Sequence record: OQ708376.1
Strand: one strand, 5' to 3'
Length of the DNA: 64,000 nt
DNA from: Escherichia phage vB_EcoM_CRJP21
Part shown: one piece after another, positions 1-64,000 of the stretch
Layout of the letters: each line of letters opens with the position of its first letter
How positions within the stretch are numbered: position 1 is the stretch's first letter
Position numbers and translations under genes: made by a program
The notes under the pieces: model-generated
What the model saw: only the letters and a program-made list of their open reading frames with translations
Databases searched by the model: none
What the model was told of the DNA's origin: nothing

Positions 1-577
1 AGTAGGCAGAGGAAGTCTGCCGTACTTTGTAGTTTCCAAGCTCCTTTTCCATTTTTCAAATTACATCAAATGTAATCAAAAGTAATCACGCAATGATTAG
101 TACTGAATTATTACTTTCACCTTAATTACAATTACCCTTTTACCCTTCGGGGTAAAATTCAATTACCCCTTGAGGCTCCAGCAAAAAGTTGGTTAGTACT
201 CCATCCTAAATCTCGATCCTAAAAATTTTGGAGTACCTATGAAATAAAAGTTGGATCTTCGAAAGTTGAAATTTACGTTGGGACGTTTATGATTTGTGGG
301 ATATAATGATGTTTGTAGACGGGTAGTTCTCAAGAATATCAGTACTGAAAGATGAAAGAAAGTTATTGACTTTATGATTCAGTACTGTATAATGTTCTAC
401 ATAGGGTGATGAGTTGCTGCGAACAATTCATTTACTCTACCTCCTGTCGTGAGACAGTACAGAAAAGATAGTTCCTCCTGTGGTGGTACATCTTTTTGAA
501 CCTCATATGAAAATCGTAATAACAGTACTGATATTAACAGAATGGTGTCAGTACTGATTTTAATCTAAAGCATTATG

Positions 578-597
578 CCACCAGCACAAGCTGGTGG
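578..597. repeat. inverted pair of Chi-like octamers CCACCAGC-acaa-GCTGGTGG (8-bp stem hairpin)
   Basis: direct read of sequence. Confidence 0.6.
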
Positions 598-721
598 ATT
601 CCCTCTAACAGTATTCAGTACTACATGATGGTCTTCATCCTCCTAGGGTAACATAGTGAGGGCTATGATGGCAGTACTGAATACTCCCTTTCAAAAGATA
701 GATCTATGGTATAGTACTGAC

Positions 722-762
722 GGATTTTGGGCGTAGTTACCCTGGATGGATTTTGGGCGTAG
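722..762. repeat. 2x direct repeat GGATTTTGGGCGTAG
   Basis: two identical 15-mers separated by 11 bp. Confidence 0.6.
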
Positions 763-789
763 ATATGTCTAGCCCTCCAGAAGTCTGGA

Positions 790-910
790 AGTAAAGATGG
801 CTATCCATCTAGACGGCTAAACGGCTAGATTTCTGGATGGCTGGATGGCTAGACGTTTGGACGGCTAAACGGCTAGATGGTTACACGTCTGGAAGTATAG
901 ACGGCTAAAT
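790..910. repeat. iteron-like cluster (GACGGCTAAACGGCTAGAT x2, GGATGGCT x3, TCTGGAAGTA x2)
   Basis: short direct repeats in non-coding DNA. Confidence 0.6.
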
Positions 911-1080
911 CAAAATTTTATTTTGTTTTTTCCAATAGTTCCCCTACCGCGTGGGGATAGTTTCCCCGCAGTATCTGGTGTTAGATTTTTCTGAATCTGG
1001 AATCATTATCTTATAAACTGGGGGCAATGTCAACGGCCTGGCCGGATATTTTTAAAAATTTTTTCAGTACTGAATTTTGG

Positions 1081-1145
1081 GCGTAACTATGCACCCGGTG
1101 GGCTTGAGTCTTTCTCGACTTGATGGAACTATTATACAGTACTGG
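1081..1145. repeat. R1 element copy 1 (GCACCCGGTGGG...CTTGATG...CAGTACTGG)
   Basis: about 60-bp element recurring at 3246 and 4778. Confidence 0.5.
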
Positions 1146-1536
1146 AAAAATAAAGCAATACCCTGGAAGCAAAAAAGTTTTAATTAATTTGCTTGCTATC
1201 CTGGGCCGGACTATGGTACTATATTTCAGTACTGAGAAAGTGCGTTTACCTGCTAGGGTGCGGGAGTGTATCCTTTTTTTATATCTTGAATTTTGGACGG
1301 ATCTTCCCACCCCCTGGGGTATCCGCTTTCTCGCGTCTATGTAGTAATTATACGCTTTTTCAGGATCAAGTCAATACCTAAAAACAAAATAATTGAAAAT
1401 AATTTAACGCGTTTAAACGGCCTGTAAAGCCCTGGAATGATTGGAATGGTGCAAATGTATAGCTTATGTGTATTAATGCGTTAGAATGCGTCTGAGGACG
1501 TTTTACGGGGTATAGGGATGATTTAGTGGATTGATT

Positions 1537-1624
1537 CAGTACTGAATAATAGTACTCCTATATAGAAAGATAGTTCCCCTGGATGATTGCAGTACTGAAT
1601 AATAGTACTCCTATATAGAAAGAA
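1537..1624. repeat. tandem direct repeat of a 34-bp unit (CAGTACTGAATAATAGTACTCCTATATAGAAAGA)
   Basis: two copies spaced about 54 bp. Confidence 0.6.
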
Positions 1625-1654
1625 AACTATTTTAAAAGTATTTGTAGAAAGTAC

Positions 1655-1682
1655 TTGCACCGTACTGATAAAAGCGTATAAT
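1655..1682 (+). promoter_or_regulatory. sigma70-like promoter (TTGCAC, 16 bp, TATAAT)
   Basis: consensus-like -35/-10 upstream of first gene. Confidence 0.6.
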
Positions 1683-1696
1683 GTTTTACATCGAGA

Positions 1697-1713
1697 GCGG
1701 GAACACTTCCCGC
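1697..1713 (+). promoter_or_regulatory. palindromic leader hairpin/operator GCGGGAA-cac-TTCCCGC
   Basis: first of about 20 similar GGGGAA-nnn-TTCCCC palindromes placed just after promoters. Confidence 0.55.
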
Positions 1714-1737
1714 TACACATTAAGAGAGATTAAAACG

Positions 1738-2100
1738 ATGGCGACTCAAATCAATAAAATCATGCTTAACCTGGTAAACTTCCGCGATGAGATGAAAGGT
1801 CTTCCGGCTGAAACTGTAAAAATTCACATTGCAGCTTATCGGGAACTTATTGCAATGTTGCCGCTTAAGCGTGAACAATACGCCGCTACTTTGATGCTGG
1901 ATTCAATGATCCATATAATGATCTCAAATGATTTGACGATGGTTTATCAGTATATGGGCGAAAATTTCGCGGTGTGTAGTAAGCCAGTACCAGGGATGGC
2001 AACAACTGAGGAATTGCACGGCTTAAACTTAAAACAAGATGCATGGGATAATATGCCTCGTTTCCTGGTATGGGCTGACAGTGGCAAAATTTACAAATAA
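1738..2100 (+). CDS. hypothetical protein (120 aa)
   Basis: track ORF restarted at internal ATG downstream of promoter and hairpin. Confidence 0.6.
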   Translation: MATQINKIMLNLVNFRDEMKGLPAETVKIHIAAYRELIAMLPLKREQYAATLMLDSMIHIMISNDLTMVYQYMGENFAVCSKPVPGMATTEELHGLNLKQDAWDNMPRFLVWADSGKIYK

Positions 2101-2114
2101 GTTTAATAAAGTAC

Positions 2115-2142
2115 TTGCAAACTATGTTTAATGGCGTATAAT
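2115..2142 (+). promoter_or_regulatory. sigma70-like promoter (TTGCAA, 16 bp, TATAAT)
   Basis: AAAGTACTTGCAA...GCGTATAAT consensus of this region. Confidence 0.65.
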
Positions 2143-2193
2143 GTTTTACATCAGGTGGGGAATAGTTCCCCACTATATAAGAGGATTAAAAAA

Positions 2194-2433
2194 ATGGCTA
2201 AATCAAAAATGTTCTTAGGTCACAAAAACAAAACTCATTGGAATGTAAGCCTTTGGATTAATAACGATGAGGGATTGTATCGGTTGGCCCAGGACTTTAT
2301 TAACGATAGCACTAATCGCAATGATGCGGCCCGTCATATGATGTTATTTTTAGAACAGACTGGACAAGATAAAACACCGGACGGATTCAAATATAGCACT
2401 ACTGCGATCCGTGCGGCGATGGTTGGAATGTAA
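2194..2433 (+). CDS. hypothetical protein (79 aa)
   Basis: internal ATG after promoter, hairpin 2156-2173 and RBS. Confidence 0.6.
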   Translation: MAKSKMFLGHKNKTHWNVSLWINNDEGLYRLAQDFINDSTNRNDAARHMMLFLEQTGQDKTPDGFKYSTTAIRAAMVGM

Positions 2434-2519
2434 TAGAATTTATTTAAAGTACTATCATTTTTTTGCGATAGTACTTTATAATAGTGTTTTATTCATACAC
2501 CAACGATAAGGGCAACAGC

Positions 2520-2786
2520 ATGAAAATTAAGTATTTTGCGACGCGTGAACAAGCTCGGATCGCCGCACGCCAGGACGGGGCAACGTTTAAAGATATGGGC
2601 GTACAATCGGAACGTGGTAAACGTTGGGCCATTGTAAAGCGTAGTACCGCCAGATCATTACAGTACTGGTTAGCGGCCTTAAAAAGTCCCGATAGTGTAT
2701 CGCGTCGAGTGGTAGAAATAAAGCTCGACCGAAAGGGCAACCGCGTGACCGTGTACCGTACTAAAAAGATTGCAGTACTTGAATAA
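2520..2786 (+). CDS. hypothetical protein (88 aa), paralog of 14497..14892
   Basis: shared KYFATREQARIAAR and DRKGNRVTVY motifs; RBS TAAGGG. Confidence 0.6.
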   Translation: MKIKYFATREQARIAARQDGATFKDMGVQSERGKRWAIVKRSTARSLQYWLAALKSPDSVSRRVVEIKLDRKGNRVTVYRTKKIAVLE

Positions 2787-2793
2787 AAAGTAC

Positions 2794-2821
2794 TTGCAAA
2801 CTATGTTTAATGGCGTATAAT
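2794..2821 (+). promoter_or_regulatory. sigma70-like promoter (TTGCAA, 16 bp, TATAAT)
   Basis: near-identical to promoter at 2115. Confidence 0.65.
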
Positions 2822-2873
2822 GTTTTACATCGAGAGCGGGAACTCTTCCCGCCTATAACCTGGAGTAATGAAA

Positions 2874-3104
2874 ATGACTAATATGTATATGACTGAAGTT
2901 AAAACCGTAAAAGATACTACCACGAATAAAACTACTTACTTACAGCGGATCTGTGGTGTATGGCAACGTATCAGCAAATCAAAGTACTTTAAATTAACAT
3001 CATATGCAAACCGTTCGGATTCATTCAGTACTGAAATAAAAGGTAATAAAGTACACCAATACGGCACTTATTATTATTATAGCCTGGACGCGATTGCAGT
3101 ATAA
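2874..3104 (+). CDS. hypothetical protein (76 aa)
   Basis: ATG 8 nt after GGAG; hairpin 2836-2852. Confidence 0.55.
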   Translation: MTNMYMTEVKTVKDTTTNKTTYLQRICGVWQRISKSKYFKLTSYANRSDSFSTEIKGNKVHQYGTYYYYSLDAIAV

Positions 3105-3186
3105 GCAGTTTACAAATCTTTACAATTGCCGGTATTGACTTATTTTGTCAGTACTGGCATAATGTATTCATTGGCAGATAAGCCGT

Positions 3187-3214
3187 AGCCCATAGGGTGC
3201 GGGAGTGTATCTAT
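3187..3214. repeat. R2 motif copy (AGCCCATAGGGTGCGGGAGTGTATCTAT)
   Basis: about 28-bp motif recurring at about 9172, 13194, 16469, 18721. Confidence 0.55.
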
Positions 3215-3245
3215 AGAAAAATTAGTTTAGTATAGTTACAATTGT

Positions 3246-3303
3246 GCACCCGGTGGGTTAGCTGTTGTCATGGGGTATATTATACCAGTACTTGATAATG
3301 CTG
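3246..3303. repeat. R1 element copy 2
   Basis: matches 1081..1145 and 4778..4833. Confidence 0.5.
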
Positions 3304-3354
3304 TCAATACTTTTTTTTTACTATTCAGTACTGAAAACTATTTTTAAAAAGTAC

Positions 3355-3382
3355 TTGCAAACTATGTTTAAAGGCGTATAAT
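3355..3382 (+). promoter_or_regulatory. sigma70-like promoter (TTGCAA-TATAAT), upstream member of tandem pair
   Basis: consensus boxes. Confidence 0.6.
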
Positions 3383-3389
3383 GTTTTAC

Positions 3390-3465
3390 ATCAGGACGGG
3401 GAACGAAATAAGTAACTTCCCGTTAAGTAGCCCAGGAGTAAGGCACACGAAAAACTCCCCTGATA
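3390..3465 (+). ncRNA. candidate structured leader / small RNA (copy 1)
   Basis: about 75-nt element with two imperfect hairpins between tandem promoters; second copy at 13300..13375. Confidence 0.35.
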
Positions 3466-3472
3466 AAATAGT

Positions 3473-3500
3473 TTGACAAATGTTTTTAAAAGCGTATAAT
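3473..3500 (+). promoter_or_regulatory. sigma70-like promoter (TTGACA, 16 bp, TATAAT)
   Basis: consensus boxes, proximal to gene 3533. Confidence 0.6.
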
Positions 3501-3532
3501 ACTTACATCAACTACTGAATGAGGGTTACAAA

Positions 3533-4144
3533 ATGAAAACTATCACTACTACTACTTATGTTATGGCTTTTTCTGAATTGAACGCAGAACAACAAACGTC
3601 AGCTATCGAACTGGTTCGGGAACGTGAAAAAAACTCAAACGACAATTATTTTTCTGAAAGTGAAATTGAATACTATAAAGAAACAGTACTACCGGAATAT
3701 GGCATTAATGACGCTGAAATACAATTCAGTGGTTTTTGGTCCCAGGGTGACGGTGCATCAATCAGTACTGACCACGTTGACGCAGTGAAGTTTTTACGCA
3801 AGGTAAGAGCATTAACTAAGTATCGCTCAATCCGTCACTTGCTGAATGAAGATGATTTGGCGATGAGTGTAAAACGTTCGCACTCCCACTACTCGCATGA
3901 GAATACTGTAAGCGGGTACATTGAATCGGCTTACACTGATTTAACCGCAAAACAAGAAACGTTAGTTAATGAGCTTGAGGAACTACTCACTGAAACTATT
4001 CGTGAATTGTCCCGCAAGTTGTACCGTGATTTAGAGAATGCATATGAGGATCAATTCACTACTGAAAACATTACGGCACTGATTGAGGGTAACGAATATC
4101 AATTCAATGTTATTGATGGCGTAGTAGAATCAATCGAATATTAA
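3533..4144 (+). CDS. hypothetical protein (203 aa)
   Basis: track ORF; RBS GAGGG 7 nt upstream. Confidence 0.7.
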   Translation: MKTITTTTYVMAFSELNAEQQTSAIELVREREKNSNDNYFSESEIEYYKETVLPEYGINDAEIQFSGFWSQGDGASISTDHVDAVKFLRKVRALTKYRSIRHLLNEDDLAMSVKRSHSHYSHENTVSGYIESAYTDLTAKQETLVNELEELLTETIRELSRKLYRDLENAYEDQFTTENITALIEGNEYQFNVIDGVVESIEY

Positions 4145-4156
4145 TTTAAAAAGTAC

Positions 4157-4184
4157 TTGCAAACTAAGTTTAAAAGCGTATAAT
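4157..4184 (+). promoter_or_regulatory. sigma70-like promoter (TTGCAA, 16 bp, TATAAT)
   Basis: consensus boxes. Confidence 0.6.
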
Positions 4185-4236
4185 ACTTTATATCGAGAGC
4201 GGGAATAGTTCCCGCTACTAATGAGGAATACTACAA

Positions 4237-4401
4237 ATGAATACTTTTACCTTCGCTCAATTGAACGCCCTGGATGTATTGTCTGATGCTTTGCGGGATG
4301 CAACTGAAAGCGGTTTATTTGACAATGTTGACATTCACCCTGATGTAATTAATAATTTTTGTGATGCTATCGCAGAAGTACTGGAAGATCTAAAAAAATA
4401 A
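4237..4401 (+). CDS. hypothetical small protein (54 aa, not in ORF track)
   Basis: hand translation MNTFTFAQLNALDV...; promoter + hairpin + RBS upstream. Confidence 0.55.
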   Translation: MNTFTFAQLNALDVLSDALRDATESGLFDNVDIHPDVINNFCDAIAEVLEDLKK

Positions 4402-4411
4402 TAGAAAGTAC

Positions 4412-4439
4412 TTGCAATTAGTTTTCAGTACTGTATAAT
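4412..4439 (+). promoter_or_regulatory. sigma70-like promoter with extended -10 (TTGCAA ... TGTATAAT)
   Basis: consensus boxes. Confidence 0.65.
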
Positions 4440-4489
4440 GGTTTACATCAAAGGGAGAAATGGTTCTCCCTGGTAATGAGGAAAATACA

Positions 4490-4711
4490 ATGGCTAATAT
4501 CACTACTCTTTCCCAACTGGAAGCACTGGTTAAATCTATGCGGGAACATGCTGACAAAATCGGCGTACAAGATCCAGCCGTTTGCTTCTGCGACGAATTG
4601 AATGATGATACCCTGGTAATAGCAGAAGTCCAGGACGTTTCTAACTATTCCTCGCGTTACACTGGCGGCGTAGCAAATAAAGGTGACTTCTGTTTATACC
4701 TTACAAAATAA
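4490..4711 (+). CDS. hypothetical protein (73 aa)
   Basis: internal ATG after leader hairpin 4453-4470; track start lies inside the hairpin. Confidence 0.6.
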   Translation: MANITTLSQLEALVKSMREHADKIGVQDPAVCFCDELNDDTLVIAEVQDVSNYSSRYTGGVANKGDFCLYLTK

Positions 4712-4712
4712 C

Positions 4713-4748
4713 AACGCGGGGAGATAATAACTCCCCGTTACTTTTTCA
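4713..4748 (+). terminator. rho-independent terminator (GC stem + T-run)
   Basis: CGGGGAG-ataataa-CTCCCCG then CTTTTT. Confidence 0.6.
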
Positions 4749-4777
4749 GTACTGAATCATTTAATAGACGGATCTCG

Positions 4778-4833
4778 GCACCCGGTGGGTTAGTGACTGT
4801 TTCGTCTTGATGTAGTAATTATGCCAGTACTGG
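4778..4833. repeat. R1 element copy 3
   Basis: GCACCCGGTGGGTTAG...CTTGATGTAGTAATTATGCCAGTACTGG. Confidence 0.5.
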
Positions 4834-4954
4834 ATGCACTTGTCAACAATTATTTTCCAAATACTTTTTATTAAAATACTTGCAATTAGTTTTTAAACGC
4901 GTATAATGTTTTGCATAGGGGGAGCGGTTCCCCTGGTAACTAAGGAATAATAAA

Positions 4955-5191
4955 ATGCTTGAACAAATCAAATCAACGTCTTCGAATGTAACGGGAACGG
5001 TAGCACACTTTACTAGTGATGAATCGCGGGGCGTTCCCTATTGTGCTGTACATGTAAACACTGAGGGTAACTACTGGTTTACGGTTTACGGATCATATTC
5101 ATTTGGACGGCCTGGACATCAAAAAATTCTGGATAAAGTACAACCAACGGGTAAAAATATCACTGCCGAAATGTTTTATAAAAAATCATAA
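4955..5191 (+). CDS. hypothetical protein (78 aa)
   Basis: track ORF; promoter + GGGGAGCGGTTCCCC hairpin + RBS. Confidence 0.65.
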   Translation: MLEQIKSTSSNVTGTVAHFTSDESRGVPYCAVHVNTEGNYWFTVYGSYSFGRPGHQKILDKVQPTGKNITAEMFYKKS

Positions 5192-5275
5192 AGTACTTGC
5201 AATTAGTTTTTAGTACTGTATAATATTTTACATCGCAAGGGGAAACGGTTTCCCCTGGTAACTAAGGATAATCAA

Positions 5276-5575
5276 ATGAAAATTGCAATCATCGCCCTGG
5301 CTTTATCTGTTTCCTCTTTCGCTGTTAATGCGTCATTAGATGTAAGTAGTGAAAAATTCATTCAGTGCACTGTTGCAATGACCGATGAAAGAACTGGCGA
5401 GATTGTATTAAAGGATTTAGAGATCCAGCCGGAAGCATTTAAAAACGGCCCGTTCCATGAAGAAGACGAAAACGGTAGCACGACAATTTATTATGATGCC
5501 AGTACTAAACGCGGTTCGGTCACTGTAATGGATACCGAGAAAGTAACTCATACCGGCGTTATTAATTGCCGTTGA
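5276..5575 (+). CDS. small secreted/periplasmic protein (Sec-type signal peptide)
   Basis: N-terminus MKIAIIALALSVSSFAVNA with AxA-like cleavage site. Confidence 0.6.
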   Translation: MKIAIIALALSVSSFAVNASLDVSSEKFIQCTVAMTDERTGEIVLKDLEIQPEAFKNGPFHEEDENGSTTIYYDASTKRGSVTVMDTEKVTHTGVINCR

Positions 5576-5596
5576 TAGATACTACGGGGTAACATC

Positions 5597-5827
5597 ATGA
5601 CTAAGCGAATTGTTTTACTTAACGAAAGCAGTACTACACAACTACTTAACGCCGTGCATTATGATATTGAAACGAGCGTTAATCTTATCAGTACTGTAGT
5701 TCTGTTGGACACTGGAAAGGTAGCCAATGATAAAGCGATTGCAGGTATACTAACGGATCTTGTGCCTGGTAGCAGTGCACCAATAACGTTAAATGGTAAA
5801 GTGTTTAATATTTTACTCACTGATTAA
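5597..5827 (+). CDS. hypothetical protein (76 aa)
   Basis: track ORF followed by terminator. Confidence 0.55.
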   Translation: MTKRIVLLNESSTTQLLNAVHYDIETSVNLISTVVLLDTGKVANDKAIAGILTDLVPGSSAPITLNGKVFNILLTD

Positions 5828-5833
5828 GTACAT

Positions 5834-5857
5834 AGCCCACCTGGTGGGCTTTTTTGT
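5834..5857 (+). terminator. rho-independent terminator
   Basis: AGCCCAC-ctg-GTGGGCT + TTTTTTG. Confidence 0.7.
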
Positions 5858-6060
5858 TTTTGTAGTATCGTAGTACTGAGATACTTTGAAAATAGTTTTA
5901 AAAAAGTAGTTGACATTACCACAGAAAAGCGTAGAATGTATTACATCAAGACGGGGAGCACTAAGTAGACCGCCAGTAAGTCGAACGAAAAACTGGACAC
6001 GTCGAGAAAACTTTGATACACTAATAAACGTAAACTAAACTTTAATTGAGGATTTATAAA

Positions 6061-6543
6061 ATGGCTAATGTAAAATCATTCATCAAAGCACTGGTAGCAA
6101 ATGAAACTAACGTCGCGGCTGAGATCCTGGCTGAACTGGATAACGATACCATGAAAGCGGTACGCAACAATTTTAACATTGCGTACAGTGAAGCTAAAGA
6201 ACTGCAAGCCAAAAAGGTAGCAGAACTGGAAGAACAGAAAAAAGCCCGTGAAGCAGAACTACAAGCAACAATTGAAAGTATTCAGGCGGCAGTGTCTGGA
6301 TTGGATCTGGAAGTGGTTGTAGAAATGGCACATAAAGCCCTGGCGGTTAAGTACGGTGAAGATAAGCCGGAATCTAAACCTAAAAAATGGATTCAAGAAC
6401 GTGTTACTGTAGTACTTGATAACGGTGAAGAACATTTGATTCCTGTACGCGGTAACTGCATTGCGGTAGTACTGGACGCTATCAAAGAAAGCGGTATGAC
6501 TCGCGAGGAATGGATCGAAGCTCATCGCAAAGTTGAAGCATAA
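6061..6543 (+). CDS. hypothetical protein (160 aa)
   Basis: ATG 8 nt after GAGGA; promoter TTGACA/TAGAAT at about 5908-5936. Confidence 0.65.
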   Translation: MANVKSFIKALVANETNVAAEILAELDNDTMKAVRNNFNIAYSEAKELQAKKVAELEEQKKAREAELQATIESIQAAVSGLDLEVVVEMAHKALAVKYGEDKPESKPKKWIQERVTVVLDNGEEHLIPVRGNCIAVVLDAIKESGMTREEWIEAHRKVEA

Positions 6544-6564
6544 CAATTAAAGTACTGAATCACT

Positions 6565-6592
6565 AGCCCACCTTAAACAGTGGGCTTTTTTG
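6565..6592 (+). terminator. rho-independent terminator
   Basis: AGCCCAC-loop-GTGGGCT + TTTTTT. Confidence 0.7.
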
Positions 6593-6610
6593 TGTCTGTA
6601 GTATTCCAGT

Positions 6611-6680
6611 CCACCAGCACCGCCTAGAATCGATTCTAACGCATTAAACTGATTATCTGATACATCGCCCTAGCTGGTGG
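6611..6680. repeat. inverted Chi-like octamer pair (CCACCAGC ... GCTGGTGG) flanking inverted R4 motif
   Basis: direct read. Confidence 0.55.
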
Positions 6681-6828
6681 CGTTAAGGTCGTTAGAATGC
6701 GATTGAGAGCGTTTAAAGTATTTTGCAAAAAGTAATAAAAAGTACTTGCACGATTAAGAGATTAGCGTATAATGTTTTACATCGAGAGGGGGAAACGGTT
6801 CTCCTTCCAAATCAAAGGAATCAAAACA

Positions 6829-7056
6829 ATGGCTATTATCATTACTCGCGTATCTGGTACTACTGGCAACGAACAAGTAGTTGCAGTCATTACTAACAAG
6901 GCAGGTGCGGAATTGCAAAATGCAATGAATACCTGGGCCGTTAATGAGTTCGGTCAGTGGGCAAGTGTAGCATACATTGAAACCTATCAAGTGCCGTCGA
7001 TTAGTTTAACTGATTTGGGCGTTGAGCGTATCCTTTGCCTGGATGAATTAAATTAA
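6829..7056 (+). CDS. hypothetical protein (75 aa), MAII-start paralog group
   Basis: internal ATG after promoter and hairpin; N-terminus resembles 7143 and 10054 genes. Confidence 0.6.
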   Translation: MAIIITRVSGTTGNEQVVAVITNKAGAELQNAMNTWAVNEFGQWASVAYIETYQVPSISLTDLGVERILCLDELN

Positions 7057-7142
7057 AAAAAGTACTTGCAAAGTAAATCGAATAAAGTATAATACATTAC
7101 ATCAAGGGGAGAAATGATTCTCCCCACTACAAGGAAACTAAA

Positions 7143-7355
7143 ATGGCTATCATTACTAAAATCAAAGTTAACAAGACTATCGTTAAACTGGCAGAAGTGA
7201 AAGAAGGTTATAAAGTATCTTGGTGCGGTATGTATCGGACGTTCGCAGATATAGATGATGCGATCAATTATTACAGTGACACGGTTAAAAACTTTGTTCG
7301 TGCTGATGTGGTTATGGCAGTGGCAACATATAAAGCAGCGAAAGAAAGTAAGTAA
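7143..7355 (+). CDS. hypothetical protein (70 aa), MAII-start paralog group
   Basis: track ORF; promoter + GGGGAGAAATGATTCTCCCC hairpin. Confidence 0.65.
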   Translation: MAIITKIKVNKTIVKLAEVKEGYKVSWCGMYRTFADIDDAINYYSDTVKNFVRADVVMAVATYKAAKESK

Positions 7356-7374
7356 AAATATTATCACAGTACTA

Positions 7375-7403
7375 TTGACATAGTTTGATAGTACTGGCAT
7401 AAT
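7375..7403 (+). promoter_or_regulatory. class-II promoter (AGTACT-flanked TTGACA, 17 bp, CATAAT), no leader hairpin
   Basis: same architecture at about 9990, 10258, 18047. Confidence 0.6.
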
Positions 7404-7446
7404 AGATTTTATCAAGACGACACATATTAATTTAAGGAATACTAAA

Positions 7447-7770
7447 ATGGCTAAAACTATCATCAACACCGTTTCCCTGGCTGCAATCCATGCAATCAAT
7501 GTTGACGGTAAACGTTGGACTGATTCATATGGCAATACTTATCATTCTTGTCATGTAAGCGTTGAACTGGATAACGGCTTGAATGATCTGGCGGTTGAAT
7601 CATTTACTTATGGCTATGAGGATGCATATCAACAAACGGCGGTATCACTCTTAAAGGAATCAGTAGACGGGCTTGATACTGTTGAAACCTCCCTCTATCG
7701 TTTGTGCAATGATCTTAATATCCCGTTGCATTGTACTGTACAGGATGTAAAACGTAAAAAAGATCTTTAA
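7447..7770 (+). CDS. hypothetical protein (107 aa), paralog of 14078..14401
   Basis: shared RWTD..GNTYHSC..ETFTYGY..DVKRKKD motifs. Confidence 0.65.
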   Translation: MAKTIINTVSLAAIHAINVDGKRWTDSYGNTYHSCHVSVELDNGLNDLAVESFTYGYEDAYQQTAVSLLKESVDGLDTVETSLYRLCNDLNIPLHCTVQDVKRKKDL

Positions 7771-7850
7771 TTAGCTTTACTTTATGCAGATACTTTGATA
7801 TAGTGTCTGCATAGGGGAAAGAAATTAAATCAACTTAAGAGGAAAGTAAA

Positions 7851-8120
7851 ATGAAAAATATCAGTACTTTAATCGATGCAGGTACACATGTTCGTCGGTC
7901 TATGGTTGCAACCAGTTCTACAAAACAAGTAGCGAGCGGTTATCTTGTATTTGTGCACGATGGAAAACTCCTGGAACGTTCAATCAATTTTGATGTTAAA
8001 AACAATTGCCGTTTTATTATCTTTCGCCGTGAACAATATAAAATTGATTTGCCAGCGAAGCCCATTAGCGGGGCGTACAACGTGCAATCATTGTTTGAGC
8101 GTCAACCTTACACCTATTAA
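7851..8120 (+). CDS. hypothetical protein (89 aa)
   Basis: track ORF; RBS AAGAGGAAAG. Confidence 0.55.
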   Translation: MKNISTLIDAGTHVRRSMVATSSTKQVASGYLVFVHDGKLLERSINFDVKNNCRFIIFRREQYKIDLPAKPISGAYNVQSLFERQPYTY

Positions 8121-8171
8121 TCAAAACATCGTTAGCGGTCGATTTAGGCCGCTTATATTGGGGATTATACC

Positions 8172-8444
8172 ATGAACGTTAATCAAGTACTGAATGAGAT
8201 CGAAAGCATCATTAAACCGATGAAGCGTACTGATGCTATGTTAACACCGGAAGAATGCCGCCTTTATGAGCGTTACAGCGTCGAACAAGTCCAGGCAATG
8301 GCTATGGCTACCCCAGCCGTTTCACCGCCTGAGAATGCGTTACAGGACGTTACAGGGGATTATATCATTAATCCAGTACTAGGGAAGATGACTGCAATCA
8401 CCGAAGATCAAAAAGACTACTTAAGCCAGTACTTAAAAGGTTAA
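8172..8444 (+). CDS. hypothetical protein (90 aa)
   Basis: track ORF. Confidence 0.5.
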   Translation: MNVNQVLNEIESIIKPMKRTDAMLTPEECRLYERYSVEQVQAMAMATPAVSPPENALQDVTGDYIINPVLGKMTAITEDQKDYLSQYLKG

Positions 8445-8449
8445 TTAAT

Positions 8450-8659
8450 ATGCTTACTGTACAGGATAAGATCGACATCTTAAAGGTTAATATGTATGTG
8501 ATTGATGCCGTACCTGGTAAAGTATTTGCATACGATGATAGTACTGTAAGCGATTTCTACTATAGCCAGGACGTGGGGGATCTTTCTGTACAGTCGGTTA
8601 TTGAAAACGTAGTTAATGCAGCGTATGAGCATTTACTTTCAAATAGTACTTGCAATTAG
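8450..8659 (+). CDS. hypothetical protein (69 aa)
   Basis: track ORF; next promoter overlaps its 3' end. Confidence 0.5.
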   Translation: MLTVQDKIDILKVNMYVIDAVPGKVFAYDDSTVSDFYYSQDVGDLSVQSVIENVVNAAYEHLLSNSTCN

Positions 8660-8727
8660 TTTTTAAACGCGTATAATGTTTTACATGAAGGGGAGAAATG
8701 ATTCTCCCCAATAACAGGAGAAACAAA

Positions 8728-8880
8728 ATGAAACAATACAACGCTCGGTTTGATGTTACTATCGGTAACGGCAAAGGTCAATTCTCTTTCAGTACTCGCC
8801 GCAGTTATACAGAAAACTTCCTGCGTAATTGTGCACTGACCGCCGCTCAAATTAAACACTATTTTCAGGCTAAAAAATGA
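8728..8880 (+). CDS. hypothetical protein (50 aa)
   Basis: ATG 7 nt after CAGGAG; promoter + hairpin upstream. Confidence 0.55.
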   Translation: MKQYNARFDVTIGNGKGQFSFSTRRSYTENFLRNCALTAAQIKHYFQAKK

Positions 8881-8966
8881 AATCATTAGCTTATTACAGT
8901 TCGGCCCTGGTCGGTGCATTGATCGCGGCATTGTTAGTAACCTATCTATTCTTTATGGTGATTTAA
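8877..8966 (+). CDS. small hydrophobic peptide (29 aa, single predicted TM helix)
   Basis: ATGA overlap with upstream stop; MKSLAYYSSALVGALIAALLVTYLFFMVI. Confidence 0.4.
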   Translation: MKSLAYYSSALVGALIAALLVTYLFFMVI

Positions 8967-9110
8967 ATGAATCCAACAGGTTTAAACTATAAAAGTTGTT
9001 CTGCATTTACGAAAGCAAATAAAGCGAATGCACGTAAAGCGAAAGTACAGGAATACATCAAGCAAGGCATGACGCGAAAAGCGGCGATTATAAAAGCTAA
9101 AAATAAATGA
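8967..9110 (+). CDS. small basic protein (47 aa)
   Basis: TAAATG coupling; K/R-rich. Confidence 0.4.
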   Translation: MNPTGLNYKSCSAFTKANKANARKAKVQEYIKQGMTRKAAIIKAKNK

Positions 9111-9202
9111 AAAAAGTGGTTGACTTCGGTCAGCCATTTTGTTATTATATATTCATTGAGAGATAGCTCACTAGCCCACAGGGTGCAGGAGTGTATCTAT
9201 TG
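9111..9202 (+). repeat. intergenic cassette copy A: hairpin-embedded promoter (R3) + R2 28-mer
   Basis: TTGACT-17-TATTAT inside inverted repeat, then AGCCCACAGGGTGCAGGAGTGTATCTAT. Confidence 0.55.
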
Positions 9203-9320
9203 TATGAGTATTGAGTACTGAAAACTATTTTTAAAAAGTACTTGCAAACTATCTCAATAAGCGTATAATGTTTTACATCGAAAGGGGAAACGGTTTCCCC
9301 TGGTAATAAGGAAACAAATC

Positions 9321-9662
9321 ATGACTATCTCAATTGCTCAATCTAACTTTGAAAATGAAATCATCGCCCAGGCACTGCGTTTAAATGATGGTCGGGCCGA
9401 AATTAATTACGGTTTCAATTCAGGCGGTTGCGAAAAATATCAGTACTTTGTAACGGCTGATGGCGGTGTCCTGGGTATCAATACAGTTATTGTAAACATC
9501 CAAAAAATTAATTTCAATGATCCAGACGATAGCCAGTTTTACATCACTGGCGTAGACGTGAACTATGAGGATGACTCACTAACTGATGATCACACTGGCG
9601 AGCGGTTAGAAAGTGCATACGGTGAAGATGATTATCAGTCCGGTCCAGAAGATTTCGAATAA
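9321..9662 (+). CDS. hypothetical protein (113 aa)
   Basis: track ORF; promoter 9242-9269 + GGGGAAACGGTTTCCCC hairpin. Confidence 0.65.
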   Translation: MTISIAQSNFENEIIAQALRLNDGRAEINYGFNSGGCEKYQYFVTADGGVLGINTVIVNIQKINFNDPDDSQFYITGVDVNYEDDSLTDDHTGERLESAYGEDDYQSGPEDFE

Positions 9663-9758
9663 TATAAAAAAATAGTTTGACAATAGATTATAGTACTGTA
9701 TAATAGTTTACATCAAGGGGAGAAAAACTTCTCCCCACTAACAGAGAGAGAAAACAAA

Positions 9759-9971
9759 ATGGCTAATATCCGGTCGAAATTAAAAAATGCAAAACAAGTT
9801 TTATTTTCAGATCATGAATACTTTAATAAAGATATTACAGGAGTTACAAGTATCAAGGAAGTAAAAGAAAAAACCGGCGTTTTGTGTGATGTGCGATTAG
9901 TTGGAACATTTGGGAATAACGTGCTATATCGCTGCGGTGATTACAATTTTACACTGACTATCATTAACTAA
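9759..9971 (+). CDS. hypothetical protein (70 aa)
   Basis: track ORF; promoter TTGACA...TGTATAAT + hairpin. Confidence 0.6.
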   Translation: MANIRSKLKNAKQVLFSDHEYFNKDITGVTSIKEVKEKTGVLCDVRLVGTFGNNVLYRCGDYNFTLTIIN

Positions 9972-10053
9972 AAATATTATCACAGTACTATTGACATAGT
10001 TTGATAGTACTGACATAATAACTTTTATCAACTACACTATTAAGGAATTAAAA

Positions 10054-10233
10054 ATGGCTATCATCGCAAAAACTGAAATCGTTGGTCTGGATTCTATCAT
10101 CATGACGTTTGAAGATCAAAAAGGTATGTATGTAGTTTCATATGGTGATTATGTTCGGGAGTATGAAACGGTAGACGAAGCCTTTGAAAGTTACATTCGC
10201 CAGGTGAATAAAGCATACGACGATTACCGCTAA
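10054..10233 (+). CDS. hypothetical protein (59 aa, not in track), MAII-start paralog group
   Basis: hand translation MAIIAKTEIVGLDS...; class-II promoter upstream; replaces track minus ORF 10100..10300. Confidence 0.55.
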   Translation: MAIIAKTEIVGLDSIIMTFEDQKGMYVVSYGDYVREYETVDEAFESYIRQVNKAYDDYR

Positions 10234-10332
10234 AATATATTACCAGTACTATTAAAGATATTGACAACGTTTGATAGTACTGTATAATAAGTTTTATCAA
10301 CAGTAGTTAACTTAACCTAAGAGAGAAATAAA

Positions 10333-10476
10333 ATGATCGCACTGGATTCATTCATCGACGCAGTACTGGCAAAAACTGGCGAGGATCTGACCGCAGAACA
10401 ATACGCAATGATCGAGCAATGCCAGCAAGACGGTAAATCGGTGAAAGATACTGTTAAGATTATCCGCAAGATGTAA
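10333..10476 (+). CDS. hypothetical small protein (47 aa, not in track)
   Basis: class-II promoter + RBS AAGAGAGAAA; terminator follows. Confidence 0.5.
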   Translation: MIALDSFIDAVLAKTGEDLTAEQYAMIEQCQQDGKSVKDTVKIIRKM

Positions 10477-10482
10477 GATTAT

Positions 10483-10512
10483 AGCCCACTGGTTAACGCT
10501 GGTGGGCTTTAA
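10483..10512 (+). terminator. candidate terminator hairpin (contains Chi octamer GCTGGTGG at 10498-10505)
   Basis: AGCCCAC-loop-GTGGGCT, weak T-run. Confidence 0.4.
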
Positions 10513-10581
10513 TTCATTACCCTATACAATGCCAGTACTAAACCGTTTATCTCGTTAGAATGCGTTACAGGACGTTTAACA

Positions 10582-10779
10582 ATGATTAGCATGAAATCAG
10601 TACAAAAACAAATAGAAACATTATCAAAAATTAAACGTAAACAGTACTCCTTAGAATATACAATCAATGGTAACTATCATCTAATGAAAGAGAATAATTT
10701 TATAGTCATTGATGAATCATTGCAAATCATTAGTATAGTACTGAAAGCATTAATCAATGACAGAAAAAAATTAAAATAA
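10582..10779 (+). CDS. hypothetical protein (65 aa; alt start 10591)
   Basis: track ORF preceded by R4 motif. Confidence 0.45.
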   Translation: MISMKSVQKQIETLSKIKRKQYSLEYTINGNYHLMKENNFIVIDESLQIISIVLKALINDRKKLK

Positions 10780-10874
10780 ACTATTGACAATATCATCAAG
10801 TACTGGCATAATACTTACATCAAGACGAGAACGTCACTAACCCATAGGGTGCACAAATGTAACTGTATAATATT

Positions 10875-10905
10875 GATCAAAAAATGATCTGATCAATACT
10901 TGATC
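10875..10905. promoter_or_regulatory. cluster of four GATC sites (three TGATCA palindromes) in 31 bp
   Basis: direct read; intergenic. Confidence 0.5.
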
Positions 10906-11110
10906 AATTTGCGTAAAGTAGTATAATTCTATGCAGTTGGTTAGACGAAAGGTTATGATTAGTAGTGCAAGTGTATAAAAATTTTCATGGTGTATCGTTT
11001 CGCACATATGGGGATGAATATGTGGTATCATGTGGATTGGAAAAAGTAAGAACAAGTAATATTATTGTCGCATTACAGTACTATAGTATTTTTATAATGA
11101 GGTTAAAATA

Positions 11111-11368
11111 ATGGCTGTAGGATTCGCGAAAGATGGGGCCGAACAAGACGAGATTAACGCAGTGATTCAGGCCGCCGTTAACCACGCTAGAAAGCAAATT
11201 AACGCACAAATAGAATCACTGATACATTGCCTCGACTGCGGCGATATAATCCCTGAGAATCGACGCCAGGCCGTTAAGGGATGTAAGTACTGCATAACTT
11301 GCCAGGAGGATCATGATAGTACTTTTAAACGTCCCCCGCGTAATTGTTGGCATAGATCTATGAGATAA
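11111..11368 (+). CDS. TraR/DksA-family C4 zinc-finger protein
   Basis: CLDCGDIIPENRRQAVKGCKYCITC matches CxxCG-x3-IP-x2-RR-...-C-x2-C signature. Confidence 0.65.
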   Translation: MAVGFAKDGAEQDEINAVIQAAVNHARKQINAQIESLIHCLDCGDIIPENRRQAVKGCKYCITCQEDHDSTFKRPPRNCWHRSMR

Positions 11369-11431
11369 AAAGTATTGACAGTACTGAAAGATAGTGTATA
11401 ATGTTTTATATCTTAACTGAGGATAGAAATC

Positions 11432-11788
11432 ATGGGAATACAACATATCACGCGTACTACTGACAATGGCGAGATCACTGGTTATCAAGTACAGGGCAAA
11501 GTAGCACAATTGCAGTACTGGTTTGTTAAACGTGGAATCATTGCACCGGATCTTGATTATGACCGTGTAGCGTTTATTGATTCTCTTTATGTTGATCCTG
11601 ATAGTCGGGGCAATGGTGAAGGTAACGAATTAATGAATGCCTTTATTGATGCCGCCGATGATTCAGATTGTATCATTTTAGAATGCGATACGGGAGAAGA
11701 TAACGCCTTTAATCTTAAAGAATGGTACGAAGGTTTCGGATTCGAGGTACTGATCGATAGTGAATATCCTATCATGATTTTATCATAG
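11432..11788 (+). CDS. putative GNAT-like acetyltransferase (small)
   Basis: RGNGEGNELMNAFIDAA resembles GNAT motif A; assignment tentative. Confidence 0.4.
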   Translation: MGIQHITRTTDNGEITGYQVQGKVAQLQYWFVKRGIIAPDLDYDRVAFIDSLYVDPDSRGNGEGNELMNAFIDAADDSDCIILECDTGEDNAFNLKEWYEGFGFEVLIDSEYPIMILS

Positions 11789-11866
11789 TACTTGCATTTA
11801 GTTTTCAGTAGTGTTATAGTACTTACATCAAGGGGAAACATCTTCCCCTACTAAGAGGAAATGAAA

Positions 11867-12055
11867 ATGGAAAACTTATCAAGTATTTTAGTACAAGATG
11901 ATTTCGGTAATCCTGGAAGTGCTATCATTGTTCGGGGTAATAAAGCAACATTTGTTATTGCTGGTGGACCTGTACAGCGTAGCATTAAAAACAATGCCGT
12001 TACTATTAATAATGTACGCTATCGCTTAGATAAAGAATTGATTCATAAACTGTAA
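11867..12055 (+). CDS. hypothetical protein (62 aa)
   Basis: second ATG, 7 nt after AAGAGGA. Confidence 0.55.
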   Translation: MENLSSILVQDDFGNPGSAIIVRGNKATFVIAGGPVQRSIKNNAVTINNVRYRLDKELIHKL

Positions 12056-12082
12056 TATTAATTTAATAGAGGATAACAATAA

Positions 12083-12406
12083 ATGTACATTCATACTACT
12101 ATCACAAAGGAAGTCCGTTGCCAGTTCGAAAGTATTCCGGGCGTATGTTTCATCACTGGTACGTTTTCCCCTGGTGATCGTGATAATCCAGTACTGTTAC
12201 AATTACGCCATCCATCATGGGATAAAGCATTTGATCTACCGTTGAATGAATTCGCAACTACTGCTGAAAAGTACATTAAAAATATTCGCGAGAATGATCG
12301 ACTATTCATTAATGCTTTTAGTGATTCCGCGTTAAGCGAGATCCACGGTGTATTGGTTGCAATCATGGAATCAATGGAGAAAACTAAATTCAAACAAGGT
12401 GAATAA
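12083..12406 (+). CDS. hypothetical protein (107 aa)
   Basis: track ORF; RBS AGAGGA. Confidence 0.6.
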   Translation: MYIHTTITKEVRCQFESIPGVCFITGTFSPGDRDNPVLLQLRHPSWDKAFDLPLNEFATTAEKYIKNIRENDRLFINAFSDSALSEIHGVLVAIMESMEKTKFKQGE

Positions 12407-12412
12407 AAACTA

Positions 12413-12440
12413 TTGACAAGATAATCTAGTACTGTATAAT
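12413..12440 (+). promoter_or_regulatory. sigma70-like promoter with extended -10 (TTGACA, 16 bp, TGTATAAT)
   Basis: consensus boxes. Confidence 0.65.
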
Positions 12441-12489
12441 AAGTTACATGAAGGGGAGAAATGATTCTCCCCACTGAGAGGAAAGAAAA

Positions 12490-12702
12490 ATGCAAGGTCA
12501 ACTAATCGTTCGTAAATGGTCTGATACTAACGCTAAACCGTGGGATGTACAATACATCGGACCGGATGGGGTATCACGTTATCAGCCTGGCGTAACGCAT
12601 AGTACTGAGCAATATGCCGCCGCTCACCGCGAACGCCTGTTAGAATCCATGAAACAGGGATACGGTGAAAAATTCATTCAAGATCATTGGCTGAAAGATT
12701 AA
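12490..12702 (+). CDS. hypothetical protein (70 aa)
   Basis: track ORF; promoter + hairpin. Confidence 0.6.
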   Translation: MQGQLIVRKWSDTNAKPWDVQYIGPDGVSRYQPGVTHSTEQYAAAHRERLLESMKQGYGEKFIQDHWLKD

Positions 12703-12719
12703 TATAAGGAGTACAGCTT

Positions 12720-12812
12720 ATGCAAATGAATCCGATGATTATTGTTTTAGCTGTACTTATGATCATTCATGCAATAGTAGAAGTATTAACGCAATCAGGA
12801 GTAATAAAATGA
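12720..12812 (+). CDS. small hydrophobic peptide (30 aa, predicted TM)
   Basis: strong RBS TAAGGAG 8 nt upstream; MQMNPMIIVLAVLMIIHAIVEVL... Confidence 0.5.
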   Translation: MQMNPMIIVLAVLMIIHAIVEVLTQSGVIK

Positions 12813-12982
12813 TTCAAGTAGAATTATCAGTACTGAAAGATCTGTTTTATCGGTTAGGTACTACTGGCGAGTATCCTAAAAGTGATACCGCAAAACTTTT
12901 TGTATCACTCGACTTATGGCAACGCGAACAATTAGTAATGTCCTGGCGTAAAGGTAAAGCAGATAGCGAGGTGAAAGCATGA
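12809..12982 (+). CDS. hypothetical small protein (57 aa, not in track)
   Basis: ATGA coupling to upstream peptide. Confidence 0.45.
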   Translation: MIQVELSVLKDLFYRLGTTGEYPKSDTAKLFVSLDLWQREQLVMSWRKGKADSEVKA

Positions 12983-13128
12983 AAGAATTCTTATTCGAAG
13001 TAGTGTTTCAAGGTGTCGGTAGTAACCAACTGATTCGCTCAAGTGGTTACAATGTTAACCAGGCATGGAATAACATTAAACAAATGTACCCGAACGCTAT
13101 CACCTATCGCAACCCGAAACAAGTTTAA
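12979..13128 (+). CDS. hypothetical small protein (49 aa, not in track)
   Basis: ATGA coupling. Confidence 0.45.
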   Translation: MKEFLFEVVFQGVGSNQLIRSSGYNVNQAWNNIKQMYPNAITYRNPKQV

Positions 13129-13137
13129 AAATAATTG

Positions 13138-13234
13138 AAAAAGGGATTGACTCCGGTCAGTCCCTTTGCTATTATATACGCATAGAAACAAATCAGCCCA
13201 CAGGGTGCATAAATGTATCTATTGTTTGCTGGTG
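13138..13234 (+). repeat. intergenic cassette copy B (R3 hairpin-promoter + R2) followed by Chi octamer 13227-13234
   Basis: near-identical to copies at 9111, 16409, 18667. Confidence 0.55.
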
Positions 13235-13299
13235 GCTAGTACTGAAAACTATTTTTAAAAAAGTACTTGCATTGTACTTAGAATCAAGTATAATGTTTT

Positions 13300-13375
13300 A
13301 CATCAGGACGGGGAACGAAACAAGTAACCCCGTTAAGTAGTCCAGGAGTAAGACATAAGAAAACCTCCCCTGATA
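13300..13375 (+). ncRNA. candidate structured leader / small RNA (copy 2)
   Basis: about 90 percent identical by eye to 3390..3465; between tandem promoters. Confidence 0.35.
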
Positions 13376-13443
13376 AAATAGTTTGACAATAGAAAGTAAA
13401 CGAGTATAATACTTACATCAACCACTGATAAGGAAACATTAAA

Positions 13444-13719
13444 ATGCGGATTCTACTGACAGCTAACGAAATCGAACAAGTACTGACTACTAACCTGGAA
13501 GACTGGAAACGTGAAGCAGATATCCAGGCGGTTCAACGGCTTAACGATGAGTTAACGCCGGATGACTTAAGCAAGATTGTAGATCCTCAATTCTACGAAG
13601 ATATCCACGACACCGCGTTAAGCGTCGAGGATGTACTAGATAAGCACTACATTGATATTGATTTGCAGGTTTACGGTCGTAAAAACTTTATCACTATTCA
13701 CGACATTTACAATAATTAA
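13444..13719 (+). CDS. hypothetical protein (91 aa)
   Basis: track ORF; promoter TTGACA-16-TATAAT at 13382-13409. Confidence 0.65.
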   Translation: MRILLTANEIEQVLTTNLEDWKREADIQAVQRLNDELTPDDLSKIVDPQFYEDIHDTALSVEDVLDKHYIDIDLQVYGRKNFITIHDIYNN

Positions 13720-13805
13720 GTATTGACAAAGTATCTTAGTACTGTATAATAGTTTACATCGAGAGGGGGAATGGTTCCCCTCCTAACAAAGAGAGAGAAA
13801 TAAAA

Positions 13806-13988
13806 ATGGCTAAATGCACTATCTGTAAGAAAGAAATCGTATTAGTTCCAAGTGCCCGTGAACGTGCCGCTCGGTTCGGTGGCAAAGCGTCAGACTATAC
13901 AAAAATGTTTACTACCCATGCAGCTTGCCAGGTAGCAAAACGTTCACAAGAAAGCGTAGAATTAATGCGTAAACTTTCCAAAAAATAA
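13806..13988 (+). CDS. hypothetical protein (60 aa, Cys-containing)
   Basis: track ORF; promoter + GGGGGAATGGTTCCCCTCC hairpin. Confidence 0.6.
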   Translation: MAKCTICKKEIVLVPSARERAARFGGKASDYTKMFTTHAACQVAKRSQESVELMRKLSKK

Positions 13989-14077
13989 GTATTGACAAAG
14001 TATCTTAGTACTGTATAATAGTTTACATCAAGCGAGGGGAATGGTTCCCCTCCTAACTAAAAGAGAGAGAAATAAAA

Positions 14078-14401
14078 ATGGCTATGATCCTTACCCAGAA
14101 AGTAGAACTGAAAATTGTAACCTCCTTTGACATTAAAGTTAATCGCTGGACTGATCGGAACGGTAACACTTACCACTCTTGCTACGTGTCCGCGTTAATT
14201 GGCGACCGCTGGGAAGACTTGGGACATGAAACCTTTACTTACGGTTACGGTACACAAGGAGAATACACGGGCTTGGAGATCATTAAAGAAACCGTTATAG
14301 GTTTCAACCCGAAAGAAAAAGTTATTCACCGCATCGAAAAAGAGATTAACAAAGAAATAACAGTTCGCTACTACGATGTAAAACGTAAGAAAGACATGTA
14401 A
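14078..14401 (+). CDS. hypothetical protein (107 aa), paralog of 7447..7770
   Basis: promoter/leader duplicated from the 13727 copy. Confidence 0.65.
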   Translation: MAMILTQKVELKIVTSFDIKVNRWTDRNGNTYHSCYVSALIGDRWEDLGHETFTYGYGTQGEYTGLEIIKETVIGFNPKEKVIHRIEKEINKEITVRYYDVKRKKDM

Positions 14402-14496
14402 TAGAATCCATTTAAAGTACTATTTGACATTGCCCAGATAGTACTTTATAATAGACTCTAACTTGTAGTACTAACTCAACTAATAGGATGTATACC

Positions 14497-14892
14497 ATGA
14501 TTACTAAATTCTACGCTACCCGTGAAGCTGCCCGTATTGTTGCACGCGAGGAAGGAGCAGCATTTAAAGACATGGGCAAAGATGCACCGAAAGGTCAACG
14601 CTGGGCCGTACAGTTCAAAGAAATCTCTGATATCGTGAATTCACCGGAGCCAGTACTAACAGCAGCAGAACTAAAACGAGCGGATTTACTGGCGGCAGTA
14701 CTTAACGCACAAGATGAATTTATCGCTGATTCTGATATCAAAGTACAGACAAACCATACCGCTTGGACTCACGCGGATCACCTGGCAAACCTTAAGCGTC
14801 CAAGTGAACTGGTTCGCAACCAGAAAGAGATCCGACACGACCGTAAGGGTAATCGTGTAACAGTATACAGTAAACGCCGCCAGGTTATCTAA
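14497..14892 (+). CDS. hypothetical protein (131 aa), paralog of 2520..2786
   Basis: ATG 8 nt after TAGGA; shared motifs. Confidence 0.6.
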   Translation: MITKFYATREAARIVAREEGAAFKDMGKDAPKGQRWAVQFKEISDIVNSPEPVLTAAELKRADLLAAVLNAQDEFIADSDIKVQTNHTAWTHADHLANLKRPSELVRNQKEIRHDRKGNRVTVYSKRRQVI

Positions 14893-14914
14893 TAACTTGC
14901 AGTACTAACAACAC

Positions 14915-14940
14915 GGCGGGATCAGTTCCCGCCTTTTTTA
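14915..14940 (+). terminator. rho-independent terminator
   Basis: GGCGGGA-tcagt-TCCCGCC + TTTTTT. Confidence 0.75.
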
Positions 14941-14954
14941 TAGGATAAACTAAA

Positions 14955-15209
14955 ATGATTAAGGTACAACTATCTAAAGATAATATCTTGCGGGTACACT
15001 ATAAAGCACCACAGAGAATCATCACAAAGGCCGTACAGCTTGCTAATGAGTTTATTAATGGTAACCTATTACCAAGGAAGTTAAGCAACGGAAAACTGCG
15101 TGTAATCGATGTAGACACTAACAACAGAATAGTAATTGAGAACACAGGAAAGATAAACCTATATGAACACCAACAATATAATAAGAAAATAAAACTAATA
15201 TCACGTTGA
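14955..15209 (+). CDS. hypothetical protein (84 aa)
   Basis: track ORF. Confidence 0.55.
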   Translation: MIKVQLSKDNILRVHYKAPQRIITKAVQLANEFINGNLLPRKLSNGKLRVIDVDTNNRIVIENTGKINLYEHQQYNKKIKLISR

Positions 15210-15262
15210 CAGTACTCAATTGTTTTAGTACTATGTACATATACCAACACGGGAGAAACAAA

Positions 15263-15481
15263 ATGAAATTATCTAAAATCGAAAAGAAAACTATTGATGA
15301 AGCAGTTAAGCACGGTTATACCTTTCGTAATGATTCACATTTTACCAATTTTCAACAAGGGTATCGTACTATTAAAAAACTCATTGACAAAGGTTTATTA
15401 GTTGAAGTCAATAACGGCAATGGTATTGAGTATCAACCAACACAAGACGCATTTTATTTTAAGAAATATAATATTATCTAA
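15263..15481 (+). CDS. hypothetical protein (72 aa)
   Basis: internal ATG after promoter TTGACAGTACTCAA... Confidence 0.55.
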   Translation: MKLSKIEKKTIDEAVKHGYTFRNDSHFTNFQQGYRTIKKLIDKGLLVEVNNGNGIEYQPTQDAFYFKKYNII

Positions 15482-15539
15482 TTGACAGTACTCAAATGTT
15501 TTAGTACTATATGTACATACCAACACGGGGAAAAACAAA

Positions 15540-15782
15540 ATGATTACTTTAGAAAAACGTATCAAAGAAACTACATCGCTGGTGGAACTGTTAACAGTAC
15601 TGAAATGCCGTACTACTCGGTTTAGTACACCGGACTTTATTAATATGGTTGATGTTAATGGTCGCTATCGTATCACGGTCGAACAAGGAGCGGCGAAAGT
15701 ATTCAGTACTAAAAACACTAAGGAAGTGATTCACGCTGTAAGTGTTAAAAAAGTAGTTGCCATTGATAGTAAAGTACTGTAA
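15540..15782 (+). CDS. hypothetical protein (80 aa)
   Basis: track ORF; promoter duplicated from upstream gene. Confidence 0.55.
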   Translation: MITLEKRIKETTSLVELLTVLKCRTTRFSTPDFINMVDVNGRYRITVEQGAAKVFSTKNTKEVIHAVSVKKVVAIDSKVL

Positions 15783-15813
15783 GATAGTTTCATTAACTCA
15801 AGGAGAACATGCA

Positions 15814-16398
15814 ATGCGTAATTATACTAAATTCATCCGTACCCTGTCAGAAATGGAAACCAACAAAGAGATCCTTTCAGCTTGTCGGTTAGCTGGTCTG
15901 GAGATCATCGGTGCGGGTTCTTCCCGTATTGTATTCGCTTTAAATGATCGGTTAGTGATTAAGGTCGCGAATTGTGATGCGGGTGTAGAACAAAATGAAA
16001 CTGAATGTAAGGTATGGAATTTTTTAGATTATGACCGCCCTCAATTGAAACAGTACTTTGCAAAGGTGCATATGCATTTATGCGATCCTGATAATATGTT
16101 TATCGTTATGGATCGGTTGAGTACTGCAAGTAAAGGCAGTGTAAAGCACGTAAACGCGTGCAATGAATTAAAGTACAATATTAAACGTAATGCCATTGAA
16201 CGCCAGCACCGCTTTGCTGATGCACTACAACACGTTGATGATACATTATCAACACTAACGATAAGAGATATCAGAAAACAGAATATCGGCCAGGATCGTA
16301 ATGGCCTTATTAAAGTACTTGATTACGGTTTAACCCGCAATATCTGGAATCAGTACTATAAAAAGCGTGATGTAGAAGCAAGTAAGGTAACACGATAA
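15814..16398 (+). CDS. protein-kinase-like protein (ePK/RIO/Kdo-kinase-like fold)
   Basis: Gly-rich loop IGAGSSRIVF, Lys motif VIKV, catalytic-loop-like IRDIRKQNIG, DFG-like LDYG; RBS AGGAG. Confidence 0.5.
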   Translation: MRNYTKFIRTLSEMETNKEILSACRLAGLEIIGAGSSRIVFALNDRLVIKVANCDAGVEQNETECKVWNFLDYDRPQLKQYFAKVHMHLCDPDNMFIVMDRLSTASKGSVKHVNACNELKYNIKRNAIERQHRFADALQHVDDTLSTLTIRDIRKQNIGQDRNGLIKVLDYGLTRNIWNQYYKKRDVEASKVTR

Positions 16399-16408
16399 AA
16401 AAGATTAA

Positions 16409-16498
16409 AAAAGGGATTGACTCCGGTCAGTCCCTTTGCTATTATATATTCATTGAGAGATAACTCACTGACCCATAGGGTGCGGAAGTGTATCTATT
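16409..16498 (+). repeat. intergenic cassette copy C (R3 + R2)
   Basis: near-identical to other copies. Confidence 0.55.
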
Positions 16499-16619
16499 AT
16501 ATAAGTATTCAGTACTGAAAACTATTTTTAAAAAAGTACTTGCATTGTACTTAGAATCAAGTATAATGTTTTACATAGAGAGGGGGAAATGGTTCTCCCT
16601 GGTAATAAGGAATAAAATC

Positions 16620-16841
16620 ATGACTACAATGACTTGCATTTACGCTTCCAATCTTCTGAATGATGCGGCCTTTAATGTTGATTCAGAATATCAATGTTAT
16701 CGGGATGAAAATAAAAAAGTTTTTGTAGTTGATAATAATGGTTTCCATATTGAATTACAATCCGGTTTCACTGGTGTTGATGGTAAATCAGTGTGGGGCG
16801 TACAGGATGATAAAGGCACATATCATTTTAAACGTAATTAA
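16620..16841 (+). CDS. hypothetical protein (73 aa)
   Basis: internal ATG after promoter and hairpin. Confidence 0.6.
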   Translation: MTTMTCIYASNLLNDAAFNVDSEYQCYRDENKKVFVVDNNGFHIELQSGFTGVDGKSVWGVQDDKGTYHFKRN

Positions 16842-16925
16842 GTATTGACAAAGTATATCAGTACTGTATAATAGTTTACATCAAGGGGAGAATAGTTCTC
16901 CCCGATACTAAAAGGAAACAAAATT

Positions 16926-17198
16926 ATGTCCAGCTACTCCGCTACTATGATCATTAAAGATATGAACGGTAATCCTACTTCTGCTGGTGGATCATTTGGA
17001 AACATTAATTTAGATGGTCGGTTATCCATGCAATCAGCCATCGATGCAGCGAAAGAAGTTTTTAAGAATGAATGTACTGTTAGTAAGATGGATTATATGG
17101 GATTCGCTATCGAGAAAACTAATCGTTTTGTGAACTACAAAAATCCACTGATGATTGATACTAACCTGAAAGCTAACGAAGTGGGGTACTTATTATGA
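16926..17198 (+). CDS. hypothetical protein (90 aa)
   Basis: track ORF; promoter TTGACA...TGTATAAT + hairpin. Confidence 0.6.
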   Translation: MSSYSATMIIKDMNGNPTSAGGSFGNINLDGRLSMQSAIDAAKEVFKNECTVSKMDYMGFAIEKTNRFVNYKNPLMIDTNLKANEVGYLL

Positions 17199-17386
17199 CA
17201 GTAGAAGAAGTTAAAAAAGTACTGGCAGTACTACGCTATCATAATCATTGCAAGGTGAAGAATGATCCTGATTATGTTGATTCATCCCTGGAGGAAGACA
17301 CATTAAACGCAATAAGCCATATGCAAACATTAGCAAAGCGTATGACCGAAAAGAATAGACCGGACTATATCGGAAATAAAATTTAA
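17195..17386 (+). CDS. hypothetical protein (63 aa)
   Basis: ATGA translational coupling. Confidence 0.55.
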   Translation: MTVEEVKKVLAVLRYHNHCKVKNDPDYVDSSLEEDTLNAISHMQTLAKRMTEKNRPDYIGNKI

Positions 17387-17472
17387 AAAGTACTTGCATT
17401 GTAGTTAGATTAACGTATAATGTTTTACATAGAGCGGGGGAATAGTTCTCCCGCCAGTCCAGGAGATACACC

Positions 17473-17736
17473 ATGAACACTATCGAAATCACTATCAATG
17501 CACACGTATACGACAACGTAGTACTGCAAACTACTATGACCGCTAATGATACCAGTACTTTGCGGAATACCGTTGTAAGTGCTGTATGTGCTGCAATCGG
17601 TGATGTAGCCCTGGAAAATGCAGAACACATCAACAACGGTTTCACTATGTGCAAACGTGATAACGCAAAACATATCATCTTAGAAGGTTACGGCGGTGTA
17701 GAATATAATCTTTATATGAAAAAAGTACTTGCATAA
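17473..17736 (+). CDS. hypothetical protein (87 aa)
   Basis: track ORF; promoter + hairpin; RBS AGGAGA. Confidence 0.65.
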   Translation: MNTIEITINAHVYDNVVLQTTMTANDTSTLRNTVVSAVCAAIGDVALENAEHINNGFTMCKRDNAKHIILEGYGGVEYNLYMKKVLA

Positions 17737-17803
17737 TAACTAAAACAAAGTATAATGTTTTGCATAGGGGGAGATATCCTCCCCCACTAAAAGGAGTAAT
17801 AAA

Positions 17804-18028
17804 ATGGCTAACTTTGATGAACTGATGCGGGAAGTAGCTAACCTGGCAGAAGAGAAGAAATCATTCGATTCTATCTATAACACCGCTCACCGTGATTCAG
17901 TACTGGCATGTACTCAGGATCAAAAAGATGAACTAATCGCCACCTATCATGAAGCATGGAAGTACTACCGACAATGGGAGAAAGAAGAAAGTGAGTCTAC
18001 CATTGACGGCCTCAATAATCTAATCTAA
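17804..18028 (+). CDS. hypothetical protein (74 aa)
   Basis: track ORF; promoter overlaps stop of upstream gene. Confidence 0.6.
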   Translation: MANFDELMREVANLAEEKKSFDSIYNTAHRDSVLACTQDQKDELIATYHEAWKYYRQWEKEESESTIDGLNNLI

Positions 18029-18104
18029 AAGTTTTATTTCAGTACTATTGACATAGCTTGATAGTACTGATGTAATAACTTTACTAACTACAAGGGGAAA
18101 CATA

Positions 18105-18362
18105 ATGGAACAGTTCACACAATATCGGGTAAATCCTCAAGCTATGGCCTACGTAGAAGACCATAAAACATTACCAGTACTGCAACCAGTTAAAGGCCAT
18201 ATCTATCGTGCTATGTCGTGGAGTACTGCACAGGATGGATATAAAACCGTTGCCGTGGGTATGTATTGCGGGAATGGTGAATGGTTTGATCCAAATAATC
18301 CGGTAGCCATTGACAGTACTGAAAAAATGAAATGGGCCGACTACATCGAAGATATTTCATAA
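18105..18362 (+). CDS. hypothetical protein (85 aa)
   Basis: track ORF; class-II promoter. Confidence 0.6.
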   Translation: MEQFTQYRVNPQAMAYVEDHKTLPVLQPVKGHIYRAMSWSTAQDGYKTVAVGMYCGNGEWFDPNNPVAIDSTEKMKWADYIEDIS

Positions 18363-18451
18363 AACTATTTGACAGTACTAACCAGTAATGTATAATGTTT
18401 TACATAGAGCGGGGGAATAGTTCTCCCGTCAATAGTTTGGAGTAAAACATT

Positions 18452-18652
18452 ATGTCTATCGCTATCGCCCTGGTTGAAGTACTGAAAGAAGCTAAAGCCA
18501 ACCTTATCGATGTACAGATTAAGGAATTACAAAATGGTTTAATCGGCTGTACTTGTACCGCTGGTGGAGCGGCAGACTATCGGGAATTCGAATCACTTGA
18601 ATCGATGGTCCGTTATCTTACCATGATCGTAGAAGATTGGAGAATCATCTAA
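18452..18652 (+). CDS. hypothetical protein (66 aa)
   Basis: track ORF; promoter + hairpin. Confidence 0.6.
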   Translation: MSIAIALVEVLKEAKANLIDVQIKELQNGLIGCTCTAGGAADYREFESLESMVRYLTMIVEDWRII

Positions 18653-18666
18653 CAAAAAAGAATAAA

Positions 18667-18790
18667 AAAAGGGATTGACTCCGGTCAGTCCCTTTGCTAT
18701 TATATACTCATAGACAAAAACTAGCCCACTGGGTGCAGGAGTGTATCTAAAATATATAGTTAATAACGGTGAGTAACTATCTGCTGGTGG
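18667..18790 (+). repeat. intergenic cassette copy D (R3 + R2) followed by Chi octamer 18783-18790
   Basis: direct read. Confidence 0.55.
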
Positions 18791-18898
18791 GGTGAAAACT
18801 ATTAATAAAAAAAGTATTGACAAAGTATATCAGTACTGCAATAATGTATCTCGTAGGGCGGCAATGGTGCGACGGCCCACAAAGTTAGGAGATTCAAA

Positions 18899-19231
18899 AT
18901 GAGTACTTCAATCGCTATCGTTAAAGCTTTCATCCGTACCAATGTTTCATCTGTATTCATCGACGGTCTGGATCGGGAAGTAGAATACTCAATCATTATC
19001 GCACAGACTGCAAACGGTGCTCGGTATATCCTTAATGATAGTGAAGCAAATCACTACTACTTCACTAAAGCTACTGGCTTTAAACGCATCGATGCTGACG
19101 TAGTATACACTAAGATGAATAAGCTGGTAGACAAGATTAACGCGAAAGGTACTATCGATTTACAGTACTGGACCGAAACCGATCCAGAATATGGATCTCA
19201 CCGCTACCTGAATCCAGGTATTAAAATGTAA
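18899..19231 (+). CDS. hypothetical protein (110 aa)
   Basis: track ORF; RBS AGGAG. Confidence 0.65.
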   Translation: MSTSIAIVKAFIRTNVSSVFIDGLDREVEYSIIIAQTANGARYILNDSEANHYYFTKATGFKRIDADVVYTKMNKLVDKINAKGTIDLQYWTETDPEYGSHRYLNPGIKM

Positions 19232-19320
19232 AAAGTACTTGCATAGTACTTAGAATCAAGTATAATGTTTTACATAGAGAGGGGGAAATGGTTCTCCCTC
19301 CTAAATTAAGGAGTTTTATC

Positions 19321-19722
19321 ATGACCTTCTCAATCAATTCCTTCGCTGACGTTTTAGTACTGGCTCGGACTTTCGGTAAAGATGCACTGGAGTACGCTGT
19401 AAGTAATGGTACTATCCAACCGGAACAGTGCCGCATCATTGGAAACTGCAAACGTTGGGCGGTATCCAATACTATTGCACTGGAAAACTTCCACGATGGC
19501 AACAATGAATATTCTGTTGATGTAGTATTCGAAGCCGTTGATCTCGGCGGTATCTATAATACTAACCTGAATGATGTGCGTATCGTTCGCACGGGGTTCG
19601 GTGCTTATGATGTATCTATTCGTGAAGCTATGAACACCGGATACATTAGCAAGGACTTACTTGCTCACATCATGCAGCTGTGTACGGAACGTAACGAAGC
19701 ACGCACTATCTTAGGACTGTAA
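19321..19722 (+). CDS. hypothetical protein (133 aa)
   Basis: internal ATG 7 nt after AAGGAG. Confidence 0.65.
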   Translation: MTFSINSFADVLVLARTFGKDALEYAVSNGTIQPEQCRIIGNCKRWAVSNTIALENFHDGNNEYSVDVVFEAVDLGGIYNTNLNDVRIVRTGFGAYDVSIREAMNTGYISKDLLAHIMQLCTERNEARTILGL

Positions 19723-19747
19723 GCGTTACACATCACCAAACATCATA

Positions 19748-19767
19748 GGCCGCCTTGTAGCGGCCTT
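19748..19767 (+). terminator. candidate terminator hairpin
   Basis: AGGCCGC-cttgta-GCGGCCT, weak U-run. Confidence 0.35.
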
Positions 19768-19790
19768 AACTATATCAGGAGGGCATACAT

Positions 19791-20000
19791 ATGTTCTATA
19801 CAGTATACAGCGTTCTAGGTACTATTGCAGGCGTACATGATAACGTCAATGATGCTATGCGTACAGTACTGCAACAGGTTCCACTAAAGCCTAAGACCAT
19901 TAAGCAGATGACAGCACGACTAACCAGGGCGACCGATGGCGTGGAAGTATGGCAGGACTACGGGGATACACAGATAATCGTTAGCGTAACGAAGGATTAA
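19791..20000 (+). CDS. hypothetical protein (69 aa)
   Basis: track ORF; RBS AGGAGGG. Confidence 0.55.
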   Translation: MFYTVYSVLGTIAGVHDNVNDAMRTVLQQVPLKPKTIKQMTARLTRATDGVEVWQDYGDTQIIVSVTKD

Positions 20001-20028
20001 TGCGTAAAGGGATCTAGTACTGATTCAG

Positions 20029-20094
20029 AAAAAAGTCAAGGCGTTTTTAAAATTATGCGTTAAAAAAATGCATAGGTAATCCCTTGACTTTTTT
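20029..20094. promoter_or_regulatory. large inverted repeat (13-bp arms AAAAAAGTCAAGG / CCTTGACTTTTTT) at boundary to paralog array
   Basis: direct read; loop about 40 nt. Confidence 0.45.
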
Positions 20095-20192
20095 GAAATA
20101 AAAGGGATTGGACTATGGCAAAATGCGTAGGGGGCTAAAGGGCGGGTAACCTTAGCGACTTCGATAAAGGGGTATTACGAATAAAATGTTAT

Positions 20193-20221
20193 TGACTTTT
20201 TATACAATTCATATATTATAT
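20193..20221 (+). promoter_or_regulatory. candidate promoter of family-1 array (TTGACT + AT-rich -10)
   Basis: TTGACT then TATTAT/TTATAT; exact -10 uncertain. Confidence 0.4.
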
Positions 20222-20249
20222 GATTGATATTATTTTCAAGGGAGTCCCT

Positions 20250-20447
20250 ATGCGTATTTTAACTCAAGCAGAACACCACGAAAGACTTATCAATAACATG
20301 GCTATGATAATGTATAAGTCACATGAACGTGGTATTTCCTATAAGCGTGAATTAATTATGGCACTATTCATTGGAACTAACTTTCAGGAAAGGTATGTCA
20401 AGGATTGGATTTGGTATTTAATTGAAGATGTAACGAGTAAACTATGA
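20250..20447 (+). CDS. family-1 small protein (LGTNYQ-core family)
   Basis: core FIGTNFQERYV; ATG 7 nt after AGGGAG. Confidence 0.6.
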   Translation: MRILTQAEHHERLINNMAMIMYKSHERGISYKRELIMALFIGTNFQERYVKDWIWYLIEDVTSKL

Positions 20448-20644
20448 AAATGCGTAAATTAACCGAAAAAGAATATCAAGCACTGTTACGTAAAAACTTC
20501 ACAAAGATTTATAATACAGACACACACGTAGAACGAATGGAGTTATACCTTTTGATTACATTGGGAACAAACTATCAGGGTAGATGGGTGTGGCAATATA
20601 TGGATACATTGAAAAATAAAATATTGTCCACGAGGAAACAATGA
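20444..20644 (+). CDS. family-1 small protein
   Basis: core LGTNYQGRWV; ATGA coupling. Confidence 0.6.
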   Translation: MKMRKLTEKEYQALLRKNFTKIYNTDTHVERMELYLLITLGTNYQGRWVWQYMDTLKNKILSTRKQ

Positions 20645-20850
20645 AAACTATAACACGAACCCAATCATACGGTCTTATCTTGAAATACATGGACTTAATG
20701 GTGGATATCAGCAAAGACCTTCCTAAAACTGAAATTGAAGTTGCAAGAGCAGAGATCCGCATGTTGGCTGTACTGAACACAAACCATCAGGAAGATTATG
20801 TTGAAGAATGGATTCGATTTTTAATAGAAGATATAAAGAGTAAACTATGA
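20641..20850 (+). CDS. family-1 small protein
   Basis: core LNTNHQEDYV; coupled. Confidence 0.6.
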   Translation: MKTITRTQSYGLILKYMDLMVDISKDLPKTEIEVARAEIRMLAVLNTNHQEDYVEEWIRFLIEDIKSKL

Positions 20851-21062
20851 TTATTATAGAAAACTCATATCAATATACTGAACGCATCGCTGCCAGACAA
20901 CTTGAAATCCTCATAATATACGAAGAGACTTCTGATTTAAACTTAGCCGAGGTATTGGAAAATGAAATACTTTTGGGTGCATTCTTAGGAACAGACTATC
21001 AGAAGTATTATGAGGAAAAGTATTTGTCATCTCTTGAGAAATATATCAGGAGCAAATTATGA
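20847..21062 (+). CDS. family-1 small protein
   Basis: core LGTDYQKYY; coupled. Confidence 0.6.
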   Translation: MIIIENSYQYTERIAARQLEILIIYEETSDLNLAEVLENEILLGAFLGTDYQKYYEEKYLSSLEKYIRSKL

Positions 21063-21271
21063 TTTTTTTAACACCAGAAGAATATAAGAAACGTTTCAAT
21101 TCCGCACAGGGTGAAATCTTACTTATATACCTTTCAAATGCAGACCTTAACTTATCAAGGGTATTAGAAAAAGATTTACTTATGGGTGCATTCCTTGATA
21201 CAGACTTTCAGGTGTATTATGTAGGGGAATACTTAATTGCACTTCAGAATTATATCAGGAGTAAACTATGA
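21059..21271 (+). CDS. family-1 small protein
   Basis: core LDTDFQVYYV; coupled. Confidence 0.6.
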   Translation: MIFLTPEEYKKRFNSAQGEILLIYLSNADLNLSRVLEKDLLMGAFLDTDFQVYYVGEYLIALQNYIRSKL

Positions 21272-21495
21272 AACATTTAAGTAATATTGAGAAGATGAGA
21301 ATTATCATTGATGCATTAAACAAATACGATACCCTTTTACAAATAAAAGGTTTAACTCGATTGGAACACAAGATAAACACCACCGATGTACGCATGATGG
21401 CTGTACTGGGGACGAACTTCCAGGAAGAGTATGTTATTGCACACATAGTTGCACTCAAGAATTACATTATGGACAAATGTAATGAACATCATTAA
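21268..21495 (+). CDS. family-1 small protein
   Basis: core LGTNFQEEYV; coupled. Confidence 0.6.
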   Translation: MKHLSNIEKMRIIIDALNKYDTLLQIKGLTRLEHKINTTDVRMMAVLGTNFQEEYVIAHIVALKNYIMDKCNEHH

Positions 21496-21706
21496 TAACT
21501 TTGAATACGAGGCCCGTGCTAAGAGTGCCAGAAAAAAAGAGAACACCATTTACTTCACTATGATGTACTTACAATGGACTGAAATTGAAGAAAAGGTTGC
21601 TGAAGTATGGATGTTGGAATTCATGGGGACGCAGTATCAGAATAGGTTTGCGGGTGAGTATATCAATGTTCTTATGAAACAAATAGAAAGAAAGGAAAAG
21701 AACTAA
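21482..21706 (+). CDS. family-1 small protein
   Basis: core MGTQYQNRF; internal ATG chosen. Confidence 0.5.
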   Translation: MNIINNFEYEARAKSARKKENTIYFTMMYLQWTEIEEKVAEVWMLEFMGTQYQNRFAGEYINVLMKQIERKEKN

Positions 21707-21864
21707 TGGTTTTCATTAACATATCTGACCAACTCGATACTAAACTAGAAGTCGAGCAGAGTGAGGGATGGATGCTGTACTTTCTTGGAACTTCTCATCA
21801 AAATTTTTATATCCATGAACACATAGTTGCACTCACAAATCTAATAAGGGATAAATGTAAATGA
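21706..21864 (+). CDS. family-1 small protein (52 aa, not in track)
   Basis: core LGTSHQNFY; TAATG coupling. Confidence 0.5.
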   Translation: MVFINISDQLDTKLEVEQSEGWMLYFLGTSHQNFYIHEHIVALTNLIRDKCK

Positions 21865-22118
21865 AACACTTGACGAACGATGAATATTCACTTAGAATTC
21901 GAAAGCTCACCCCAGAAGCAAGAGTAATCTACGATGACGGTGAACTTTCATGGAACGAGATGAAAGTTAAAGTTCATGAGCTATGGTTGCTGTACTTTGT
22001 GGGAACCCAATATCAAGAGAAATATTGTACCGATTATCTTGAACAACTAATGGATCTTATACAGATAAAACTAAATGAACGAATTGTGGAAAAATATGAA
22101 GACTTTATCAAGCACTGA
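21861..22118 (+). CDS. family-1 small protein
   Basis: core VGTQYQEKY. Confidence 0.55.
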   Translation: MKHLTNDEYSLRIRKLTPEARVIYDDGELSWNEMKVKVHELWLLYFVGTQYQEKYCTDYLEQLMDLIQIKLNERIVEKYEDFIKH

Positions 22119-22347
22119 GTATCAGACTGCCCTCTTCTCCCTTCTAAACACTCTCCGCACGAACAATAAACTTTATAATTCCCGTGAAGCTGATATCGTC
22201 AACGGTGATGTTTATCTTATGAAATTCATTGGAACAAACTATCAAGAACTGTTCACTCAACGATATATCTCTGCACTGAGAAACGAAATATCAGATAAAA
22301 CCCGCCAAGCCAGAAGAGAATGGAAGAGACAATGCAACAAAGACTAA
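22096..22347 (+). CDS. family-1 small protein
   Basis: core IGTNYQELF; N-term MKTLSSTEYQ. Confidence 0.55.
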   Translation: MKTLSSTEYQTALFSLLNTLRTNNKLYNSREADIVNGDVYLMKFIGTNYQELFTQRYISALRNEISDKTRQARREWKRQCNKD

Positions 22348-22583
22348 ATCACAAAATGTATTTTAAACTATTACAGAATCTGGGACAAAAACACTATGAT
22401 ACAGTATCTGAAATATTACCCTATGATATCATGCGTTTAATTCATAGTGAGGCAGAGATGCTTGTACTGATGACAGGCACTGATAAAACAGCAATTACCA
22501 AATCTATAGATATGTTCATCGATGCACACTGCCAACACATTAGAACCGAGATATGGAGACGTGAGAATGAAAATCCTGACTGA
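22320..22583 (+). CDS. family-1-like small protein (divergent core)
   Basis: core LVLMTGTDKTAIT; start uncertain. Confidence 0.45.
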   Translation: MEETMQQRLNHKMYFKLLQNLGQKHYDTVSEILPYDIMRLIHSEAEMLVLMTGTDKTAITKSIDMFIDAHCQHIRTEIWRRENENPD

Positions 22584-22782
22584 GCATGAGTATTACAATA
22601 GGTTAAGAACTATACAAGGAAAAGTCTCGTGGACTTTTTTAGATAATTCTATTGCAGAAGCGGACCGATGTGTTATAATAGCTGAAATGAAGCTATTACT
22701 CTTCATTGGGACAAACTATCAAAGTATCTACATAGACGCATGGTTAAGCAGCTTACGTCTGAAGTCGGTGAGTTTAAAATGA
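22567..22782 (+). CDS. family-1 small protein
   Basis: core IGTNYQSIYI; N-term MKILTEHEY. Confidence 0.55.
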   Translation: MKILTEHEYYNRLRTIQGKVSWTFLDNSIAEADRCVIIAEMKLLLFIGTNYQSIYIDAWLSSLRLKSVSLK

Positions 22783-22997
22783 GAAAATTAATAGGTTTCG
22801 AATATGTTAAGCTTCTACAAACCTGTGGAATCAGAAGGAGAATGATTCAAAAGGATAAAAGAATTGCCGAAGAACGAAAGTATATAATGATAACTGAACT
22901 TTATGTCTTAACACTCTTAGGCACAAACTATCAACACACTTATGTAGACCTATGGATCGATGCACTACAGAAAGAGGTTAAAAGTAAATGCAAATGA
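22779..22997 (+). CDS. family-1 small protein
   Basis: core LGTNYQHTYV; ATGA coupling. Confidence 0.55.
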   Translation: MRKLIGFEYVKLLQTCGIRRRMIQKDKRIAEERKYIMITELYVLTLLGTNYQHTYVDLWIDALQKEVKSKCK

Positions 22998-23206
22998 TTA
23001 ATTTAAGTAAAGACGAATTTTATGTTATACTGGCGAAAACTTATCCAGCACGTAAGGCCGTTTATGATAGTAACATTATTGAACCCTCAAAGAAGTTGAT
23101 TTTAGTAAATGAGATAAAGATGCTTTCAGTCTTAGGGACAAACTATCAAGAGAATGCTGTACTGATGTTAATTGATGCCCTCCAGCGAGAGGTTAAACGT
23201 AAATGA
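22988..23206 (+). CDS. family-1 small protein
   Basis: core LGTNYQENAV. Confidence 0.6.
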   Translation: MQMINLSKDEFYVILAKTYPARKAVYDSNIIEPSKKLILVNEIKMLSVLGTNYQENAVLMLIDALQREVKRK

Positions 23207-23433
23207 AAATGATTCATTTAACTTACCATGAATATCAAAAACGTTTAAATGCATCCAGAGATATAAGGATTCAAATATTCAATAACAAAAGATTGAAGCC
23301 TGATATCAGAAAAATCAAAATTATAGAAGCAGAGTTATGCAACTTTCTAGGGACCAACTATCAGGCAGGTAAGGTAAAAAACTATCTTAGAGAACTAATG
23401 AATAGTATTGAAAATAAATGTAAGGGTAATTAA
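23203..23433 (+). CDS. family-1 small protein
   Basis: core LGTNYQAGKV. Confidence 0.6.
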   Translation: MKMIHLTYHEYQKRLNASRDIRIQIFNNKRLKPDIRKIKIIEAELCNFLGTNYQAGKVKNYLRELMNSIENKCKGN

Positions 23434-23434
23434 C

Positions 23435-23674
23435 ATGAAAATGATTAAATTATCTCAAGCAAAATATAAAGAACGCCTGGTGAAAATTGCACCTGGACTT
23501 AATGAAATCCATCACGGAGAAGTCATTAAACACGGAAATAAGATGATTATGAAACTTGAGTTAAAGGTGGGTGCATTCATAGGAACAAACTATCAGGAGT
23601 ATTATGTAGATGAATACATAATCGCACTTAAGAGATACATTGGAAGAAAACTATATCTACAAACTAAAGAATAG
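23435..23674 (+). CDS. family-1 small protein
   Basis: core IGTNYQEYYV; N-term MKMIKLSQAKY. Confidence 0.55.
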   Translation: MKMIKLSQAKYKERLVKIAPGLNEIHHGEVIKHGNKMIMKLELKVGAFIGTNYQEYYVDEYIIALKRYIGRKLYLQTKE

Positions 23675-23703
23675 TATTGAAAATAAATGTGAGGTTGATG
23701 AAC

Positions 23704-23967
23704 ATGCAAATGATCAATTTAAGTAAAGATGAATATACCGAGCGTATGACAAAAATTACGCACAAACGTAATACAATCTATCACAACCCAGAAATTCAAC
23801 ACAGTAAGAAAATGATTATGATGCGTGAGTTAAAGATGGGTGTATTCTTAGGAACAAACTATCAAGATACAGAAGTAAATCGCTTAATCGCGGAGTTACT
23901 ACTGGAAATCAGAGGTAAGCTGTACTTTCATCAAATGACCCAACCACTGAGGTGTACTGATCGATGA
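23704..23967 (+). CDS. family-1 small protein (tandem duplicate of 23435 gene)
   Basis: core LGTNYQDTEV; duplicated junction upstream. Confidence 0.55.
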   Translation: MQMINLSKDEYTERMTKITHKRNTIYHNPEIQHSKKMIMMRELKMGVFLGTNYQDTEVNRLIAELLLEIRGKLYFHQMTQPLRCTDR

Positions 23968-24215
23968 ATACTATGAATAAAATTAATAAAATCGACTTAG
24001 CAGAAAGTTTTGCCAGAATGGGGGAAGCTCTGAAAAGATACGAAAAGGAATATGGTCATTTAAGCTTTTCTATAGAAAAGAGATATGAACTGGAAACAGA
24101 GTTTAAAATGCAGAGTCTCTTAGGAACACAATATCAAACAAGATATGTTCAAACTTGGATTGATTGTTTAATCCAGACAATTCATGTAAGGAACATTAAA
24201 TGCAAAATGAAATGA
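23964..24215 (+). CDS. family-1 small protein
   Basis: core LGTQYQTRYV. Confidence 0.6.
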   Translation: MNTMNKINKIDLAESFARMGEALKRYEKEYGHLSFSIEKRYELETEFKMQSLLGTQYQTRYVQTWIDCLIQTIHVRNIKCKMK

Positions 24216-24454
24216 TATACTTAACCTATAATGAATACGTCGAGAGATTAGTTCGTGCCAAGAGATATACCAATAAACGTCCAATTGACCTAAACCAAAC
24301 CCCAGCAGAAAGGAGTGCAGAAGTATTATTCCAATCACTACCATATCTTCTGGGAACTGATAGACAAGAGGAATATGTTGCACGTATGATTAGATATCTT
24401 AAAATCACTATTAAGGAAAAAGTAAATGCAAATGAAATACTTAACAGACGATGA
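24200..24454 (+). CDS. family-1 small protein
   Basis: core LGTDRQEEYV. Confidence 0.55.
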   Translation: MQNEMIYLTYNEYVERLVRAKRYTNKRPIDLNQTPAERSAEVLFQSLPYLLGTDRQEEYVARMIRYLKITIKEKVNANEILNRR

Positions 24455-24677
24455 GTTAAAAGAACGACTAATTAAATCAAGAAAACATACAAATCAACTT
24501 CCAAACGACACAAACAAGTCTCCAGCGGAAAGGAGTGCAGAAGTTTTATACATTCAACTCATGTACTTTCTTGGCACTGACAGACAAGAGTATTACATTG
24601 AAAGTATGCTTCGATATCTTAAATTCTCTATAAAGGAAAAGATACATGATCAAGTATTTAAAAATCCTAACAGTTAA
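24426..24677 (+). CDS. family-1 small protein
   Basis: core LGTDRQEYYI. Confidence 0.55.
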   Translation: MQMKYLTDDELKERLIKSRKHTNQLPNDTNKSPAERSAEVLYIQLMYFLGTDRQEYYIESMLRYLKFSIKEKIHDQVFKNPNS

Positions 24678-24888
24678 TGAATATCATAAGATTGTAATGA
24701 AAACTAATAGTGATTACGCTAAAAAATCAAACCCAAAGTACATACTGGAACACACATTTGAAGAACGTCAATTAGCTTTAGTTGAAGCAAAACTTCTTGC
24801 ACTATTAGGAACAAACTATCAGGAAGAATACAATAGAAAACTAATATACCTTTTAACTAAACATATAAGAAAAAGAAAAAATGCATGA
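24646..24888 (+). CDS. family-1 small protein
   Basis: core LGTNYQEEY. Confidence 0.55.
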   Translation: MIKYLKILTVNEYHKIVMKTNSDYAKKSNPKYILEHTFEERQLALVEAKLLALLGTNYQEEYNRKLIYLLTKHIRKRKNA

Positions 24889-25115
24889 AACACTTGACAG
24901 ATGATGAACATGGGCTTATAGTAATGGATGTAATCAACATCGAATACAAAAAGTTGATACGCTATCGTTGTTATGAAGATAAGCAACTCGTTCTAGCAGA
25001 ACAGAAGTTGTTTCGACTCTTAAACACAAACTACCAAGCACAATACGAAGAATCGTATATGTACCTTTTGGCGAGGAAAGCAAAAAGAGATTATGAAAAT
25101 TTTAAGCAAAGGTGA
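24885..25115 (+). CDS. family-1 small protein
   Basis: core LNTNYQAQY. Confidence 0.6.
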   Translation: MKHLTDDEHGLIVMDVINIEYKKLIRYRCYEDKQLVLAEQKLFRLLNTNYQAQYEESYMYLLARKAKRDYENFKQR

Positions 25116-25314
25116 TTCAGTAATATTACTTATAGAGAGTTCAAGTAAATTCTTAAACATAACACTGTCTGATATAGATGAAGATGACAAAGAAGTACTG
25201 AGAGCAGATTTAAGAGTACTGTTACATATCGGAACAAACCTACAAGAAGAATATGTAGAGTGCTACATCAATGAACTTAAAGAATCAGTACTGAGAAAAT
25301 GCAAATGCAAATGA
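25093..25314 (+). CDS. family-1 small protein
   Basis: core IGTNLQEEYV. Confidence 0.55.
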   Translation: MKILSKGDSVILLIESSSKFLNITLSDIDEDDKEVLRADLRVLLHIGTNLQEEYVECYINELKESVLRKCKCK

Positions 25315-25532
25315 AAATCATTACCGATGTAGAATACCTAACAATCATAAATGGACTGTTTTTGAAGCTCTTCGTCATTAACACATCAGATATACCAGAT
25401 ATGGATAAAATTATTAAGAGAAATGAAGTCTATGTTCTAGCTACCCTTGGAACGAACTATCAAGAACACGACATTAAAGATTATATTAATACACTTAAAC
25501 GAGCGATTGAACTAAAATGCCAAAACCACTAG
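25299..25532 (+). CDS. family-1 small protein
   Basis: core LGTNYQEHDI. Confidence 0.55.
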   Translation: MQMQMKIITDVEYLTIINGLFLKLFVINTSDIPDMDKIIKRNEVYVLATLGTNYQEHDIKDYINTLKRAIELKCQNH

Positions 25533-25732
25533 GAACAGCAGAATACATTGAACTCATGGGATTACACTTCTCATCCTTTCAGAAACTTATGCGAGAATCA
25601 AAGAATGATTTAGAATATACCATCAGAGGTTCCGATTTAAGAATGCTTCTCACCCTAGACACAGATTCCCAAGAGCGATTTGTCAATGAGCATATTAGAG
25701 CACTTTTAATGGAAATTAAAAGTAAACTATGA
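25517..25732 (+). CDS. family-1 small protein
   Basis: core LDTDSQERFV. Confidence 0.55.
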   Translation: MPKPLGTAEYIELMGLHFSSFQKLMRESKNDLEYTIRGSDLRMLLTLDTDSQERFVNEHIRALLMEIKSKL

Positions 25733-25944
25733 AGATAATATCAAACCAAGAGTACTTGGCACTATTCAGGAAGAATAATCACAAATATATGGCACTTGAT
25801 TCAAGAACTGATATAAGTGAACTTGAAAAAAATCTTTTGCGTTCAGATATGATAGTACTGACACTCTTAGGAACACAGCATCAAGAGAGAACTGTTAATT
25901 CACACATAGGTATTCTTATACAGATTGTACAGGAAAAGATATGA
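25729..25944 (+). CDS. family-1 small protein
   Basis: core LGTQHQERTV. Confidence 0.6.
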   Translation: MKIISNQEYLALFRKNNHKYMALDSRTDISELEKNLLRSDMIVLTLLGTQHQERTVNSHIGILIQIVQEKI

Positions 25945-26162
25945 GAATCATATCACAACAAGATATTCTTAAGTTCACAAGGGTTCATGCATCTGAATTT
26001 GATGCTATATTATCAAAAAGTTACAACAACCCTTATACACAAGATGTACATTACAGTGAATTATGGATGTATATACTTTTAGGTACAAATAAGCAAGAGC
26101 AAGCCGTACAGAAGTATTTGACAGCTTTACGTGATGCTACAGCTAATGGAGTATGTGTTTAA
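25941..26162 (+). CDS. family-1 small protein
   Basis: core LGTNKQEQAV. Confidence 0.6.
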   Translation: MRIISQQDILKFTRVHASEFDAILSKSYNNPYTQDVHYSELWMYILLGTNKQEQAVQKYLTALRDATANGVCV

Positions 26163-26163
26163 T

Positions 26164-26406
26164 ATGAAAGTACTATCTGAATTAGAAATGTATCATAGAT
26201 TTAATAAGTACTATCATTTACTTAAGCCTATACAGAGGATTAAATGTCCATTTGAAGAGAAACAGGTATTAATTTATGAGCATAAGTTATTTGTATCATT
26301 AGGTACGAATGAACAAGAGTATTATTTGAAGTTGTACTTGATTACATTAATAGATTTAATTCACTATAAAACCAAACAAGCTAATAAAGAGAAATATGAA
26401 AACTAA
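26164..26406 (+). CDS. family-1 small protein
   Basis: core LGTNEQEYYL; N-term MKVLSELEMY. Confidence 0.55.
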   Translation: MKVLSELEMYHRFNKYYHLLKPIQRIKCPFEEKQVLIYEHKLFVSLGTNEQEYYLKLYLITLIDLIHYKTKQANKEKYEN

Positions 26407-26740
26407 TATACAACTCAAGGTATATAAATCATTTGAACATACATATATCAAAAGTAGTCTATGTAGAGATGTAATGGATTACAAGGGTAAGCCATTCACA
26501 ATTACCTATGATTCTTATGTTAGTGATTTATATATATCATTTGTTAATTACGAAAATAAAATATACAAGCACGTTGATATTAAAGATTTAAGTACTTTAT
26601 CACCAGAGGAATACTTTCAGGAATCATTAGTATGGGATTTAGAGTTCCCTATGCCATTAGTACATAAGATGATAGTACTAATGAAAGAATCTAAACAGGA
26701 GCCTAATAGTGGTTATGAAGAACACACAGTTGAGTATTAA
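26396..26740 (+). CDS. family-2 protein (EEYFQxSLV-core family)
   Basis: core EEYFQESLVWD. Confidence 0.6.
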   Translation: MKTNIQLKVYKSFEHTYIKSSLCRDVMDYKGKPFTITYDSYVSDLYISFVNYENKIYKHVDIKDLSTLSPEEYFQESLVWDLEFPMPLVHKMIVLMKESKQEPNSGYEEHTVEY

Positions 26741-27110
26741 AAGTACTGATAATACTAAGAGTTATACAAGCTCAAGTACTGTGACAATCGAAGTGAATTC
26801 TATTAATGCTGGTAATGCAGTAGATAAGTTCTTTATTGCTCAAGGGTACAGGAAAGATATTCATCAATACTGTTCAGTATATGGGGAGTACAATTCTACT
26901 GAAGATATAATTTATTGGTCAACACATCAAGATTATATAACTAAAATTGGCGTTCCAGATGTTAGTACTTTATCTGAAGAAGAATACTTTCAGTACAGCT
27001 TAGTACATGATGTACCTATACCTTTAGGGTTAATCAAGGGTATGCAGGAAGAGGTTCATAAGCTTAAATCCATGAGTTCAGGTACTTTCATTAGAACAGT
27101 GCAATACTAG
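26709..27110 (+). CDS. family-2 protein
   Basis: core EEYFQYSLVHD. Confidence 0.6.
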   Translation: MVMKNTQLSIKSTDNTKSYTSSSTVTIEVNSINAGNAVDKFFIAQGYRKDIHQYCSVYGEYNSTEDIIYWSTHQDYITKIGVPDVSTLSEEEYFQYSLVHDVPIPLGLIKGMQEEVHKLKSMSSGTFIRTVQY

Positions 27111-27111
27111 C

Positions 27112-27140
27112 TTGACAGTACTTTTTATTACTGATATAGT
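27112..27140 (+). promoter_or_regulatory. internal sigma70-like promoter (TTGACA, 17 bp, TATAGT)
   Basis: consensus boxes. Confidence 0.55.
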
Positions 27141-27169
27141 GCACCAACGTTAATCATAGGGTACAGATT

Positions 27170-27415
27170 ATGTTAAAATTTTTAAATTTCCTTATCGTCT
27201 TGTGTATTGTTCTTGGAATTGCACCGTTTGTATTAGCGTATCTGGATTCAGATGAAATGCAGAAGATGAATTGCACAAAGACAGGACAGAGTAGAGAAGA
27301 GACGGTTATGATGCCTGTAACGGTTATTGTGAATAACATACCAATTACGAACATGATTCCTACCCTAACGACAACGTACCAGTACTCTTGTGCAGACGGA
27401 GAGAGGTGGAGATGA
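27170..27415 (+). CDS. small membrane protein (N-terminal TM helix)
   Basis: MLKFLNFLIVLCIVLGIAPFVLAYL hydrophobic N-terminus. Confidence 0.5.
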   Translation: MLKFLNFLIVLCIVLGIAPFVLAYLDSDEMQKMNCTKTGQSREETVMMPVTVIVNNIPITNMIPTLTTTYQYSCADGERWR

Positions 27416-27732
27416 AATTTAATATAGCAAAAACATCGAATGTATGTATATTTGGTTATGCAGATGAGTTAGGTGATATTGACATTCTTTTGTACAAAAA
27501 GGATGGTGTTATGCATTTCAAGTACCAGGATGAAGAGGCAGACAATTATCCTTTACCTAATTTAGTACAAATGCAGGAAGAGGAATTATTCCAGTACAGC
27601 TTAGTATATGACATTGATATTTGCACGATGCCAGTACTAATTAATATTCAAAAAGTGATGCTCGATGTGTTTGATAGGCTAATACAAGGCACACAAGGAA
27701 GAACCATATATGTCAATGTACAAGACAATTAA
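27412..27732 (+). CDS. family-2 protein
   Basis: core EELFQYSLVYD; ATGA coupling, RBS GGAGG. Confidence 0.6.
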   Translation: MKFNIAKTSNVCIFGYADELGDIDILLYKKDGVMHFKYQDEEADNYPLPNLVQMQEEELFQYSLVYDIDICTMPVLINIQKVMLDVFDRLIQGTQGRTIYVNVQDN

Positions 27733-27925
27733 TCAAGAATGGAAGACCCAAAAGTACAGGGAATTCAGTACTAGTTTAACAAAAGATGCATTGAATTTAA
27801 AAAGAACAGAGTTTGATATGTTTATTTTTCTTGGAACACGTTCACAGGAACAATACATTCATTATTATATAAGTTCATTGCGAACGGAGATCGTATACAA
27901 AACACAGGGTATTATAAAAAAGTAA
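27710..27925 (+). CDS. family-1 small protein (outlying copy)
   Basis: core LGTRSQEQYI. Confidence 0.5.
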   Translation: MSMYKTINQEWKTQKYREFSTSLTKDALNLKRTEFDMFIFLGTRSQEQYIHYYISSLRTEIVYKTQGIIKK

Positions 27926-27933
27926 ACCAATAT

Positions 27934-28161
27934 TTGTACGCTACAAAGTACAGGGATTTTTGTTTAAAGGGTGGTGATGAAGATTTTTCTTTGCGATTAT
28001 CAGAATTTAATCTGTTATTTTATCTTGGTACATCGGAACAAGAAGAAATGGCACAGAAATTTATCAAGCACCTTGAACAAAAAATTCATATGCAAATTTT
28101 GATGCTTAAGGTACATAATGAGATAAACAAATATGAACCCAACAATAGTACAGGATCTTAA
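27934..28161 (+). CDS. family-1 small protein (outlying copy, TTG start)
   Basis: core LGTSEQEEMA; no in-frame ATG. Confidence 0.4.
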   Translation: MYATKYRDFCLKGGDEDFSLRLSEFNLLFYLGTSEQEEMAQKFIKHLEQKIHMQILMLKVHNEINKYEPNNSTGS

Positions 28162-28522
28162 ACAAGTAATATTCCTTTTGAATACAAGAAGTGAAATGTA
28201 TACAGAGTTTAAAGAGATTAATGCATTTTATCAGAATTTTGTAATTCAAGAGTTCAGTGATTTAATTACAGATGCATTATTTGAATTATCGGAAAAATAC
28301 AAAGGAACAGAGTTCAGTGTTAAGAATGTATTACGTTCTTTATCAAAGCGTATAATAAAATTAGATCATTTTACATTTGACAATAAAGATTTATTCAGTC
28401 ATAATCCAAGTACAGCTTTATATTTTATTCCTGATTCAGACAAAAATCATCCTATTCATTACGGATGGATTTTGTCGTACATAGTACAAGGAAAGGAGTA
28501 TCCTATTAAATGGAACGATTAG
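28133..28522 (+). CDS. hypothetical protein (129 aa)
   Basis: track ORF; no family motif. Confidence 0.45.
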   Translation: MNPTIVQDLKQVIFLLNTRSEMYTEFKEINAFYQNFVIQEFSDLITDALFELSEKYKGTEFSVKNVLRSLSKRIIKLDHFTFDNKDLFSHNPSTALYFIPDSDKNHPIHYGWILSYIVQGKEYPIKWND

Positions 28523-28670
28523 GGCGATTAGATTATTACACAATTAATACAAATTATTTGTTGCGTAATATAAAATCCGATTACAAAATATGGATAAAGA
28601 ACAGAGATAGTATGTGTTATGAATTTTATTTAGATTATGCCATCAAACGCTTTTTAAGAGAAGAACATTA

Positions 28671-28853
28671 ATGCACACACCGCACAAAAATACAAAAACG
28701 ATAAATGTTTTAAATGATTCTTTATTGGTGAGTATAAATTTATATTATAAAATTCATTTAAATGGTGGTATTGAAAATTTTAGTTATTATTTGAGTGCAA
28801 TATCGCAAGAGCATTTAATATACCAAGATCATTTATTGCACCCGAATCCATAA
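28671..28853 (+). CDS. hypothetical small protein (60 aa)
   Basis: track ORF only. Confidence 0.3.
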   Translation: MHTPHKNTKTINVLNDSLLVSINLYYKIHLNGGIENFSYYLSAISQEHLIYQDHLLHPNP

Positions 28854-28861
28854 GGCAAATT

Positions 28862-29407
28862 ATGAATGATATAGAATTATTAGCACACAAGATTAGTACA
28901 ATAATGCTTATCCTCAATAACAACCATCCTATATCGCAGATAGATGGAATCCTGAGTCAGAGGACAGGTGGTAGTTTATATTTGACATTAACAGAGGTTA
29001 TCGCAAGGAATTACATTGATATTGAAATCGAGAACAGTGATGCATCAGGAAAGGTTGATGTAGGTGCATTAATCAGTTCAAATCCAGTATCAGCATCCCC
29101 ATTGACCAAAGGTGTTAGTACAGGATTCGAAGGGTATTTGTGGTACAATACCAATGATGATTATTTTATATATCAGCATTCCAATACAAATTATGATGAA
29201 GACAAATTTCAGTTCATAGACCCTTATGATGAAGCTGAAGTATTTCAAAAATCATTAATCACAAAACCGCATGAGATGATGTATCTAATGTTATTCAGTA
29301 CAATGCATTTGAATCGATTAATTAAAGGTTTAAAATTTTATATTCAATTGAATTTAGTCCATGTAGTTTATGATTTATTAATGCAAGGATATAGTTATGA
29401 AGTATAA
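28862..29407 (+). CDS. family-2 protein
   Basis: core AEVFQKSLIT. Confidence 0.55.
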   Translation: MNDIELLAHKISTIMLILNNNHPISQIDGILSQRTGGSLYLTLTEVIARNYIDIEIENSDASGKVDVGALISSNPVSASPLTKGVSTGFEGYLWYNTNDDYFIYQHSNTNYDEDKFQFIDPYDEAEVFQKSLITKPHEMMYLMLFSTMHLNRLIKGLKFYIQLNLVHVVYDLLMQGYSYEV

Positions 29408-29708
29408 AATGATGTATACCCCAGATATGATTTATGTTGAATTAGAAGATGATGACGATGGGTGGAATTTGATTTATTCAAGAAGTTCAGGTTGGTACAT
29501 GGCACATTTAAATGATTCGATAGTTACAGATTATTTTGTAGATTTCAATACATTATCCGATGAAGAATTGTTCCAACAGCAATTAGTAATTGACACGGGT
29601 GGTTATGATGTTTTATTATTAAAAAAGATACAGAAAGCTGTTATTGATTTTAAGCCCATGATATGGCAAAGGAAATATTATGACCTCGAAGTACCGTACC
29701 AGCAATGA
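29397..29708 (+). CDS. family-2 protein
   Basis: core EELFQQQLVID. Confidence 0.55.
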   Translation: MKYKMMYTPDMIYVELEDDDDGWNLIYSRSSGWYMAHLNDSIVTDYFVDFNTLSDEELFQQQLVIDTGGYDVLLLKKIQKAVIDFKPMIWQRKYYDLEVPYQQ

Positions 29709-30246
29709 AATTCAGTACACCTACGCTAATGCAATCCTTATGGGACAAAAGTTAGCTTGTATTGTTGCAGCCTTATATAATGCACAGAAAGATTACAAGC
29801 GTCACATCCACAAATGTATTGGTATTATTCCATCGAAGTACAATACATATATTGCGTGCACGAGTCATTTTGATAAACGATTCAATACACCTGATACCCC
29901 AAATGCCAGTAGTGTTATTGGTCTTTTGGATTTCGCACCTGGTGCTGTTATTGGAAAGAATGATTTAGAGTACACATGGTATAATAAAAATGCCCCGTTA
30001 GTAATGGTAAAATATGATACAGAAACGAATAAAACAATAGAGTACAATACATATAAATCAGAGGAAGAATTTTTCCAAGGTTCATTGCTTGTGCCAGTGC
30101 GTTTGTTGTTTTATAATGTCCTTATTAGTACAGTACACAATAGTCCATTACACAAGAATCACAAAATTAATTTCAATTTTTGTGCTTATGCGATTGATGG
30201 TGTGTATGAGTGTTTAATGGAGGTATTGAGTTATGAAGCTGAATAA
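29680..30246 (+). CDS. family-2 protein
   Basis: core EEFFQGSLLV. Confidence 0.55.
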   Translation: MTSKYRTSNEIQYTYANAILMGQKLACIVAALYNAQKDYKRHIHKCIGIIPSKYNTYIACTSHFDKRFNTPDTPNASSVIGLLDFAPGAVIGKNDLEYTWYNKNAPLVMVKYDTETNKTIEYNTYKSEEEFFQGSLLVPVRLLFYNVLISTVHNSPLHKNHKINFNFCAYAIDGVYECLMEVLSYEAE

Positions 30247-30574
30247 TACATTTGATATTAATAAGTTAAGAGAATGGTTTTATAGTATTGAAATTGAAGC
30301 CATCCCGTATCATAGATATGAACAATATAATTTAACCAGTATTGATATCAGTGAGTTGTACGCGTATTATCAAAGTGCATTAGAGATGCATAAGTTATTT
30401 TTGAGTACAGATTTTGTTCTAAATTACAATTTTGAGGAATTTAATAATTATAATTTAGTACAGAAATATGTAGTAGCAAAGTACATGTACAATCAAGGTA
30501 TCAAAGGTTGCCTCGAATTCAATACCGTTCTTATTTTAGTTGAGGTAATTTTATGCACCGCATGTCTGATTTAG
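30233..30574 (+). CDS. hypothetical protein (possibly divergent family-2)
   Basis: degenerate ELYAYYQSALEM. Confidence 0.4.
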   Translation: MKLNNTFDINKLREWFYSIEIEAIPYHRYEQYNLTSIDISELYAYYQSALEMHKLFLSTDFVLNYNFEEFNNYNLVQKYVVAKYMYNQGIKGCLEFNTVLILVEVILCTACLI

Positions 30575-31050
30575 AGTTCAGTTTAGATGCAGCCTTTAAA
30601 TTTGTTCACAAAATAGAAACAATATATCGTACATTATGTGCAATAACATCAGTATCAAAAGAGTTTGATGTTGGTGAAAGGTATCAGGTGTGGAATAATT
30701 CATTTTATAATAAAGAACATTCTGCGACGGCATTTTATATTTTAGCATTTAATCCCAGCAATTGTTACCCAGAGAAGCATGAACGTTATCCAAATGACGA
30801 CATGTGGTTTGAGTACAAAGAAGATGCTGATATGTCGTCAATTGTAGTTCCTGATGATTTTAATGCACAAGATTTAACAGAAGAGTGGTGGTTCCAGCAG
30901 AATTTAGTACATGATGATATTGATTTATTTTTCTATATTGCATTTAAAATGCTTTATCACAACAATATAGTTAAAGAAAGTTTATCGTTTTCATGTCTAT
31001 ATATTGATGATTTGTACAATGAAATTCAAATAAACATGCCTGTATCGTAA
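30553..31050 (+). CDS. family-2 protein
   Basis: core EWWFQQNLVHD. Confidence 0.55.
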   Translation: MHRMSDLEFSLDAAFKFVHKIETIYRTLCAITSVSKEFDVGERYQVWNNSFYNKEHSATAFYILAFNPSNCYPEKHERYPNDDMWFEYKEDADMSSIVVPDDFNAQDLTEEWWFQQNLVHDDIDLFFYIAFKMLYHNNIVKESLSFSCLYIDDLYNEIQINMPVS

Positions 31051-31075
31051 GATATGGGCTTTTTTCGTTTTGGTA

Positions 31076-31104
31076 TTGACAAAGAAGTGCAAAGCTGTTA
31101 TCAT
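31076..31104 (+). promoter_or_regulatory. internal promoter (TTGACA, 17 bp, TATCAT)
   Basis: consensus boxes; RBS AAGGAGA follows. Confidence 0.55.
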
Positions 31105-31132
31105 GTGTAATCATTTTAAAGGAGAACATATA

Positions 31133-31645
31133 GTGAGTTTCATAATCCCAAGTACATACGAAGATGCATCAAGTGCAGTTCATAAGATTCATTATATTTT
31201 TAATTTAATTATTAGATCTGCAAAAATTAAAATGTATGCACCTCTTGTGACAAATAATCGAAATGAAGAAATTTTTATTAGCACAGACAAAATTATTTTT
31301 CCATATTTCAATGAAGATAGATTGTGGTTCATACATTTAGCTGCATTACAAAAATATAAGATGTCAATTCGTAATAATTTGGATATACCGTTATATCATC
31401 CTGATATTGGAGAGGATGAATATTTTCAGTACAGTACAGTACACCGCCATGAAGATATCTTTGTTGCTATGCTTATTGCTAAATTGAATACCGTTGATTT
31501 GGAGCAGTACAAATACAATAATAAATCATGTAAGATCATAATCCCTGCATTCATAGCTCTTTATGATTATGTGGTGCATAACAAAAAAGATGATACATAT
31601 GCTTTCAATGAAGAGTATTTGAATTTTTTTAAGGAGAACATATGA
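31133..31645 (+). CDS. family-2 protein (GTG start)
   Basis: core DEYFQYSTVH; GTG 8 nt after AAGGAGA, same RBS context as next gene. Confidence 0.55.
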   Translation: MSFIIPSTYEDASSAVHKIHYIFNLIIRSAKIKMYAPLVTNNRNEEIFISTDKIIFPYFNEDRLWFIHLAALQKYKMSIRNNLDIPLYHPDIGEDEYFQYSTVHRHEDIFVAMLIAKLNTVDLEQYKYNNKSCKIIIPAFIALYDYVVHNKKDDTYAFNEEYLNFFKENI

Positions 31646-32169
31646 GCAGTGAAGTGCTGAAATCAATGACATTCAATGAAATTGGTACATTTAAAGATAA
31701 GATCATTGATTGCATTGAATACATGATTTGTAGTAATATCGAAAGTATCGAGATATTTAACAAGACAAATCGCTCTTACCATATGATGTACATTGCAAAC
31801 AATAATGGTATCATTCCATTTATTTCGGATAGTACAATATGGTACGCATGTGATACGAAAAAAACCACAATAGGTTTACATTCATTTGAGACACATTATG
31901 ATCTAATTATTCCTGAACATTGTATGCAAGAAGAAGAATATTTTCAAATGCAATGTATACATTCACCATTAGTGTTGTTTAGTTTATATATTATACCTTA
32001 TATCACCAAATGTGTTCATGAGAATAAAGCTCCGTGGAATCATGAATTTGTATCGTTGAAGTTATTGTATAATGTATTAGTAGAATATTATGATTACAGG
32101 CACAATGGTACAATCAGTGATGTATGGGATTTTGAATCGCTAAGGGTGAAAACATACACAGGTGAATGA
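31642..32169 (+). CDS. family-2 protein
   Basis: core EEYFQMQCIH; RBS AAGGAGAACAT. Confidence 0.6.
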   Translation: MSSEVLKSMTFNEIGTFKDKIIDCIEYMICSNIESIEIFNKTNRSYHMMYIANNNGIIPFISDSTIWYACDTKKTTIGLHSFETHYDLIIPEHCMQEEEYFQMQCIHSPLVLFSLYIIPYITKCVHENKAPWNHEFVSLKLLYNVLVEYYDYRHNGTISDVWDFESLRVKTYTGE

Positions 32170-32785
32170 TATGACCAGAATTAAAATGTATGATTTGATG
32201 CAGTACAGTAAAATTGCCATTCCAGTGCTTAATAAAGTGCTGGATGCATTCATTGCCAAATACCCTGAGAATTCAGTGTTATGTATTCCATTTAGTGTTC
32301 CAGATAAAGATGATATATTCCAAGTGAATGTCAGTACACGTGGTATTACATTACAGCAGAAATACATGGATACGGAATATTATGGAATAAAGTTGGATTC
32401 AGTACAGGGTTCAAAATCAGCCTATGATTTTTTTGTTCCTAATAATATAGAGTCATGGGAAACAAACATTTCAAAGAAAGATGAAAATGATGTTCCTATT
32501 AGTGGTGTGTTCAACAATAAAGTTTTTTATTATTACGAAACCGACAAATTCCCTGAAGAGTTATATTACAATTCAGAAATGAATGAAGATGTAGATGCAT
32601 TCATGTTTCAATTATCTTTAGTACATGATATCATTGATGTTCAAGAGTTAAGAGCAGAAATCAATTTAGCTAAAGAGTTATCGGACATGCTGCCACCGTT
32701 TAGTATGCTTTTTTGTGAAGGTGGTTATTTTTCAAAAGAAGTGTTTGAACATTTCGTAGATGTTGTAAAAGGGTTGGATATATAG
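32162..32785 (+). CDS. family-2 protein (alt start 32171)
   Basis: core AFMFQLSLVHD. Confidence 0.55.
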   Translation: MNDMTRIKMYDLMQYSKIAIPVLNKVLDAFIAKYPENSVLCIPFSVPDKDDIFQVNVSTRGITLQQKYMDTEYYGIKLDSVQGSKSAYDFFVPNNIESWETNISKKDENDVPISGVFNNKVFYYYETDKFPEELYYNSEMNEDVDAFMFQLSLVHDIIDVQELRAEINLAKELSDMLPPFSMLFCEGGYFSKEVFEHFVDVVKGLDI

Positions 32786-32786
32786 T

Positions 32787-32981
32787 ATGCTTACAGTTGA
32801 TGTTAAACAAAAATACCGTAAGTTTGATTGGTTCACCGACAGTTTCCAGCTTGAATTATTACATTTGAATATCTGTGAAACATTATGTGCAGAAACACAA
32901 GATGAATTTGATGATAGAGTGATGAACATAGTAATGCTTTCTTGCTTTAAACATTTTGGTTATTTTTTCGGACAGAATTGA
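32787..32981 (+). CDS. short family-2-like protein (64 aa)
   Basis: DSFQLELLH. Confidence 0.4.
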   Translation: MLTVDVKQKYRKFDWFTDSFQLELLHLNICETLCAETQDEFDDRVMNIVMLSCFKHFGYFFGQN

Positions 32982-32989
32982 GGTAAAAA

Positions 32990-33505
32990 ATGCATCAACA
33001 CAAGCATCATTCATATGATTTTGCAATTAACATTATGAAGTTTATTCGAGCGTTGGAGGATGGGAAGCTTAGTCATAAGTACAGGAAAGAGGGTAACAAT
33101 TGGTTCAGAAATGATTCCGAGTTCAGTTGTCATAAAATCGTGTATAGTAATCAGTACAGTGCCAATTACCTACAAGATGTAGTGATGTGTTTTGAATACG
33201 TGTTGCAGTTCAGGGGTTCAATCCAAGATGAGTTGATGGAGAACATGTACATCCGATACCTTCCAATGCTCAAAGATGAAAATGTATTATTAAATTCAAT
33301 ATACCAACGAGTTCGTGAAATTGAGTGCAGGGATATATTAGATACAGAAGAATCGTATTTCCAGCAATCCCTGATTTATGCACCTGATTTATTACAGGTA
33401 CATAATTTGTTTAATACATTACGTCAAAACATCAGTACAGACATATTTTTGTCATTATCGGATTATGATACATTTGTCAAAGATTTAGAGGAAATAGGTT
33501 TATGA
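32990..33505 (+). CDS. family-2 protein
   Basis: core ESYFQQSLIY. Confidence 0.6.
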   Translation: MHQHKHHSYDFAINIMKFIRALEDGKLSHKYRKEGNNWFRNDSEFSCHKIVYSNQYSANYLQDVVMCFEYVLQFRGSIQDELMENMYIRYLPMLKDENVLLNSIYQRVREIECRDILDTEESYFQQSLIYAPDLLQVHNLFNTLRQNISTDIFLSLSDYDTFVKDLEEIGL

Positions 33506-33846
33506 GTCGATTTTCGGTTTATATAGTAAACGTCAGTAAAGATGGTAGTTTAATTGAATTTGATGTAGTTGATAACAATGATAATTCATATGGTATTAAG
33601 GTACAGGACAATGATGTACAGTTCAGTACAAGGACAAATTTTGAGAATCCAGTCCAAGTTCCGAATTTCATAGAAGATGAAGCTGCACGATTCCAATACG
33701 AAACGGCATATGACAATGTACATATGCATATTATTATGCAAACGAGTTTAGTTCAATTAGTTCCTTTGTTCAGACAAAATATATATGTACATGAAGTGTC
33801 GATTAATGGCATTCAAAGTTCCGTTTTGTTCGGTACAAATATGTAA
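33502..33846 (+). CDS. family-2 protein (variant core)
   Basis: core AARFQYETAYD. Confidence 0.5.
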   Translation: MSRFSVYIVNVSKDGSLIEFDVVDNNDNSYGIKVQDNDVQFSTRTNFENPVQVPNFIEDEAARFQYETAYDNVHMHIIMQTSLVQLVPLFRQNIYVHEVSINGIQSSVLFGTNM

Positions 33847-33856
33847 GGAAAGTACA

Positions 33857-34399
33857 ATGAGTTTATTAGATACATTAGAAAAAGACAGAAGTGCAATTAA
33901 GCGTTTAAAAGAGCAAGTACAAAAGATTGTATACAACGTTGATAAGTTTGAAGTCCCAGGAAGATTTGGTGATATTTCCCATACGGAGATCAAATCCCTT
34001 AAGTCAGATTTGTTGATTAAAAATAAAAATGGGTTGATTTTAGTTTTGAGTTCAGATATGATGGGGGCAACACATAGTTATAATGCAGTATCGGTGCGTT
34101 CAGAGTGTGAAGGTATATATCTATCACAGGGTTTCAATAGCGAGACACAGGTTTGTTTTTGTGATGCAGTACATGACCCTATGAAGTTCACGAGAAGTGA
34201 AGCCCAAGCGTTATTAGAGCTATCAGACGAGAGTTTGTTTCAGTACAGTACAATGTATGACAATGATAAGCTTCGTTGTATGTACGCTGTAAAGCATTAT
34301 ACACAGGAGTTCTCTGGATTTGCATACCTTTTAGTTAGAACCAATACCATATATATTGATATGTTAGAAGATTACATCGATAAAGTTGTTAATGTATGA
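33857..34399 (+). CDS. family-2 protein
   Basis: core ESLFQYSTMYD; RBS AAGGA. Confidence 0.55.
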   Translation: MSLLDTLEKDRSAIKRLKEQVQKIVYNVDKFEVPGRFGDISHTEIKSLKSDLLIKNKNGLILVLSSDMMGATHSYNAVSVRSECEGIYLSQGFNSETQVCFCDAVHDPMKFTRSEAQALLELSDESLFQYSTMYDNDKLRCMYAVKHYTQEFSGFAYLLVRTNTIYIDMLEDYIDKVVNV

Positions 34400-34411
34400 T
34401 TTTGTGATGGG

Positions 34412-34585
34412 ATGATGCTAATGAAAGAGTTATTTGAAGATCAGTTCAATACATATGTGGATAATATTCTTTATTCCAGTCGTGCCAGTCAACGAGGAAA
34501 TCGTGCTTACAATATTGATTACCTATTGGTGGTGCTGAGTTCACAGTACACCAATGCGGTACAAAGGGTTTATTATGAAAAGTGA
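34412..34585 (+). CDS. hypothetical small protein (57 aa, not in track)
   Basis: hand-translated ORF. Confidence 0.3.
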   Translation: MMLMKELFEDQFNTYVDNILYSSRASQRGNRAYNIDYLLVVLSSQYTNAVQRVYYEK

Positions 34586-34784
34586 AAGTAATAGTGATAT
34601 TGCAAAGGAGAAGTTTAAGTGCAGTTTAGATTACGGTTTAAATAATTTTCTTACATGCACAATGTACAGGGATGAGGATTATGAACAATCCGTAATTTCG
34701 TTGCATCGATATTTCGAAATAATTTACGCAAGATATCTTAGAAGGTTAGAGGGAATAGGGGATTGGTATAATGATTACGTTTGA
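34575..34784 (+). CDS. hypothetical protein (69 aa)
   Basis: track ORF restarted at internal ATG. Confidence 0.4.
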   Translation: MKSESNSDIAKEKFKCSLDYGLNNFLTCTMYRDEDYEQSVISLHRYFEIIYARYLRRLEGIGDWYNDYV

Positions 34785-35007
34785 AGAACCAGAAACAATG
34801 AGTCCATATACGATGAAAGGTTTTGAATTCATGATGGATTCGATTTTGAAGAGTTCGTGTTTAGTACACAATCCTGAGCGTGCAACAGTGAGGGAATATC
34901 AGGACAATGCATTACAGCGTGTAATGAATATGTACAGGAATACGAGTCGCAAGCTTTGTGCGTTGAAAAGGATTGAAGAAATCAAGGTTTCTAGGCTGAA
35001 TAAATAG
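34771..35007 (+). CDS. hypothetical protein (78 aa)
   Basis: track ORF. Confidence 0.45.
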   Translation: MITFEEPETMSPYTMKGFEFMMDSILKSSCLVHNPERATVREYQDNALQRVMNMYRNTSRKLCALKRIEEIKVSRLNK

Positions 35008-35205
35008 AGACGTTTCATTTTGACAGGCCGCAGGGGGGTCAAAAAAATTTCCGCTGAAAAACATGCTAAGGTATATGTTTAATATAAAGTTTTATATTGT
35101 GTTTTTCAGAGTACAGTTCATGTTTCCTTAAACAAAAAAAATACCCCGCCACCGAACGTGCTCCTTATATTGGAGTTTACCTTATTAATTAAAGTTGAGG
35201 ATTAC

Positions 35206-35583
35206 ATGGAAATAAAATATAATCAATATTGTGTAAGGACATGGATGTACACGGGTGAGTTAGTTACGCACTGTAACTTATACAAAGGTGATTTAAACTA
35301 CGCCAGGGACAAGATTTTAAAGTACTGGAATGCTGACTTTTATTTGATGGATTTTAGTACTGGGTTTAGGGGTAAAGCAACCGAGATGTTGGACTATACA
35401 GTACTTGATGATGCTGCACTGTTTCAGGAGGCATTAGTATTTGACAAGAAGTACATCTGTACATTAGAAGAGATGATTGAATTACAGCGTAGAATTAAAT
35501 GTATTCACAGGGAATGTATAGATATCTGGTGCAGTACTGGTGAAGATGATTTTTGTAATCATTTCAATCTAGGGGAAGTGTGA
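35206..35583 (+). CDS. family-2 protein (subfamily B)
   Basis: core AALFQEALVFDKKY; RBS GAGGA. Confidence 0.6.
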   Translation: MEIKYNQYCVRTWMYTGELVTHCNLYKGDLNYARDKILKYWNADFYLMDFSTGFRGKATEMLDYTVLDDAALFQEALVFDKKYICTLEEMIELQRRIKCIHRECIDIWCSTGEDDFCNHFNLGEV

Positions 35584-35744
35584 TGGAATTTGATTTTTTA
35601 ATATCAGTACATACGGTCAAGGGTGCACCTCAGTACCTTTGTAATTTAAACAAAGGTGATTTGATTATGGATACAGATACAGAGGCTGTATACAGTTCTA
35701 ATATTCTGTACAAATTCAGTACTAATCTGAAGGAGATTTTATGA
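35583..35744 (+). pseudogene. truncated family-2 paralog (53 aa N-terminal fragment)
   Basis: MEFDFLISVHT..CNLNKGDL matches N-terminus of 36112 gene but lacks core. Confidence 0.5.
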
Positions 35745-36112
35745 AAAAAGAAATTAGAATTCAATTCGGTATGAGGAAAAAAGAGGTCATCTGTACACTG
35801 AATCATGCGGTCGTGGAAAGCCTTGGTGGTGCATTACAAAAATTCTCCCATTTTGTTCTTGTACTATATGAAAATGGGTCTTTTAAAATCTTCACATATG
35901 ATGATTCAAAAAATTACCGTAATGATTTTGTAAATCTGACAGTACTGTCAGAAGAGGAATTCTTTCAGGAAAGTACTGTCTGGAATTTACCAGGAGCACC
36001 AATTGAATACGTCCGTGCTACACAGGCAGAAATGATCAAAGTAATGCAGAACTATCCAGAAGATTATATGACTAAGTTTCCTGAATCTATTTATGTAGAG
36101 GTTGAGTACTGA
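35741..36112 (+). CDS. family-2 protein
   Basis: core EEFFQESTVWN. Confidence 0.6.
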   Translation: MKKEIRIQFGMRKKEVICTLNHAVVESLGGALQKFSHFVLVLYENGSFKIFTYDDSKNYRNDFVNLTVLSEEEFFQESTVWNLPGAPIEYVRATQAEMIKVMQNYPEDYMTKFPESIYVEVEY

Positions 36113-36468
36113 TGGAATTTGATTTTTTAATATCAGTACATACTTTCAAGCACAGTTATCAGTACTTTTGTAATTTAAACAAAGGTGATTTAATGCACAG
36201 TGCAAATGAGTATATTCATTACACTCAGGGTAAATTTACATTCATTGATTACAGTTCATTACAGTATCCACACCAAGATATGCCGGACTATACATTAATG
36301 GATACCGCAGAACTATTCCAAGAATCATTAGTATTTGATAAGAAGTACTTGTGTACATTTGAAGAAGTTATTGCAATACAAAATGAAATGAAAGAGTATG
36401 CTGCTTTGCATAAACCCAATGCAAGTATTAATCAAGAATACAAATTCAATTTAGGAATTCAAGAATGA
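36112..36468 (+). CDS. family-2 protein (subfamily B)
   Basis: core AELFQESLVFDKKY. Confidence 0.6.
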   Translation: MEFDFLISVHTFKHSYQYFCNLNKGDLMHSANEYIHYTQGKFTFIDYSSLQYPHQDMPDYTLMDTAELFQESLVFDKKYLCTFEEVIAIQNEMKEYAALHKPNASINQEYKFNLGIQE

Positions 36469-36824
36469 CATATGATTATTCTATGTACTATTATAAGTTA
36501 CCTAAAGGATGGGACTTGTGCTGTAATCTTATTAAGGGCGACTCGGAACATGAGTTGAGTTTATATATGCATTACAAAGATTCTTGTTTTAAATTTATTC
36601 ATGTATCACATGACGACTATGACTATGAATCTGAGAGTCTTATAGATTATACAGTACTGGACGATGGTGAACTATTTCAGGCTGCATTAGTGTTTGATAA
36701 GAATAAGTACTCCTGTACATTTGAAGAAATGGTTTCTTTGCAAAATGAAATGAAGAGATTTGAAAAAGAAAACGTATTTAATCCATCCCCATCAAGAACG
36801 AATAATTATTATTTCAATATATGA
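36465..36824 (+). CDS. family-2 protein (subfamily B)
   Basis: core GELFQAALVFDKNKY. Confidence 0.6.
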   Translation: MTYDYSMYYYKLPKGWDLCCNLIKGDSEHELSLYMHYKDSCFKFIHVSHDDYDYESESLIDYTVLDDGELFQAALVFDKNKYSCTFEEMVSLQNEMKRFEKENVFNPSPSRTNNYYFNI

Positions 36825-36833
36825 GATTATAAA

Positions 36834-37328
36834 ATGACATTACAGAGTTCATTGGAAAAAGCAAAGAAGATTCATGAGTACATGAATATGGCAAAAGAAG
36901 GTTCAGTTTACGGTGTTTTCAAAGACACAAGTACTCAATATTATGTGCCGGATAACCTCCTTTATAATGACTGCTCAGATACAGAAACGTGCGTACTGGA
37001 TACAGAAACATGCATACTAGATACCGACCCTAATGATTATGAATGCTTCATTAATATGCATAATGAGTACATGGTCTATATTAATGATGCAGATATTACC
37101 ATATACAGTACTGACAGCGATTCCGATGACATTATAATTCCGAGTGAAGTACTAGAAGGTCCGTGGGATAGTGAAGAGTATTACTTCCAACAAAGTACTG
37201 TATACGATGATGAAGTACTTGAAGTATTAGTTATTATGTGGTACTTTAAAAGTATTGGTTCTGGGAACTTCTATTTCGATTACAGATACGTAACGAAAAC
37301 TGTAGATAACGGTATTAACAGGGGTTGA
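36834..37328 (+). CDS. family-2 protein (subfamily A)
   Basis: MTLQSSLEKAKKIHEY..., core EEYYFQQSTVYD...VIMWYFKS. Confidence 0.65.
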   Translation: MTLQSSLEKAKKIHEYMNMAKEGSVYGVFKDTSTQYYVPDNLLYNDCSDTETCVLDTETCILDTDPNDYECFINMHNEYMVYINDADITIYSTDSDSDDIIIPSEVLEGPWDSEEYYFQQSTVYDDEVLEVLVIMWYFKSIGSGNFYFDYRYVTKTVDNGINRG

Positions 37329-37329
37329 A

Positions 37330-37800
37330 ATGAGTTTAGAAAGAGCATTAGAGATTGCGAAGTTAATTGATTTATGCAGCAAAGAAATTGTAGCAAATTG
37401 TCTCAATGGATATCTATTCAAGGAAGGTAAATCTTATTGTCGAATGAGATACGATGACAGTAGTGAGTACATTCACATGTACGATGAAAACTTAGATTCT
37501 TCTGAAACAACACTCAATGGGTGTGATGTTAATTTGGAAGATAATTACATGTACTTCTGTCGTGATGCTGATATTTTAATACAAGATTCTGACATTCTAA
37601 CTGGTGGTGAAGAGAAACATCTTCCGTATTCAGTACTGGATAATGACTGGGGAAGTGAAGAGTACTACTTCCAGCAGAATACTATCTACGAGGAAGATGT
37701 ACTTGACAAGCTTGTCATTCTGTGGTACTTTAATAATACAGATTGTCCTAGCTTCTATTTGGACTTGGATCTACTACGAGTTATTAAAGAGGATATATGA
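37330..37800 (+). CDS. family-2 protein (subfamily A)
   Basis: core EEYYFQQNTIYE...VILWYF. Confidence 0.65.
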   Translation: MSLERALEIAKLIDLCSKEIVANCLNGYLFKEGKSYCRMRYDDSSEYIHMYDENLDSSETTLNGCDVNLEDNYMYFCRDADILIQDSDILTGGEEKHLPYSVLDNDWGSEEYYFQQNTIYEEDVLDKLVILWYFNNTDCPSFYLDLDLLRVIKEDI

Positions 37801-38240
37801 GTTTAGCAAGTGCACTTGAACTAGCACACAGAATACATCACTTCCACGATAACATAAAAAGTGGGTTCTATGGTGATAAAGTAAGTGCATTTGGTGATGA
37901 GTATTATCTATCAGGTATAAAGACATACTCTGATGATATTTTACTTATGGGACAGGATAAAGACAATACTATACAGTACTCTTCATGTAGTCAATATACT
38001 AATTTTTTTGTATATATTCCAGGTACTAAGATTACTTTTGACACAACAAATACACCTGTTGACTTCGGGGTACTTGATGGCCCGTGGGGTACTGAAGAGT
38101 ATTACTTCCAACAGAGTCTCATTTTTAACCAAGAAATTCTTGATTCCTTGGTTGTGTTGTGGTACTTTAAGGAATTGAATTTTGAACCATTCTTTCTTGA
38201 CTGGGGAGCATGTGAATATTTAAGTACAGGGGATTTGTAA
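37797..38240 (+). CDS. family-2 protein (subfamily A)
   Basis: core EEYYFQQSLIFN...VVLWYFK. Confidence 0.65.
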   Translation: MSLASALELAHRIHHFHDNIKSGFYGDKVSAFGDEYYLSGIKTYSDDILLMGQDKDNTIQYSSCSQYTNFFVYIPGTKITFDTTNTPVDFGVLDGPWGTEEYYFQQSLIFNQEILDSLVVLWYFKELNFEPFFLDWGACEYLSTGDL

Positions 38241-38728
38241 TGTCATTACAAAGTGCATTGAAAGAAGCAAAGAAGATTCATGAGTACATGATTATGGTAC
38301 AGGAAGGTTCAGTACCAGGTGTATATAAAACATCTGATACTGAATTTTTTGTAAAAGACCGTGACGATTATGACGAGTCCGAGATATGTGCAGAAACATT
38401 AGTACTGCACACTGATACTGGTGACAGTGATAACTGTGAATATCATATGTACAATCAGTACATTAGTTATTGCCGTAATGAAGATATTACCATCTACAAC
38501 ACAGATAGTGATGCTGATGACACTATCATTCCTTATTCAGTACTGGAAGGACCGTGGGATAGTGAAGAATATTACTTCCAGAATAGTACGTTGTACAATG
38601 AAGAAGAATTAGATGTTATTGTAATTATGTGGTATTTCAAAAGTATTGACTCCAGTAGTTTCTATTTTGATTATGAATATGTAGAGAATACTGTAGGAGA
38701 AGGTAATGTCATTACAAAGTGCTCTTGA
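38240..38728 (+). CDS. family-2 protein (subfamily A)
   Basis: core EEYYFQNSTLYN...VIMWYFKS. Confidence 0.65.
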   Translation: MSLQSALKEAKKIHEYMIMVQEGSVPGVYKTSDTEFFVKDRDDYDESEICAETLVLHTDTGDSDNCEYHMYNQYISYCRNEDITIYNTDSDADDTIIPYSVLEGPWDSEEYYFQNSTLYNEEELDVIVIMWYFKSIDSSSFYFDYEYVENTVGEGNVITKCS

Positions 38729-39158
38729 AAAAGCAAAAGAACTACATGGATACTTTGACGATATAAAGGCAGGAAAGTTCAAAGAAGTGTACAAAGCCGA
38801 GAACGGCAACTACTACAAGGATGAAATGTATAATAACTCCGTTGGTGTAAGGGTTATTCTTGGGTTGAATTCCAATAGTCCTATATCGTTTTCTGAATAC
38901 AATAGAGATGCAGAATTTATTAGTTATGTTGAAAATGGTAGCATTCGTTTTATTAATCGCAAAAAACCATTAATTTTGAATTATGAAGTACTGGAAGGTC
39001 CGTGGGATAGTGAAGAGTATTACTTCCAAAACAGTACTGTTTACGATGATGAAGTACTTGAAGCATTAGTTATTATGTGGTACTTAAAGAGTGTTAACTG
39101 TCCTCGATTTTATTTGGATTTCGAAGAACTTCGTAAAGATCCAGAAGGTATAGAATGA
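38706..39158 (+). CDS. family-2 protein (subfamily A)
   Basis: core EEYYFQNSTVYD...VIMWYLKS. Confidence 0.65.
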   Translation: MSLQSALEKAKELHGYFDDIKAGKFKEVYKAENGNYYKDEMYNNSVGVRVILGLNSNSPISFSEYNRDAEFISYVENGSIRFINRKKPLILNYEVLEGPWDSEEYYFQNSTVYDDEVLEALVIMWYLKSVNCPRFYLDFEELRKDPEGIE

Positions 39159-39469
39159 AAAACTTATTCAGTGTTCAGTACGTTCCTGGTGAAATTAGTT
39201 TATTGTATCTGTTTGATCATGATAATTCATTATTACTAGTAGTAAAGAAATGCCAAGCTAGTTCGTTTGTTGAATACATTCACGATAGTGAATATATACC
39301 TGATTTTTTAGAGTGTGATTATTACGATGAACATGAATCATTTATTTTCCAGGAATCGCTCGTATGGGATAAATCGATCAACTTCTTTACGTTAATTGAA
39401 TTACAAAAGCAGGTGAAGTATCATTGGAATTACTTAATCACACAGGATTACATTGAGATAGAAATATAA
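39155..39469 (+). CDS. family-2 protein
   Basis: core SFIFQESLVWD. Confidence 0.55.
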   Translation: MKNLFSVQYVPGEISLLYLFDHDNSLLLVVKKCQASSFVEYIHDSEYIPDFLECDYYDEHESFIFQESLVWDKSINFFTLIELQKQVKYHWNYLITQDYIEIEI

Positions 39470-39777
39470 TGACTAAAAATGAATTTGATTCACTTTGTAC
39501 GGTTTATAATTCATTGACAGAAATACCTGACTTTATTAATTACATTTCAGCTTTAAATCAAATTATGCATAGTTTTGAACAATCGTTTGAAGAGAAATAT
39601 GCTGGTAGAAAAGTTCTATGTCATATGTCAATGTACTTAGGAGATGGTGAGCCTTACACTACAAGTACTACATGTGAAATAAAAAAATATAATATATTAT
39701 TGGGGACAATAGAATTCACAGTATCCAATGGTGGTAGTTATATGTACTTTAGAGATGGAGTGGTTGAATTATTATGA
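39469..39777 (+). CDS. hypothetical protein (102 aa)
   Basis: track ORF; no family motif. Confidence 0.45.
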   Translation: MTKNEFDSLCTVYNSLTEIPDFINYISALNQIMHSFEQSFEEKYAGRKVLCHMSMYLGDGEPYTTSTTCEIKKYNILLGTIEFTVSNGGSYMYFRDGVVELL

Positions 39778-40223
39778 GTTACGAAAGTGCAATCAAGAAA
39801 GCAAATGATATTCTACGCGTCGTTAAATTCTTCAAAGAAAATCCTGAATACTTAGCTGATGAAAACCATGATCACGATGAGAGATTGAGACGAAAAATTG
39901 TCGCTTTATTTGACACTAATGCGGATAATTATAGTCTAATTGAGTTAGCATACGATTATATTTCATTGAACCGAAACGGCAATATAGTTAATATAGAAAG
40001 ACATGCAACTGAAGAATCTTTTAAAATTTCAGATATTTTATCCCTGAGTACTGAAGAAGGGTACTTCCAGGGTAGTACTGTTTATGAACAAGGGACACTT
40101 GACAATCTATGCACATTCAGTGTAATATATCAGAAATCTGTACTAGATGTATTTTATCTTGACACTGCTGAACTGGATACACTAACCAATTTTGTTACTA
40201 CTGAAGAGGCTACATTCGAGTGA
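39774..40223 (+). CDS. family-2 protein
   Basis: core EEGYFQGSTVYE. Confidence 0.6.
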   Translation: MSYESAIKKANDILRVVKFFKENPEYLADENHDHDERLRRKIVALFDTNADNYSLIELAYDYISLNRNGNIVNIERHATEESFKISDILSLSTEEGYFQGSTVYEQGTLDNLCTFSVIYQKSVLDVFYLDTAELDTLTNFVTTEEATFE

Positions 40224-40756
40224 TGAAAGTTAACATCAATGACTTTGATGCATTACAAGATTTATCAAAAAAGATTCGCACCATTGTACCAGTACTCAAA
40301 AAATGCAGTACTGGTTTAATCGATCCTAGTACTGTTGTTAATGAGAAGTACAATTTTCATTATGTATTACAGGGTACTGGGGCATTCCAGAAGTGTGAGG
40401 TGCGTGAGACACACGTAATTGATACATCATTGTTTTCTATTGGTGCACCTGTGTCGAATAATACTATTTTCCTAGACAACGCTGGAAATATTCAACAATT
40501 AACATTTAAGAAAAGGAAAAAGAACAATAACATTGGTGTGTATGCGATGAAGTGGGGTCAACCTGATTTGAAGCGTGAAATTCACATCCCTAAGTACAAT
40601 TACAATGCATTTGACGAACAGTGTTTTCAACTATCGTGTACTGACCCTGACTATGCTATCATTCAGTTCTATATGGAATTGCAGATAGCATTTAACAGTA
40701 ATTTGTATATTAACTTATTGGCGATGAACATCGATGAAGTATTCAAAAACATTTAA
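40220..40756 (+). CDS. family-2 protein (variant)
   Basis: core EQCFQLSCTD. Confidence 0.5.
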   Translation: MMKVNINDFDALQDLSKKIRTIVPVLKKCSTGLIDPSTVVNEKYNFHYVLQGTGAFQKCEVRETHVIDTSLFSIGAPVSNNTIFLDNAGNIQQLTFKKRKKNNNIGVYAMKWGQPDLKREIHIPKYNYNAFDEQCFQLSCTDPDYAIIQFYMELQIAFNSNLYINLLAMNIDEVFKNI

Positions 40757-40952
40757 TCGAATTGAATACATGAGAACTGTGAGTGCAGTGTGGGACATAT
40801 GGTTCACTACTAAACCAAAAATGGATTACCATGACTTTAAGCTCTTGTTCTTCGTTGGCTCTAACAAACAGGATGTTGCAATGAAGGGTTATATTCAGCA
40901 CTTACAGGAACTAATCCAGAAGAGAATATATGAAAATAATAGACCAAAATGA
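40734..40952 (+). CDS. family-1-like small protein (outlying copy)
   Basis: core VGSNKQDVAM. Confidence 0.45.
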   Translation: MKYSKTFNRIEYMRTVSAVWDIWFTTKPKMDYHDFKLLFFVGSNKQDVAMKGYIQHLQELIQKRIYENNRPK

Positions 40953-41121
40953 CATTGCTAAACTATTCAATATATATTCTACTAGAATGATGCAAACAGA
41001 CTCATATAGTACTGAATTCAAAGAGTTGAAAGTACTGATGTACTTGGGAACCCAATATCAGGAACAAGTTATTTTGGAATATATTAATTCGCTGAAGAAG
41101 GATATCCGTTATGTACGATGA
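40930..41121 (+). CDS. family-1 small protein (outlying copy)
   Basis: core LGTQYQEQVI. Confidence 0.5.
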   Translation: MKIIDQNDIAKLFNIYSTRMMQTDSYSTEFKELKVLMYLGTQYQEQVILEYINSLKKDIRYVR

Positions 41122-41671
41122 TTTAGATCTTGCGTTTGAACGTATGGTAATTTTAATGCAATGTGCAGAAATGCATGAAACAATCCGTCGCACCAAAGGG
41201 ATTGAATATACAAGTAAACTATTCTCATACGAAAGTCGTCGAGGGATGGATCATTTTTACTGCACTGATTGTTCAAAGTTTTCAGTACTGAAATATTATC
41301 ATCCTACTGTTTCCAATAATAGTTTAATATCCACATATGACGGTGATCTGTTTAGTGTAATGTATGACACATTACATCCATCAATTTCAATCTATAAAGA
41401 TTGCGATAGTAGTTTATCGTATATAATTGAAGATTACTTATCTCCTAATACTGAAGAGAATATTTTTCAGAACAGTGTGTTGCATGATGAATTAAGTATA
41501 AAATGCATCTATATGTTCAATAAGTTAAAAGAGTACGCCGATAATAATTACTTAATTGATAAGTTAGCAGTATTGTCTGTTTCCGTTTTTAATACAAATG
41601 ACATTGATATGAAATACTATAATGAGATTTGTAAAGTACATCATATGTATAAGGAACTATTATGTCAATAA
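41111..41671 (+). CDS. family-2 protein
   Basis: core ENIFQNSVLHD. Confidence 0.55.
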   Translation: MYDDLDLAFERMVILMQCAEMHETIRRTKGIEYTSKLFSYESRRGMDHFYCTDCSKFSVLKYYHPTVSNNSLISTYDGDLFSVMYDTLHPSISIYKDCDSSLSYIIEDYLSPNTEENIFQNSVLHDELSIKCIYMFNKLKEYADNNYLIDKLAVLSVSVFNTNDIDMKYYNEICKVHHMYKELLCQ

Positions 41672-42264
41672 ATGCAAATAAATGTTGTAGTGCAGATGTG
41701 CATTTGTTTTTTAAGAAATTAGCAAATGATATTATATATATGCAGGAAATGATTTATCACAAACGAGCGGATTTAGAAAAAGCATTAGTACAGTTCTCAT
41801 TTATGCTTGATGGTGATATATTTCTAGAGAGTGATGCATTGCGAATAGTATTAGACAAAAATGCTAAAAGATTTTTATTTCATATAGATAATAAATTATG
41901 TTCCTCCGTATGTCGTACTTTTTATAATCGTGATTCGGACTTATATCAATTCCTTTATGCTAAAGGTGCAGTAGAAGCATCATATGGTGATGGTTATGCC
42001 CTAGGAAATAGTATTCCATTTATGAAATCATTTAAAATAGAACACATCAGTACTGATGAAGATGCAATGTTCACAAATGATATAACTATGGGACGTGAAG
42101 ATGCAATGCGATATATTACAAATTCTATGCATACATTCTTTCAACGATCAGAATTTGATAATGTATATATATCAAATGTAAATATTTTCACTGACCTGTG
42201 TCAGTACTTGAGAAGTGTTTGTGATTTTGATGAAAGCTATTGTAAGCTTTATACTGAGGTATAA
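41662..42264 (+). CDS. hypothetical protein (possibly divergent family-2)
   Basis: track ORF; weak motif. Confidence 0.45.
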   Translation: MSINANKCCSADVHLFFKKLANDIIYMQEMIYHKRADLEKALVQFSFMLDGDIFLESDALRIVLDKNAKRFLFHIDNKLCSSVCRTFYNRDSDLYQFLYAKGAVEASYGDGYALGNSIPFMKSFKIEHISTDEDAMFTNDITMGREDAMRYITNSMHTFFQRSEFDNVYISNVNIFTDLCQYLRSVCDFDESYCKLYTEV

Positions 42265-42269
42265 AACAA

Positions 42270-42632
42270 ATGAACACATTAAGTATTACATACTATACAA
42301 CTAAAAAATTAGTTACTTGTTTAATATCATTGAAGACAAACCATGATGATATGTTTGATATGGCGGCATATGAATTAGAATTATCAGAAGATGGCTTCAA
42401 GAGCTATGAAGTATATAGCTATGTTCGTGAAGATGTAATTGACACTACACTAATGCAAGAGGATGAGTTATTCCAAGAAAGTTTAGTATGGGATAATAAG
42501 TACGATTGTAACTTTGATTTCTTATGTTTAATCCAGAAAGAAATGAAAAGAATCTTTGATAATTATCCAGTGAAGAGATTGAGTACTGGACCGGAGCAGT
42601 ACAGGAGAATTTTATTCCGTTATGAAGACTGA
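42270..42632 (+). CDS. family-2 protein (subfamily B)
   Basis: core DELFQESLVWDNKY. Confidence 0.6.
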   Translation: MNTLSITYYTTKKLVTCLISLKTNHDDMFDMAAYELELSEDGFKSYEVYSYVREDVIDTTLMQEDELFQESLVWDNKYDCNFDFLCLIQKEMKRIFDNYPVKRLSTGPEQYRRILFRYED

Positions 42633-42957
42633 ATTAGTGAAAGTAATGTACGCTACTCATATTAAACTACTACTTGTGAAATTTGATTATAATAAAAAAC
42701 ATAATGATTTCTATACTTTAATTCGTGATGAAAATACATTCTCCTTGCGATGCAACAATATACCGTTGAAGATAAATGATTTTACTTCACTTGACGAGGG
42801 TGAATTATTTCAAGAATCATTAGTTTTTAATAGTAATATAAAAATTGATATAGAAGTTATTAAAAAATACCAGATTTTATTGAACAAAATTATGAATTGT
42901 TATCCATGTGAAATAGGAGGTCATATGCAGTTCAAATCAAAAATGTATGAATTATGA
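42622..42957 (+). CDS. family-2 protein (subfamily B)
   Basis: core GELFQESLVFN. Confidence 0.55.
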   Translation: MKTELVKVMYATHIKLLLVKFDYNKKHNDFYTLIRDENTFSLRCNNIPLKINDFTSLDEGELFQESLVFNSNIKIDIEVIKKYQILLNKIMNCYPCEIGGHMQFKSKMYEL

Positions 42958-42964
42958 GGTTTAT

Positions 42965-43501
42965 ATGTTAGATGAAAAAATGAACAATGGAACACAATAT
43001 AATCATCTTAAGTTGGATACATTCGAATCAGCTATCAGTACTGCACAAGATATAATTGATATTATCAAGTTCATTAAAGAAAATAAGTTCAAATGTTTGA
43101 AAATACTAAATCGTTCAATGTACCGTGATAACAATATTCATGTATCAGTACGTAGACCGAAAGATAAAGAAAGTGGGAGAGATTTCTATAACAACAGTGA
43201 GCAGTTCGAATGTGAATATGATCCAGAATTCAGAGGCGGTTTCATGTGTTACAGTATAAAGGATACCTCACACATTGAGATACGTTCATCGAAAGGTGGC
43301 ATACGTACATTAGAGTTCATTGATATAGTTTTAAATCAGGAATACTACTTTCAACTATCATTATTGTTTCCTGCATACGATTTAGGAGTTCTATTCATGT
43401 ATAAGTACTTTTATGAGCACTGGAATGAAGACTTCTATCTGGACTTAGAAGATTACCAATTAGTTTGGAAAGAAATGGTAGAACTTCGCAATCCCTCTTG
43501 A
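42965..43501 (+). CDS. family-2 protein
   Basis: core QEYYFQLSLLF; ATG after GAGG. Confidence 0.55.
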   Translation: MLDEKMNNGTQYNHLKLDTFESAISTAQDIIDIIKFIKENKFKCLKILNRSMYRDNNIHVSVRRPKDKESGRDFYNNSEQFECEYDPEFRGGFMCYSIKDTSHIEIRSSKGGIRTLEFIDIVLNQEYYFQLSLLFPAYDLGVLFMYKYFYEHWNEDFYLDLEDYQLVWKEMVELRNPS

Positions 43502-43518
43502 CACCCACCGATTCTTTG

Positions 43519-43527
43519 TGATATAAT
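43519..43527 (+). promoter_or_regulatory. extended -10 promoter element (TGaTATAAT) followed by leader hairpin 43528-43550
   Basis: no clear -35. Confidence 0.4.
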
Positions 43528-43560
43528 CCCTTTATATTAATTGTAAAGGGTTATAACACA

Positions 43561-44037
43561 ATGTCCAAAGACCTATCATTTAGCAATGCACAAAAAATAG
43601 CAAAAGACATTATCAGGGTTTATAAATTCCTTGCGAATGTTACTGAAGATTTTTCCGTGGGGGAACATAAAGTTATTAAACGAAATGGATACCTTTCATT
43701 TATGGATGGGTTACTCTATAGTTCAGATGAATCAACTTGTAGCATTAGAGTACTTGATGAAGTACCAAGTGGTGATTTTATTTCATACCATTTTCCAAGT
43801 TCAGATAATTTCAAATACTACAATCATCTTCTTATAAATGAAGCATTTAATACGATTGTAATTAACACTGAAGAAGAGTTCTTCCAGTACAGTACTGTGT
43901 ATCCAGAGAGGATTGTTTTCAGTTCAGTGATTTTAACAGCCCTTAAAAATGAACTAAATTCCGATAGTGATCATTTCTACTTGGACCTGAACAATGTCGA
44001 TTGTATTATTGAGTACCTGGAGAAAAATGGTTTATGA
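43561..44037 (+). CDS. family-2 protein
   Basis: core EEFFQYSTVY. Confidence 0.6.
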   Translation: MSKDLSFSNAQKIAKDIIRVYKFLANVTEDFSVGEHKVIKRNGYLSFMDGLLYSSDESTCSIRVLDEVPSGDFISYHFPSSDNFKYYNHLLINEAFNTIVINTEEEFFQYSTVYPERIVFSSVILTALKNELNSDSDHFYLDLNNVDCIIEYLEKNGL

Positions 44038-44519
44038 TTACTACAGAATATGATTACTATGGTGTTTTAGAATTTACAGAAAATATCTATCGCATTGCAA
44101 AGGAGTTCAGAAGTCCTAAGCCTTTTGGTGGAATGCCTTTTGGTGGTATGTTTCAATACGATGAGTTCAGTTCATCTAAAGGAAGACTAGCATTTACTAA
44201 TGGTAGAGGTAATCAAATCTACGCGGAGTACTTTGATGATAATGACTTTCATTACAAAGCCGAATACATTTCATATTGCCCTGGGTCTGATTTGAAGATT
44301 AATATTGATACATTTAGAGAAGCAGTATTTGTTCCGTATAATGATTTAGTCTTCATGTCAGAGGAAATGTACTTTCAGGGTTCTTGTATTCATGATGTAA
44401 AAGTACTTAATGCTATGTTATTTTATGGTGCACTACTTAATCATTACAAATACAATCAACGATTCTTTTTAGATTTAGCAGTCTACTATAAATGCGTGGA
44501 TTATTTGAATGCAAAATAA
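44034..44519 (+). CDS. family-2 protein
   Basis: core EEMYFQGSCIHD. Confidence 0.6.
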   Translation: MITTEYDYYGVLEFTENIYRIAKEFRSPKPFGGMPFGGMFQYDEFSSSKGRLAFTNGRGNQIYAEYFDDNDFHYKAEYISYCPGSDLKINIDTFREAVFVPYNDLVFMSEEMYFQGSCIHDVKVLNAMLFYGALLNHYKYNQRFFLDLAVYYKCVDYLNAK

Positions 44520-44871
44520 GAAAACAATTCAGTACATGACGGATGGCAATGAATGCTTTGCTTCAAGATATGAATTCAACAAGAACCATTTCGTAACCTA
44601 TATCCCTGAATATAATCAGTTTTATCTACAGATTTACCAAAATGATTCATATATGAATGAGATATATTCTGAAATAAAAATCCCGGATTATAGTACTTTA
44701 TCAGAAGAGGAATTGTTTCAGCAGAGCACTATCAGTACTGAAGATGTGTATGAAATAATGGAATACCAGAAGGTACTTAAATATTTCCATGAAGTTCAGG
44801 ATATACAAATGGATAGTGTTAAAGCGTGGAATTATAACACATACGAGGTAAATTATGTTCGAAATGATTAA
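44509..44871 (+). CDS. family-2 protein
   Basis: core EELFQQSTIS. Confidence 0.55.
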   Translation: MQNKKTIQYMTDGNECFASRYEFNKNHFVTYIPEYNQFYLQIYQNDSYMNEIYSEIKIPDYSTLSEEELFQQSTISTEDVYEIMEYQKVLKYFHEVQDIQMDSVKAWNYNTYEVNYVRND

Positions 44872-45268
44872 AATTATGCAACGATGTATTGTAGACCAAC
44901 ACGGGATATATGGATATCGTTTAAGTGCTCCTATTGACAAAAATAAAACAACCTATGTAAGCTATAATGCTGTACAAGGATTTGATATATTCATTGATGC
45001 CAACAATAAAATCAAACAAGCTAAGGATGTGTCTATAATGACCCCTGACGAGCTATTTCAGTACAGCTTAGTTCTGCCTACCTGTATTGATTTACAACGT
45101 CTAGGAGCTATACAGAAGGTTTTACGCGAACATAAAGTACAACCCAATAAAGTCACACACATTCCAGAAACAATCTTCAAAACCATAGAAGTAGAAACTC
45201 CTGATTATATGTTAAGTGATGATGAGTACTACGAGAAACACTTCCCTGGTAAAGTTTGGAGAGACTAA
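44855..45268 (+). CDS. family-2 protein
   Basis: core DELFQYSLVL. Confidence 0.55.
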   Translation: MFEMIKIMQRCIVDQHGIYGYRLSAPIDKNKTTYVSYNAVQGFDIFIDANNKIKQAKDVSIMTPDELFQYSLVLPTCIDLQRLGAIQKVLREHKVQPNKVTHIPETIFKTIEVETPDYMLSDDEYYEKHFPGKVWRD

Positions 45269-45750
45269 TGAACCGAAAGTACAGAGAAACTATGAAGTTC
45301 GCTAAGGAGTGTTTAGAGACAGTTGATTTCATTTTCGATAACAAAGACTCACTGGGTCATCACTTCGTAATTACAAAGAAAGAAGATAAGAGATACAAGT
45401 GTGAAAGATTAGGATACAGTATTGAGTTCTCCTTAATGATTGATGGAATGATAAACTCCTTATATGAATGTGGTAAGACTGATTACCTTTCATTTAGATC
45501 ATGGAGTGAAGGTATCATGTTCTTGAGAACAAATGGAGTTTTATATCCGTTTCTTGATGATTTATCAGAAGAAAGTTACTTTCAAAATAGTTTAATTTAC
45601 ACAGAAAAAGAACTCAAGATGCTATTCATTATGTCGTACTTTAAAAAGTACTGCAAATTTAATACATTATCTTTTGAGATTTCTGCAATGAAAGTATTCA
45701 TTAAAAATGTAAAAGAATTAAAGAGGGCTTTTAATGTACATAGAAAATGA
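45256..45750 (+). CDS. family-2 protein
   Basis: core ESYFQNSLIY. Confidence 0.6.
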   Translation: MERLMNRKYRETMKFAKECLETVDFIFDNKDSLGHHFVITKKEDKRYKCERLGYSIEFSLMIDGMINSLYECGKTDYLSFRSWSEGIMFLRTNGVLYPFLDDLSEESYFQNSLIYTEKELKMLFIMSYFKKYCKFNTLSFEISAMKVFIKNVKELKRAFNVHRK

Positions 45751-46276
45751 GAATGTAAAATGCATTACTGACATTTGTATAAAATTAATGAAAATTTTCA
45801 TTAACCCAAAATACAAGACTCGTTCTTTACATCATAATATTGATGAGCATTGTACCATTAATATACTAGGTAGTATTCTTGATGTAAAATATGATGGTAA
45901 AATGTTATTCGGTATAAGAGAAGAGAAGATAGATGATGCATTCTTTTCTTCTAAAGATAAATTTGAACCTTCTGATTATAAAGTGATTATTCGTGATGAT
46001 AGCATCTATATTAGTAGTGATTATTCAAATTACTTCGATAAAATATACACTGAAAACGTTGACTACCATTATGAAATGATTGATTTACCAGTAACAGACA
46101 TTGATATGGAGAGAATCAAATTTTCATTATCAGATAATGAGTACTTAGGTATACAAACATATTATTCACTACAAGGAAAGATTCCACCTGCTATGTATAT
46201 AAGGATTGAGATTGGTAATGTATTCAATGATAAGGTTATATCAATTGCTGATAAAATATTGAGGGTTGAATTATGA
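45734..46276 (+). CDS. hypothetical protein (possibly divergent family-2)
   Basis: track ORF; degenerate motif. Confidence 0.45.
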   Translation: MYIENENVKCITDICIKLMKIFINPKYKTRSLHHNIDEHCTINILGSILDVKYDGKMLFGIREEKIDDAFFSSKDKFEPSDYKVIIRDDSIYISSDYSNYFDKIYTENVDYHYEMIDLPVTDIDMERIKFSLSDNEYLGIQTYYSLQGKIPPAMYIRIEIGNVFNDKVISIADKILRVEL

Positions 46277-46836
46277 ATATCAATGATTACCAATTTCATA
46301 GGCTTGAATTTCGTCATTGTGTTGCATTTGCAAAAACATTGATGTGCATCATTGACACTCTTTCATCCAAACAATTTCGTAAGGATAATGATTTATTTCT
46401 GAAAAAAGGTCGTGTAACATCATCCGATATCAGTGTTGAACTATTTGTTGATATCAGTGTTGATACCGGAGACAGTACAAGGGTTGGTTGTATAGGTCAT
46501 ATTGGTACACATTGCTTCACATGGAATCCAAATACAAGTCAAGTACGAATTGATTATAGAAATTCACGTTGGGTTGATCTTAGTACTGAATCCGATTTAG
46601 AATCAGCTATGTTCCAGCTAAGTTTAATTCACAATCCTAATGAACTTCTTTACATTATTACTTTCAGTTATCTGTTACAAAACTACGATAATCCATCAGG
46701 GTTTTTCATAGAATCGGATATAGAAGAAATTATGGAAGAGTTTCCTAGTTTAAAGGATATTCTGGAAGAAAAAGATTTCTATGAAGACTTCAGAGATTTA
46801 TACGACATGCACTTGGAGTTATTTAAGAATGGATAA
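46273..46836 (+). CDS. family-2 protein
   Basis: core SAMFQLSLIHN. Confidence 0.55.
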   Translation: MNINDYQFHRLEFRHCVAFAKTLMCIIDTLSSKQFRKDNDLFLKKGRVTSSDISVELFVDISVDTGDSTRVGCIGHIGTHCFTWNPNTSQVRIDYRNSRWVDLSTESDLESAMFQLSLIHNPNELLYIITFSYLLQNYDNPSGFFIESDIEEIMEEFPSLKDILEEKDFYEDFRDLYDMHLELFKNG

Positions 46837-47347
46837 AGATGATATTCTAATTAGACTAATTAAGAGTTTAATAAAGTTCTCAAATAATGATGTCGATACA
46901 TACAAAGTAGGGGATATTGAATTCAAATCATTTGGTATGTACGGTGAGGACAAAACATATTATGCGTCAATGAAATTTCAAGATTTTCACGAGATGTTAA
47001 TATCGTTATCATATGAAGATGTTGATCCAAGATGGAGTTCCAGTATTTCACTATCGAGAATGGTAATTCGTAGTAAGCATCGTTACATTTCGTCAAAGAA
47101 TACTCCTAACTTGATTAATATTGTGTTGAATGAAAATACCAATCCTATATCTAAACTTGATATCGTACCGTTAACCGATGAAGTACTTTTTCAATTGAGT
47201 ACCATTTGTGATGAAGATGTGATATCATGTATGAAAATTTATGAGAAGGTTGGGAGTGATATTCCCATGAACTATTACCTAACTATAGATGGAACGTACC
47301 TTCGAGATGAGGTTCTAGCGTACATTGACAGTGTTTTACCAAAATAA
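46829..47347 (+). CDS. family-2 protein
   Basis: core EVLFQLSTICD; internal ATG chosen. Confidence 0.55.
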   Translation: MDKDDILIRLIKSLIKFSNNDVDTYKVGDIEFKSFGMYGEDKTYYASMKFQDFHEMLISLSYEDVDPRWSSSISLSRMVIRSKHRYISSKNTPNLINIVLNENTNPISKLDIVPLTDEVLFQLSTICDEDVISCMKIYEKVGSDIPMNYYLTIDGTYLRDEVLAYIDSVLPK

Positions 47348-47370
47348 AGACCCGTATGGGTCTTTTTGTG
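47346..47370 (+). terminator. rho-independent terminator
   Basis: AAAGACCC-gtat-GGGTCTTT + TTT. Confidence 0.7.
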
Positions 47371-47378
47371 TTTATGGC

Positions 47379-47407
47379 TTTACAAGAGCATTCAGGTGTG
47401 TTATACT
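47379..47407 (+). promoter_or_regulatory. internal promoter (TTTACA, 17 bp, TATACT)
   Basis: consensus-like boxes after terminator. Confidence 0.5.
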
Positions 47408-47434
47408 TGATTTTAAATAGAGTTGGAGGAATCT

Positions 47435-48001
47435 ATGAGTACTGAATTAATTAAAGAAGTCACATTACTTCTGAAGCATTGTTTTAAGTTCATTCCTGAT
47501 ACTGGTTCCCGCCAGTACATTAAAGTCAATGAGAAATATAACATCAATATCCTTGCATCCGAAACTGCAAGCAGTTATGCTAACATTGAGTTGGATTCTG
47601 AAGAAAAATATACAGTATTACAAATCATATCAGATGTACAACGTAAACAAGATTATCGTTCTTCATTTTACAACGATCATCTGTGTGTTTGCTCAAACTT
47701 CAGTGAGAATAAAATTGTGTATAAGAATTTATACACACATGAAGTGATTGATACATATAATTATAAAATTTCATCTGATGAATACAATGTGCTAATGTTC
47801 AACGCAAACCTTTTGTATGATGCCAGTACTGTACGCTGTTTAGAGTTAGCATATAAAATTCCAAAGATCATGGAAAGAAAAGATTTGATTCACTTTAAAA
47901 CTATTTTAAAATACAGTACAAAAGAATTAGAGGATTTAGTACAGGCTCTTAAGAATTTCATTAATGAACATGTACCTGTTAAATTCGAGGATGCACAATG
48001 A
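47435..48001 (+). CDS. hypothetical protein (possibly divergent family-2)
   Basis: ATG after GGAGG; degenerate motif. Confidence 0.5.
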   Translation: MSTELIKEVTLLLKHCFKFIPDTGSRQYIKVNEKYNINILASETASSYANIELDSEEKYTVLQIISDVQRKQDYRSSFYNDHLCVCSNFSENKIVYKNLYTHEVIDTYNYKISSDEYNVLMFNANLLYDASTVRCLELAYKIPKIMERKDLIHFKTILKYSTKELEDLVQALKNFINEHVPVKFEDAQ

Positions 48002-48582
48002 ACCATATCAGAACTAAAATTTTGAGACTCATGCATGACATTGCAGAACTTTCAGAGATTCATGACATTACAGAAATTGTTGAATTTGATGATTATCGAC
48101 TGAAAATTGAAAACAAATCCAAACATCGTTTTGGATCAGTTCAGTTGGATGTATATAAAACTTATGAATTTTCTAAAAAAATTAAAAGTTCATGGGATAC
48201 GATTACTATGTACATTCGCACATCCAGAAATCGTGAACGTATTGGTTCTATTTCTTCTAATATGGTATTTGCGAATGCATTACATGAAAAAATGAATAAA
48301 ATTGTAGAATCTGATTTCAGTGAAGATGATGGTTTTATTGGGTTGGATGTTCCACCAGAATTAGACCAAAGTGAAGATATTCGAGATGCATTCATTTTCC
48401 AGAAATCATTGTTGGACAATTACAAAGAATTCGAGTACTTAATGCTTTGTTACGATACTGCAAAAGTTCTTGATTGTGGTGAACTAGTTATGTACAATGA
48501 TTTTATCAATTACAAGACTGATGTTCTGAATACACTACTTCAAAATATAGAATCGGTTAAGGAAAAATATGAACGCTTATAG
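47998..48582 (+). CDS. family-2 protein
   Basis: core AFIFQKSLLDN. Confidence 0.55.
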   Translation: MNHIRTKILRLMHDIAELSEIHDITEIVEFDDYRLKIENKSKHRFGSVQLDVYKTYEFSKKIKSSWDTITMYIRTSRNRERIGSISSNMVFANALHEKMNKIVESDFSEDDGFIGLDVPPELDQSEDIRDAFIFQKSLLDNYKEFEYLMLCYDTAKVLDCGELVMYNDFINYKTDVLNTLLQNIESVKEKYERL

Positions 48583-49147
48583 TTATATGACAGAACGCCA
48601 TCAGTTATTATATGATATCAGTACAAAAATGTTATCAATTGTTAGTAGTGCAAAAGAAATTGAAAAACAATACCTCATCCGTGATGTAGCAATTTCATCT
48701 AAATGTTGGTCCAATGAATATTACGATCACGGTATTCTTACTATTTCTGGGGCTAGAAATATTTGTATTGTAAAAAATAAAAATAAAAGTAATGAAGAGT
48801 GTGAGATTATAACCGATATACAAATTAAGGATGATGGAAGTTTTTCACACCACCCATTCCATATTAGTACTATTGGTGTTTTATATAATATTAAAGTACT
48901 ATTCGGTGATGAAGAGTATGTGTTAAAAGCCATCAATCCAGATTCAAGTACAGTTGAAGAAGAACTGTTCCAGATGAGCACTGTTATACCTGAAGAGGTT
49001 CTTAGTACTGTTATTTTTTGTAGTTTAATTTATCATGAATACAAAAAGTACCAGTTCGATTTCCACATGTTAGGAACATACATCTTCAATAATTTGAATG
49101 TAGATCGTTTAACAGCATTAAATGCAGCAATGGATAAGGTGCTATAA
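48569..49147 (+). CDS. family-2 protein
   Basis: core EELFQMSTVI. Confidence 0.55.
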   Translation: MNAYSYMTERHQLLYDISTKMLSIVSSAKEIEKQYLIRDVAISSKCWSNEYYDHGILTISGARNICIVKNKNKSNEECEIITDIQIKDDGSFSHHPFHISTIGVLYNIKVLFGDEEYVLKAINPDSSTVEEELFQMSTVIPEEVLSTVIFCSLIYHEYKKYQFDFHMLGTYIFNNLNVDRLTALNAAMDKVL

Positions 49148-49575
49148 TGACAAGAGATGATTGTTTGTACATATGGGATATAATTGAAACTACACTTTCA
49201 AATCCAGAAAATTATAAAACAAAAAAAAGACAACGACACAAAATATGGATAGATTTGTTCGTTGAGGGCATACACGCAGTGACTATCTGGGATTCACCGA
49301 GGGCATCATCATCTACTCTGTTGGACAATGAATGCATTGATTGCATTAATTCCACTTTTCATCTCTACGGTACTACAATTTTTGGTACATTTCTGGATAT
49401 TGAAAGTAAAGATGATATTGATTCACTTGCGTTACAATACCAAGTACTATATAATACTAAATTAATTTACGATTTAGTACTAGCTTCTTATGTGTATAAA
49501 TTAATGATGAAATATAATCATATTTCTGTTTCAGTTTATACTAAGGATATTCTTTCATTAAGAGACAAAACATGA
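49147..49575 (+). CDS. hypothetical protein (possibly divergent family-2)
   Basis: LALQYQVLYN variant. Confidence 0.45.
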   Translation: MTRDDCLYIWDIIETTLSNPENYKTKKRQRHKIWIDLFVEGIHAVTIWDSPRASSSTLLDNECIDCINSTFHLYGTTIFGTFLDIESKDDIDSLALQYQVLYNTKLIYDLVLASYVYKLMMKYNHISVSVYTKDILSLRDKT

Positions 49576-50081
49576 GTTTATTAAATGCACGCGAATTGGT
49601 TGAGATGTATGAGATTTTGTCTTCATATAAAAATTCTCATGGAGATGTGATTCTCGACAAAAAGTTCCATGTCAGTGTTGAACATATATCAAATATAGAT
49701 ATGATTTCTTTGGTGGAAAGTAATAAGTCAGGTCTTGAACGCGATATCATGCGTTTGATTTATATTCCCAAACCATCATATACTAATGATAGTTCAATTA
49801 GTAATGAGACATTCATGTATAGTCCCGGTACGGATTCTACTATAGTATCGCTGTCCAATAAATCAATGGATACTTTCCAATTCATATATACCAGTACTGA
49901 TAACATTGAAGAAATTGAATTTCAAAACAATACATTAAGTCCATGTAGTAGTGTTATAACCTTTATGTCATATCTATGGTCAACTAAAACAAGTGCTGTT
50001 GTATATAGTTCAAATTATACACAAGATAGTATTGTTGAATCATATAAAGTTCTAAAGGAATACTATGAAAATAACAAATGA
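49572..50081 (+). CDS. family-2 protein
   Basis: core EIEFQNNTLS. Confidence 0.5.
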   Translation: MSLLNARELVEMYEILSSYKNSHGDVILDKKFHVSVEHISNIDMISLVESNKSGLERDIMRLIYIPKPSYTNDSSISNETFMYSPGTDSTIVSLSNKSMDTFQFIYTSTDNIEEIEFQNNTLSPCSSVITFMSYLWSTKTSAVVYSSNYTQDSIVESYKVLKEYYENNK

Positions 50082-50646
50082 TTTTATTAAAAGTGTAGTA
50101 CACCCTATGCTTAGTATTATGAAAAAAATACAGAATCTACCGGAAGATAACGATTACAAGTTTAATCGTTTTGATTCAGATGTGTTTTGTATTGAAATTG
50201 AAATTAATAACAATCGCAATTTACATTTAAAATTCAAAGAATCTTCGAGTCCGTACTACAACTTTGATATGAATTTTAAAATAGATACTGACATTGAAGA
50301 AAACATAATATCAAATCATACTAGCAAAAATGGTTTTATGCATAGAACTACTATGTACAATAATAAAAATAGTATTATATCTAAATGGAATCAACAATTC
50401 ACTAAAATTTGTGAAATTGAATATAATGATTTTGGTGAAGAACATTACTTTCAGTTAAGTACAATTCATGAACTTCCACCATATGATTATGTTAAAACAT
50501 GGTTTGATATTCATAATATAATTGATGATGCAATCAAACTTCCATTTGGTGTGTCAATATCATATACTGCTCCTAAAACATTTGTTTTTACTGAAGATAT
50601 GATTATGAAAAAGATATGGGCAATCATCCCACTTATGATGGATTAA
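50065..50646 (+). CDS. family-2 protein
   Basis: core EHYFQLSTIHE. Confidence 0.55.
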   Translation: MKITNDFIKSVVHPMLSIMKKIQNLPEDNDYKFNRFDSDVFCIEIEINNNRNLHLKFKESSSPYYNFDMNFKIDTDIEENIISNHTSKNGFMHRTTMYNNKNSIISKWNQQFTKICEIEYNDFGEEHYFQLSTIHELPPYDYVKTWFDIHNIIDDAIKLPFGVSISYTAPKTFVFTEDMIMKKIWAIIPLMMD

Positions 50647-50660
50647 ATTTGTACCAGGGG

Positions 50661-50689
50661 TTGACTCTGGTTTTTTTGTATGATACATT
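50661..50689 (+). promoter_or_regulatory. candidate internal promoter (TTGACT + weak -10)
   Basis: follows short hairpin and T-run; RBS AAGGAG before 50708. Confidence 0.35.
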
Positions 50690-50707
50690 GTTCTCAAGGA
50701 GAATTTT

Positions 50708-51259
50708 ATGAACTACAATCATGATCTTTTTACATTATGTGCATCCAAATGTGTTGAAGGATGGGCAGATAAAATCAATACCATAATTCATCGATATCTC
50801 GTCTTTAGTTCCCGTGCACGAAGTGAGGGGGCTATGGATTTCAAATATACACTATCTATTGATGGTGTAACTATCCATGCAGACGAAGAACGTCTGAACA
50901 TTAATTTGTATGATTCCTGTGTATTTGCTATTCACCAAAAGATGGGGAAAGGATGGGGTTGTAATAACATTAACTCCAAAGCTATCTTTTGGGTTGGTCA
51001 CCATCAGACAGTACTTGATCCTTCAATCAAATCTAATCTTTTATCCGATAATATGGTTTATGATTTATTGTACTCCGAAGAACAACATTTTCAGTTAAGT
51101 ACATTGCATGTTCTGGCACAGTACGAGGATTGTTACAAAACATTAGAACTATGCCATTCCCTTGAACTTAAAGATAAATTAATACAAGTTTACCCTTCAT
51201 TCTTTCATGAAGAAGTCCAAAGTACACTAGATCATATTTTATATGGATACGATAAATGA
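50708..51259 (+). CDS. family-2 protein
   Basis: core EQHFQLSTLH. Confidence 0.6.
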   Translation: MNYNHDLFTLCASKCVEGWADKINTIIHRYLVFSSRARSEGAMDFKYTLSIDGVTIHADEERLNINLYDSCVFAIHQKMGKGWGCNNINSKAIFWVGHHQTVLDPSIKSNLLSDNMVYDLLYSEEQHFQLSTLHVLAQYEDCYKTLELCHSLELKDKLIQVYPSFFHEEVQSTLDHILYGYDK

Positions 51260-51858
51260 GAAAAAGTTATCAAGAAGCTATTGACTTAATTCGTGAAGTT
51301 ATCAAGGTGGCTCCTGCTGCTATTGAGTTCAAGAAGTCCATATACAAGAAGTATGGGTCAATGTCGAGTATGTGCTTTCAAAAGAAACGTAGAGCATTCA
51401 CTACCCAGTACTGGAATGATTCTATCATCCTGAGCAATGAGACTCAGCGTATTTTAACACTAGAATCTGAACCTAATGAGTACGGGGAAGGAAACATTTG
51501 TGTACCTGATTATGATGAAATTAACTTCAACTGCGGTGATTTTGAAACAACATTATTACTTCATGAGGGTTATCCAGAAGGTGATGTATTAGCTGAATAC
51601 AATCCAAAAACTAAAATTCTCAAAAGAGGAATTCAGTTCACTATTAATAACAAAGATGATGTTGAAGCAGCACTGATGCAACTGAGTACAAGTGAACCTA
51701 TCACTATTAGTGTAGAAGAGTTATGGGGAATTATTTCAGTACTCAATGAGTGCTACAAAGTAAAATCATTGCGTAAACACAGCATTATATTACATACCAA
51801 TATGGCAAATATAAAATGTAAGCACATTCAAGAAATGGTGGTTCCAGATGGACTTTAA
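51256..51858 (+). CDS. family-2 protein (variant)
   Basis: core AALMQLSTSE. Confidence 0.5.
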   Translation: MRKSYQEAIDLIREVIKVAPAAIEFKKSIYKKYGSMSSMCFQKKRRAFTTQYWNDSIILSNETQRILTLESEPNEYGEGNICVPDYDEINFNCGDFETTLLLHEGYPEGDVLAEYNPKTKILKRGIQFTINNKDDVEAALMQLSTSEPITISVEELWGIISVLNECYKVKSLRKHSIILHTNMANIKCKHIQEMVVPDGL

Positions 51859-52432
51859 AGAAATTGAAAGTAAATTAAAGTACTTCAAAGATATCAAACT
51901 TCTTTGGAAAAAGTATAAAGTTGATTACAATTTCAGTGATGATGAGACAATAAAATACATTGAGATTAATATCAAAATCAAGTTCAAGAATAATAATTAT
52001 GGTGAAGTAACCTTAAATCATACTGGTATATCACTCAAGGACTATGATGGTACAACACTCGCATATTTTGACTTCACACCAGAACCAGGTGAAACACTAC
52101 TTAGTGAGATAAATTCCTATGACATGGAAGTGTTCGGCGGGAATCCGTTACTGTTCCGACTTTCTGAAGAGTGGAGTGAAGAGTACTACACTTACAAAGA
52201 TGGTGTAGTACTTGACATTCATGGAGAAGTTGTGAATGACTTGGAAGAACGTTTGTTCCAAGAATTGTGTGTTTCAAATACTTCATATGCATACAATCAT
52301 ATCCTTGACATGTTTGATTTATATAGTAAAATAGATGCTGAAATGAAGGCACATGGTATTCATTACCTTACAATTAACGACTATGCTCAACTCGAAACCG
52401 CTGTGAAAGCATTGACTAAAGTACTGAAATAG
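51848..52432 (+). CDS. family-2 protein (variant)
   Basis: core ERLFQELCVS. Confidence 0.5.
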   Translation: MDFKEIESKLKYFKDIKLLWKKYKVDYNFSDDETIKYIEINIKIKFKNNNYGEVTLNHTGISLKDYDGTTLAYFDFTPEPGETLLSEINSYDMEVFGGNPLLFRLSEEWSEEYYTYKDGVVLDIHGEVVNDLEERLFQELCVSNTSYAYNHILDMFDLYSKIDAEMKAHGIHYLTINDYAQLETAVKALTKVLK

Positions 52433-52441
52433 GAATGAAAT

Positions 52442-52855
52442 ATGAAACTGTATCATGCGAGTACTGTAAAAATTGATAACTTTTATATCCCGTATGGTGG
52501 TCTTCATATGGGAGGTAAACACAGTGCTTTGGAAGCTGCATTACGCAAGCTGAGAAGCCCACTGAACGTAGTAGACGCATGTACAGTATACTTGCATACC
52601 TTAGAAGTTGATGTTGATAACGTGCTTCTGTGTGAAGATTTAGGCAGTGATGATGAGTGGCGTTCACTTATTGAGAATTGCACTGCTCAAGGTTATGATG
52701 CTGTTCAGTACAAAAATGATTACGAGCCAGACAATGTTCCTAGCTTTATGATTTGGGATGCATCTAAAGTTCGCATCATTGAAGTTGATGCTATGCATAT
52801 GGATGAAGCTGAAATGATTATCGAAGATTTTCTTGATGAATATGAAGGTGTATAA
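52442..52855 (+). CDS. hypothetical protein with possible ADP-ribosyltransferase-like motif
   Basis: N-terminal KLYHASTV...GGLHMG recalls the H-containing strand of H-Y-E ART folds; speculative. Confidence 0.3.
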   Translation: MKLYHASTVKIDNFYIPYGGLHMGGKHSALEAALRKLRSPLNVVDACTVYLHTLEVDVDNVLLCEDLGSDDEWRSLIENCTAQGYDAVQYKNDYEPDNVPSFMIWDASKVRIIEVDAMHMDEAEMIIEDFLDEYEGV

Positions 52856-53391
52856 TGACTGACCCGATGGTAGCACTGGCACGTACTAAGTTACTATTAA
52901 AGATTGGTGAGATTTTTACGGTTCTTCTGTCCAATAATATTGATATTACTGAGCTAGATATTAAGCAACCGTGGGAAGTGACTATGTTCTCGGCGTTCCA
53001 CCGATTGTCATATAAAGGTGAAAGTGTTCTTGATTTTAACCCTAAAGCAAAATTCATAGATTATGCTGCGTTGTACAGAGAGTTGCACCGAAATATTTAT
53101 TCCGGTTGTATAACCAATAACTTCAAAGAAATTAAAGTTCAAACTGCATCACATGAGTTCAATGATTTACTTTATCCAGAATTTAATCTAACGGAAGAAT
53201 TACTCTTTCAGTACTCGTTAATTCTCACAAATCTCGAAACGCTAGAGTACTACAAAGAGTTAGTAGATATTTTTATGAATACACGACTTTCAAAAGATAT
53301 TGTGATATTCTGGTATACAGAGCATGTTACGGAGGAATTGCTTACTGAATTTCTTCTAAATATGACAGCTATAAAGGAGAAGTTATGTTAG
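52855..53391 (+). CDS. family-2 protein
   Basis: core ELLFQYSLIL. Confidence 0.55.
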   Translation: MTDPMVALARTKLLLKIGEIFTVLLSNNIDITELDIKQPWEVTMFSAFHRLSYKGESVLDFNPKAKFIDYAALYRELHRNIYSGCITNNFKEIKVQTASHEFNDLLYPEFNLTEELLFQYSLILTNLETLEYYKELVDIFMNTRLSKDIVIFWYTEHVTEELLTEFLLNMTAIKEKLC

Positions 53392-53858
53392 ATATTTTAG
53401 GAAACATCGATACTGCAAATTATTTTATCCAGGACGCACTGTTCAATACAGTTCAACAAGGATTAGAAGTTCGTCATAACGTTTACCAAGGTGATGGTTA
53501 TTTCGTTGATATTGTTGAGGCACGAAAGAATACGTTTAATGTTAACATTACAACACTGGGTAGACAGAACATTGCACGAATTTTAGTAAGTAAAGATGAA
53601 ATTGTATTGAGATACAGTGCTAAGTTTATGTTGACTTATAAGAAAAAAACTGATATGTTCAGTACTAATTTATTTGATGAGCCATTTGACCTTGAAGATA
53701 TTGAAGCTACTTTCTTTACTCAAAGTACTATGGTAAAATACACTGATGTTCAATTTTCTGCTGATGTAATGTCGGAAACATTACAAATGATCAAGGTATT
53801 ATTTTATGCATTTGAGCAATTTAGAGAAGAAAGAAACAAGGTTAACAACCACAGATGA
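53385..53858 (+). CDS. family-2 protein (variant)
   Basis: core ATFFTQSTMV. Confidence 0.5.
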   Translation: MLDILGNIDTANYFIQDALFNTVQQGLEVRHNVYQGDGYFVDIVEARKNTFNVNITTLGRQNIARILVSKDEIVLRYSAKFMLTYKKKTDMFSTNLFDEPFDLEDIEATFFTQSTMVKYTDVQFSADVMSETLQMIKVLFYAFEQFREERNKVNNHR

Positions 53859-54219
53859 ACTAATAGAGGCGATCACTAAGGAGTCAAAATACCACAAAGG
53901 GATTCGTCTATATTTTATAGATATTGGTTCAATGGAAGGCATATACATTTATGGTTCACAATCTTTATCTTATGATGTAATGCCAAAAAAACATGTAAAA
54001 ATCTTTTTAGGTTCAGATAAAAAAACTTTCTTGACAATTAATGATAAAAACGTTATTATGAATTCGTTGGGTCATGATAAGGTGGAAATTGATCTAAACA
54101 CACTGGAGGATATTGATTTTTTTCAATACGAGTGTTTAGGTGTTGACTTACATGGCATTAGTAGCGATATGATAAAATCATTAATCAAATATTTCGAAGG
54201 TGTTCATAAATGTATCTAA
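53806..54219 (+). CDS. family-2 protein (variant; start uncertain)
   Basis: core IDFFQYECLG. Confidence 0.45.
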   Translation: MHLSNLEKKETRLTTTDELIEAITKESKYHKGIRLYFIDIGSMEGIYIYGSQSLSYDVMPKKHVKIFLGSDKKTFLTINDKNVIMNSLGHDKVEIDLNTLEDIDFFQYECLGVDLHGISSDMIKSLIKYFEGVHKCI

Positions 54220-54707
54220 CTAAATCAATGAAAAATTCATTTGATAAAATCAAGAGTTGTCTTGATGGGGAAAATATTACAAGTGTTACACAAACTGCTG
54301 ACCAAATTCAAAGCAGTTCAAGTGATTGTACTGTTATTTTAGGTTTACATAGTCTACGTTTATCAATAGTAAATAATATTGACAACACTGCTATTGTAAT
54401 CACACCATGCCATATTCAAAATGAGAATGGTGTATATCTTCATCACATGGGAACAGTATTTCATATTTTCAATACAAACGAAAACATTGTTAAGGAATAC
54501 AAATCTCTTAATATTGATTCAGGTGAATTATTTCAAATGAGTACTTTGTACTCATGTAATTTTACAGATACTTCATGTATTTTGCCATTTTTCTTGGAAA
54601 TTATTAAGAAAATGGAAAATTTAAAACGTGAATACAATAAAGAAATGGTTCCTGAAGCTATATTAAATATTACTAATGCTATAGAGAAGTATAATGCAGT
54701 GACTTAA
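54210..54707 (+). CDS. family-2 protein
   Basis: core GELFQMSTLY. Confidence 0.55.
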   Translation: MYLTKSMKNSFDKIKSCLDGENITSVTQTADQIQSSSSDCTVILGLHSLRLSIVNNIDNTAIVITPCHIQNENGVYLHHMGTVFHIFNTNENIVKEYKSLNIDSGELFQMSTLYSCNFTDTSCILPFFLEIIKKMENLKREYNKEMVPEAILNITNAIEKYNAVT

Positions 54708-54749
54708 TAAAAACGCACATGGAGTGCATTAGAAGATCAAGGATAGATC

Positions 54750-55223
54750 ATGGAGATTAAAACTGTTGAAAATGGGAAAATTGATGACATTTTAGAGTTG
54801 GACGCATTCAAAGTTCATGATATAATGTTTAATGTGAAGGACATTATTCAATGTCTATTTTTGTGTAGCAAGACAATGCATGATTTTTTTCACAACCCAA
54901 ATACTAACGTTTTTATACTAACAATCAGTACTGAAAACTCGTTTATCATGGGTATGCCTATGAGTACAAATGAACAATATATTGATTGTGTTATTCGTAA
55001 TAACGATAGTATTACGCCACAATCTGAAGTACGTAAAAAGAAAAACACCTACACAATCAAAGATGATAAAATTATGATGTGCTGTAGTAAAGGGTTTATA
55101 TTAGATAATTTTATCGTCAAAGACAGTTATCACGACTTTAAAGTGTCTGAAAATCAATCCAATGTAGTTCTTTATGCGAGTGACATAGAAAGTCTAACAG
55201 TTAAAGATCCCAGTTTGGAGTAA
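54750..55223 (+). CDS. hypothetical protein (157 aa)
   Basis: track ORF; no family motif. Confidence 0.5.
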   Translation: MEIKTVENGKIDDILELDAFKVHDIMFNVKDIIQCLFLCSKTMHDFFHNPNTNVFILTISTENSFIMGMPMSTNEQYIDCVIRNNDSITPQSEVRKKKNTYTIKDDKIMMCCSKGFILDNFIVKDSYHDFKVSENQSNVVLYASDIESLTVKDPSLE

Positions 55224-55225
55224 GT

Positions 55226-55357
55226 ATGGCTAAGAAAGTAAACAATTTCGTACAGAAACACATGAATGAGTTTAACAAGCCTCAGACACATGTGGACCGT
55301 AAAAAAGCAATGAAGAATGGTAAAGTAAAACACAAGTCGAGATTTATTCTCGACTAA
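55226..55357 (+). CDS. small basic protein (43 aa, not in track)
   Basis: ATG 6 nt after GGAG; K/R-rich; terminator overlaps 3' end. Confidence 0.45.
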   Translation: MAKKVNNFVQKHMNEFNKPQTHVDRKKAMKNGKVKHKSRFILD

Positions 55358-55365
55358 TTTTTTGT
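55336..55365 (+). terminator. rho-independent terminator
   Basis: GTCGAGA-tttat-TCTCGAC + TTTTTTG. Confidence 0.6.
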
Positions 55366-55390
55366 CCGAAATTTAGGAGATTGTATTACT

Positions 55391-56239
55391 ATGGATACAA
55401 CAGATTTTCGTAATTTCAAAAAGTATTCAGTACTTGAACATATCAACGAATTTCTGAATTCCCCAACACCATTTGGTATCAGTACATCAGATACATACGA
55501 TGGATATAGAATCTTCCCATGCAATGACTTTCAAATTTCTGTCAAAAAAGGTACTTCAAAAGAAGTTGCAATTCGTGATGTAGTACTGTATAGCGATTCT
55601 TCTATTTCTTACTGTCATGATGTGAACAATTTTGAATCTCTTTCAACACCTAATTGTTCATACTACAAATCCAATGACACAATGATGTACAAAGAAGAAC
55701 ACATCAATGGGGTTTCGTTTTATAAAACCGCCAGCGATAAATCATATACATCTAGAGATGATTTTGGAAAATATACATGCACTATGTATACGGATGATGA
55801 AAAATCAAATCGTATTCATTCATTCGAATCCAAATTCAAAGAGAGTGAAGTTTCAAATATCACTATACAAGAAAAGGTTACAGAAGATGGTGTTGTGTAT
55901 CGTAGTACTGCATTCTTCCGAATGAAAGATATTGCAACTGGTCGCCCAATGATGTATAATATTGACATATCCATGAAAGGTGAATCATCGGAAGTGGTGA
56001 TTAGTACTGGTTATCGTGCCAACTACACATTTACAATGGAATCACCTGATGCATCGTTGGTACATCTATTCAACAATTTATATACTTTCCAATTCGAACT
56101 TAGTTTCGAAACAAATGAATATCAAATATTTGAGATATTAAAAAGTAATATTATTAATAAATTGGAATATTACTTCAAGTTAGGCGGGAAGATGAACATA
56201 GTTAATACTATGTTACATAACATAAAAGAAACATTATAA
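55391..56239 (+). CDS. hypothetical protein (282 aa)
   Basis: track ORF; RBS AGGAGA. Confidence 0.6.
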   Translation: MDTTDFRNFKKYSVLEHINEFLNSPTPFGISTSDTYDGYRIFPCNDFQISVKKGTSKEVAIRDVVLYSDSSISYCHDVNNFESLSTPNCSYYKSNDTMMYKEEHINGVSFYKTASDKSYTSRDDFGKYTCTMYTDDEKSNRIHSFESKFKESEVSNITIQEKVTEDGVVYRSTAFFRMKDIATGRPMMYNIDISMKGESSEVVISTGYRANYTFTMESPDASLVHLFNNLYTFQFELSFETNEYQIFEILKSNIINKLEYYFKLGGKMNIVNTMLHNIKETL

Positions 56240-56255
56240 ATCTGGAGGATTTGGT

Positions 56256-56549
56256 ATGGATACTAAATTCAAAATTATTTTTAAAACTAAGCCGTATATT
56301 CCACATACAGCAGAACGTTTTATACCACATGGTGCTGAGGAAATTATTCACCAAGATGGTACTAAGTTATACCTTGTTCCTTGTTCTTATGAACGTGCAG
56401 TAGAAATGTTACTAATGAATGCTAGACTATGCAAAAACAAGTACATTAGTTACCTATACAATGAACATATTTTAGATTTCAATGATGAAAATATGTTCAT
56501 TCTAGCAATTGAGGATTTTGATAACTGGTACAATATTATTAAAATCTAA
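56256..56549 (+). CDS. hypothetical protein (97 aa)
   Basis: track ORF; RBS GGAGGA. Confidence 0.55.
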   Translation: MDTKFKIIFKTKPYIPHTAERFIPHGAEEIIHQDGTKLYLVPCSYERAVEMLLMNARLCKNKYISYLYNEHILDFNDENMFILAIEDFDNWYNIIKI

Positions 56550-56556
56550 TGAAAAT

Positions 56557-56604
56557 AATGTGAACATATTAGATTCTTGTGATATAATGTTCACATCTTT
56601 TTTT
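56557..56604 (+). promoter_or_regulatory. hairpin (10-bp arms ATGTGAACAT / ATGTTCACAT) with -10-like TGATATAAT in loop, then T-run
   Basis: direct read; terminator and/or operator. Confidence 0.4.
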
Positions 56605-56620
56605 GATAACGGAGATATAG

Positions 56621-57007
56621 ATGAATACAAGTTCAATCCTAAAAGCAATTGGTGGTGTTTTACTCATTGAAGTAAAAGGTGAACCAAAGCTATGCTGTTT
56701 AGAAGATATGAAGAATACAAAACACTTCAGTACTGGTCAGATTTTCAATGCCATTCGTATTCTAAATGACAAATCCATTGCTGATTATGGAAAAGTTTGG
56801 CCTGTATATCAAAATGCTGATGGTGATATCAGTACTGATTGGAAAACAATTGAGGCGGTACGACAAAGTTGTGAGAGTGATTGGGACTTCATTGTTGAAG
56901 TTTGTGATCAACTACAAGAAGATGTTCCAGAAATTGTTGAACGAAAAGAAGTTCTAGCACGACTTGAAAAATTCCGTCACGGAACACTACAGTATGACAC
57001 AATCTAA
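56621..57007 (+). CDS. hypothetical protein (128 aa)
   Basis: track ORF; RBS GGAGA. Confidence 0.55.
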   Translation: MNTSSILKAIGGVLLIEVKGEPKLCCLEDMKNTKHFSTGQIFNAIRILNDKSIADYGKVWPVYQNADGDISTDWKTIEAVRQSCESDWDFIVEVCDQLQEDVPEIVERKEVLARLEKFRHGTLQYDTI

Positions 57008-57056
57008 TCTGCTTATTAAAAATATCTAATTAACATTATATAAAAGGAATTTAAAA

Positions 57057-57362
57057 ATGGAAGACAATGGAATGAAATTTGATATGTTTGAAGGTGTACC
57101 AGAGTTCGATTTCAACAAACTTGAAGAAGGTGAGGAATCAGAACTAGTTAGTGTTACACTTAAAGCAGATTCTAAAAAGAAATATTCATCATCAGTACGT
57201 TCACGTTCACAAGAAGAATACGAATCATTTATTGAAAGTATTCATTATGAAACATTCCATCACGCAGATGGAACTCCATATGAAGTACGTGTAACAGTAC
57301 TGAAGCCTGAAGTAAATCCAATGGAAAATCTACGTCCTGTTTACTGCTGGGCAAGTCACTAA
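57057..57362 (+). CDS. hypothetical protein (101 aa)
   Basis: track ORF; RBS AAGGAA. Confidence 0.55.
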   Translation: MEDNGMKFDMFEGVPEFDFNKLEEGEESELVSVTLKADSKKKYSSSVRSRSQEEYESFIESIHYETFHHADGTPYEVRVTVLKPEVNPMENLRPVYCWASH

Positions 57363-57370
57363 TAAACCAA

Positions 57371-57402
57371 AGGACGGGATTTGTTATCTCGTCCTTTTTT
57401 TG
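57371..57402 (+). terminator. rho-independent terminator
   Basis: AGGACGGGAT-ttgtt-ATCTCGTCCT + TTTTTTT. Confidence 0.7.
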
Positions 57403-57413
57403 TCTGGAGATGT

Positions 57414-58268
57414 ATGAAACTTTATCTAATCGTTGACTACAATAAGGATTATGCTGGTAACTTCACCGAAGATTCGGATGGATATTGCACATCGACTAAT
57501 GTCAATGTACGTATCAGTAATGCTCATGAACATGAATCTTGTAAAAATCTAAAAGATTTTATCACATACCGAGCATTTGAAAAGAACTTCTGCCGCAGTA
57601 GATATTCGAAGTTTGAGTACCCGTTAATTGATGTTCCTGATGATTTAATGTTCCAGTTAATGCTAACTGGAGTTCAAGATTATGATTACATAGCATATAA
57701 TCATATTACTAAGAAAATTTATATTGGTACATCATCACATGACACTTCTATGTATGCATCATGCCCAGATGATCGAATGAATGATAGAAAATCATACTAT
57801 AGTGGATCAGTTGGTTTAAATGATTCATTAAATGAAAATTTATTCTTTGAGTATGTTTATGATTACCATCATGAGAAAAAAGAACGTGAAGATTACTGTA
57901 TAGCAATTGATAGTACTAATGGGTATGAAGACGTGAAAGAAGCACTTATGCCGTACATTATTGAAAAGTACTACAAAGATTTTCAGTACTGTAGTAATTT
58001 TCTAATCAGAAATTCTATTATAATCGGTCGCCAATCTAGTGCATACTCTCAGTACTATAATGATTCACCAGTAGCATCGGCAAATGAAATGTGTGATATT
58101 TTACAAATTCCACGTGAAGATATGGCATTCATTTTTACATCTTTTATTGAAGATGATGAGTTGTATATTAAAAATAAACACCGTTTCATGCCAAGCAAGA
58201 TTGAGGTTATTCGAAGTTTTAGTGTTGATATACTAACAAATTTCACAGAAAAAACCGAATATAACTGA
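57414..58268 (+). CDS. large divergent family-2-like protein (284 aa)
   Basis: core DLMFQLMLTG; track start inside terminator, so restarted at internal ATG. Confidence 0.5.
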   Translation: MKLYLIVDYNKDYAGNFTEDSDGYCTSTNVNVRISNAHEHESCKNLKDFITYRAFEKNFCRSRYSKFEYPLIDVPDDLMFQLMLTGVQDYDYIAYNHITKKIYIGTSSHDTSMYASCPDDRMNDRKSYYSGSVGLNDSLNENLFFEYVYDYHHEKKEREDYCIAIDSTNGYEDVKEALMPYIIEKYYKDFQYCSNFLIRNSIIIGRQSSAYSQYYNDSPVASANEMCDILQIPREDMAFIFTSFIEDDELYIKNKHRFMPSKIEVIRSFSVDILTNFTEKTEYN

Positions 58269-58296
58269 GACAAATGATAAGTTAATGATATAATAT

Positions 58297-58331
58297 AAGG
58301 TGACAACATAATATGTTAGTCACCTTTTTTT
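58297..58331 (+). terminator. rho-independent terminator
   Basis: GGTGACAACATA-at-TATGTTAGTCACC + TTTTTTT. Confidence 0.7.
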
Positions 58332-58860
58332 AATCCTGAAAGGTTCCCATAAGGAAATGATTAAAAGCCTAATCCACTCGAAAATGTAGAGGGTAGATGA
58401 GTAGTCCTTTCAGTACGAACAGCAGATGAAACCCGTTAGATGATGGCATAGTTTGAACCACTCACGGCAATGCGGCTGTATAAAGAACTCCAATAGGATA
58501 AAGAGAGTTCCTCGATAGACATATAAGGATCGCACCTTACCAATTATCTAAGGGAGATTTCATAAGAAATATGCGGTCGGAATTATACAATATAGTTGCG
58601 TCCAAATTTTGTGAAATCAAATACAAGTACTGGTCATATGGTATTTGTATTATGTGTCGGGATGTTTAAGACCGACGACCGTTGCTACAAGAACCGCGAT
58701 AGAGAGAAACAGAGCAACCCGCTTTCGTCTCGTAAGAGAATTCGTGATATGAACTATGTGAAGGCCACCAGCGTCAAACTTTTTTGTTCTTTCCCCTGCG
58801 GGGGGATGAAATATGCTCAAGCAAACCCCGTCAATATTAATTAAAAGAAAATAGTACTTG
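58332..58860. other. non-coding GC-richer island (candidate structured RNA or decayed gene)
   Basis: no convincing ORF; several GC-rich hairpins (GTCGGGatgtttaagaCCGAC, CCCCTGCGGGG). Confidence 0.3.
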
Positions 58861-58871
58861 TAGAATTAGAC

Positions 58872-59492
58872 ATGCGTAGCATGATAATTCTACTGATGTT
58901 GATGCAATCAACGTCACGTATATTCATTGATGTTTCCATAGGAATAATGATGGCATTTATTAGAAAAGAAAAAACTGTTACTTATAAAACTTTGAATTTT
59001 GATGATTGCATTAATCAATCACAAGACGAAGATATCTTTACTGGATATGTGGTTATTAAAGAAAAAGGATGCATTTCTTATATAAAGGAATTGCAAAATG
59101 GAATTGAAGTAACTTCAGTTAAATTACTTCCTACTCAAAAACCAACAATATCAAAAGCCCAGTATGGTAATTATTTTGAAGAAAGATATAGTAATAATTC
59201 AATAAGTGTTAAGGCTCATATTATTAAAGGAGAACTAGAAGGAGAATATAGAAAATACAACCCACAAGGAAAATGTGTTTGGGTTAAATACTTCAATTCA
59301 GGATATGATGTAACATCTGAAATTATAGAGTTCTTAGGTTTAAAATGTACCCCTGAGACTATTCACGATTACAAGTTCAATACTGAAGAAGAGTTTAATC
59401 TGATGATGCGTTACGGTTCACATTTTAAATTTTTATATGAATATAACATTGACAGTAGTACTTTTGATAAGATAGTACACAACTGTCTCTAA
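58872..59492 (+). CDS. hypothetical protein (alt start 58950)
   Basis: track ORF; hydrophobic N-terminal extension may not be translated. Confidence 0.5.
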   Translation: MRSMIILLMLMQSTSRIFIDVSIGIMMAFIRKEKTVTYKTLNFDDCINQSQDEDIFTGYVVIKEKGCISYIKELQNGIEVTSVKLLPTQKPTISKAQYGNYFEERYSNNSISVKAHIIKGELEGEYRKYNPQGKCVWVKYFNSGYDVTSEIIEFLGLKCTPETIHDYKFNTEEEFNLMMRYGSHFKFLYEYNIDSSTFDKIVHNCL

Positions 59493-59508
59493 CAAAAGGA
59501 ATTATATA

Positions 59509-60030
59509 ATGTCGAAGAAGGATGCTTCGAAAAAACATTCAGTACATTTTAGTACTGGAAAAGATAACTGGACAACTCCAAAGGATTTCTTTGAAGATTT
59601 GGATGAACTCTGGGAATTTACACTAGATGCAGCATGTGTCAAAGAAACTGCATTGTGTGATAATTTTTTCACTCCAGAAGATGATTCACTGTCACAGGAT
59701 TGGGGAAATAATATAGTTTGGTTGAATCCACCATATAGTGACTTGAAAACTTGGTTATCCAAAGCAGTAGATGCATATAATAACGGGGCAACTGTAGTTA
59801 TTCTTGTACCCTCAAGAACCGATACAATTGCTTTTCAGGATTATGCTGCTAAAATATGTGATTGTATTTGTTTTATTAAGGGAAGATTGAGATTTGGTAT
59901 ACCAGAAGAACCCGATAAGAAAACAGATTCAGCACCATTTCCTTCGTGTCTGATAGTACTGGATAAGTACTTAACCACTGCTAAAATCAATTATCTTAAA
60001 TCTCTTGGGTTGGTGATGAAGAATTTATGA
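59509..60030 (+). CDS. phage-type DNA N6-adenine methyltransferase (Dam-like)
   Basis: WTTPKDFFEDL N-terminal motif and NPPY catalytic motif. Confidence 0.7.
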   Translation: MSKKDASKKHSVHFSTGKDNWTTPKDFFEDLDELWEFTLDAACVKETALCDNFFTPEDDSLSQDWGNNIVWLNPPYSDLKTWLSKAVDAYNNGATVVILVPSRTDTIAFQDYAAKICDCICFIKGRLRFGIPEEPDKKTDSAPFPSCLIVLDKYLTTAKINYLKSLGLVMKNL

Positions 60031-60560
60031 AAGAAACATGCGTATTAACTTTTGGACGTGTTAATCCCGTACATCGTGGACATGGTTTAGTTTTTGAAAA
60101 GGCCAAAACATTACAAGAACAGTACAATGCTGATTTAAAAATATATCTAAGCACCAGTACTGACAATATAAAAAACCCACTCCCACCTGAACTAAAAATG
60201 TATTATACAGAGGGATTCTATCCTTCAGTGCAAGAGAACATCTACACAGAAGACAATCTATTTGATATAATGAGAGAACTGGATGGAAAGTACTTAGATG
60301 TTCTTTTCATATGTGGTTCTGACCGTATTGATTCTTTTCAAAAAACTCTTGACATGTACAATGGTAAGTTGTATAATTTTTGTAGTATAAAAGCAATTCA
60401 AGCAGGTATTGACCGTAATGTAAGTCAATATAGCTCAACACAAATGCGTAACTTCGCAAAAAATGAAGATTTTGATAGTTTTCGTGAGTTTTTACCTGGA
60501 AATGACGAGGACTTAAAAATACAATTATTTGAAGACGTTATAAAATACATGAGGAAATAA
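60027..60560 (+). CDS. HxGH-motif nucleotidyltransferase (NMN adenylyltransferase-like)
   Basis: TFGRVNPVHRGH resembles GxFxPxHxGH; SSTQMR resembles the ISSTxxR motif. Confidence 0.5.
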   Translation: MKETCVLTFGRVNPVHRGHGLVFEKAKTLQEQYNADLKIYLSTSTDNIKNPLPPELKMYYTEGFYPSVQENIYTEDNLFDIMRELDGKYLDVLFICGSDRIDSFQKTLDMYNGKLYNFCSIKAIQAGIDRNVSQYSSTQMRNFAKNEDFDSFREFLPGNDEDLKIQLFEDVIKYMRK

Positions 60561-60562
60561 TT

Positions 60563-60856
60563 ATGTCAGTACTGTTCAAAACCAATCCAGTACTTTGGGA
60601 TCAAAATGAGCAATCAGGATTTCGTTCCATCCATGTTGAATACAAAGGTAATACTGTAGTTGCAATTATTGCTAACAAAACTCTAGGAAACTGGACTGCA
60701 CAGGTTGTTCCTATGGGATATTCTTACACATCTGATGAGGTTCAATTCCTGGCTGAACTATATCGTCAAGTGCCGTTTATCATTAATGTACTAGAAGGTA
60801 ATGATACATTATCACATGCAGATGTGATTAATTTTCTTGGAAACTTGCATGTGTGA
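60563..60856 (+). CDS. hypothetical protein (97 aa)
   Basis: track ORF; coupled. Confidence 0.5.
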   Translation: MSVLFKTNPVLWDQNEQSGFRSIHVEYKGNTVVAIIANKTLGNWTAQVVPMGYSYTSDEVQFLAELYRQVPFIINVLEGNDTLSHADVINFLGNLHV

Positions 60857-61136
60857 TGAAATAAATCTTACAGGATATTTTTTACAAGAATCAATGATTA
60901 AATTTAGTGATAAATTTTCAGTACTGGATGGTATCGAAATGTGGCATGTCAAACCACTGTTCCACACTTTCAGTAAAGAGCACAAAATGTTATTGACTGA
61001 AGCCAGTAAATCAAATAACATATGTGAAATCAAAATTGGTGTAAATGTCTATAAAGGGATGGTTATCTTTTTTGACAATAACAGCAACTACTTTTATATT
61101 GTTAAGGAGCATTACGTTGACAAATACAAATACTAA
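60837..61136 (+). CDS. hypothetical protein (99 aa)
   Basis: track ORF; overlaps neighbours. Confidence 0.45.
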   Translation: METCMCDEINLTGYFLQESMIKFSDKFSVLDGIEMWHVKPLFHTFSKEHKMLLTEASKSNNICEIKIGVNVYKGMVIFFDNNSNYFYIVKEHYVDKYKY

Positions 61137-61731
61137 TACATATTTCCGTTATCTTCGCTTAGGTCTTTCCCTACGTCCGATCCGTGGAAAGTGCGATTCA
61201 CTCGCTGACCTTGACTATGCATATGCATTACATCATGAAGGTGTACAGTATGTATTGGGTGATTATGGTGAATTTGAAGAAACAAATGACAGTACTGGAA
61301 TTAATGCTGGTGTAGAAAATCTTAACAACATTGCTAACAGTTCTCGCCATGACATTGTGTTACAGATTCAAAACTTTATTGAGCAGCACACAGGTAAACG
61401 TGTTTGGTGCTATGTCGGTACGGATGCACAAATGTCAATTTCATTCGGTAACGATGAAGGATATGTTGCACAGCTTATTATGGATTTTGAATCTGAAGAG
61501 AAGTTTTTAGAATTCAAAGAAAAGATTATTCAGTCACTTGTTGATATGGGTATCCCCGAAGATAAAATGCCAGAAGTCCAAAACATTGATGAATTTGTTT
61601 TGATTCCATCTGATGAGAAATATGATGCAATGTTTACTGCTCTTAATATTCCAGGAGTTATTGTGGAGTACTTTGATGATGGTGATGATAGTATCTATAT
61701 CGATCTAGATGACGATGACGACGATGAATAA
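61045..61731 (+). CDS. hypothetical acidic protein (C-terminal D/E tail; start uncertain)
   Basis: long ORF ending DLDDDDDDE; first 92 nt overlap upstream ORF in another frame. Confidence 0.45.
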   Translation: MSIKGWLSFLTITATTFILLRSITLTNTNTNTYFRYLRLGLSLRPIRGKCDSLADLDYAYALHHEGVQYVLGDYGEFEETNDSTGINAGVENLNNIANSSRHDIVLQIQNFIEQHTGKRVWCYVGTDAQMSISFGNDEGYVAQLIMDFESEEKFLEFKEKIIQSLVDMGIPEDKMPEVQNIDEFVLIPSDEKYDAMFTALNIPGVIVEYFDDGDDSIYIDLDDDDDDE

Positions 61732-61737
61732 TGTACA

Positions 61738-61766
61738 TAGCCCGACATAAGTTCGGGCTATTTTTG
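61738..61766 (+). terminator. rho-independent terminator
   Basis: TAGCCCGA-cataag-TTCGGGCTA + TTTTT. Confidence 0.75.
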
Positions 61767-61777
61767 TAAGGGGATAT

Positions 61778-62053
61778 ATGAATTATAAAGTTCTACAATA
61801 TACATACAGTGTTTTGTTTGATTTACATCACAATGGAAGATATCTCAATACAATACGAGAAAACACATTCACTCATACTATCTGGATTAATCACTTAATA
61901 ATGATACGTGAATATTTTGTTAATAGTGAGATAATCATTCGTGGTAAAAAACAGAAGATAGAACAAGTTAATAGTTTTGGTGGTAAATTAGTACTATCAT
62001 TTATAGATAGTAATACTAATGAAAGATATAGTATAGATTTGGTGGACATATGA
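61778..62053 (+). CDS. family-3 small protein
   Basis: N-terminal MNYKVLQYTYSVLFDL; tandem paralogs follow. Confidence 0.55.
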   Translation: MNYKVLQYTYSVLFDLHHNGRYLNTIRENTFTHTIWINHLIMIREYFVNSEIIIRGKKQKIEQVNSFGGKLVLSFIDSNTNERYSIDLVDI

Positions 62054-62316
62054 ATTATAAAGATTTCCTACTAACATACAAGATTATTCGAGATTTAGCA
62101 CACGACAATGATAGCCCTAGTCTAGAAGACACATGCACTGAAATGATTCATACGATTCGTGGTAAGATTAAAAAAAAATTCAGTACTGTTATTATTGGTG
62201 ATGACCATGCAGAATTTTCTGATATAATCATTAGACGTGATGGTAAAGTTGAGGTTCAGTACTACACTGATTTTGGATTTACCAGTATTCCGTTGGAGAT
62301 ATTCCCTTGGGATTAA
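62050..62316 (+). CDS. family-3 small protein
   Basis: MNYKDFLLTYKIIRDL; ATGA coupling. Confidence 0.55.
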   Translation: MNYKDFLLTYKIIRDLAHDNDSPSLEDTCTEMIHTIRGKIKKKFSTVIIGDDHAEFSDIIIRRDGKVEVQYYTDFGFTSIPLEIFPWD

Positions 62317-62618
62317 ATTTAAATGATATACAATTCACTTATAAGATCCTATATGATTTGTATGATGTATACCTTGTTAGTAACAACATAGGTTCACATA
62401 ACCGATCCAAAGAACAACCATTTATTGATTTATATATTGAGTACTTAGATTCAGTAGGTGAATATATAAAAAAGAATTACAGTACTTTTATCGATGGAAA
62501 TGATAAATTCGATTTCTATGGTGTGCAATCATATAATGGTATAATCCATGTTCAATTTCAGGAAATAACCGATAGGGGATTTATCGAGATTAAAGTTGTG
62601 AAGTTGGTGAATTTATAA
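62307..62618 (+). CDS. family-3 small protein (TTG start)
   Basis: LNDIQFTYKILYDL; no in-frame ATG. Confidence 0.45.
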   Translation: MGLNLNDIQFTYKILYDLYDVYLVSNNIGSHNRSKEQPFIDLYIEYLDSVGEYIKKNYSTFIDGNDKFDFYGVQSYNGIIHVQFQEITDRGFIEIKVVKLVNL

Positions 62619-62628
62619 GAGGTTACAT

Positions 62629-62940
62629 ATGTTATTAAATGATATACAATTCACATACAAATTTTTGTATATCCAATACGCTACGGTTGATGCTGGAGAA
62701 TATCTCTACAGTGAAATCTATCGTTCGGTATGGATAAAGTTTTTGGATGAATTACATGAATATTACCATGATTTGTGTATAGTTCGTGATAATAAAATAT
62801 ACAAATTCCGCGATATTGTTAGTCATAGCGGTAAGCTACGATTGGAATTAAGTACTGATAGTGATGTTGATTGGATTGGTGTAAATTTACTGGAATTGAA
62901 GAATGAAAAACAACTTAAAGGAAATACAAGTATTTTATAA
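62629..62940 (+). CDS. family-3 small protein
   Basis: LNDIQFTYKFLYIQY. Confidence 0.55.
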   Translation: MLLNDIQFTYKFLYIQYATVDAGEYLYSEIYRSVWIKFLDELHEYYHDLCIVRDNKIYKFRDIVSHSGKLRLELSTDSDVDWIGVNLLELKNEKQLKGNTSIL

Positions 62941-63187
62941 ATTCTTATACTTATCATATGTAAAAGATGAGTACTATGAAAGTGTGTATTATTTTTTATG
63001 GCAACATTACCGTACTATAGTAAGAGATTTATATATAGGAAAATCTATCATATCCAATGGTGAAAAATGTATCTGTACGGATGTAGTTAGTTTTAATGGT
63101 TCTTTAACACTGTGTTTCAGATGCGATAATAATAGTGGGTCATTTTCATTAAACGTATATCAGTTAGAAGGAATAAATTTTGAATAA
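62903..63187 (+). CDS. family-3 small protein
   Basis: LKEIQVFYKFLYLSY. Confidence 0.5.
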   Translation: MKNNLKEIQVFYKFLYLSYVKDEYYESVYYFLWQHYRTIVRDLYIGKSIISNGEKCICTDVVSFNGSLTLCFRCDNNSGSFSLNVYQLEGINFE

Positions 63188-63380
63188 ATGTCCATATTGT
63201 AACAGTACTCAATTAGCTCGTTTCCGTTTAGATTCAGACTGGGCGACTGGTGCTGGTGATTTCTTCCCTATTAATGATGATGCGGAATACACCGAAGAAC
63301 AACACAAAGATTTTGATAAATCATGGCGACCTGACATTGAGTGCATTTATTGCCTTAATTGTGAGCGTGTTCATGACTAA
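63180..63380 (+). CDS. zinc-ribbon-like small protein (two CxxC pairs; TTG start)
   Basis: CPYCNS ... CIYCLNC. Confidence 0.4.
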   Translation: MNKCPYCNSTQLARFRLDSDWATGAGDFFPINDDAEYTEEQHKDFDKSWRPDIECIYCLNCERVHD

Positions 63381-63407
63381 AGCTGAACTAATAGTTCATA
63401 CATATAA

Positions 63408-63636
63408 AATGATATCAAGTACTGAGTTATCATATAGTGCAGATAATCCAGTACTGGATTATTTTGTTGAATTATTGAAAGAGCATTATATTGGTAAATC
63501 ACTGATTCTTAATAATATTAATTTCACGGTAAAGGATGTAGCACCTGGAAAAAACGTACTAATAGTATGTGTTACTTCATCTGATAACCCAGTATACCCA
63601 ATATCAATAATTTTTGAGATATTAGGAGATTTATGA
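63408..63636 (+). CDS. hypothetical small protein (possible family-3)
   Basis: internal ATG of track ORF 63250..63636. Confidence 0.4.
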
Positions 63637-63923
63637 ATATCATTTTAATGCAGAAAACATATGCTATATTGGTGAAAGATTATTCCATTACTTTCGATTC
63701 ACAAGAAAGTGCTCTACATAACCTATACAAAAACGTAACACAAGAATACAGAAATATGTTTTCTGACTTAGTAGTAGGAAGGTATTTCAGTACTAGAAAA
63801 TACCCAAAACTTCAAATAGTTGATGTTTCTTTTTATTTCAATGGTCATATTACTATTCATAGTTTAGACCAAGATTCAACAACGTACTTAAACTTTTCAT
63901 TTGATGAGGTAACATTTTTATGA
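63633..63923 (+). CDS. family-3 small protein
   Basis: MNIILMQKTYAILVKDY; coupled. Confidence 0.5.
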   Translation: MNIILMQKTYAILVKDYSITFDSQESALHNLYKNVTQEYRNMFSDLVVGRYFSTRKYPKLQIVDVSFYFNGHITIHSLDQDSTTYLNFSFDEVTFL

Positions 63924-64000
63924 GAACAGTATTTTTTATCTGGAGTCTTTTTTCATTGGCAGTACTGACAGTATGTGGGATTTGTTTCCTTTCATCAATT

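Follow-up and report, generated by a model that had tools for sequence, protein, structure and literature searches.

Small early genes near the left genome end of an Asteriusvirus jumbo phage, two of which probably encode one-helix membrane peptides

The window analyzed here, meaning the whole stretch of 64,000 nucleotides, carries eight small ORFs, which we designate A to H. Operon 1 (8728-9110) consists of a 50-aa gene, A, and B, and operon 2 (12490-13128) of a 70-aa gene, C, D, and E, in these orders, each with an intrinsic terminator at its end; F, G, and H form single-gene units. The features are as follows.

4157-4184, + strand: promoter of F, TTGCAA-16-TATAAT, 10/12 match (promoter scan)
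~4199-4215, + strand: leader hairpin of F, GCGGGAA/UUCCCGC, -13.2 kcal/mol
4237-4401, + strand: F, 54-aa acidic protein (pI 4.05), monocistronic; SD GAGGA, -6.3 kcal/mol
8650-8677, + strand: promoter of operon 1 (A-B), TTGCAA-16-TATAAT, 10/12 match, part of a promoter-leader cassette
8690-8709, + strand: 5' leader hairpin of operon 1, GGGGAGAAATGATTCTCCCC, fold energy -13.9 kcal/mol
8728-8880, + strand: 50-aa basic protein, first gene of operon 1; phrog_7119; pN/pS 0.04
8877-8966, + strand: A, 29-aa hydrophobic peptide MKSLAYYSSALVGALIAALLVTYLFFMVI; one predicted TM helix; ATGA start
8967-9110, + strand: B, 47-aa, highly basic protein (pI 10.5, net charge +11); SD GGTGAT
9113-9140, + strand: intrinsic terminator of operon 1 (terminator scan)
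9991-10019, + strand: promoter of G, TTGACA-17-CATAAT with TG, 11/12 match
10054-10233, + strand: G, 59-aa acidic protein, monocistronic; phrog_9374, E 9e-37
10261-10288, + strand: promoter of H, perfect 12/12 consensus match
10333-10476, + strand: H, 47-aa protein, monocistronic; phrog_34103, E 8e-38
10483-10508, + strand: hairpin 3' of H
12413-12440, + strand: promoter of operon 2 (C-D-E), perfect 12/12 consensus match
12453-12472, + strand: 5' leader hairpin of operon 2, identical in sequence to that of operon 1
12490-12702, + strand: 70-aa protein, first gene of operon 2; phrog_13428; pN/pS 0.18
12720-12812, + strand: C, 30-aa hydrophobic peptide MQMNPMIIVLAVLMIIHAIVEVLTQSGVIK; SD TAAGGAG; one predicted TM helix
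12809-12982, + strand: D, 57-aa protein; three helices predicted; phrog_10572; pN/pS 0.31
12979-13128, + strand: E, 49-aa protein; SD GAGGTGA; phrog_37188; pN/pS 0.27
13140-13167, + strand: intrinsic terminator of operon 2, with embedded TTGACT (terminator scan and repeated-element alignment)

The eight ORFs had been proposed in a preliminary description of this DNA, and a mechanical ORF finder listed them with exactly the coordinates and lengths given there. The ATGA overlaps proposed for C/D and D/E and the TAAGGAG ribosome-binding site of C could be read in the sequence, B was as basic as described, and F, G, and H were preceded by the expected promoters (10/12, 11/12, and 12/12 matches) and SD sequences (-5.3 kcal/mol or lower). 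Translational coupling, suggested for the set, is consistent with the ATGA or TAAATG junctions found for A-B and C-D-E and does not apply to the monocistronic F, G, and H. When the plus strand of the first 22 kb was scanned for ATG ORFs of 20 to 59 aa not lying inside larger ORFs, all eight were recovered. A 52-aa ORF (21706-21864; SD -5.6) was the sole other one comparable in length and SD strength; the remaining 11 were 20 to 31 aa long, and two of these had similar SD energies. The SD:anti-SD duplex amounted to -5.3 to -12.3 kcal/mol in all eight ORFs except A.

The seven ORFs with close relatives (A to E, G, and H) displayed pN/pS values of 0.04 to 0.5, with variation favoring third codon positions (Fisher p of 1e-5 to 8e-3 for the substitution bias). 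Variable columns were distributed over the first, second, and third positions as 2/0/10 in G and 2/1/11 in H (pN/pS 0.04 for both) and as 10/8/25 in B (pN/pS 0.31; phrog_29913, E 7.6e-21). The indels of B were in frame: most relatives lack 6 nt, and BF17 has a shorter variant that also keeps the frame. F (pN/pS 0.63) was identical to fEgEco12 g07 and slurp01 PSLUR01_00173 and matched the C-terminal half of nepoznato_139 (109 aa, Phapecoctavirus) with 63% identity over 51 aa. Homologues of D occur in jumbo phages of Klebsiella, Yersinia, Cronobacter, Erwinia, and Serratia, and those of E in Alcyoneusvirus, K64-1 gp460 among them, are 56 to 58% identical. Given the codon-phased variation, the in-frame indels of B, the match of F to nepoznato_139, and the Alcyoneusvirus counterparts of C, D, and E, all eight ORFs are, on sequence evidence, almost certainly coding.

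They are real, ordinary small early genes already catalogued as hypothetical proteins. The term "unannotated" thus applies only to a gene track cut at 60 aa, since every one of the eight carries an annotation in one or more GenBank relatives. For A, B, C, and F, NCBI nr has entries of exactly the same sequence, labeled hypothetical protein; PHROG families lacking an assigned function include five of the eight (B, D, E, G, and H). A is annotated as ELP22_0033, fEgEco12 g022, and phAPEC6 gp520c and skipped in 121Q, SP27, and G17; C is annotated as 121Q_298 and G17_00022 and skipped in SP27, PBECO4, and phAPEC6. The equivalent of G is 121Q_290, and the G17 record places a terminator directly 3' of the H homologue.

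Position 1 of the window is the left physical end of the genome of an Asteriusvirus, an E. coli jumbo phage like 121Q, PBECO4, G17, and fEgEco12. Its DNA is 95 to 98% identical to Asteriusvirus genomes, of which it is a mosaic (best one: 84% coverage, 95.7% identity), and in the alignment its first base falls on base 1 of both fEgEco12 and vB_Ec-M-J. These two phages have direct terminal repeats of 20,993 bp and 21,525 bp, respectively (PMC13070987). By this alignment, the region 8877-13128 is placed within a direct terminal repeat of about 21 kb. In the related jumbo phage PA5oct, the majority of terminal-repeat genes are highly transcribed early (PMC7318152). A gene neighboring the eight ORFs, at 5276-5575, is labeled "protein spackle" in fEgEco12.

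The terminal repeat is dense in consensus sigma-70 promoters, each driving units of one to four genes. Our promoter scan found seven perfect 12/12 matches in 3.4-14 kb and a near-consensus sigma-70 promoter before every unit holding the eight ORFs. A stereotyped promoter-leader cassette is present in at least 18 copies in 1.6-19.3 kb, its leader stems differing between copies by compensatory changes; upon leader folding, the leader of G was without a hairpin. The terminator hairpin of operon 1 also contains the TTGACT -35 box of a downstream promoter-like site (promoter scan, repeated-element alignment).

In operon 1, the 50-aa protein has homologues in Alcyoneusvirus and in rV5-like and Certrevirus phages, and its AF2 model is of low confidence (pLDDT 66). 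The TGA stop of its gene shares an ATGA with the start codon of A, and the TAA of A adjoins the ATG of B (TAAATG). With an SD:anti-SD duplex of only -2.5 kcal/mol, A is without an SD, indicating that its start depends on the ATGA overlap. A was full length, at least 89.7% identical, and free of indels in 34 of 34 relatives (tblastn). A has diverged little and so shows the weakest coding signal: the 13 variable columns (4/1/8; pN/pS 0.12) gave a codon-position chi-square p of 0.058. As the preliminary description had it, A and C are TM-like, with one segment each predicted to insert into the membrane (residues 11 to 29 of A, summed Hessa dGapp of -3.35 kcal/mol; residues 7 to 23 of C, -1.03 kcal/mol).

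In operon 2, the 70-aa protein is 36% identical to K64-1 gp461 over 36 aa. The SD of C, 8 nt 5' of its ATG, outscores 99.4% of background ATGs. C (variable columns 14/4/19; pN/pS 0.48) was found in 21 of 35 records; in the other 14, a promoter-leader-SD cassette takes its place immediately before D. By this distribution, C is an accessory gene, dispensable in 14/35 relatives. In A4 and Turkey5, a diverged 29-aa C (45 to 48% identity, TM segment kept) is the leading gene downstream of a promoter-leader-SD cassette of its own. C is also syntenic with the 27-aa hydrophobic gp462 of K64-1, which it resembles weakly (shuffle p 0.0035), and part of this similarity, the "LAVL" stretch, coincides with an AGTACT-type DNA motif enriched 15-fold genome-wide. 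Both C/D and D/E overlap by ATGA, and the SD of D falls within the 3' end of C.

This layout could mean that A and/or C are coupling spacers or upstream ORFs whose peptide is itself functionless, a reading we consider unlikely, as we do the corollary that translating them brings ribosomes to B or D and sets stoichiometry. A start without an SD inside an upstream stop would suit such a role for A, as would the position of the D SD for C; the cassette replacing C before D in 14/35 relatives also means that D and E need no C. However, pN/pS is below 1 in both genes, and only 1 of 13 variable columns in A and 4 of 37 in C are at second codon positions, which are thus almost invariant, so that hydrophobic character is preserved. 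Moreover, C retains its length and TM segment in A4 and Turkey5 at 45 to 48% identity, A is at least 90% identical and indel-free in 34 records, and another genus has the syntenic 27-aa hydrophobic ORF.

Hydrophobicity by itself is no evidence for a gene, since hydrophobic short ORFs arise by chance in AT-rich DNA; indeed, 5 of 197 six-frame ATG ORFs of 25 to 40 aa reached a dGapp of 0 or below. That A and C are untranslated chance ORFs in an AT-/T-rich spacer, conserved through recent ancestry or DNA-level signals, is nevertheless very improbable. While many annotators left them out and the AGTACT-like motif overlaps C, their substitutions are codon-phased and relatives keep start, stop, and overlap junctions invariant. 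The strength of the C SD, the promoter cassette of its own in A4 and Turkey5, and the counterpart in another genus argue in the same direction.

Searches of Pfam, NCBIfam, PHROGs, and PDB sequences, exhaustive HMMER, and Foldseek returned no functional homologue for any of the proteins; the AF2 model of D (pLDDT 84) had no Foldseek match at E <= 0.001. C was rejected as a member of the KPN_01571 family (NF033695), scoring 17.5 bits against a 35-bit cut-off. No link to superinfection exclusion or host-protein inhibition appeared in the Pfam, NCBIfam, PHROG-with-function, PDB-sequence, or Foldseek results, and such a role for these ORFs is conjecture. Ibs, Hok, TisB, and Fst-type peptides are small, with a single hydrophobic helix and a short polar tail, features that A and C share. 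Together with the strong early promoters upstream, this raises the idea of membrane-damaging toxins (type I toxin/holin-like) that depolarize the inner membrane for early host shut-off, which we regard as quite unlikely: searches of Pfam, NCBIfam, and PHROGs with A and C hit no model of a type I toxin or holin, an antisense promoter-like site is absent over C and represented only by a weak 9/12 one in the gene upstream of A, and early depolarization would be costly given the long replication cycle of a jumbo phage.

We find it likely, on present sequence evidence, that the eight ORFs represent ordinary small early genes, carried by an Asteriusvirus jumbo phage in its terminal repeat of about 21 kb, and that A and C are membrane peptides; by the hydrophobicity predictions, each probably forms one helix. 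Transcription of these units by host RNA polymerase would take place in the first minutes after infection, and ribosomes ending the upstream cistron would re-initiate at the overlapping AUG; its lack of an SD would tie the synthesis of A strictly to that of the 50-aa protein. Since peptides of 29 to 30 aa are too short for co-translational targeting, A and C would enter the inner membrane post-translationally as single-pass helices, with A presumably N-in (K2) and C C-in (C-terminal Lys) by the positive-inside rule. Once there, their likeliest action would be to bind an inner-membrane protein of the host or to anchor the soluble proteins of their own operons at the membrane. The absence of C from 14/35 relatives suggests an accessory role, in host takeover, competition, or defense evasion rather than in core replication.

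The closest known counterparts are annotated Asteriusvirus hypotheticals (121Q_286-300, G17_00020-00036, ELP22_0032-0049, and fEgEco12 g07 and g021-g036), which are the same genes with 76 to 100% amino acid identity. Gene order and junctions are as in the window, with no substantial difference, individual records omitting A or C. Syntenic early terminal-repeat modules also exist in the Alcyoneusvirus Klebsiella phages K64-1, RaK2, and Muenster (gp441-442 and gp460-463), in Muenster inside a PhageTerm-predicted terminal repeat, although the soluble proteins are just 36 to 58% identical. In all three, a 38-aa hydrophobic ORF comes after the homologue of the 50-aa gene and overlaps it; the K64-1 ORF (gp442) does not resemble A in sequence (shuffle p 0.66), and as it also overlaps a promoter, its placement may be coincidental. 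The homologues of E, the 70-aa gene, and D are grouped with a 27-aa hydrophobic ORF in the slot of C, E lying upstream of the module instead of downstream as in the window. Alcyoneusvirus has no B homologue.

The long terminal repeat of T5 carries small pre-early genes, mostly of unknown function, that host RNA polymerase transcribes from strong sigma-70 promoters as infection begins. T5, PA5oct, and the phage described here have in common a long direct terminal repeat occupied by small genes; here, the early timing is predicted. Family searches of these ORFs revealed no homology to T5 A1, A2, or dmp, and Asteriusvirus is not known to transfer its DNA in two steps. The superinfection-exclusion proteins T4 Imm and Sp and HK97 gp15 are expressed early, with the membrane or periplasm as their site of action. 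A and C have no sequence or profile similarity to them (Pfam, NCBIfam, PHROGs), and Imm and gp15 are longer. AcrZ, MgtS, YohP, and KdpF are small single-pass E. coli membrane proteins that act by binding larger membrane proteins. Like these and the 30-aa KPN_01571 family, A and C have about 30 residues and one hydrophobic helix without a cleavable signal peptide, a likeness from which post-translational insertion would be expected.

We recovered all eight short ORFs by ORF listing, at exactly the coordinates and lengths that had been claimed for them. They are referred to here as A to H and are arranged, with the genes that precede them, in two operons and three single-gene units.

8728-8880 (+): 50-aa gene, opening operon 1 (promoter-leader-[50 aa]-A-B-terminator)
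8877-8966 (+): A, 29 aa, TM-like
8967-9110 (+): B, 47 aa
9113-9140: terminator hairpin
12490-12702 (+): 70-aa gene, opening operon 2 (promoter-leader-[70 aa]-C-D-E-terminator)
12720-12812 (+): C, 30 aa, TM-like
12809-12982 (+): D, 57 aa
12979-13128 (+): E, 49 aa
13140-13167: terminator hairpin
4237-4401 (+): F, 54 aa, single-gene unit
10054-10233 (+): G, 59 aa, single-gene unit
10333-10476 (+): H, 47 aa, single-gene unit

The preliminary description had presented these genes as translationally coupled. This held for the 50-aa gene/A, A/B, C/D, and D/E junctions but not for F, G, and H, which are monocistronic and uncoupled. ATGA overlaps join the 50-aa gene to A, C to D, and D to E, and the stop codon of A abuts the start codon of B (TAAATG); both kinds of junction were unvarying among the aligned relatives. 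The duplex energy with the 16S 3' end lay between -5.3 and -12.3 kcal/mol for every ORF but A, which reached only -2.5 kcal/mol, so that A must depend on re-initiation at the ATGA overlap. The strong ribosome binding site ascribed to C was read from the sequence as TAAGGAG, 8 nt before the start codon. Likewise, the promoters and ribosome binding sites described for F, G, and H were found, with Shine-Dalgarno (SD) energies within the same range and a perfect 12/12 promoter match for H; the promoters of F, G, and operon 1 match the consensus at 10 to 11 of 12 positions. Seven perfect TTGACA-16-TATAAT sites were detected by promoter scan between 3.4 and 14 kb, one of them ahead of H and another ahead of operon 2.

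The region from 8600 to 13300 matched 43 phage records at 89 to 98% identity, almost all of them Asteriusvirus of Escherichia or Salmonella, including 121Q, PBECO4, G17, ELP-22, and fEgEco12 (genome sizes of 350 to 385 kb). Across this region, 35 Asteriusvirus records showed 88 to 99% DNA identity, with gene order and junctions unchanged. No record identical to the window was present in the collection searched, the best one reaching 84% coverage at 95.7% identity. Base 1 of the window aligns to base 1 of both fEgEco12 and vB_Ec-M-J, in which direct terminal repeats are annotated at 1-20,993 and 1-21,525; the ends of the fEgEco12 genome were determined by experiment, and the two repeats measure 20,993 and 21,525 bp (PMC13070987). 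Since the window thus begins where genomes with repeats of about 21 kb begin, the eight-ORF region lies inside the left terminal repeat. In PA5oct, which is related to this clade, the highly transcribed early genes are those of the terminal repeat (PMC7318152), and in CBB, short hypothetical early ORFs are preceded by RpoD-like promoters (PMC5259590). From the promoter consensus matches, and by analogy with the PA5oct transcriptome sequencing, we infer that the terminal-repeat gene set would be transcribed early by the host sigma-70 RNA polymerase.

Genes encoding a TraR/DksA-like zinc-finger protein (11111-11368) and a GNAT acetyltransferase (11432-11788) lie nearby. A 48-aa GTG-start micro-ORF that the preliminary description did not list (10965-11111, +) adjoins the TraR/DksA-like start at 11111 and is annotated as 121Q_293, fEgEco12 g029, and PBECO4 AGC34933; G17 lacks the entire 10780-11110 segment. 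At 5276-5575 (+), a 99-aa protein has a signal-peptide-like N terminus, and its homologue fEgEco12 g10 is labelled "protein spackle," a label that may hint that this early region also encodes a periplasmic protein of superinfection exclusion. Just past the terminal repeat, a 52-aa ATG ORF (21706-21864, +) lies outside the larger ORFs and has a moderate SD (-5.6 kcal/mol).

Three kinds of repeated DNA were observed as well. A stereotyped promoter-leader cassette occurs in at least 18 copies between 1677 and 19284 (+), in the terminal-repeat part only (e.g., 8650-8727 and 12413-12489). It consists, in order, of a -35 box, 16 nt, TATAAT, nnTTTACAT, a GC-rich hairpin of 8 to 9 bp, an SD, and ATG. 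The stems, whose fold energies range from -11 to -16 kcal/mol, show compensatory changes between copies, and the hairpin is probably a 5' mRNA-stabilizing stem-loop. G, H, and the GNAT gene share a second, hairpin-less leader class ("TATCAAC").

No hexamer is more over-represented in the window than the palindrome AGTACT (254 copies versus 16.8 expected), and CAGTACTG occurs 62 times versus 0.7 expected. Examples of the motif are found at 340-347, 10361-10368, and 12828-12835; it is distributed over the reading frames as 54/37/48, with 106 intergenic copies, and many promoter spacers contain it. Copies are dense throughout the terminal repeat and almost missing from 20-24 and 28-32 kb, and Klebsiella phage K64-1 has 14 copies in a stretch of 1.6 kb versus 0.33 expected. 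The enrichment is a DNA-level signal; our literature search on the motif returned nothing relevant.

Finally, an intergenic element is present in 8 copies versus 0.04 expected (9113-9240, 13140-13265, 10784-10870, 16440-16560, 18690-18760, 3140-3260 on both strands, and 1090-1102 on the minus strand). In four copies (after 9113, 13140, ~16440, and ~18690), a TTGACT -35 box lies within the terminator hairpin and is followed by TATTAT; the remaining copies have an ordinary TTGAC-type promoter. Some 25 nt further downstream stands CCCAYAGGGTGCA..TGTATCTAT. The element, which had no Rfam match, could be a short noncoding transcript or a regulator binding site. In ELP-22, a 33-aa TTG ORF, probably spurious, is annotated across the 9120-9221 copy.

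We assessed selection on the ORFs by aligning homologous segments from 10 to 14 relatives and computing pN/pS against the most diverged one. The CMSTMSU record (MH494197) was left out because it is riddled with frameshifts (UNVERIFIED_ORG). These affect several of the small genes, namely, the 70-aa gene, D, and G, and are most likely sequencing errors rather than pseudogenes.

Variable columns by codon position (1/2/3) and pN/pS
A: 4/1/8; 0.12
B: 10/8/25; 0.31
C: 14/4/19; 0.48
D: 16/9/31; 0.31
E: 13/10/31; 0.27
G: 2/0/10; 0.04
H: 2/1/11; 0.04

Fisher tests of these comparisons gave P values between 8e-3 and 1e-5. Indels in B keep the frame, being 6 nt long in most relatives, and BF17 has a shorter in-frame form. 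F is nearly invariant within Asteriusvirus; it aligns over 51 aa with the C-terminal half of a 109-aa protein from a Phapecoctavirus, nepoznato_139, at 63% protein identity and 77% DNA identity.

For membrane prediction, we considered as small single-pass proteins those with one hydrophobic segment of 17 to 21 residues and a predicted insertion free energy (dGapp) of 0 or below, using the scale values of Hessa et al. 2005. The proposal that two of the peptides are TM-like was borne out: residues 11 to 29 of A gave -3.35 kcal/mol and residues 7 to 23 of C gave -1.03 kcal/mol, and the remaining ORFs all exceeded +7. The sole charge of A is K2, and its G13xxxA17 motif is conserved; C has a conserved polar residue (H or Q) at position 17 and a lysine at its C terminus. 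By the positive-inside rule, A would be oriented N-in and C C-in. The genome is AT-rich, and hydrophobic ORFs also arise in it by chance (5 of 197); the case for A and C is therefore made by conservation and not by hydrophobicity.

A was intact in 34/34 records, with at least 89.7% identity and no indels, and tblastn gave no match outside Asteriusvirus. The 50-aa gene that precedes A (phrog_7119) has a wide distribution that takes in Alcyoneusvirus, rV5-like, and Certrevirus phages. Its homologue in K64-1, RaK2, and Muenster has behind it a hydrophobic ORF of 38 aa (gp442 in the K64-1 annotation; dGapp, -3.1) with a start codon overlapping the stop codon of that homologue (TAATG or TTGA), and the transmembrane part of this ORF differs between RaK2 and Muenster by 4 synonymous and 6 conservative changes. 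The likeness of gp442 to A does not exceed composition (shuffle P of 0.66). Because it lacks detectable similarity to A and overlaps a promoter, we regard the 38-aa ORF as merely a positional analogue. The RaK2 record (NC_019526) annotates neither the E homologue nor the 38-aa ORF (RaK2 positions 850-966 and 238064-238189).

The C site exists in three architectures. In the window type, C is coupled within operon 2. In A4 and Turkey5, a diverged 29-aa C (45 to 48% identity), which has retained its hydrophobicity, comes first after a promoter, a leader hairpin, and an SD of its own; dGapp was -1.78 kcal/mol for the A4 version and +1.71 kcal/mol for that of Turkey5. In the third, found in 14 of 35 records (among them fEgEco12, WPEC3, ph0011, and vB_Ec-M-J), C is missing and the promoter-leader-SD cassette stands directly ahead of D; C is present in the other 21, and G17 and 121Q are C-positive. 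As read from these genomes, the three architectures indicate that C is a genuine but dispensable gene.

A comparable arrangement is found in K64-1, an Alcyoneusvirus, where gp460 (E homologue, 58% identity), gp461 (counterpart of the 70-aa gene, with 36% identity across 36 aa), gp462 (27 aa, MYMPIIIPLAVLLIAAVICEQYHLLGM; dGapp, -0.7), and gp463 (D homologue, 52% identity) follow one another. The gp462 ORF is also intact in Muenster and KP13-7, and K64-1 is the only one of the Alcyoneusvirus records examined to annotate it. Its likeness to C exceeds composition (Smith-Waterman score of 41; shuffle P of 0.0035), with the caveat that the LAVL stretch common to both overlaps an AGTACT-like DNA motif. 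GAP32, Yersinia phage fHe-Yen9-04, and Serratia phage BF keep D, with just a promoter spacer of about 60 nt upstream, so the C-like micro-ORF is restricted to Asteriusvirus and Alcyoneusvirus. In an exhaustive HMMER search of 1.8 billion cluster representatives, C matched no cluster but its own.

We then compared the proteins with known families. Full-length PHROG matches (E values of 7.6e-21 to 3.6e-40) were obtained for B (29913), D (10572), E (37188), G (9374), and H (34103), none of the five families having an assigned function. A, C, and F had no significant PHROG family (best for A, phrog_32088 at an E value of 0.005; none for C and F), and Pfam, NCBIfam, and PHROGs yielded no family of known function. 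Matches to SAM_SMF (50-aa gene), NF033695 (C), and aureocin A53 (B) scored under the curated cutoffs and were not used; C reached 17.5 bits (E value of 0.0025) and its A4 version 15.3 bits against NF033695, the KPN_01571 30-aa family, versus a cutoff of 35 bits. Homologue searches with D, F, and the 50-aa protein returned close relatives only, and a PDB sequence search with B, E, and the 50- and 70-aa proteins gave no match under an E value of 0.1. The AF2 model of D has three helices (pLDDT of 84), and Foldseek found no PDB structure at an E value of ≤0.001; the model of the 50-aa protein (pLDDT of 66) was too unreliable for a fold search.

Neither A nor C matched a family of type I toxin peptides (Hok, Ibs, TisB, Fst, and the like) in Pfam or NCBIfam. 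A consensus scan, which can miss antisense RNA, detected a single weak promoter-like site (9/12) on the minus strand upstream of A (8781-8753) and none over C; Rfam gave no match at the gathering threshold in the entire window. Superinfection-exclusion families (T4 Imm and Sp, HK97 gp15) were absent from the Pfam, PHROG, and NCBIfam results for all eight ORFs. We favor the interpretation that A and C are micro-proteins made early, each spanning the inner membrane once, and that they would work together with membrane proteins or act on them, as accessory factors in host takeover or competition. A bolder proposal, which we consider improbable, is that they serve as membrane anchors for two early modules conserved in RaK2-like jumbo phages (50-aa protein plus TM micro-peptide, and 70-aa protein plus TM micro-peptide plus D). 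Each would tether its soluble partner from the operon to the inner membrane, or activate it there, and so disable a membrane complex of the host, for example, a DNA entry route, a transporter, or a membrane-bound defense effector. If A and C were such anchors, the presence or absence of C (21/35 genomes) would help to explain why the phages differ in host range or in competition with one another.

The description of these genes as unannotated did not hold. A, B, C, and F have identical entries in NCBI nr as hypothetical proteins, the exact copies of B and C carrying phage vB_EcoM_CRJP21 as their source, and each of the eight ORFs carries an annotation in one or more relatives. They are thus an ordinary, previously catalogued feature. 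Annotation is nevertheless patchy: A is omitted from about half of the inspected records although none of the 34 relatives checked lacks it, and C and the E homologue are absent from the annotation of some reference records, including RaK2, which justifies annotating such micro-genes uniformly across RaK2-like jumbo phages. The practical value of our analysis lies in this annotation. Its discovery value is small, small early phage genes with an occasional transmembrane micro-peptide being routine, and what it adds is modest: evidence of purifying selection on A and C, the presence/absence polymorphism of C, and cross-genus synteny. Together with the naturally C-positive and C-negative phages, the synteny of C across genera offers an inexpensive way to find out by experiment what a phage membrane peptide of 30 aa does.

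Follow-up and report, generated by a model that had tools for sequence, protein, structure and literature searches.

A Multicopy Family of Terminator-Promoter Units With a Predicted Early RNA Module in the Terminal Repeat of Rak2-Like Jumbo Phages

Introduction

Phages of the T4 type carry promoter-early stem-loop (PeSL) cassettes, in which a strong sigma-70-like early promoter with an AT-rich upstream stretch is combined with a stable stem-loop that terminates the upstream gene; stem-loop and -35 box may overlap (Arbiol et al., 2010, PMC2839356; Comeau et al., 2014, PMC4122927). PeSLs are repeated many times amid small ORFan genes, and indel breakpoints of related phages fall in the repeats. 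As described, they extend as far as the Shine-Dalgarno sequence and the start codon of the following gene, without a conserved transcribed module. The clade of jumbo phages studied here is reported to use the host RNA polymerase, a phage sigma factor, a gp55-like factor and other promoter motifs (PMC5259590, PMC7318152). The sigma factor that it encodes is of the sigma-70 family (PMC5259590, PMC13070987), and the proposed middle (TGAAACG...TATA) and late (ATAAATA) promoters precede replication and structural genes (PMC5259590). The direct terminal repeat measures about 21 kb in phage fEgEco12 (PMC13070987) and 22.4 kb in phage CBB (PMC5259590), and in jumbo phage PA5oct RNA-seq revealed two highly expressed non-coding RNAs of 236 and 451 nt from the terminal repeat (PMC7318152).

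Here, we analyze 64,000 nt of Escherichia phage vB_EcoM_CRJP21 (OQ708376.1; hereafter the window), an E. coli jumbo phage of Asteriusvirus with 96% identity to phage UB. The hairpin and promoter architecture found at four sites matches the published PeSL class (PMC2839356, PMC4122927), and the units share with PeSLs the AT-rich upstream stretch, the many copies amid small ORFan genes and the indel breakpoints in the repeats. Unlike PeSLs, the present units add a conserved RNA module of about 50 nt behind the promoter, also occur gene-less, inverted or as convergent pairs, and belong to Rak2-like jumbo phages, not to Tevenvirinae. The hairpin-promoter with its 28-mer belongs, as one form, to an apparently undescribed family of short units, for which Rfam holds no entry.

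Units in the Window

An earlier note on this DNA had described four intergenic copies of an inverted repeat with a promoter hidden inside. All four sites stand, with coordinates 1-2 nt off, but the repeat is exact (AAAGGGATTGACTCCGGTCAGTCCCTTT; 0 chance matches expected) only at 13140-13167, 16410-16437 and 18668-18695; the fourth copy (9113-9140) is a diverged version, AAAGTGGTTGACTTCGGTCAGCCATTTT, which has kept its stem pairing (GGGA/TCCC to GTGG/CCAT). The TTGACT-17 nt-TATTAT promoter is present at each site (9120-9148, 13147-13175, 16417-16445, and 18675-18703), so that in these four copies the -35 box lies within an intrinsic-terminator-like hairpin behind the upstream gene. The hairpins begin 3-16 nt past a stop codon (ORF ends at 9110, 13128, 16398, and 18652) and 4/4 receive a terminator-like score by prediction, in agreement with the suggestion that they probably double as terminators.

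The 28-mer said to follow these promoters was recovered at 9173, 13195, 16470, and 18723, and also at 3187 (at most 3 mismatches; 0 chance matches expected), and its variants start at 1248 and 10839 rather than at 1251 and 10835. The copy at 3187 had been taken to occur alone, but it has its own promoter, as have both variants. A further four copies were found on the minus strand, each behind its own promoter. The total is 11 units on both strands between 1067 and 18760, and a covariance-model scan with filters off gave none in 19-64 kb.

Unit A (1067-1158, minus strand) has a promoter read by eye (TTGCTT-16-TATAAT, 1131-1158) and a module (1067-1123) composed of a 5' hairpin, GUCG-AGAAAG-GACU, and the core GCCCACCGGGTGCATAGTTACGCCC; it points leftwards to an iteron array (779-906) and matches the covariance model with 49.6 bits (E = 4.5e-11). 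The degenerate unit B (1193-1285, plus strand; 14.9 bits, E = 0.38) combines a weak promoter, TTGCTA-18-TACTAT, also read by eye, with a module (1222-1285) that holds the 28-mer variant ACCTGCTAGGGTGCGGGAGTGTATCCTT (1248-1275; repeat family D19); an alternative hairpin at 1255-1274, followed by seven T residues, is scored as terminator-like. It is faced by unit C (1283-1374, minus strand; promoter TTGACT-16-TATAAT, 1347-1374; module 1283-1339; 27.7 bits, E = 8.5e-5), and the B/C region gives a long hairpin fold (z = -3.0). Likewise, unit D (3135-3224, plus strand; promoter TTGACT-17-CATAAT, 3135-3163; module 3169-3224; 28-mer 3187-3214; 52.7 bits) faces unit E (3222-3307, minus strand; promoter TTGACA-17-TATAAT with 12/12 consensus positions, 3279-3307; module 3222-3267; 30.9 bits). 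Because D and E are convergent, each predicted RNA holds the core and its complement and would form a hairpin of about 28 bp (fold z = -4.8 on the plus and -4.1 on the minus strand). Unit F (4716-4846, minus strand; promoter TTGACA-17-CATAAT, 4818-4846; module 4754-4810; 55.9 bits) stands alone, with a predicted RNA of about 100 nt, and ends at a bidirectional intrinsic terminator (4716-4738), scored on both strands and shared with the plus-strand ORF 4460-4711.

The remaining units lie on the plus strand. Unit G (9113-9210; module 9154-9210; 28-mer 9173-9200; 60.1 bits) is followed by a second promoter (9242-9269) and a gene (9321-9662). Unit H (10784-10876; module 10820-10876; variant 28-mer 10839-10866; 49.4 bits) has a promoter, TTGACA-17-CATAAT (10784-10812), without an enclosing hairpin and lies upstream of a DksA/TraR-like zinc-finger ORF (11111-11368). 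Second promoters are also found downstream of unit I (13140-13232; module 13181-13232; 28-mer 13195-13222; 37.8 bits) at 13267-13294, of unit J (16410-16507; module 16451-16507; 28-mer 16470-16497; 69 bits) at 16540-16567, and of unit K (18668-18760; module 18709-18760; 28-mer 18723-18750; 40.9 bits) at 18817-18845; in unit I, the 5' part of the module is A-rich and forms no hairpin.

Distribution and Arrangement

The span occupied in the window corresponds to the direct terminal repeat of about 21 kb of its relatives. In a complete related genome of 352 kb, 9/9 units fall inside one block of 19 kb and none in the remainder. Across 332 kb of relatives' DNA, 115 units were found in phages of eight enterobacterial host genera (Escherichia, Klebsiella, Salmonella, Cronobacter, Pectobacterium, Erwinia, Yersinia, and Serratia), with 9-13 copies per genome, and the core was found neither in E. 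coli genomes nor in 185,579 bacterial species genomes. Members of the family occur only in the terminal-repeat region of about 20 kb, the first-injected, host-takeover region of Rak2-like jumbo phages.

Three arrangements occur. Most copies (about 42) form a leader before a second promoter and a gene; the downstream genes are mutually unrelated, so the module is not bound to a single gene family. Others are stand-alone units of about 100 nt or face-to-face convergent pairs, and many copies aim at a terminator or a convergent partner with no gene downstream. Stand-alone units end at bidirectional terminators, hairpins with T-tracts on both sides, as in unit F and in relatives (from 14359 and 21740 in locus L099 and from 12032 in L102), and orthologous stand-alone units are kept in K64-1, RaK2, and Erwinia phage Hallingskeid. 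An inverted copy is an inversion of the entire unit, promoter included, and would therefore yield the same RNA and not its complement.

A near-consensus sigma-70 promoter belongs to each copy: at least 8/12 consensus positions are matched in 101/101 distinct copies, and 10-12 positions in 86. In all of the about 100 distinct copies examined the 28-mer has the orientation of the upstream promoter at a near-fixed distance, the gap from the end of the -10 box to the CCC of the core being 20-29 nt in 99/101. In the hairpin/28-mer copies of the window, the 28-mer starts 19-24 nt past the -10 box. Since every window copy lies 20-29 nt downstream of its own -10 box, the 28-mer would fall at about +19 to +50 in the predicted transcript. 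Among the distinct copies the promoter-to-core distance varies by up to 9 nt, which argues against a rigid DNA contact with the promoter-bound polymerase. Judged from sequence, the units would be read by the host RNA polymerase, and the 28-mer would be part of a conserved RNA start rather than a promoter for a phage polymerase.

Structure and Conservation of the Module

The conserved block exceeds 28 nt, as it also covers the segment that leads from the start site to the 28-mer; this segment forms a small hairpin or, in the smaller share of copies, is A-rich and unpaired. The hairpin, absent from about 15/85 copies, combines a strongly covarying 4-bp stem with a loop rich in purines (GNGAAA or AGAUAA). 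In a selected subset, 62 cells were changed on both sides compared to 20.9 in shuffles (0/500 reach 62), and 97% of cells were paired vs. at most 44% with the register slid; for all 107 distinct covariance-model matches the numbers are 155 and 54 (0/500). Hairpins at the 5' end are generic mRNA stabilizers, and this covariation demonstrates transcription of the region but not an RNA-level action of the 28-mer.

The 28-mer can form a near-invariant mini-hairpin, R-CCC-AYA-GGG-U, and continues into a conserved tail, GC-RRARR-UGUAUCUAU, and 12 consecutive positions of the core show at least 90% identity in about 100 copies from the eight host genera. RNAalifold returned both the 5' hairpin and the CCC/GGG hairpin. 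The latter is pairable in 95-99%, with double changes from C:G to U:A and a closing pair that alternates between A-U and G-U. Inside the 28-mer, only 2 cells are changed on both sides, which 12/500 shuffles reach; the extreme conservation leaves internal covariation weak, and RNA structure inside the 28-mer is thus predicted only. An alternative hairpin, GGGUGCR-N4-YGUAUCU, is equally pairable, yet not above shuffles, and the folds of single units are not significantly more stable than those of shuffled sequences (z = -1.5 to -1.9). Complements of the core elsewhere in the window are not enriched (45 vs. 34 ± 7.5).

A Probable Early RNA Module and Its Alternatives

We consider it probable that the module acts at the RNA level rather than as a promoter. 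On the most likely reading, the multicopy units supply an immediate-early module, as a non-coding RNA or as a leader, that a putative partner recognizes, and we lean toward the view that a PeSL-type terminator-promoter module has been fused to a conserved 5'-terminal RNA module, with the RNA as an immediate-early product. The host RNA polymerase would fire the sigma-70 promoter of an immediate-early non-coding transcription unit whose product would be the RNA itself. The module would form the 5' end of leaders that read on into the second promoter and gene, of stand-alone RNAs that stop at the bidirectional terminators, and of convergent-pair transcripts that fold into hairpins of 16-29 bp. 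The invariant hairpin and tail would then most likely be a sequence-specific RNA site for a trans-acting partner, for which a conserved host factor or a phage protein are candidates. Many copies and strong promoters suggest a stoichiometric action, as decoy or sponge or by transcript tagging, and a protein-binding decoy or tag is one candidate mode, though less likely than not. A point against the RNA as product is that most copies precede a promoter and a gene, so that a role in cis may apply.

Such a role could be that of a cis-acting elongation-control signal, in nascent RNA or the non-template DNA strand, for which lambda nut, HK022 put, RfaH ops, Q-type pause sites, and BglG RAT elements are models; we regard this as unlikely. 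Polymerase would be modified or paused past the module and then either pass the many terminator hairpins of the region or undergo attenuation at the alternative hairpin. Like nut, put and Q sites, every module directly follows a strong early promoter; the first of its two small stem-loops has a purine-rich, GNRA-like loop that recalls boxB, and about 42 copies precede genes in a region where terminator hairpins are predicted to be abundant. The 3' end of the core is -10-like at a fixed register (at least 4/6 TATAAT matches in 76/100 copies; A2 and T6 both present in 46/100) and could serve as a sigma-70-dependent pause signal. However, the T-tract behind the alternative hairpin, as in unit B, is present in just 8/100 copies, boxA-like GCUCUUUA and ops GGCGGTAG sequences are absent, and at stand-alone or convergent copies read-through would yield only antisense RNA or polymerase collisions. 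Nearly all genes of the region carry their own promoter, so antitermination is not obviously needed.

It is doubtful that the 28-mer is a double-stranded DNA operator, a regulator site as the earlier note had also proposed, at which a phage or host regulator would block or modulate a subset of very strong early promoters, e.g., for early shut-off. Very high conservation with little internal covariation and the promoter-proximal position in every copy would suit an operator, and a Fur-box-like palindrome in the loop between convergent units of several relatives shows that protein-binding DNA sites occur at these loci. However, the site is asymmetric and 28-30 bp long with variable spacing to the -10 box, the paired changes in the CCC/GGG stem preserve pairing, the majority early-promoter class of the region (24 copies) lacks the site, and the gene-less units kept across genera would be left unexplained.

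Even less probable are selfish or structural repeats, PeSL-type recombination cassettes that would have multiplied through duplications and inversions with the 28-mer as a functionless hitch-hiker, for example a terminator-arm remnant. Indels between the window and phage 121Q are flanked by repeated promoter cassettes (12055/12405, 13812/13980, and 17432/17720), the terminators at 5834-5850 and 6565-6586 reuse the first 7 nt of the 28-mer in their stem (AGCCCAC/GTGGGCT), and convergent pairs resemble inverted duplications. However, the core is near-invariant while flanks, 5' hairpin stems and genes have diverged, and neutral hitch-hiking would not hold such a run of conserved positions in so many copies.

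A promoter for a phage-encoded RNA polymerase, single-subunit as the note had suggested, or for an alternative sigma factor is highly improbable: the conserved run recalls T7-type promoters in being long and unbroken, a CCCACA-17 nt-TATAAT-like spacing is present inside the core and the clade encodes a sigma-70-family factor, but the 28-mer is restricted to the terminal repeat, is always preceded by a sigma-70 promoter and often aims at a terminator or convergent copy, the clade's proposed middle and late promoters are different motifs, and in a complete close relative none of the 16 largest ORFs (each at least 654 aa) gave an RNA-polymerase match in Pfam, nor did the six compared with PHROGs, the 3,333-aa ORF belonging to a virion structural protein family.

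Comparison With Known Systems

Promoters of T7- and N4-type RNA polymerases share with the 28-mer a contiguous conserved block of about 28 nt, and those of the N4 virion polymerase contain a small hairpin with a 3-nt loop; unlike them, the 28-mer has the position and orientation of a transcribed region. The nut (boxA/boxB) sites of lambda and the put sites of HK022 are short conserved elements with small stem-loops, transcribed just past early promoters. The boxB loop is purine-rich, and put RNA works without a phage protein, which would suit an immediate-early element. However, the boxA consensus is absent from the units, put stems are larger (about 70 nt), and each operon has a single nut or put site, ahead of genes whose expression depends on read-through, whereas the present units occur 9-13 times per genome, many without a downstream gene.

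The two PA5oct RNAs are non-coding, are highly expressed during infection and offer a precedent, as this jumbo phage is a distant relative and encodes them in its long terminal repeat; their loci (L105 and L106) gave no covariance-model match and no detectable homology to the units. The stand-alone units resemble multicopy small RNAs of enterobacteria and phages in having their own promoter, a length of about 100 nt, conservation in the 5' region, and a spacer rich in A/U together with an intrinsic terminator. To our knowledge, the core is unlike the type I-E or I-F CRISPR repeats of E. coli. As in RNA decoys such as RNA anti-CRISPRs and pseudo-ToxI, near-identical copies behind strong promoters would suit the titration of a partner.

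Location of the units

By megablast, the region 9000-19000 matches four E. coli jumbo phages of the genus Asteriusvirus (UB, slurp01, Turkey3 and BF17, with genomes of 348-383 kb); the alignments cover 80% or more of the region and are 94-96% identical. The first ~20 kb of the window is densely filled with small plus-strand ORFs and has a G+C content of 0.36-0.41, against 0.30-0.35 in the remainder. In fEgEco12 the corresponding region falls within an experimentally confirmed direct terminal repeat of 20,993 bp, and in CBB the homologous copies all lie inside the 22.4-kb repeat, so that, judged by these counterparts, the 28-mer units of CRJP21 occupy the terminal-repeat block of early genes. 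With a covariance model built from 22 relatives and run without filters over the full 64-kb window, the count is exactly 11 units, none of which lies outside 1067-18760. Likewise, all nine units of EC22.5-2, a relative with a complete genome of 352 kb, are located at 30.8-49.6 kb, and in both sequences the 28-mer is confined to the terminal-repeat block. The number of unit loci per genome is 9-13. Copies were gathered from Klebsiella phage K64-1, Cronobacter phage GAP32, Pectobacterium phage CBB, Salmonella phage Munch, Yersinia phage fHe-Yen9-03, Erwinia phage Hallingskeid and IMG/VR jumbo contigs, and the units are restricted to this clade.

The copies listed in the earlier note on this DNA are real (28-mer at 3187, 9173, 13195, 16470 and 18723, variants at 1248 and 10839, none expected by chance), but its inventory missed four more on the minus strand, which the covariance model found. 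It had also described the 28-mer at 3187 as standing alone; that copy has a promoter of its own, as have those at 1248 and 10839.

Several other repeated elements are present in the window. An array of ~16 eight-bp iterons (nGAnGGCT) at 779-906 sits in a stretch of ~1 kb (1-1000) that lacks ORFs of at least 50 aa, and could be a replication origin or a packaging/terminal signal; the minus-strand unit at 1067-1158 and another minus-strand promoter (1005-1033) point at it. Many diverged copies of a coding repeat of 30-60 nt (GAAGAAGAATACTTTCAG...TTAGTA; repeat families D7, D15 and D18) are spread over 26584-51113, and paralogous segments of ~450 bp stand in tandem at 37054-39153 (families D4 and D6); both would indicate a large paralogous gene family downstream of the terminal repeat.

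Promoters and the transcribed module

All 101 distinct copies have a sigma-70-type promoter in the same orientation, and in 99 of them the distance from the end of the -10 box to the CCC of the core is 20-29 nt. As the earlier note had read, TTGACT-17-TATTAT is present in all four hairpin-bearing cassettes, at 9120, 13147, 16417 and 18675, with a TG preceding the -10 box; other units match 10-12 of 12 consensus positions, and A-rich tracts are found upstream of the promoters. The predicted transcription start is the A within a conserved CAT. The start site is followed by a 4-bp hairpin with the loop GNGAAA, AGAUAA or AGAACAA, in place of which about 15 of 85 copies carry an A-rich unpaired stretch such as CAUAGAAACAA, and then by the core with the consensus tAgCCCAcAGGGTGCggAA.TgTAtCtAta, in which C7 and G14 are invariant. 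Inspection of the copies revealed neither a conserved start codon nor a conserved reading frame for a small ORF in or after the core, and, by eye, no convincing match to a DnaA box or an IHF site within it.

In four of the 11 window units only, a hairpin of 12 pairs with a terminator-like score overlaps the -35 box (9113-9140, 13140-13167, 16410-16437 and 18668-18695). Three copies of the 28-nt inverted repeat (13140, 16410 and 18668) are identical; the one at 9113, which had been counted as a fourth, has diverged, yet it still pairs, its stem being maintained by compensatory changes. The suggestion that the hairpin doubles as terminator of the upstream gene agrees with its position directly after stop codons (the upstream ORF ends 3-16 nt ahead of each) and with its score, and termination is predicted.

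The main early promoter cassette of the block is a different one: AGTACTTGCA-N-GTATAATGTTTTACAT, a near-consensus sigma-70 promoter followed by a leader hairpin, of which at least 24 copies (families D1 and D2) lie at 1650-19290 and stand before the small ORFs of the first ~20 kb. Its leader hairpin is GC-rich (GGGGAAAnnGTTCCCC-like), begins at about +6 and differs in sequence among copies. Early mRNA 5' ends in CRJP21 thus seem generally to be capped by a stem-loop, presumably for stability. The palindrome AGTACT, often in the form CAGTACTG (for example at 3150-3156, 9214-9219 and 13240-13245), is strongly over-represented: 1-20 kb contains 128 occurrences where 6.5 would be expected, and 20-64 kb contains 126 where the expectation is 14.7 (CAGTACTG: 33 against 0.24 and 29 against 0.38). 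It frequently adjoins a promoter hexamer, either -10 (cAGTACTGTATAAT) or -35 (AGTACTTGCA), is found in coding regions too, and could be a regulator site, a modification site or a promoter element. AGCCCAC/GTGGGCT, sharing its seven bases with the 5' end of the 28-mer, forms the stem of two intrinsic terminators (5834-5850 and 6565-6586), and K64-1 has a similar one at 29350; the core may have evolved from such terminators.

RNA structure

The 5' hairpin shows covariation in its stem. In a subset picked for having the hairpin, both sides have changed in 62 cells compared with 20.9 in shuffles (0 of 500 shuffles reach 62), and across all 107 distinct model hits, an alignment fitted to the covariance model and hence biased towards structure, in 155 cells compared with 54 (0 of 500). 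RNAalifold predicts this hairpin together with a mini-hairpin in the core, R-CCC-AYA-GGG-U, which is pairable in 95-99% of copies and shows a few double changes from C:G to U:A; because its sequence is almost invariant, the mini-hairpin is a putative rather than a proven structure. An alternative hairpin, GGGUGCR-N4-YGUAUCU, shares the GGG residues with it and was dismissed both as a conserved structure and as an attenuator: its pairability of 89% does not exceed that of shuffles, and a T-tract comes after it in only 8 of 100 copies. A pseudoknot between the 5' loop (AGAUA) and the tail (UAUCU) was also discarded, as on inspection it fits the copies of E. coli phages and is not conserved in other genera.

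Genomic contexts of the units

About 42 copies, among them the four cassettes with a promoter hairpin, lead into an A/T-rich stretch, then a second promoter and then a gene. About 30 copies are arranged face to face in pairs, the two start sites being separated by about 120-140 bp, in the window at 1222-1285/1283-1339 and 3169-3224/3222-3267; their transcripts are predicted to contain the core and the complement of the partner's core and to fold into hairpins of 16-29 bp (z = -3 to -4.8). Stand-alone copies often lie on the minus strand between two plus-strand genes and are followed within about 25 nt by a bidirectional intrinsic terminator, so that RNAs of about 100 nt are predicted. The window holds one on the minus strand (promoter 4818-4846, module 4754-4810, terminator 4716-4738), and orthologous stand-alone units are retained in K64-1, RaK2 and Hallingskeid. 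What comes after most modules is another promoter, a terminator or a convergent partner rather than a gene start; one copy, at 12605 of L091 (the sequence of a relative), is directly followed by a ribosome-binding site and an ATG. In inverted copies the whole unit is inverted, and all copies therefore yield the same RNA, which excludes a genome-strand-specific signal. A link to one gene family was rejected, since the proteins encoded upstream and downstream of the units are mutually unrelated.

In several relatives, the loop between convergent units contains a palindrome resembling a Fur box: in K64-1 (10502 and 11363), Munch (7434), L091 (6091), a further relative's sequence, L014 (1286, with a cluster at 912-1027), and the Yersinia phage (344). 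The site GA(G/T)AATGATAATCATTTAC of K64-1, L091 and Munch has 2-3 mismatches to GATAATGATAATCATTATC, the copies in L014 and the Yersinia phage are weaker (4-5 mismatches), and K64-1 and L014 have clusters of such sites close by. This suggests that host iron status is sensed via Fur or that Fur is titrated; the palindrome is absent from the terminal-repeat region of the CRJP21 window.

Possible function and alternatives

We interpret the units as immediate-early non-coding transcription units, the conserved 5' module of which would act as RNA. That there are gene-less units with terminators, that these are conserved between genera and that the promoter-core spacing varies all point to the RNA, or to its synthesis, as the product. 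A stoichiometric interaction with a conserved partner, in which the RNA might serve as decoy, sponge or tag, is favoured by the high copy number, the very strong promoters and the invariance of the recognition-type motif. Speculatively, Hfq would fit, given an A-rich 5' loop that resembles (ARN)n and terminators rich in U. A further scenario, which we consider rather unlikely, is an RNA-based system for immediate-early takeover or anti-defence. Host RNA polymerase would, within seconds of DNA entry, make an abundant, invariant hairpin-plus-tail RNA from the 9-13 unit loci, of which the terminal repeat brings a copy at each end of the packaged DNA. Much as RNA anti-CRISPRs do, this RNA might titrate a factor conserved in enterobacteria, for example an RNA-binding protein such as Hfq, a nuclease or an immune sensor. 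Or, like put RNA, it might reprogram the transcribing polymerase with no phage protein involved; in some relatives the convergent pairs might also be tied to host iron status through the Fur box in the loop.

Candidate partners and relatives of the RNA were sought in several ways. Host mimicry or a long host target was dismissed, as the core had no BLAST match in 5,426 E. coli genomes (34-nt query, with which only matches longer than ~20 nt are detectable) and the exact pattern CCCAYAGGGTGC-N5-TGTATCTA occurs in none of 185,579 species genomes of bacteria and archaea. Targets for antisense pairing within the phage were rejected too, 9-mers complementary to the core not being enriched outside the units, and no homology with the non-coding RNAs of the PA5oct terminal repeat was found. 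Rfam gave nothing at gathering score in the 64-kb window and, in 1100-3400 searched to an E-value of 5, nothing overlapping a unit, and no tRNA or tmRNA was found. The core is probably not a mimic of a type I-E or I-F CRISPR repeat either, its likeness to the I-F repeat being out of register.

Alternatively, the module could be a signal acting in cis on elongation, which is favoured by a -10-like hexamer that 76 of 100 copies have in the same register, or it could be a DNA operator, or the units could be a purely selfish repeat. That the 28-mer is the promoter of a phage RNA polymerase, as had been proposed from its length and conservation, is very unlikely. In a scan that covered the 16 largest ORFs of EC22.5-2, neither a single-subunit (T7-/N4-like) nor a multisubunit polymerase was detected: Pfam assigned no RNA-polymerase family or domain to any of the 16, and PHROGs none to the six of them scanned there; the giant ORF of 3,333 aa belongs to a virion structural protein family. 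Nor does the motif stand upstream of, and facing, driven genes across the middle and late genome; it occurs in the terminal-repeat block only, where many copies face terminators or one another. The clade is reported to rely on host polymerase (PMC7318152, PMC5259590), on which PA5oct also depends (PMC7318152), and the promoters assigned to it are host-polymerase early, TGAAACG-type middle and ATAAATA late promoters (PMC5259590). EC22.5-2 also encodes two adjacent paralogous proteins of ~900 aa (31219-33915 and 34531-37260) without a Pfam match, which fall into phrog_3573, a PHROG family that has no assigned function.

The Rak2-like jumbo phages (Asteriusvirus, Alcyoneusvirus, Mimasvirus and Eneladusvirus) serve in work on phage therapy, yet ~80% of their genes lack a functional assignment and hardly anything is known about their early programme; no transcriptome of an enterobacterial member was found in the literature searched. 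A promoter-locked RNA module, conserved over phages of eight host genera and present only in the first DNA that enters the cell, is a concrete candidate for a host-takeover function at the RNA level that is inexpensive to test. In current genomes spurious small ORFs are annotated over the units, which the covariance model could annotate correctly.

Comparison with known systems

Neither the 28-mer nor the unit was found described in the literature on CBB, RaK2, fEgEco12, PA5oct and jumbo-phage transcription. Like nut and put sites, the units are predicted to place a transcribed stem-loop element just past an early promoter. However, their consensus lacks a boxA-like sequence, their stems are of 4 bp instead of the put-like two-stem fold of ~70 nt, and promoter-less genes dependent on read-through are not found: the genes after the units have promoters of their own, and the stand-alone copies have no downstream genes. 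The layout of a small-RNA gene (promoter, short non-coding region, intrinsic terminator) is predicted for the stand-alone units, at 4716-4846 and in relatives, and for the convergent pairs, but not for the ~42 tandem copies.

The nearest likeness is to the promoter-early stem-loop (PeSL) cassettes of T4-type phages, in which the stem-loop can overlap the -35 box (PMC2839356, PMC4122927). The units have near-consensus sigma-70 early promoters with AT-rich upstream regions, and the terminator-like hairpin right after a stop codon and over the -35 box is found in those at 9113, 13140, 16410 and 18668, its terminator role being predicted. They also cluster in a plastic ORFan region, where 24 or more promoter cassettes are interspersed with ORFs 50-200 aa long in 1-20 kb. 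Single small ORFs in the segments 12055-12405, 13812-13980 and 17432-17720 are missing from the relative 121Q, and the breakpoints lie in the flanking repeated promoter cassettes, a result that concerns promoter cassettes in general and not specifically those carrying the 28-mer; on sequence comparison these differences look like classic PeSL-type gain or loss of an ORFan with its cassette. PeSL cassettes reach to the ribosome-binding site and the start codon of the following gene and have no conserved transcribed element, whereas the units carry a conserved module of ~50 nt behind the promoter. The hairpin-promoter adds a new member to the PeSL class; the RNA module attached to it and the stand-alone and convergent-pair forms are new variations. 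The idea of mobile terminator-promoter cassettes is thereby widened to jumbo phages, with a non-coding RNA as a possible payload.

Follow-up and report, generated by a model that had tools for sequence, protein, structure and literature searches.

The four GATC sites clustered upstream of the TraR/DksA-like gene in Escherichia phage vB_EcoM_CRJP21 are two 15-bp dyads of the form GATCAW-N3-WTGATC, and they lie on and just upstream of a predicted sigma-70-type promoter that we call P3. It is a genuine and unusual cluster, the only one of its kind in the genome, and judging from its sequence and that of its relatives we think that the units probably serve as a methylation-sensitive switch of the promoter rather than as an origin of replication. 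All positions refer to the window, which is the whole 64-kb stretch of DNA that was analysed.

Two GATC dyads on a predicted promoter

The first-pass annotation had reported four GATC sites within 31 bp, three of them as TGATCA palindromes, in an interval that also carries a variant of the repeat R2, and all of this was correct. The GATC sites start at 10875, 10886, 10891 and 10902, the palindromes start at 10874, 10890 and 10901, and the R2 core, AACCCATAGGGTGC, is at 10839-10852 on the plus strand. Successive GATC starts are 11, 5 and 11 bp apart, and each unit is a GATC-N7-GATC. Unit I (GATCAAAAAATGATC, 10875-10889) has its two GATC sites 11 bp apart and is centred at -52 from the predicted P3 start. 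Unit II (GATCAATACTTGATC, 10891-10905) is centred at -36 and overlaps the predicted -35 hexamer of P3. P3 itself (TTGATC-16-TATAAT, 10900-10927, plus strand) was predicted by consensus match, with a start near 10934.

GATC is under-represented in the window, with 133 copies against 208 +/- 14 in dinucleotide shuffles. This is the only spot in the 64 kb with four GATC inside 200 bp, and four GATC in 28 bp have a probability of 0.0035 per 64 kb under uniform placement. In the complete genome of an unannotated relative, TH47 (350 kb), there are 573 GATC where 1125 are expected from composition. The homologous locus has five GATC in 67 bp (null P = 0.0016) and is the only place in those 350 kb with at least four GATC in 80 bp. 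An ordinary cluster density for the genome, which had been named as counting against any significance of the cluster, was not what we found; it is the sole dense cluster in the window and in TH47.

The spacing and the flanks of the GATC sites are what define the dyad. In all units the GATC starts are exactly 11 bp apart, and in TH47 there are six adjacent GATC pairs with this spacing, compared to an estimate of about one expected. The pattern GATCA-N5-TGATC has three copies in the 350-kb TH47 genome, all of them intergenic, and two are at the present locus. When we compared nine units, GATC was followed by AW in 18 of 18 half-sites, compared to 24-29% of GATC sites genome-wide, and positions outside the 15 bp were weakly conserved. 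GATC alone is therefore not the conserved unit, and a reader more specific than Dam or SeqA is implied.

The form of the units is kept while their positions change. Unit I is centred at -52 in three lineages, which are the clade of the window, the 121Q clade and Erwinia phage Hallingskeid. The centre of unit II relative to the predicted P3 start is at -36 in the window, +4 in the 121Q clade and -9 in the Erwinia phage, so depending on the lineage it covers the -35, the -10 or the start site and is always on the core promoter. In the 121Q clade, GATCAATAAATGATC is in the place of unit I, there is a lone GATC in the -35, and the second dyad, GATCAAATCTTGATC, comes just past the -10. In Hallingskeid the upstream unit is GATCAAGAAATGATC, and GATCAATAATTGATC covers the -10. 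The centre-to-centre distances of 16, 56 and 43 bp across these lineages show no helical phasing. We also considered a 37-bp palindrome or hairpin made from both units as the conserved feature and rejected it; it exists in the window clade only, and unit II is elsewhere in the 121Q and Erwinia phages.

A third GATCAW-N3-WTGATC unit is found outside the window, in E9.1 (at about 80.4 kb), TH47 (26415) and 121Q. It is flanked by an intrinsic terminator and a conserved TAAATACC(C/G)AAGG motif, about 55 nt before a gene start, and the motif resembles a late promoter in its sequence. In TH47, 121Q, ECO103 and E9.1 both GATC sites of this unit are kept and the centre varies (AAAAAT, ATATTT, AAAAAA). 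Beyond these genomes, a scan of IMG/VR with ATNGATCAANNNATGATC gave more than 120 matches, all apparently by chance; none was beside an R2 core and none resembled this locus.

It could be that the cluster has no selected function and arose by local duplication of an A/T-rich, -35-like sequence (TTGATC is close to TTGACA) in a mobile or optional cassette. The two units of the window do form a 16-bp tandem direct repeat that is 81% identical (repeat search), TTGATC itself serves as the predicted -35 of P3, the cassette around them is dispensable, and the homologue of its gene orf48 in Pectobacterium phage CBB has no units upstream. We nevertheless consider this quite improbable. Over 53 nt covering R2 and unit I, coliphage and Erwinia phage Hallingskeid are 87% identical in nucleotides, although the adjacent protein is down to 36% identity. 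Second units at independent positions have the same 11-bp spacing and the same flanks, and the third unit, at another locus, is kept across clades. The 87% identity could reflect either strong constraint or mobility of the cassette.

Candidate readers of the dyads

The exact spacing, the conserved flanks, the turnover of position with the form kept and the association with promoters all point to a protein-binding dyad, and we think it likely that the dyads are cis-regulatory protein-binding units for P3. They would be operator sites for a dimeric DNA-binding protein, with unit I, fixed at -52, as the anchor. Because unit II is always on the core promoter, it would occlude or remodel the binding of RNA polymerase. 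The predicted P3 heads a small accessory operon that consists of orf48, a conserved 48-aa gene, and then the DksA-like gene, which is translationally coupled to it. The site had been described as lying upstream of the TraR/DksA-like gene; this is so, but the first target is the 48-aa gene, and the DksA-like gene would be reached only via translational coupling.

The best sequence fit for a reader would be the host nucleoid protein Fis. The 15-bp core of Fis is GnnYAnnnnnTRnnC, or GNTYAAAWTTTRANC (PMC6907758, PMC10380432). We compared the units at G -7, C +7, Y -4, R +4, A -3, T +3 and the A/T-rich centre. Of the 13 positions that GNTYAAAWTTTRANC specifies, each of the nine units matches 10-12 (unit I matches 11), six of these matches being automatic from two GATC sites 11 bp apart, and A/T makes up 4-5 of the five bases in the centre. 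The Fis core and the dyad have the same extent and the same conserved positions. The consensus is degenerate, and sites with at most two mismatches to it occur at chance level in the window (16 compared to 16.6 +/- 4 in shuffles); two of them are adjacent here, an adjacency that is not independent of the GATC clustering. There is also a look-elsewhere cost, as the fit was reached after a mental screen of many regulators. FNR, CRP, IHF, LexA and SlmA were rejected on misfitting spacings when their consensus sequences were compared by eye. Fis alone would not hold the dyad to A at -6 and C at -4, and two Fis dimers on units 16 bp apart from centre to centre might clash.

We infer that methylation is involved because every half-site keeps a full GATC, which Fis does not require. 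N6-adenine methylation would gate binding to the dyads, and its source would be host Dam and probably also the Dam-family enzyme of the phage. The output of P3 would then be set by the growth state of the host, through the level of Fis, and also by the state of the phage DNA, which would be fully methylated when it comes in and hemimethylated or unmethylated when it is replicating. As a specific mechanism, a Fis-type site gated by adenine methylation is our tentative first choice, and we hold it with well under even confidence.

There is a similar arrangement at the inside end of IS50/Tn5. In 1992 Weinreich and Reznikoff reportedly found a site that overlaps the inside end of IS50 and that Fis can bind only while the GATC sites in it are unmethylated. 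As at the phage locus, a core with the Fis consensus carries GATC, and methylation decides whether a host protein binds, which ties activity to the state of replication and methylation. The IS50 element differs in that it is a transposon end and not a promoter, and its GATC sites overlap (GATCAGATC), whereas those of the phage are at both ends of the core. Binding was shown by experiment for IS50, while the phage site is known here as a sequence.

The phage enzyme that may contribute to this methylation is at 59509-60030 on the plus strand. It had been called an N6-adenine methyltransferase of unknown specificity, and it does belong to the phage Dam family, with a match to Pfam PF05869 'Dam' at E 2e-31 (109 bits, with a cut-off of 28.1). 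The NCBIfam equivalog TIGR01712 scored 89.6 bits, which is below its cut-off of 97.05. Its sequence is about 31% identical to enzymes of the VT2-Sakai and HK97 types, and with other coliphage adenine methyltransferases it shares 33-36% identity along about two thirds of the protein. Since it does not reach that cut-off and has an identity of only about 30% to relatives that are reported to be GATC-specific, GATC is not established as its target.

The locus had been likened to Dam/SeqA-controlled regions, and pure sequestration of P3 by SeqA would work as follows. Fully methylated incoming DNA would let P3 fire, the hemimethylated pairs present after the first replication would bind SeqA and silence P3, and expression of orf48 and the DksA-like gene would thus be limited to the pre-replicative period. 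Pairs of GATC about one helical turn apart and on the same face are a preferred substrate of SeqA (PMC2691817, PMC10380432). The cluster is unique in a GATC-depleted genome and its GATC cores are invariant, a Dam-family enzyme is encoded, and one unit is always over the core promoter. Compared to SeqA-type sites in general, there are at least two same-face GATC within about 31 bp and the density is above background, but the flanks are not free. We know of no demands that SeqA or Dam make on the bases flanking GATC, so the A and then W after every GATC of the dyads, which follow about a quarter of the sites genome-wide, count against this reading. The two pairs of the window are also on opposite helical faces, 16 bp apart, and SeqA would need access to the replication intermediates of a jumbo phage. 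Taken as the whole explanation, sequestration seems unlikely to us.

The known SeqA clusters (E. coli oriC, the dnaA promoter and P1 oriR) are like the phage locus in having GATC sites within tens of bp and in pairs about one turn apart. In both cases the DNA is A/T-rich, a promoter is nearby and the replicon has a Dam+ host. The SeqA clusters differ in having no constraint on the flanks and in being essential or linked to an origin, whereas the phage units have invariant flanks and are in a dispensable block with no DnaA boxes.

A dedicated regulator, encoded by the phage or an uncharacterised host factor, could also recognise (T)GATCAW as its half-site. The GATC would then be incidental, with no role for methylation, and the regulator would shut off or tune P3 at the switch from early to middle expression. 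Phage repressors classically have a dyad of 15-17 bp on a promoter, and such a regulator would explain the spacing, the flanks and the invariance of GATC in one step. The motif is kept in phages of different hosts, E. coli and Erwinia. In JNE01, where the third unit is lost, both half-sites changed together, to TGTACA and TGTCAC, as might be expected for a regulator with its own motif. On the other hand, no candidate protein was found, and the adjacent orf48 does not have a helix-turn-helix or ribbon-helix-helix fold. Three units per 350 kb are few for a phage-wide regulator, and the coincidence with the extent and the conserved positions of the Fis core would be unexplained. We rate a dedicated regulator as possible and somewhat doubtful. 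Both it and SeqA acting on hemimethylated DNA remain close rivals of the Fis-type reading.

A further reading would be an epigenetic timer. Host Dam and the Dam-family enzyme of the phage would together set the methylation of two dyads that Fis or SeqA can read. The early DksA-like operon would fire only at a particular state of replication and methylation and a particular growth state of the host, and the same dyad would be reused at one other promoter in the genome. We consider such a timer unlikely. If it is true, it would be a methylation-gated switch run by a host factor in a lytic jumbo phage.

Promoter sites that carry GATC are already known as a kind, and the present locus is a further instance. 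At IS10 pIN, Mu mom (OxyR), agn43 (OxyR) and pap (Lrp), GATC sites are likewise in a regulator site or in core hexamers, and methylation and binding are mutually exclusive. The regulators, motifs and spacings of those systems are different. They also serve phase variation or replication coupling in bacteria and temperate elements, and here the setting is the early region of a lytic jumbo phage.

Hardly any work has been done on how Rak2-like jumbo phages regulate their genes, and what is published ends at consensus promoter predictions (PMC5259590). A literature search for binding, methylation or transcription reports, GATC clusters, methylomes or AGTACT bias in these phages found none. The dyad is a concrete and precise cis-element handle on this regulation. 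It is conserved and used three times per 350-kb genome, on promoters of a GATC-depleted genome that encodes a Dam-family enzyme. If gating by methylation or Fis is true, a lytic phage would be reading the physiology of its host or its own replication state to control a DksA-like modulator of polymerase. If gating is false, the dyad still marks the operator of another regulator.

In the 121Q clade the first GATC of unit I overlaps a ClaI site (ATCGATC). ClaI does not cut where its site overlaps a methylated Dam site, and digesting virion DNA of this clade with ClaI would therefore report the methylation of this GATC. Phage fEgEco12 has been digested with ClaI, and the band for this site was not discussed (PMC13070987).

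An optional cassette within the terminal repeat

The window comes from the left genome end of a jumbo coliphage of the genus Asteriusvirus (PBECO4/SHEFM2K/121Q group). A 951-bp query around the site has 97-99.8% identity to SHEFM2K, PBECO4, SP27 and E9.1, and about 89% identity to the 121Q group. In records that hold both genome ends the region is present twice, and in vB_Ec-M-J it is within an annotated 21.5-kb direct terminal repeat; the published terminal repeats of Sharanji and fEgEco12 are 20.7-21.0 kb. From this duplication and annotation we place the start of the window near the left genome end and the GATC site in the middle of the repeat, about 10.9 kb into a direct terminal repeat of about 21 kb. 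The repeat is dense with small genes behind strong sigma-70-type promoters (consensus matches).

Within the repeat, P1 (an upstream promoter described in the next section), R2, the GATC units, P3 and orf48 make up an optional cassette of 332 bp (10780-11111, plus strand) that is missing from a sister clade. A 9-bp direct repeat, TTAAAATAA, bounds it at 10771-10779 and 11103-11111. In ph0011 the block is absent and a 65-aa ORF directly adjoins the DksA-like gene. phAPEC6, ph0011, UE-S1 and ECO103 4-12-1 cover 62-66% of the 951-bp query, and the matches of the first three are listed as two pieces. EJP2, EC22.5-2, G17, Sharanji and A4 match only the first ~86 bp of the block, which is the P1/R2 part. 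This makes nine Asteriusvirus genomes without the full block, four with the gap and five with the first ~86 bp. As the whole 332 bp are absent from the clade of ph0011, phAPEC6, UE-S1 and ECO103, the cassette is dispensable to the phage.

The interval had been called a gene-free 330 bp, and this does not hold. It contains P1, R2, P3 and a conserved 48-aa gene, orf48 (10965-11111, plus strand; 121Q gp293, PHROG 38664), and the truly non-coding part is 10780-10964 (185 bp). The start codon of orf48 is a GTG, 12 nt after GAAAGG, and its stop overlaps the ATG of the DksA-like gene as TAATG. At about 79% DNA identity the frame is kept and the substitutions are mostly conservative. The gene downstream (11111-11368, plus strand) encodes a TraR/DksA-type C4 zinc-finger protein (Pfam PF01258, E 5e-11; PHROG 54).

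Homologues of orf48 are present in Erwinia phage Hallingskeid (60 aa, pairwise E 3e-9, 36% identity) and, unannotated, in Pectobacterium phage CBB (~893-1040 of the locus examined), where there are no GATC units upstream. A wider linkage between the GATC units and orf48 was rejected, as the CBB homologue lacks the units and a match in RaK2 is a different small protein. In public records, SHEFM2K has a 29-aa call and an antisense ORF at orf48, and CBB, SP27, UB and vB_Ec-M-J have no call. At the Hallingskeid locus, an HNH endonuclease gene (1014-1442) is directly upstream of the homologous P1-R2-GATC-orf cassette.

We considered orf48 as an autoregulator and set this aside. An AlphaFold model predicts four strands followed by one helix, with no helix-turn-helix or ribbon-helix-helix; the mean pLDDT was 86, with the five models at 48-86 from a 2-sequence alignment. 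A database search with orf48 gave two cluster representatives only. The model had no significant fold match in the PDB (best E 0.78). The orf48 protein also has no similarity to the neighbouring 65-aa and 59-aa ORFs.

Origins had also been named for clustered GATC sites, and a replication origin of the oriC or P1 oriR type would be one possibility here, a packaging site made of TGATCA hexamers as in P1 another. Clustered GATC in A/T-rich DNA beside promoters recalls oriC, and P1 oriR likewise has clustered GATC in A/T-rich DNA near promoters. However, an entire sister clade of viable phages lacks the block, so it is not kept in all viable relatives. We found no DnaA box (TTWTNCACA) in 1-22 kb of the window, and so none within 10 kb of the site, and a repeat search found no other repeats or iterons at the site besides the two units. 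The GC skew has no inflection here, its cumulative curve climbing steadily and monotonically over 1-30 kb, through the site.

The pac site of P1 uses clustered TGATCA/G hexamers, and in both phages such a hexamer occurs three to four times in about 30 bp of DNA, Dam sites included. P1 has two clusters that flank the cleavage point, inside the pacase gene. Here there is one cluster instead of two around a cut site, it is about 10.9 kb inside the ~21-kb terminal repeat and not at a terminus, and it is absent from sister phages that package normally. An origin or a pac site at this locus is thus very improbable, and origin searches are better directed elsewhere whichever regulatory reading is right.

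The earlier proposal of a Dam/SeqA-controlled region, an origin or a regulated promoter, therefore survives in its second part. The GATC sites are on or just upstream of a predicted sigma-70-type promoter in 11-bp, same-face pairs, the 121Q clade and the Erwinia phage keep them with some turnover, and the phage encodes a Dam-family enzyme. The origin part falls with the absence of the block from the sister clade and the lack of a DnaA box and of a skew inflection.

Promoters, R2 and the paralogous cassettes

The cassette opens with P1, a predicted sigma-70-type promoter (TTGACA-17-CATAAT, 10784-10812, plus strand) that has a TG before the -10 and 11 of 12 consensus matches, with a predicted start near 10819. 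The R2 core follows, and between R2 and unit I we read a TATAAT hexamer (10866-10871, plus strand) that has no -35 partner. The paralogous R2 cassettes have TGTATCTAT where this TATAAT aligns.

The R2 core is ARCCCAYNGGGTGC followed by (T/C)GTATCTAT. A core pattern search of the window found nine copies, with 0.76 expected, and all are in the first 19 kb, within the terminal repeat: 1091-, 3187+, 3246-, 4778-, 9173+, 10839+, 13195+, 16470+ and 18723+, with strands as given. Each copy is about 25 nt downstream of a sigma-70-type promoter like P1 and upstream of a second promoter. We considered R2 as a candidate structured leader RNA, since its flanking arms seemed to covary by eye; RNAalifold on 16 copies gave an invariant 4-bp hairpin only and no covariation or compensatory changes. 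An Rfam scan of the whole window had no family at the gathering score. The copies at 3187+ and 3246- point towards one another, and transcripts from the two would overlap as antisense RNAs.

The cassette can be aligned with three paralogous cassettes (R2 at 9173, 13195 and 16470), and in the alignment the R2 cores, the -35 hexamers and the -10 hexamers fall in register. P3 aligns with their TTGCAA/TTGCAT-16-TATAAT promoters at 9242, ~13265 and ~16540. Upstream of the -35 the paralogous cassettes have AGTACTGAAAACTATTTTTAAAAAAGTAC, an A/T tract like an UP element, and the GATC dyads are in its place here. Just upstream of the second-promoter -35, at 9205-9270, 13230-13300 and 16505-16575, there is AAAACTATTTTTAAAAAA, bracketed by two AGTACT palindromes. 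By eye we take AAAACTATTTTTAAAAAA to be a close match to the UP-element consensus. We infer from this alignment that an UP-like, constitutive element was swapped for factor sites in this cassette. UP-like A/T tracts have been reported at RpoD-like promoters of phage CBB (PMC5259590).

The arrangement is similar to promoters of the rrnB P1 type, where a strong sigma-70 promoter has upstream of it a UP-like tract, as in the paralogous cassettes, or Fis-like sites, as in this cassette. The Fis sites of rrn are centred at -71 and further upstream and are activating, whereas the placement of the phage units at -52 and over the core promoter points to repression or remodelling.

At several promoters of the P1 type (~9113-9148, ~13140-13180, ~16415-16455 and ~18665-18705) the -35 (TTGACT) is inside the stem of a terminator-like hairpin, GGGATTGACTCCGGTCAGTCCC and then TTTGCTATTAT. 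One sequence would then serve both to end the upstream unit and to start the next.

The AGTACT palindrome is itself very abundant. The 64 kb contain 254 copies compared to about 21 expected, an 11.9-fold excess, and the next palindromic hexamer is at 2.3-fold. It often occurs as CAGTACTG (62 copies). TH47 has 909 copies in 350 kb, and in CBB, RaK2 and the Erwinia phage, short loci from the early region have 13-15 where less than one is expected. We found AGTACT in promoter spacers, beside the UP-like tracts and inside genes.
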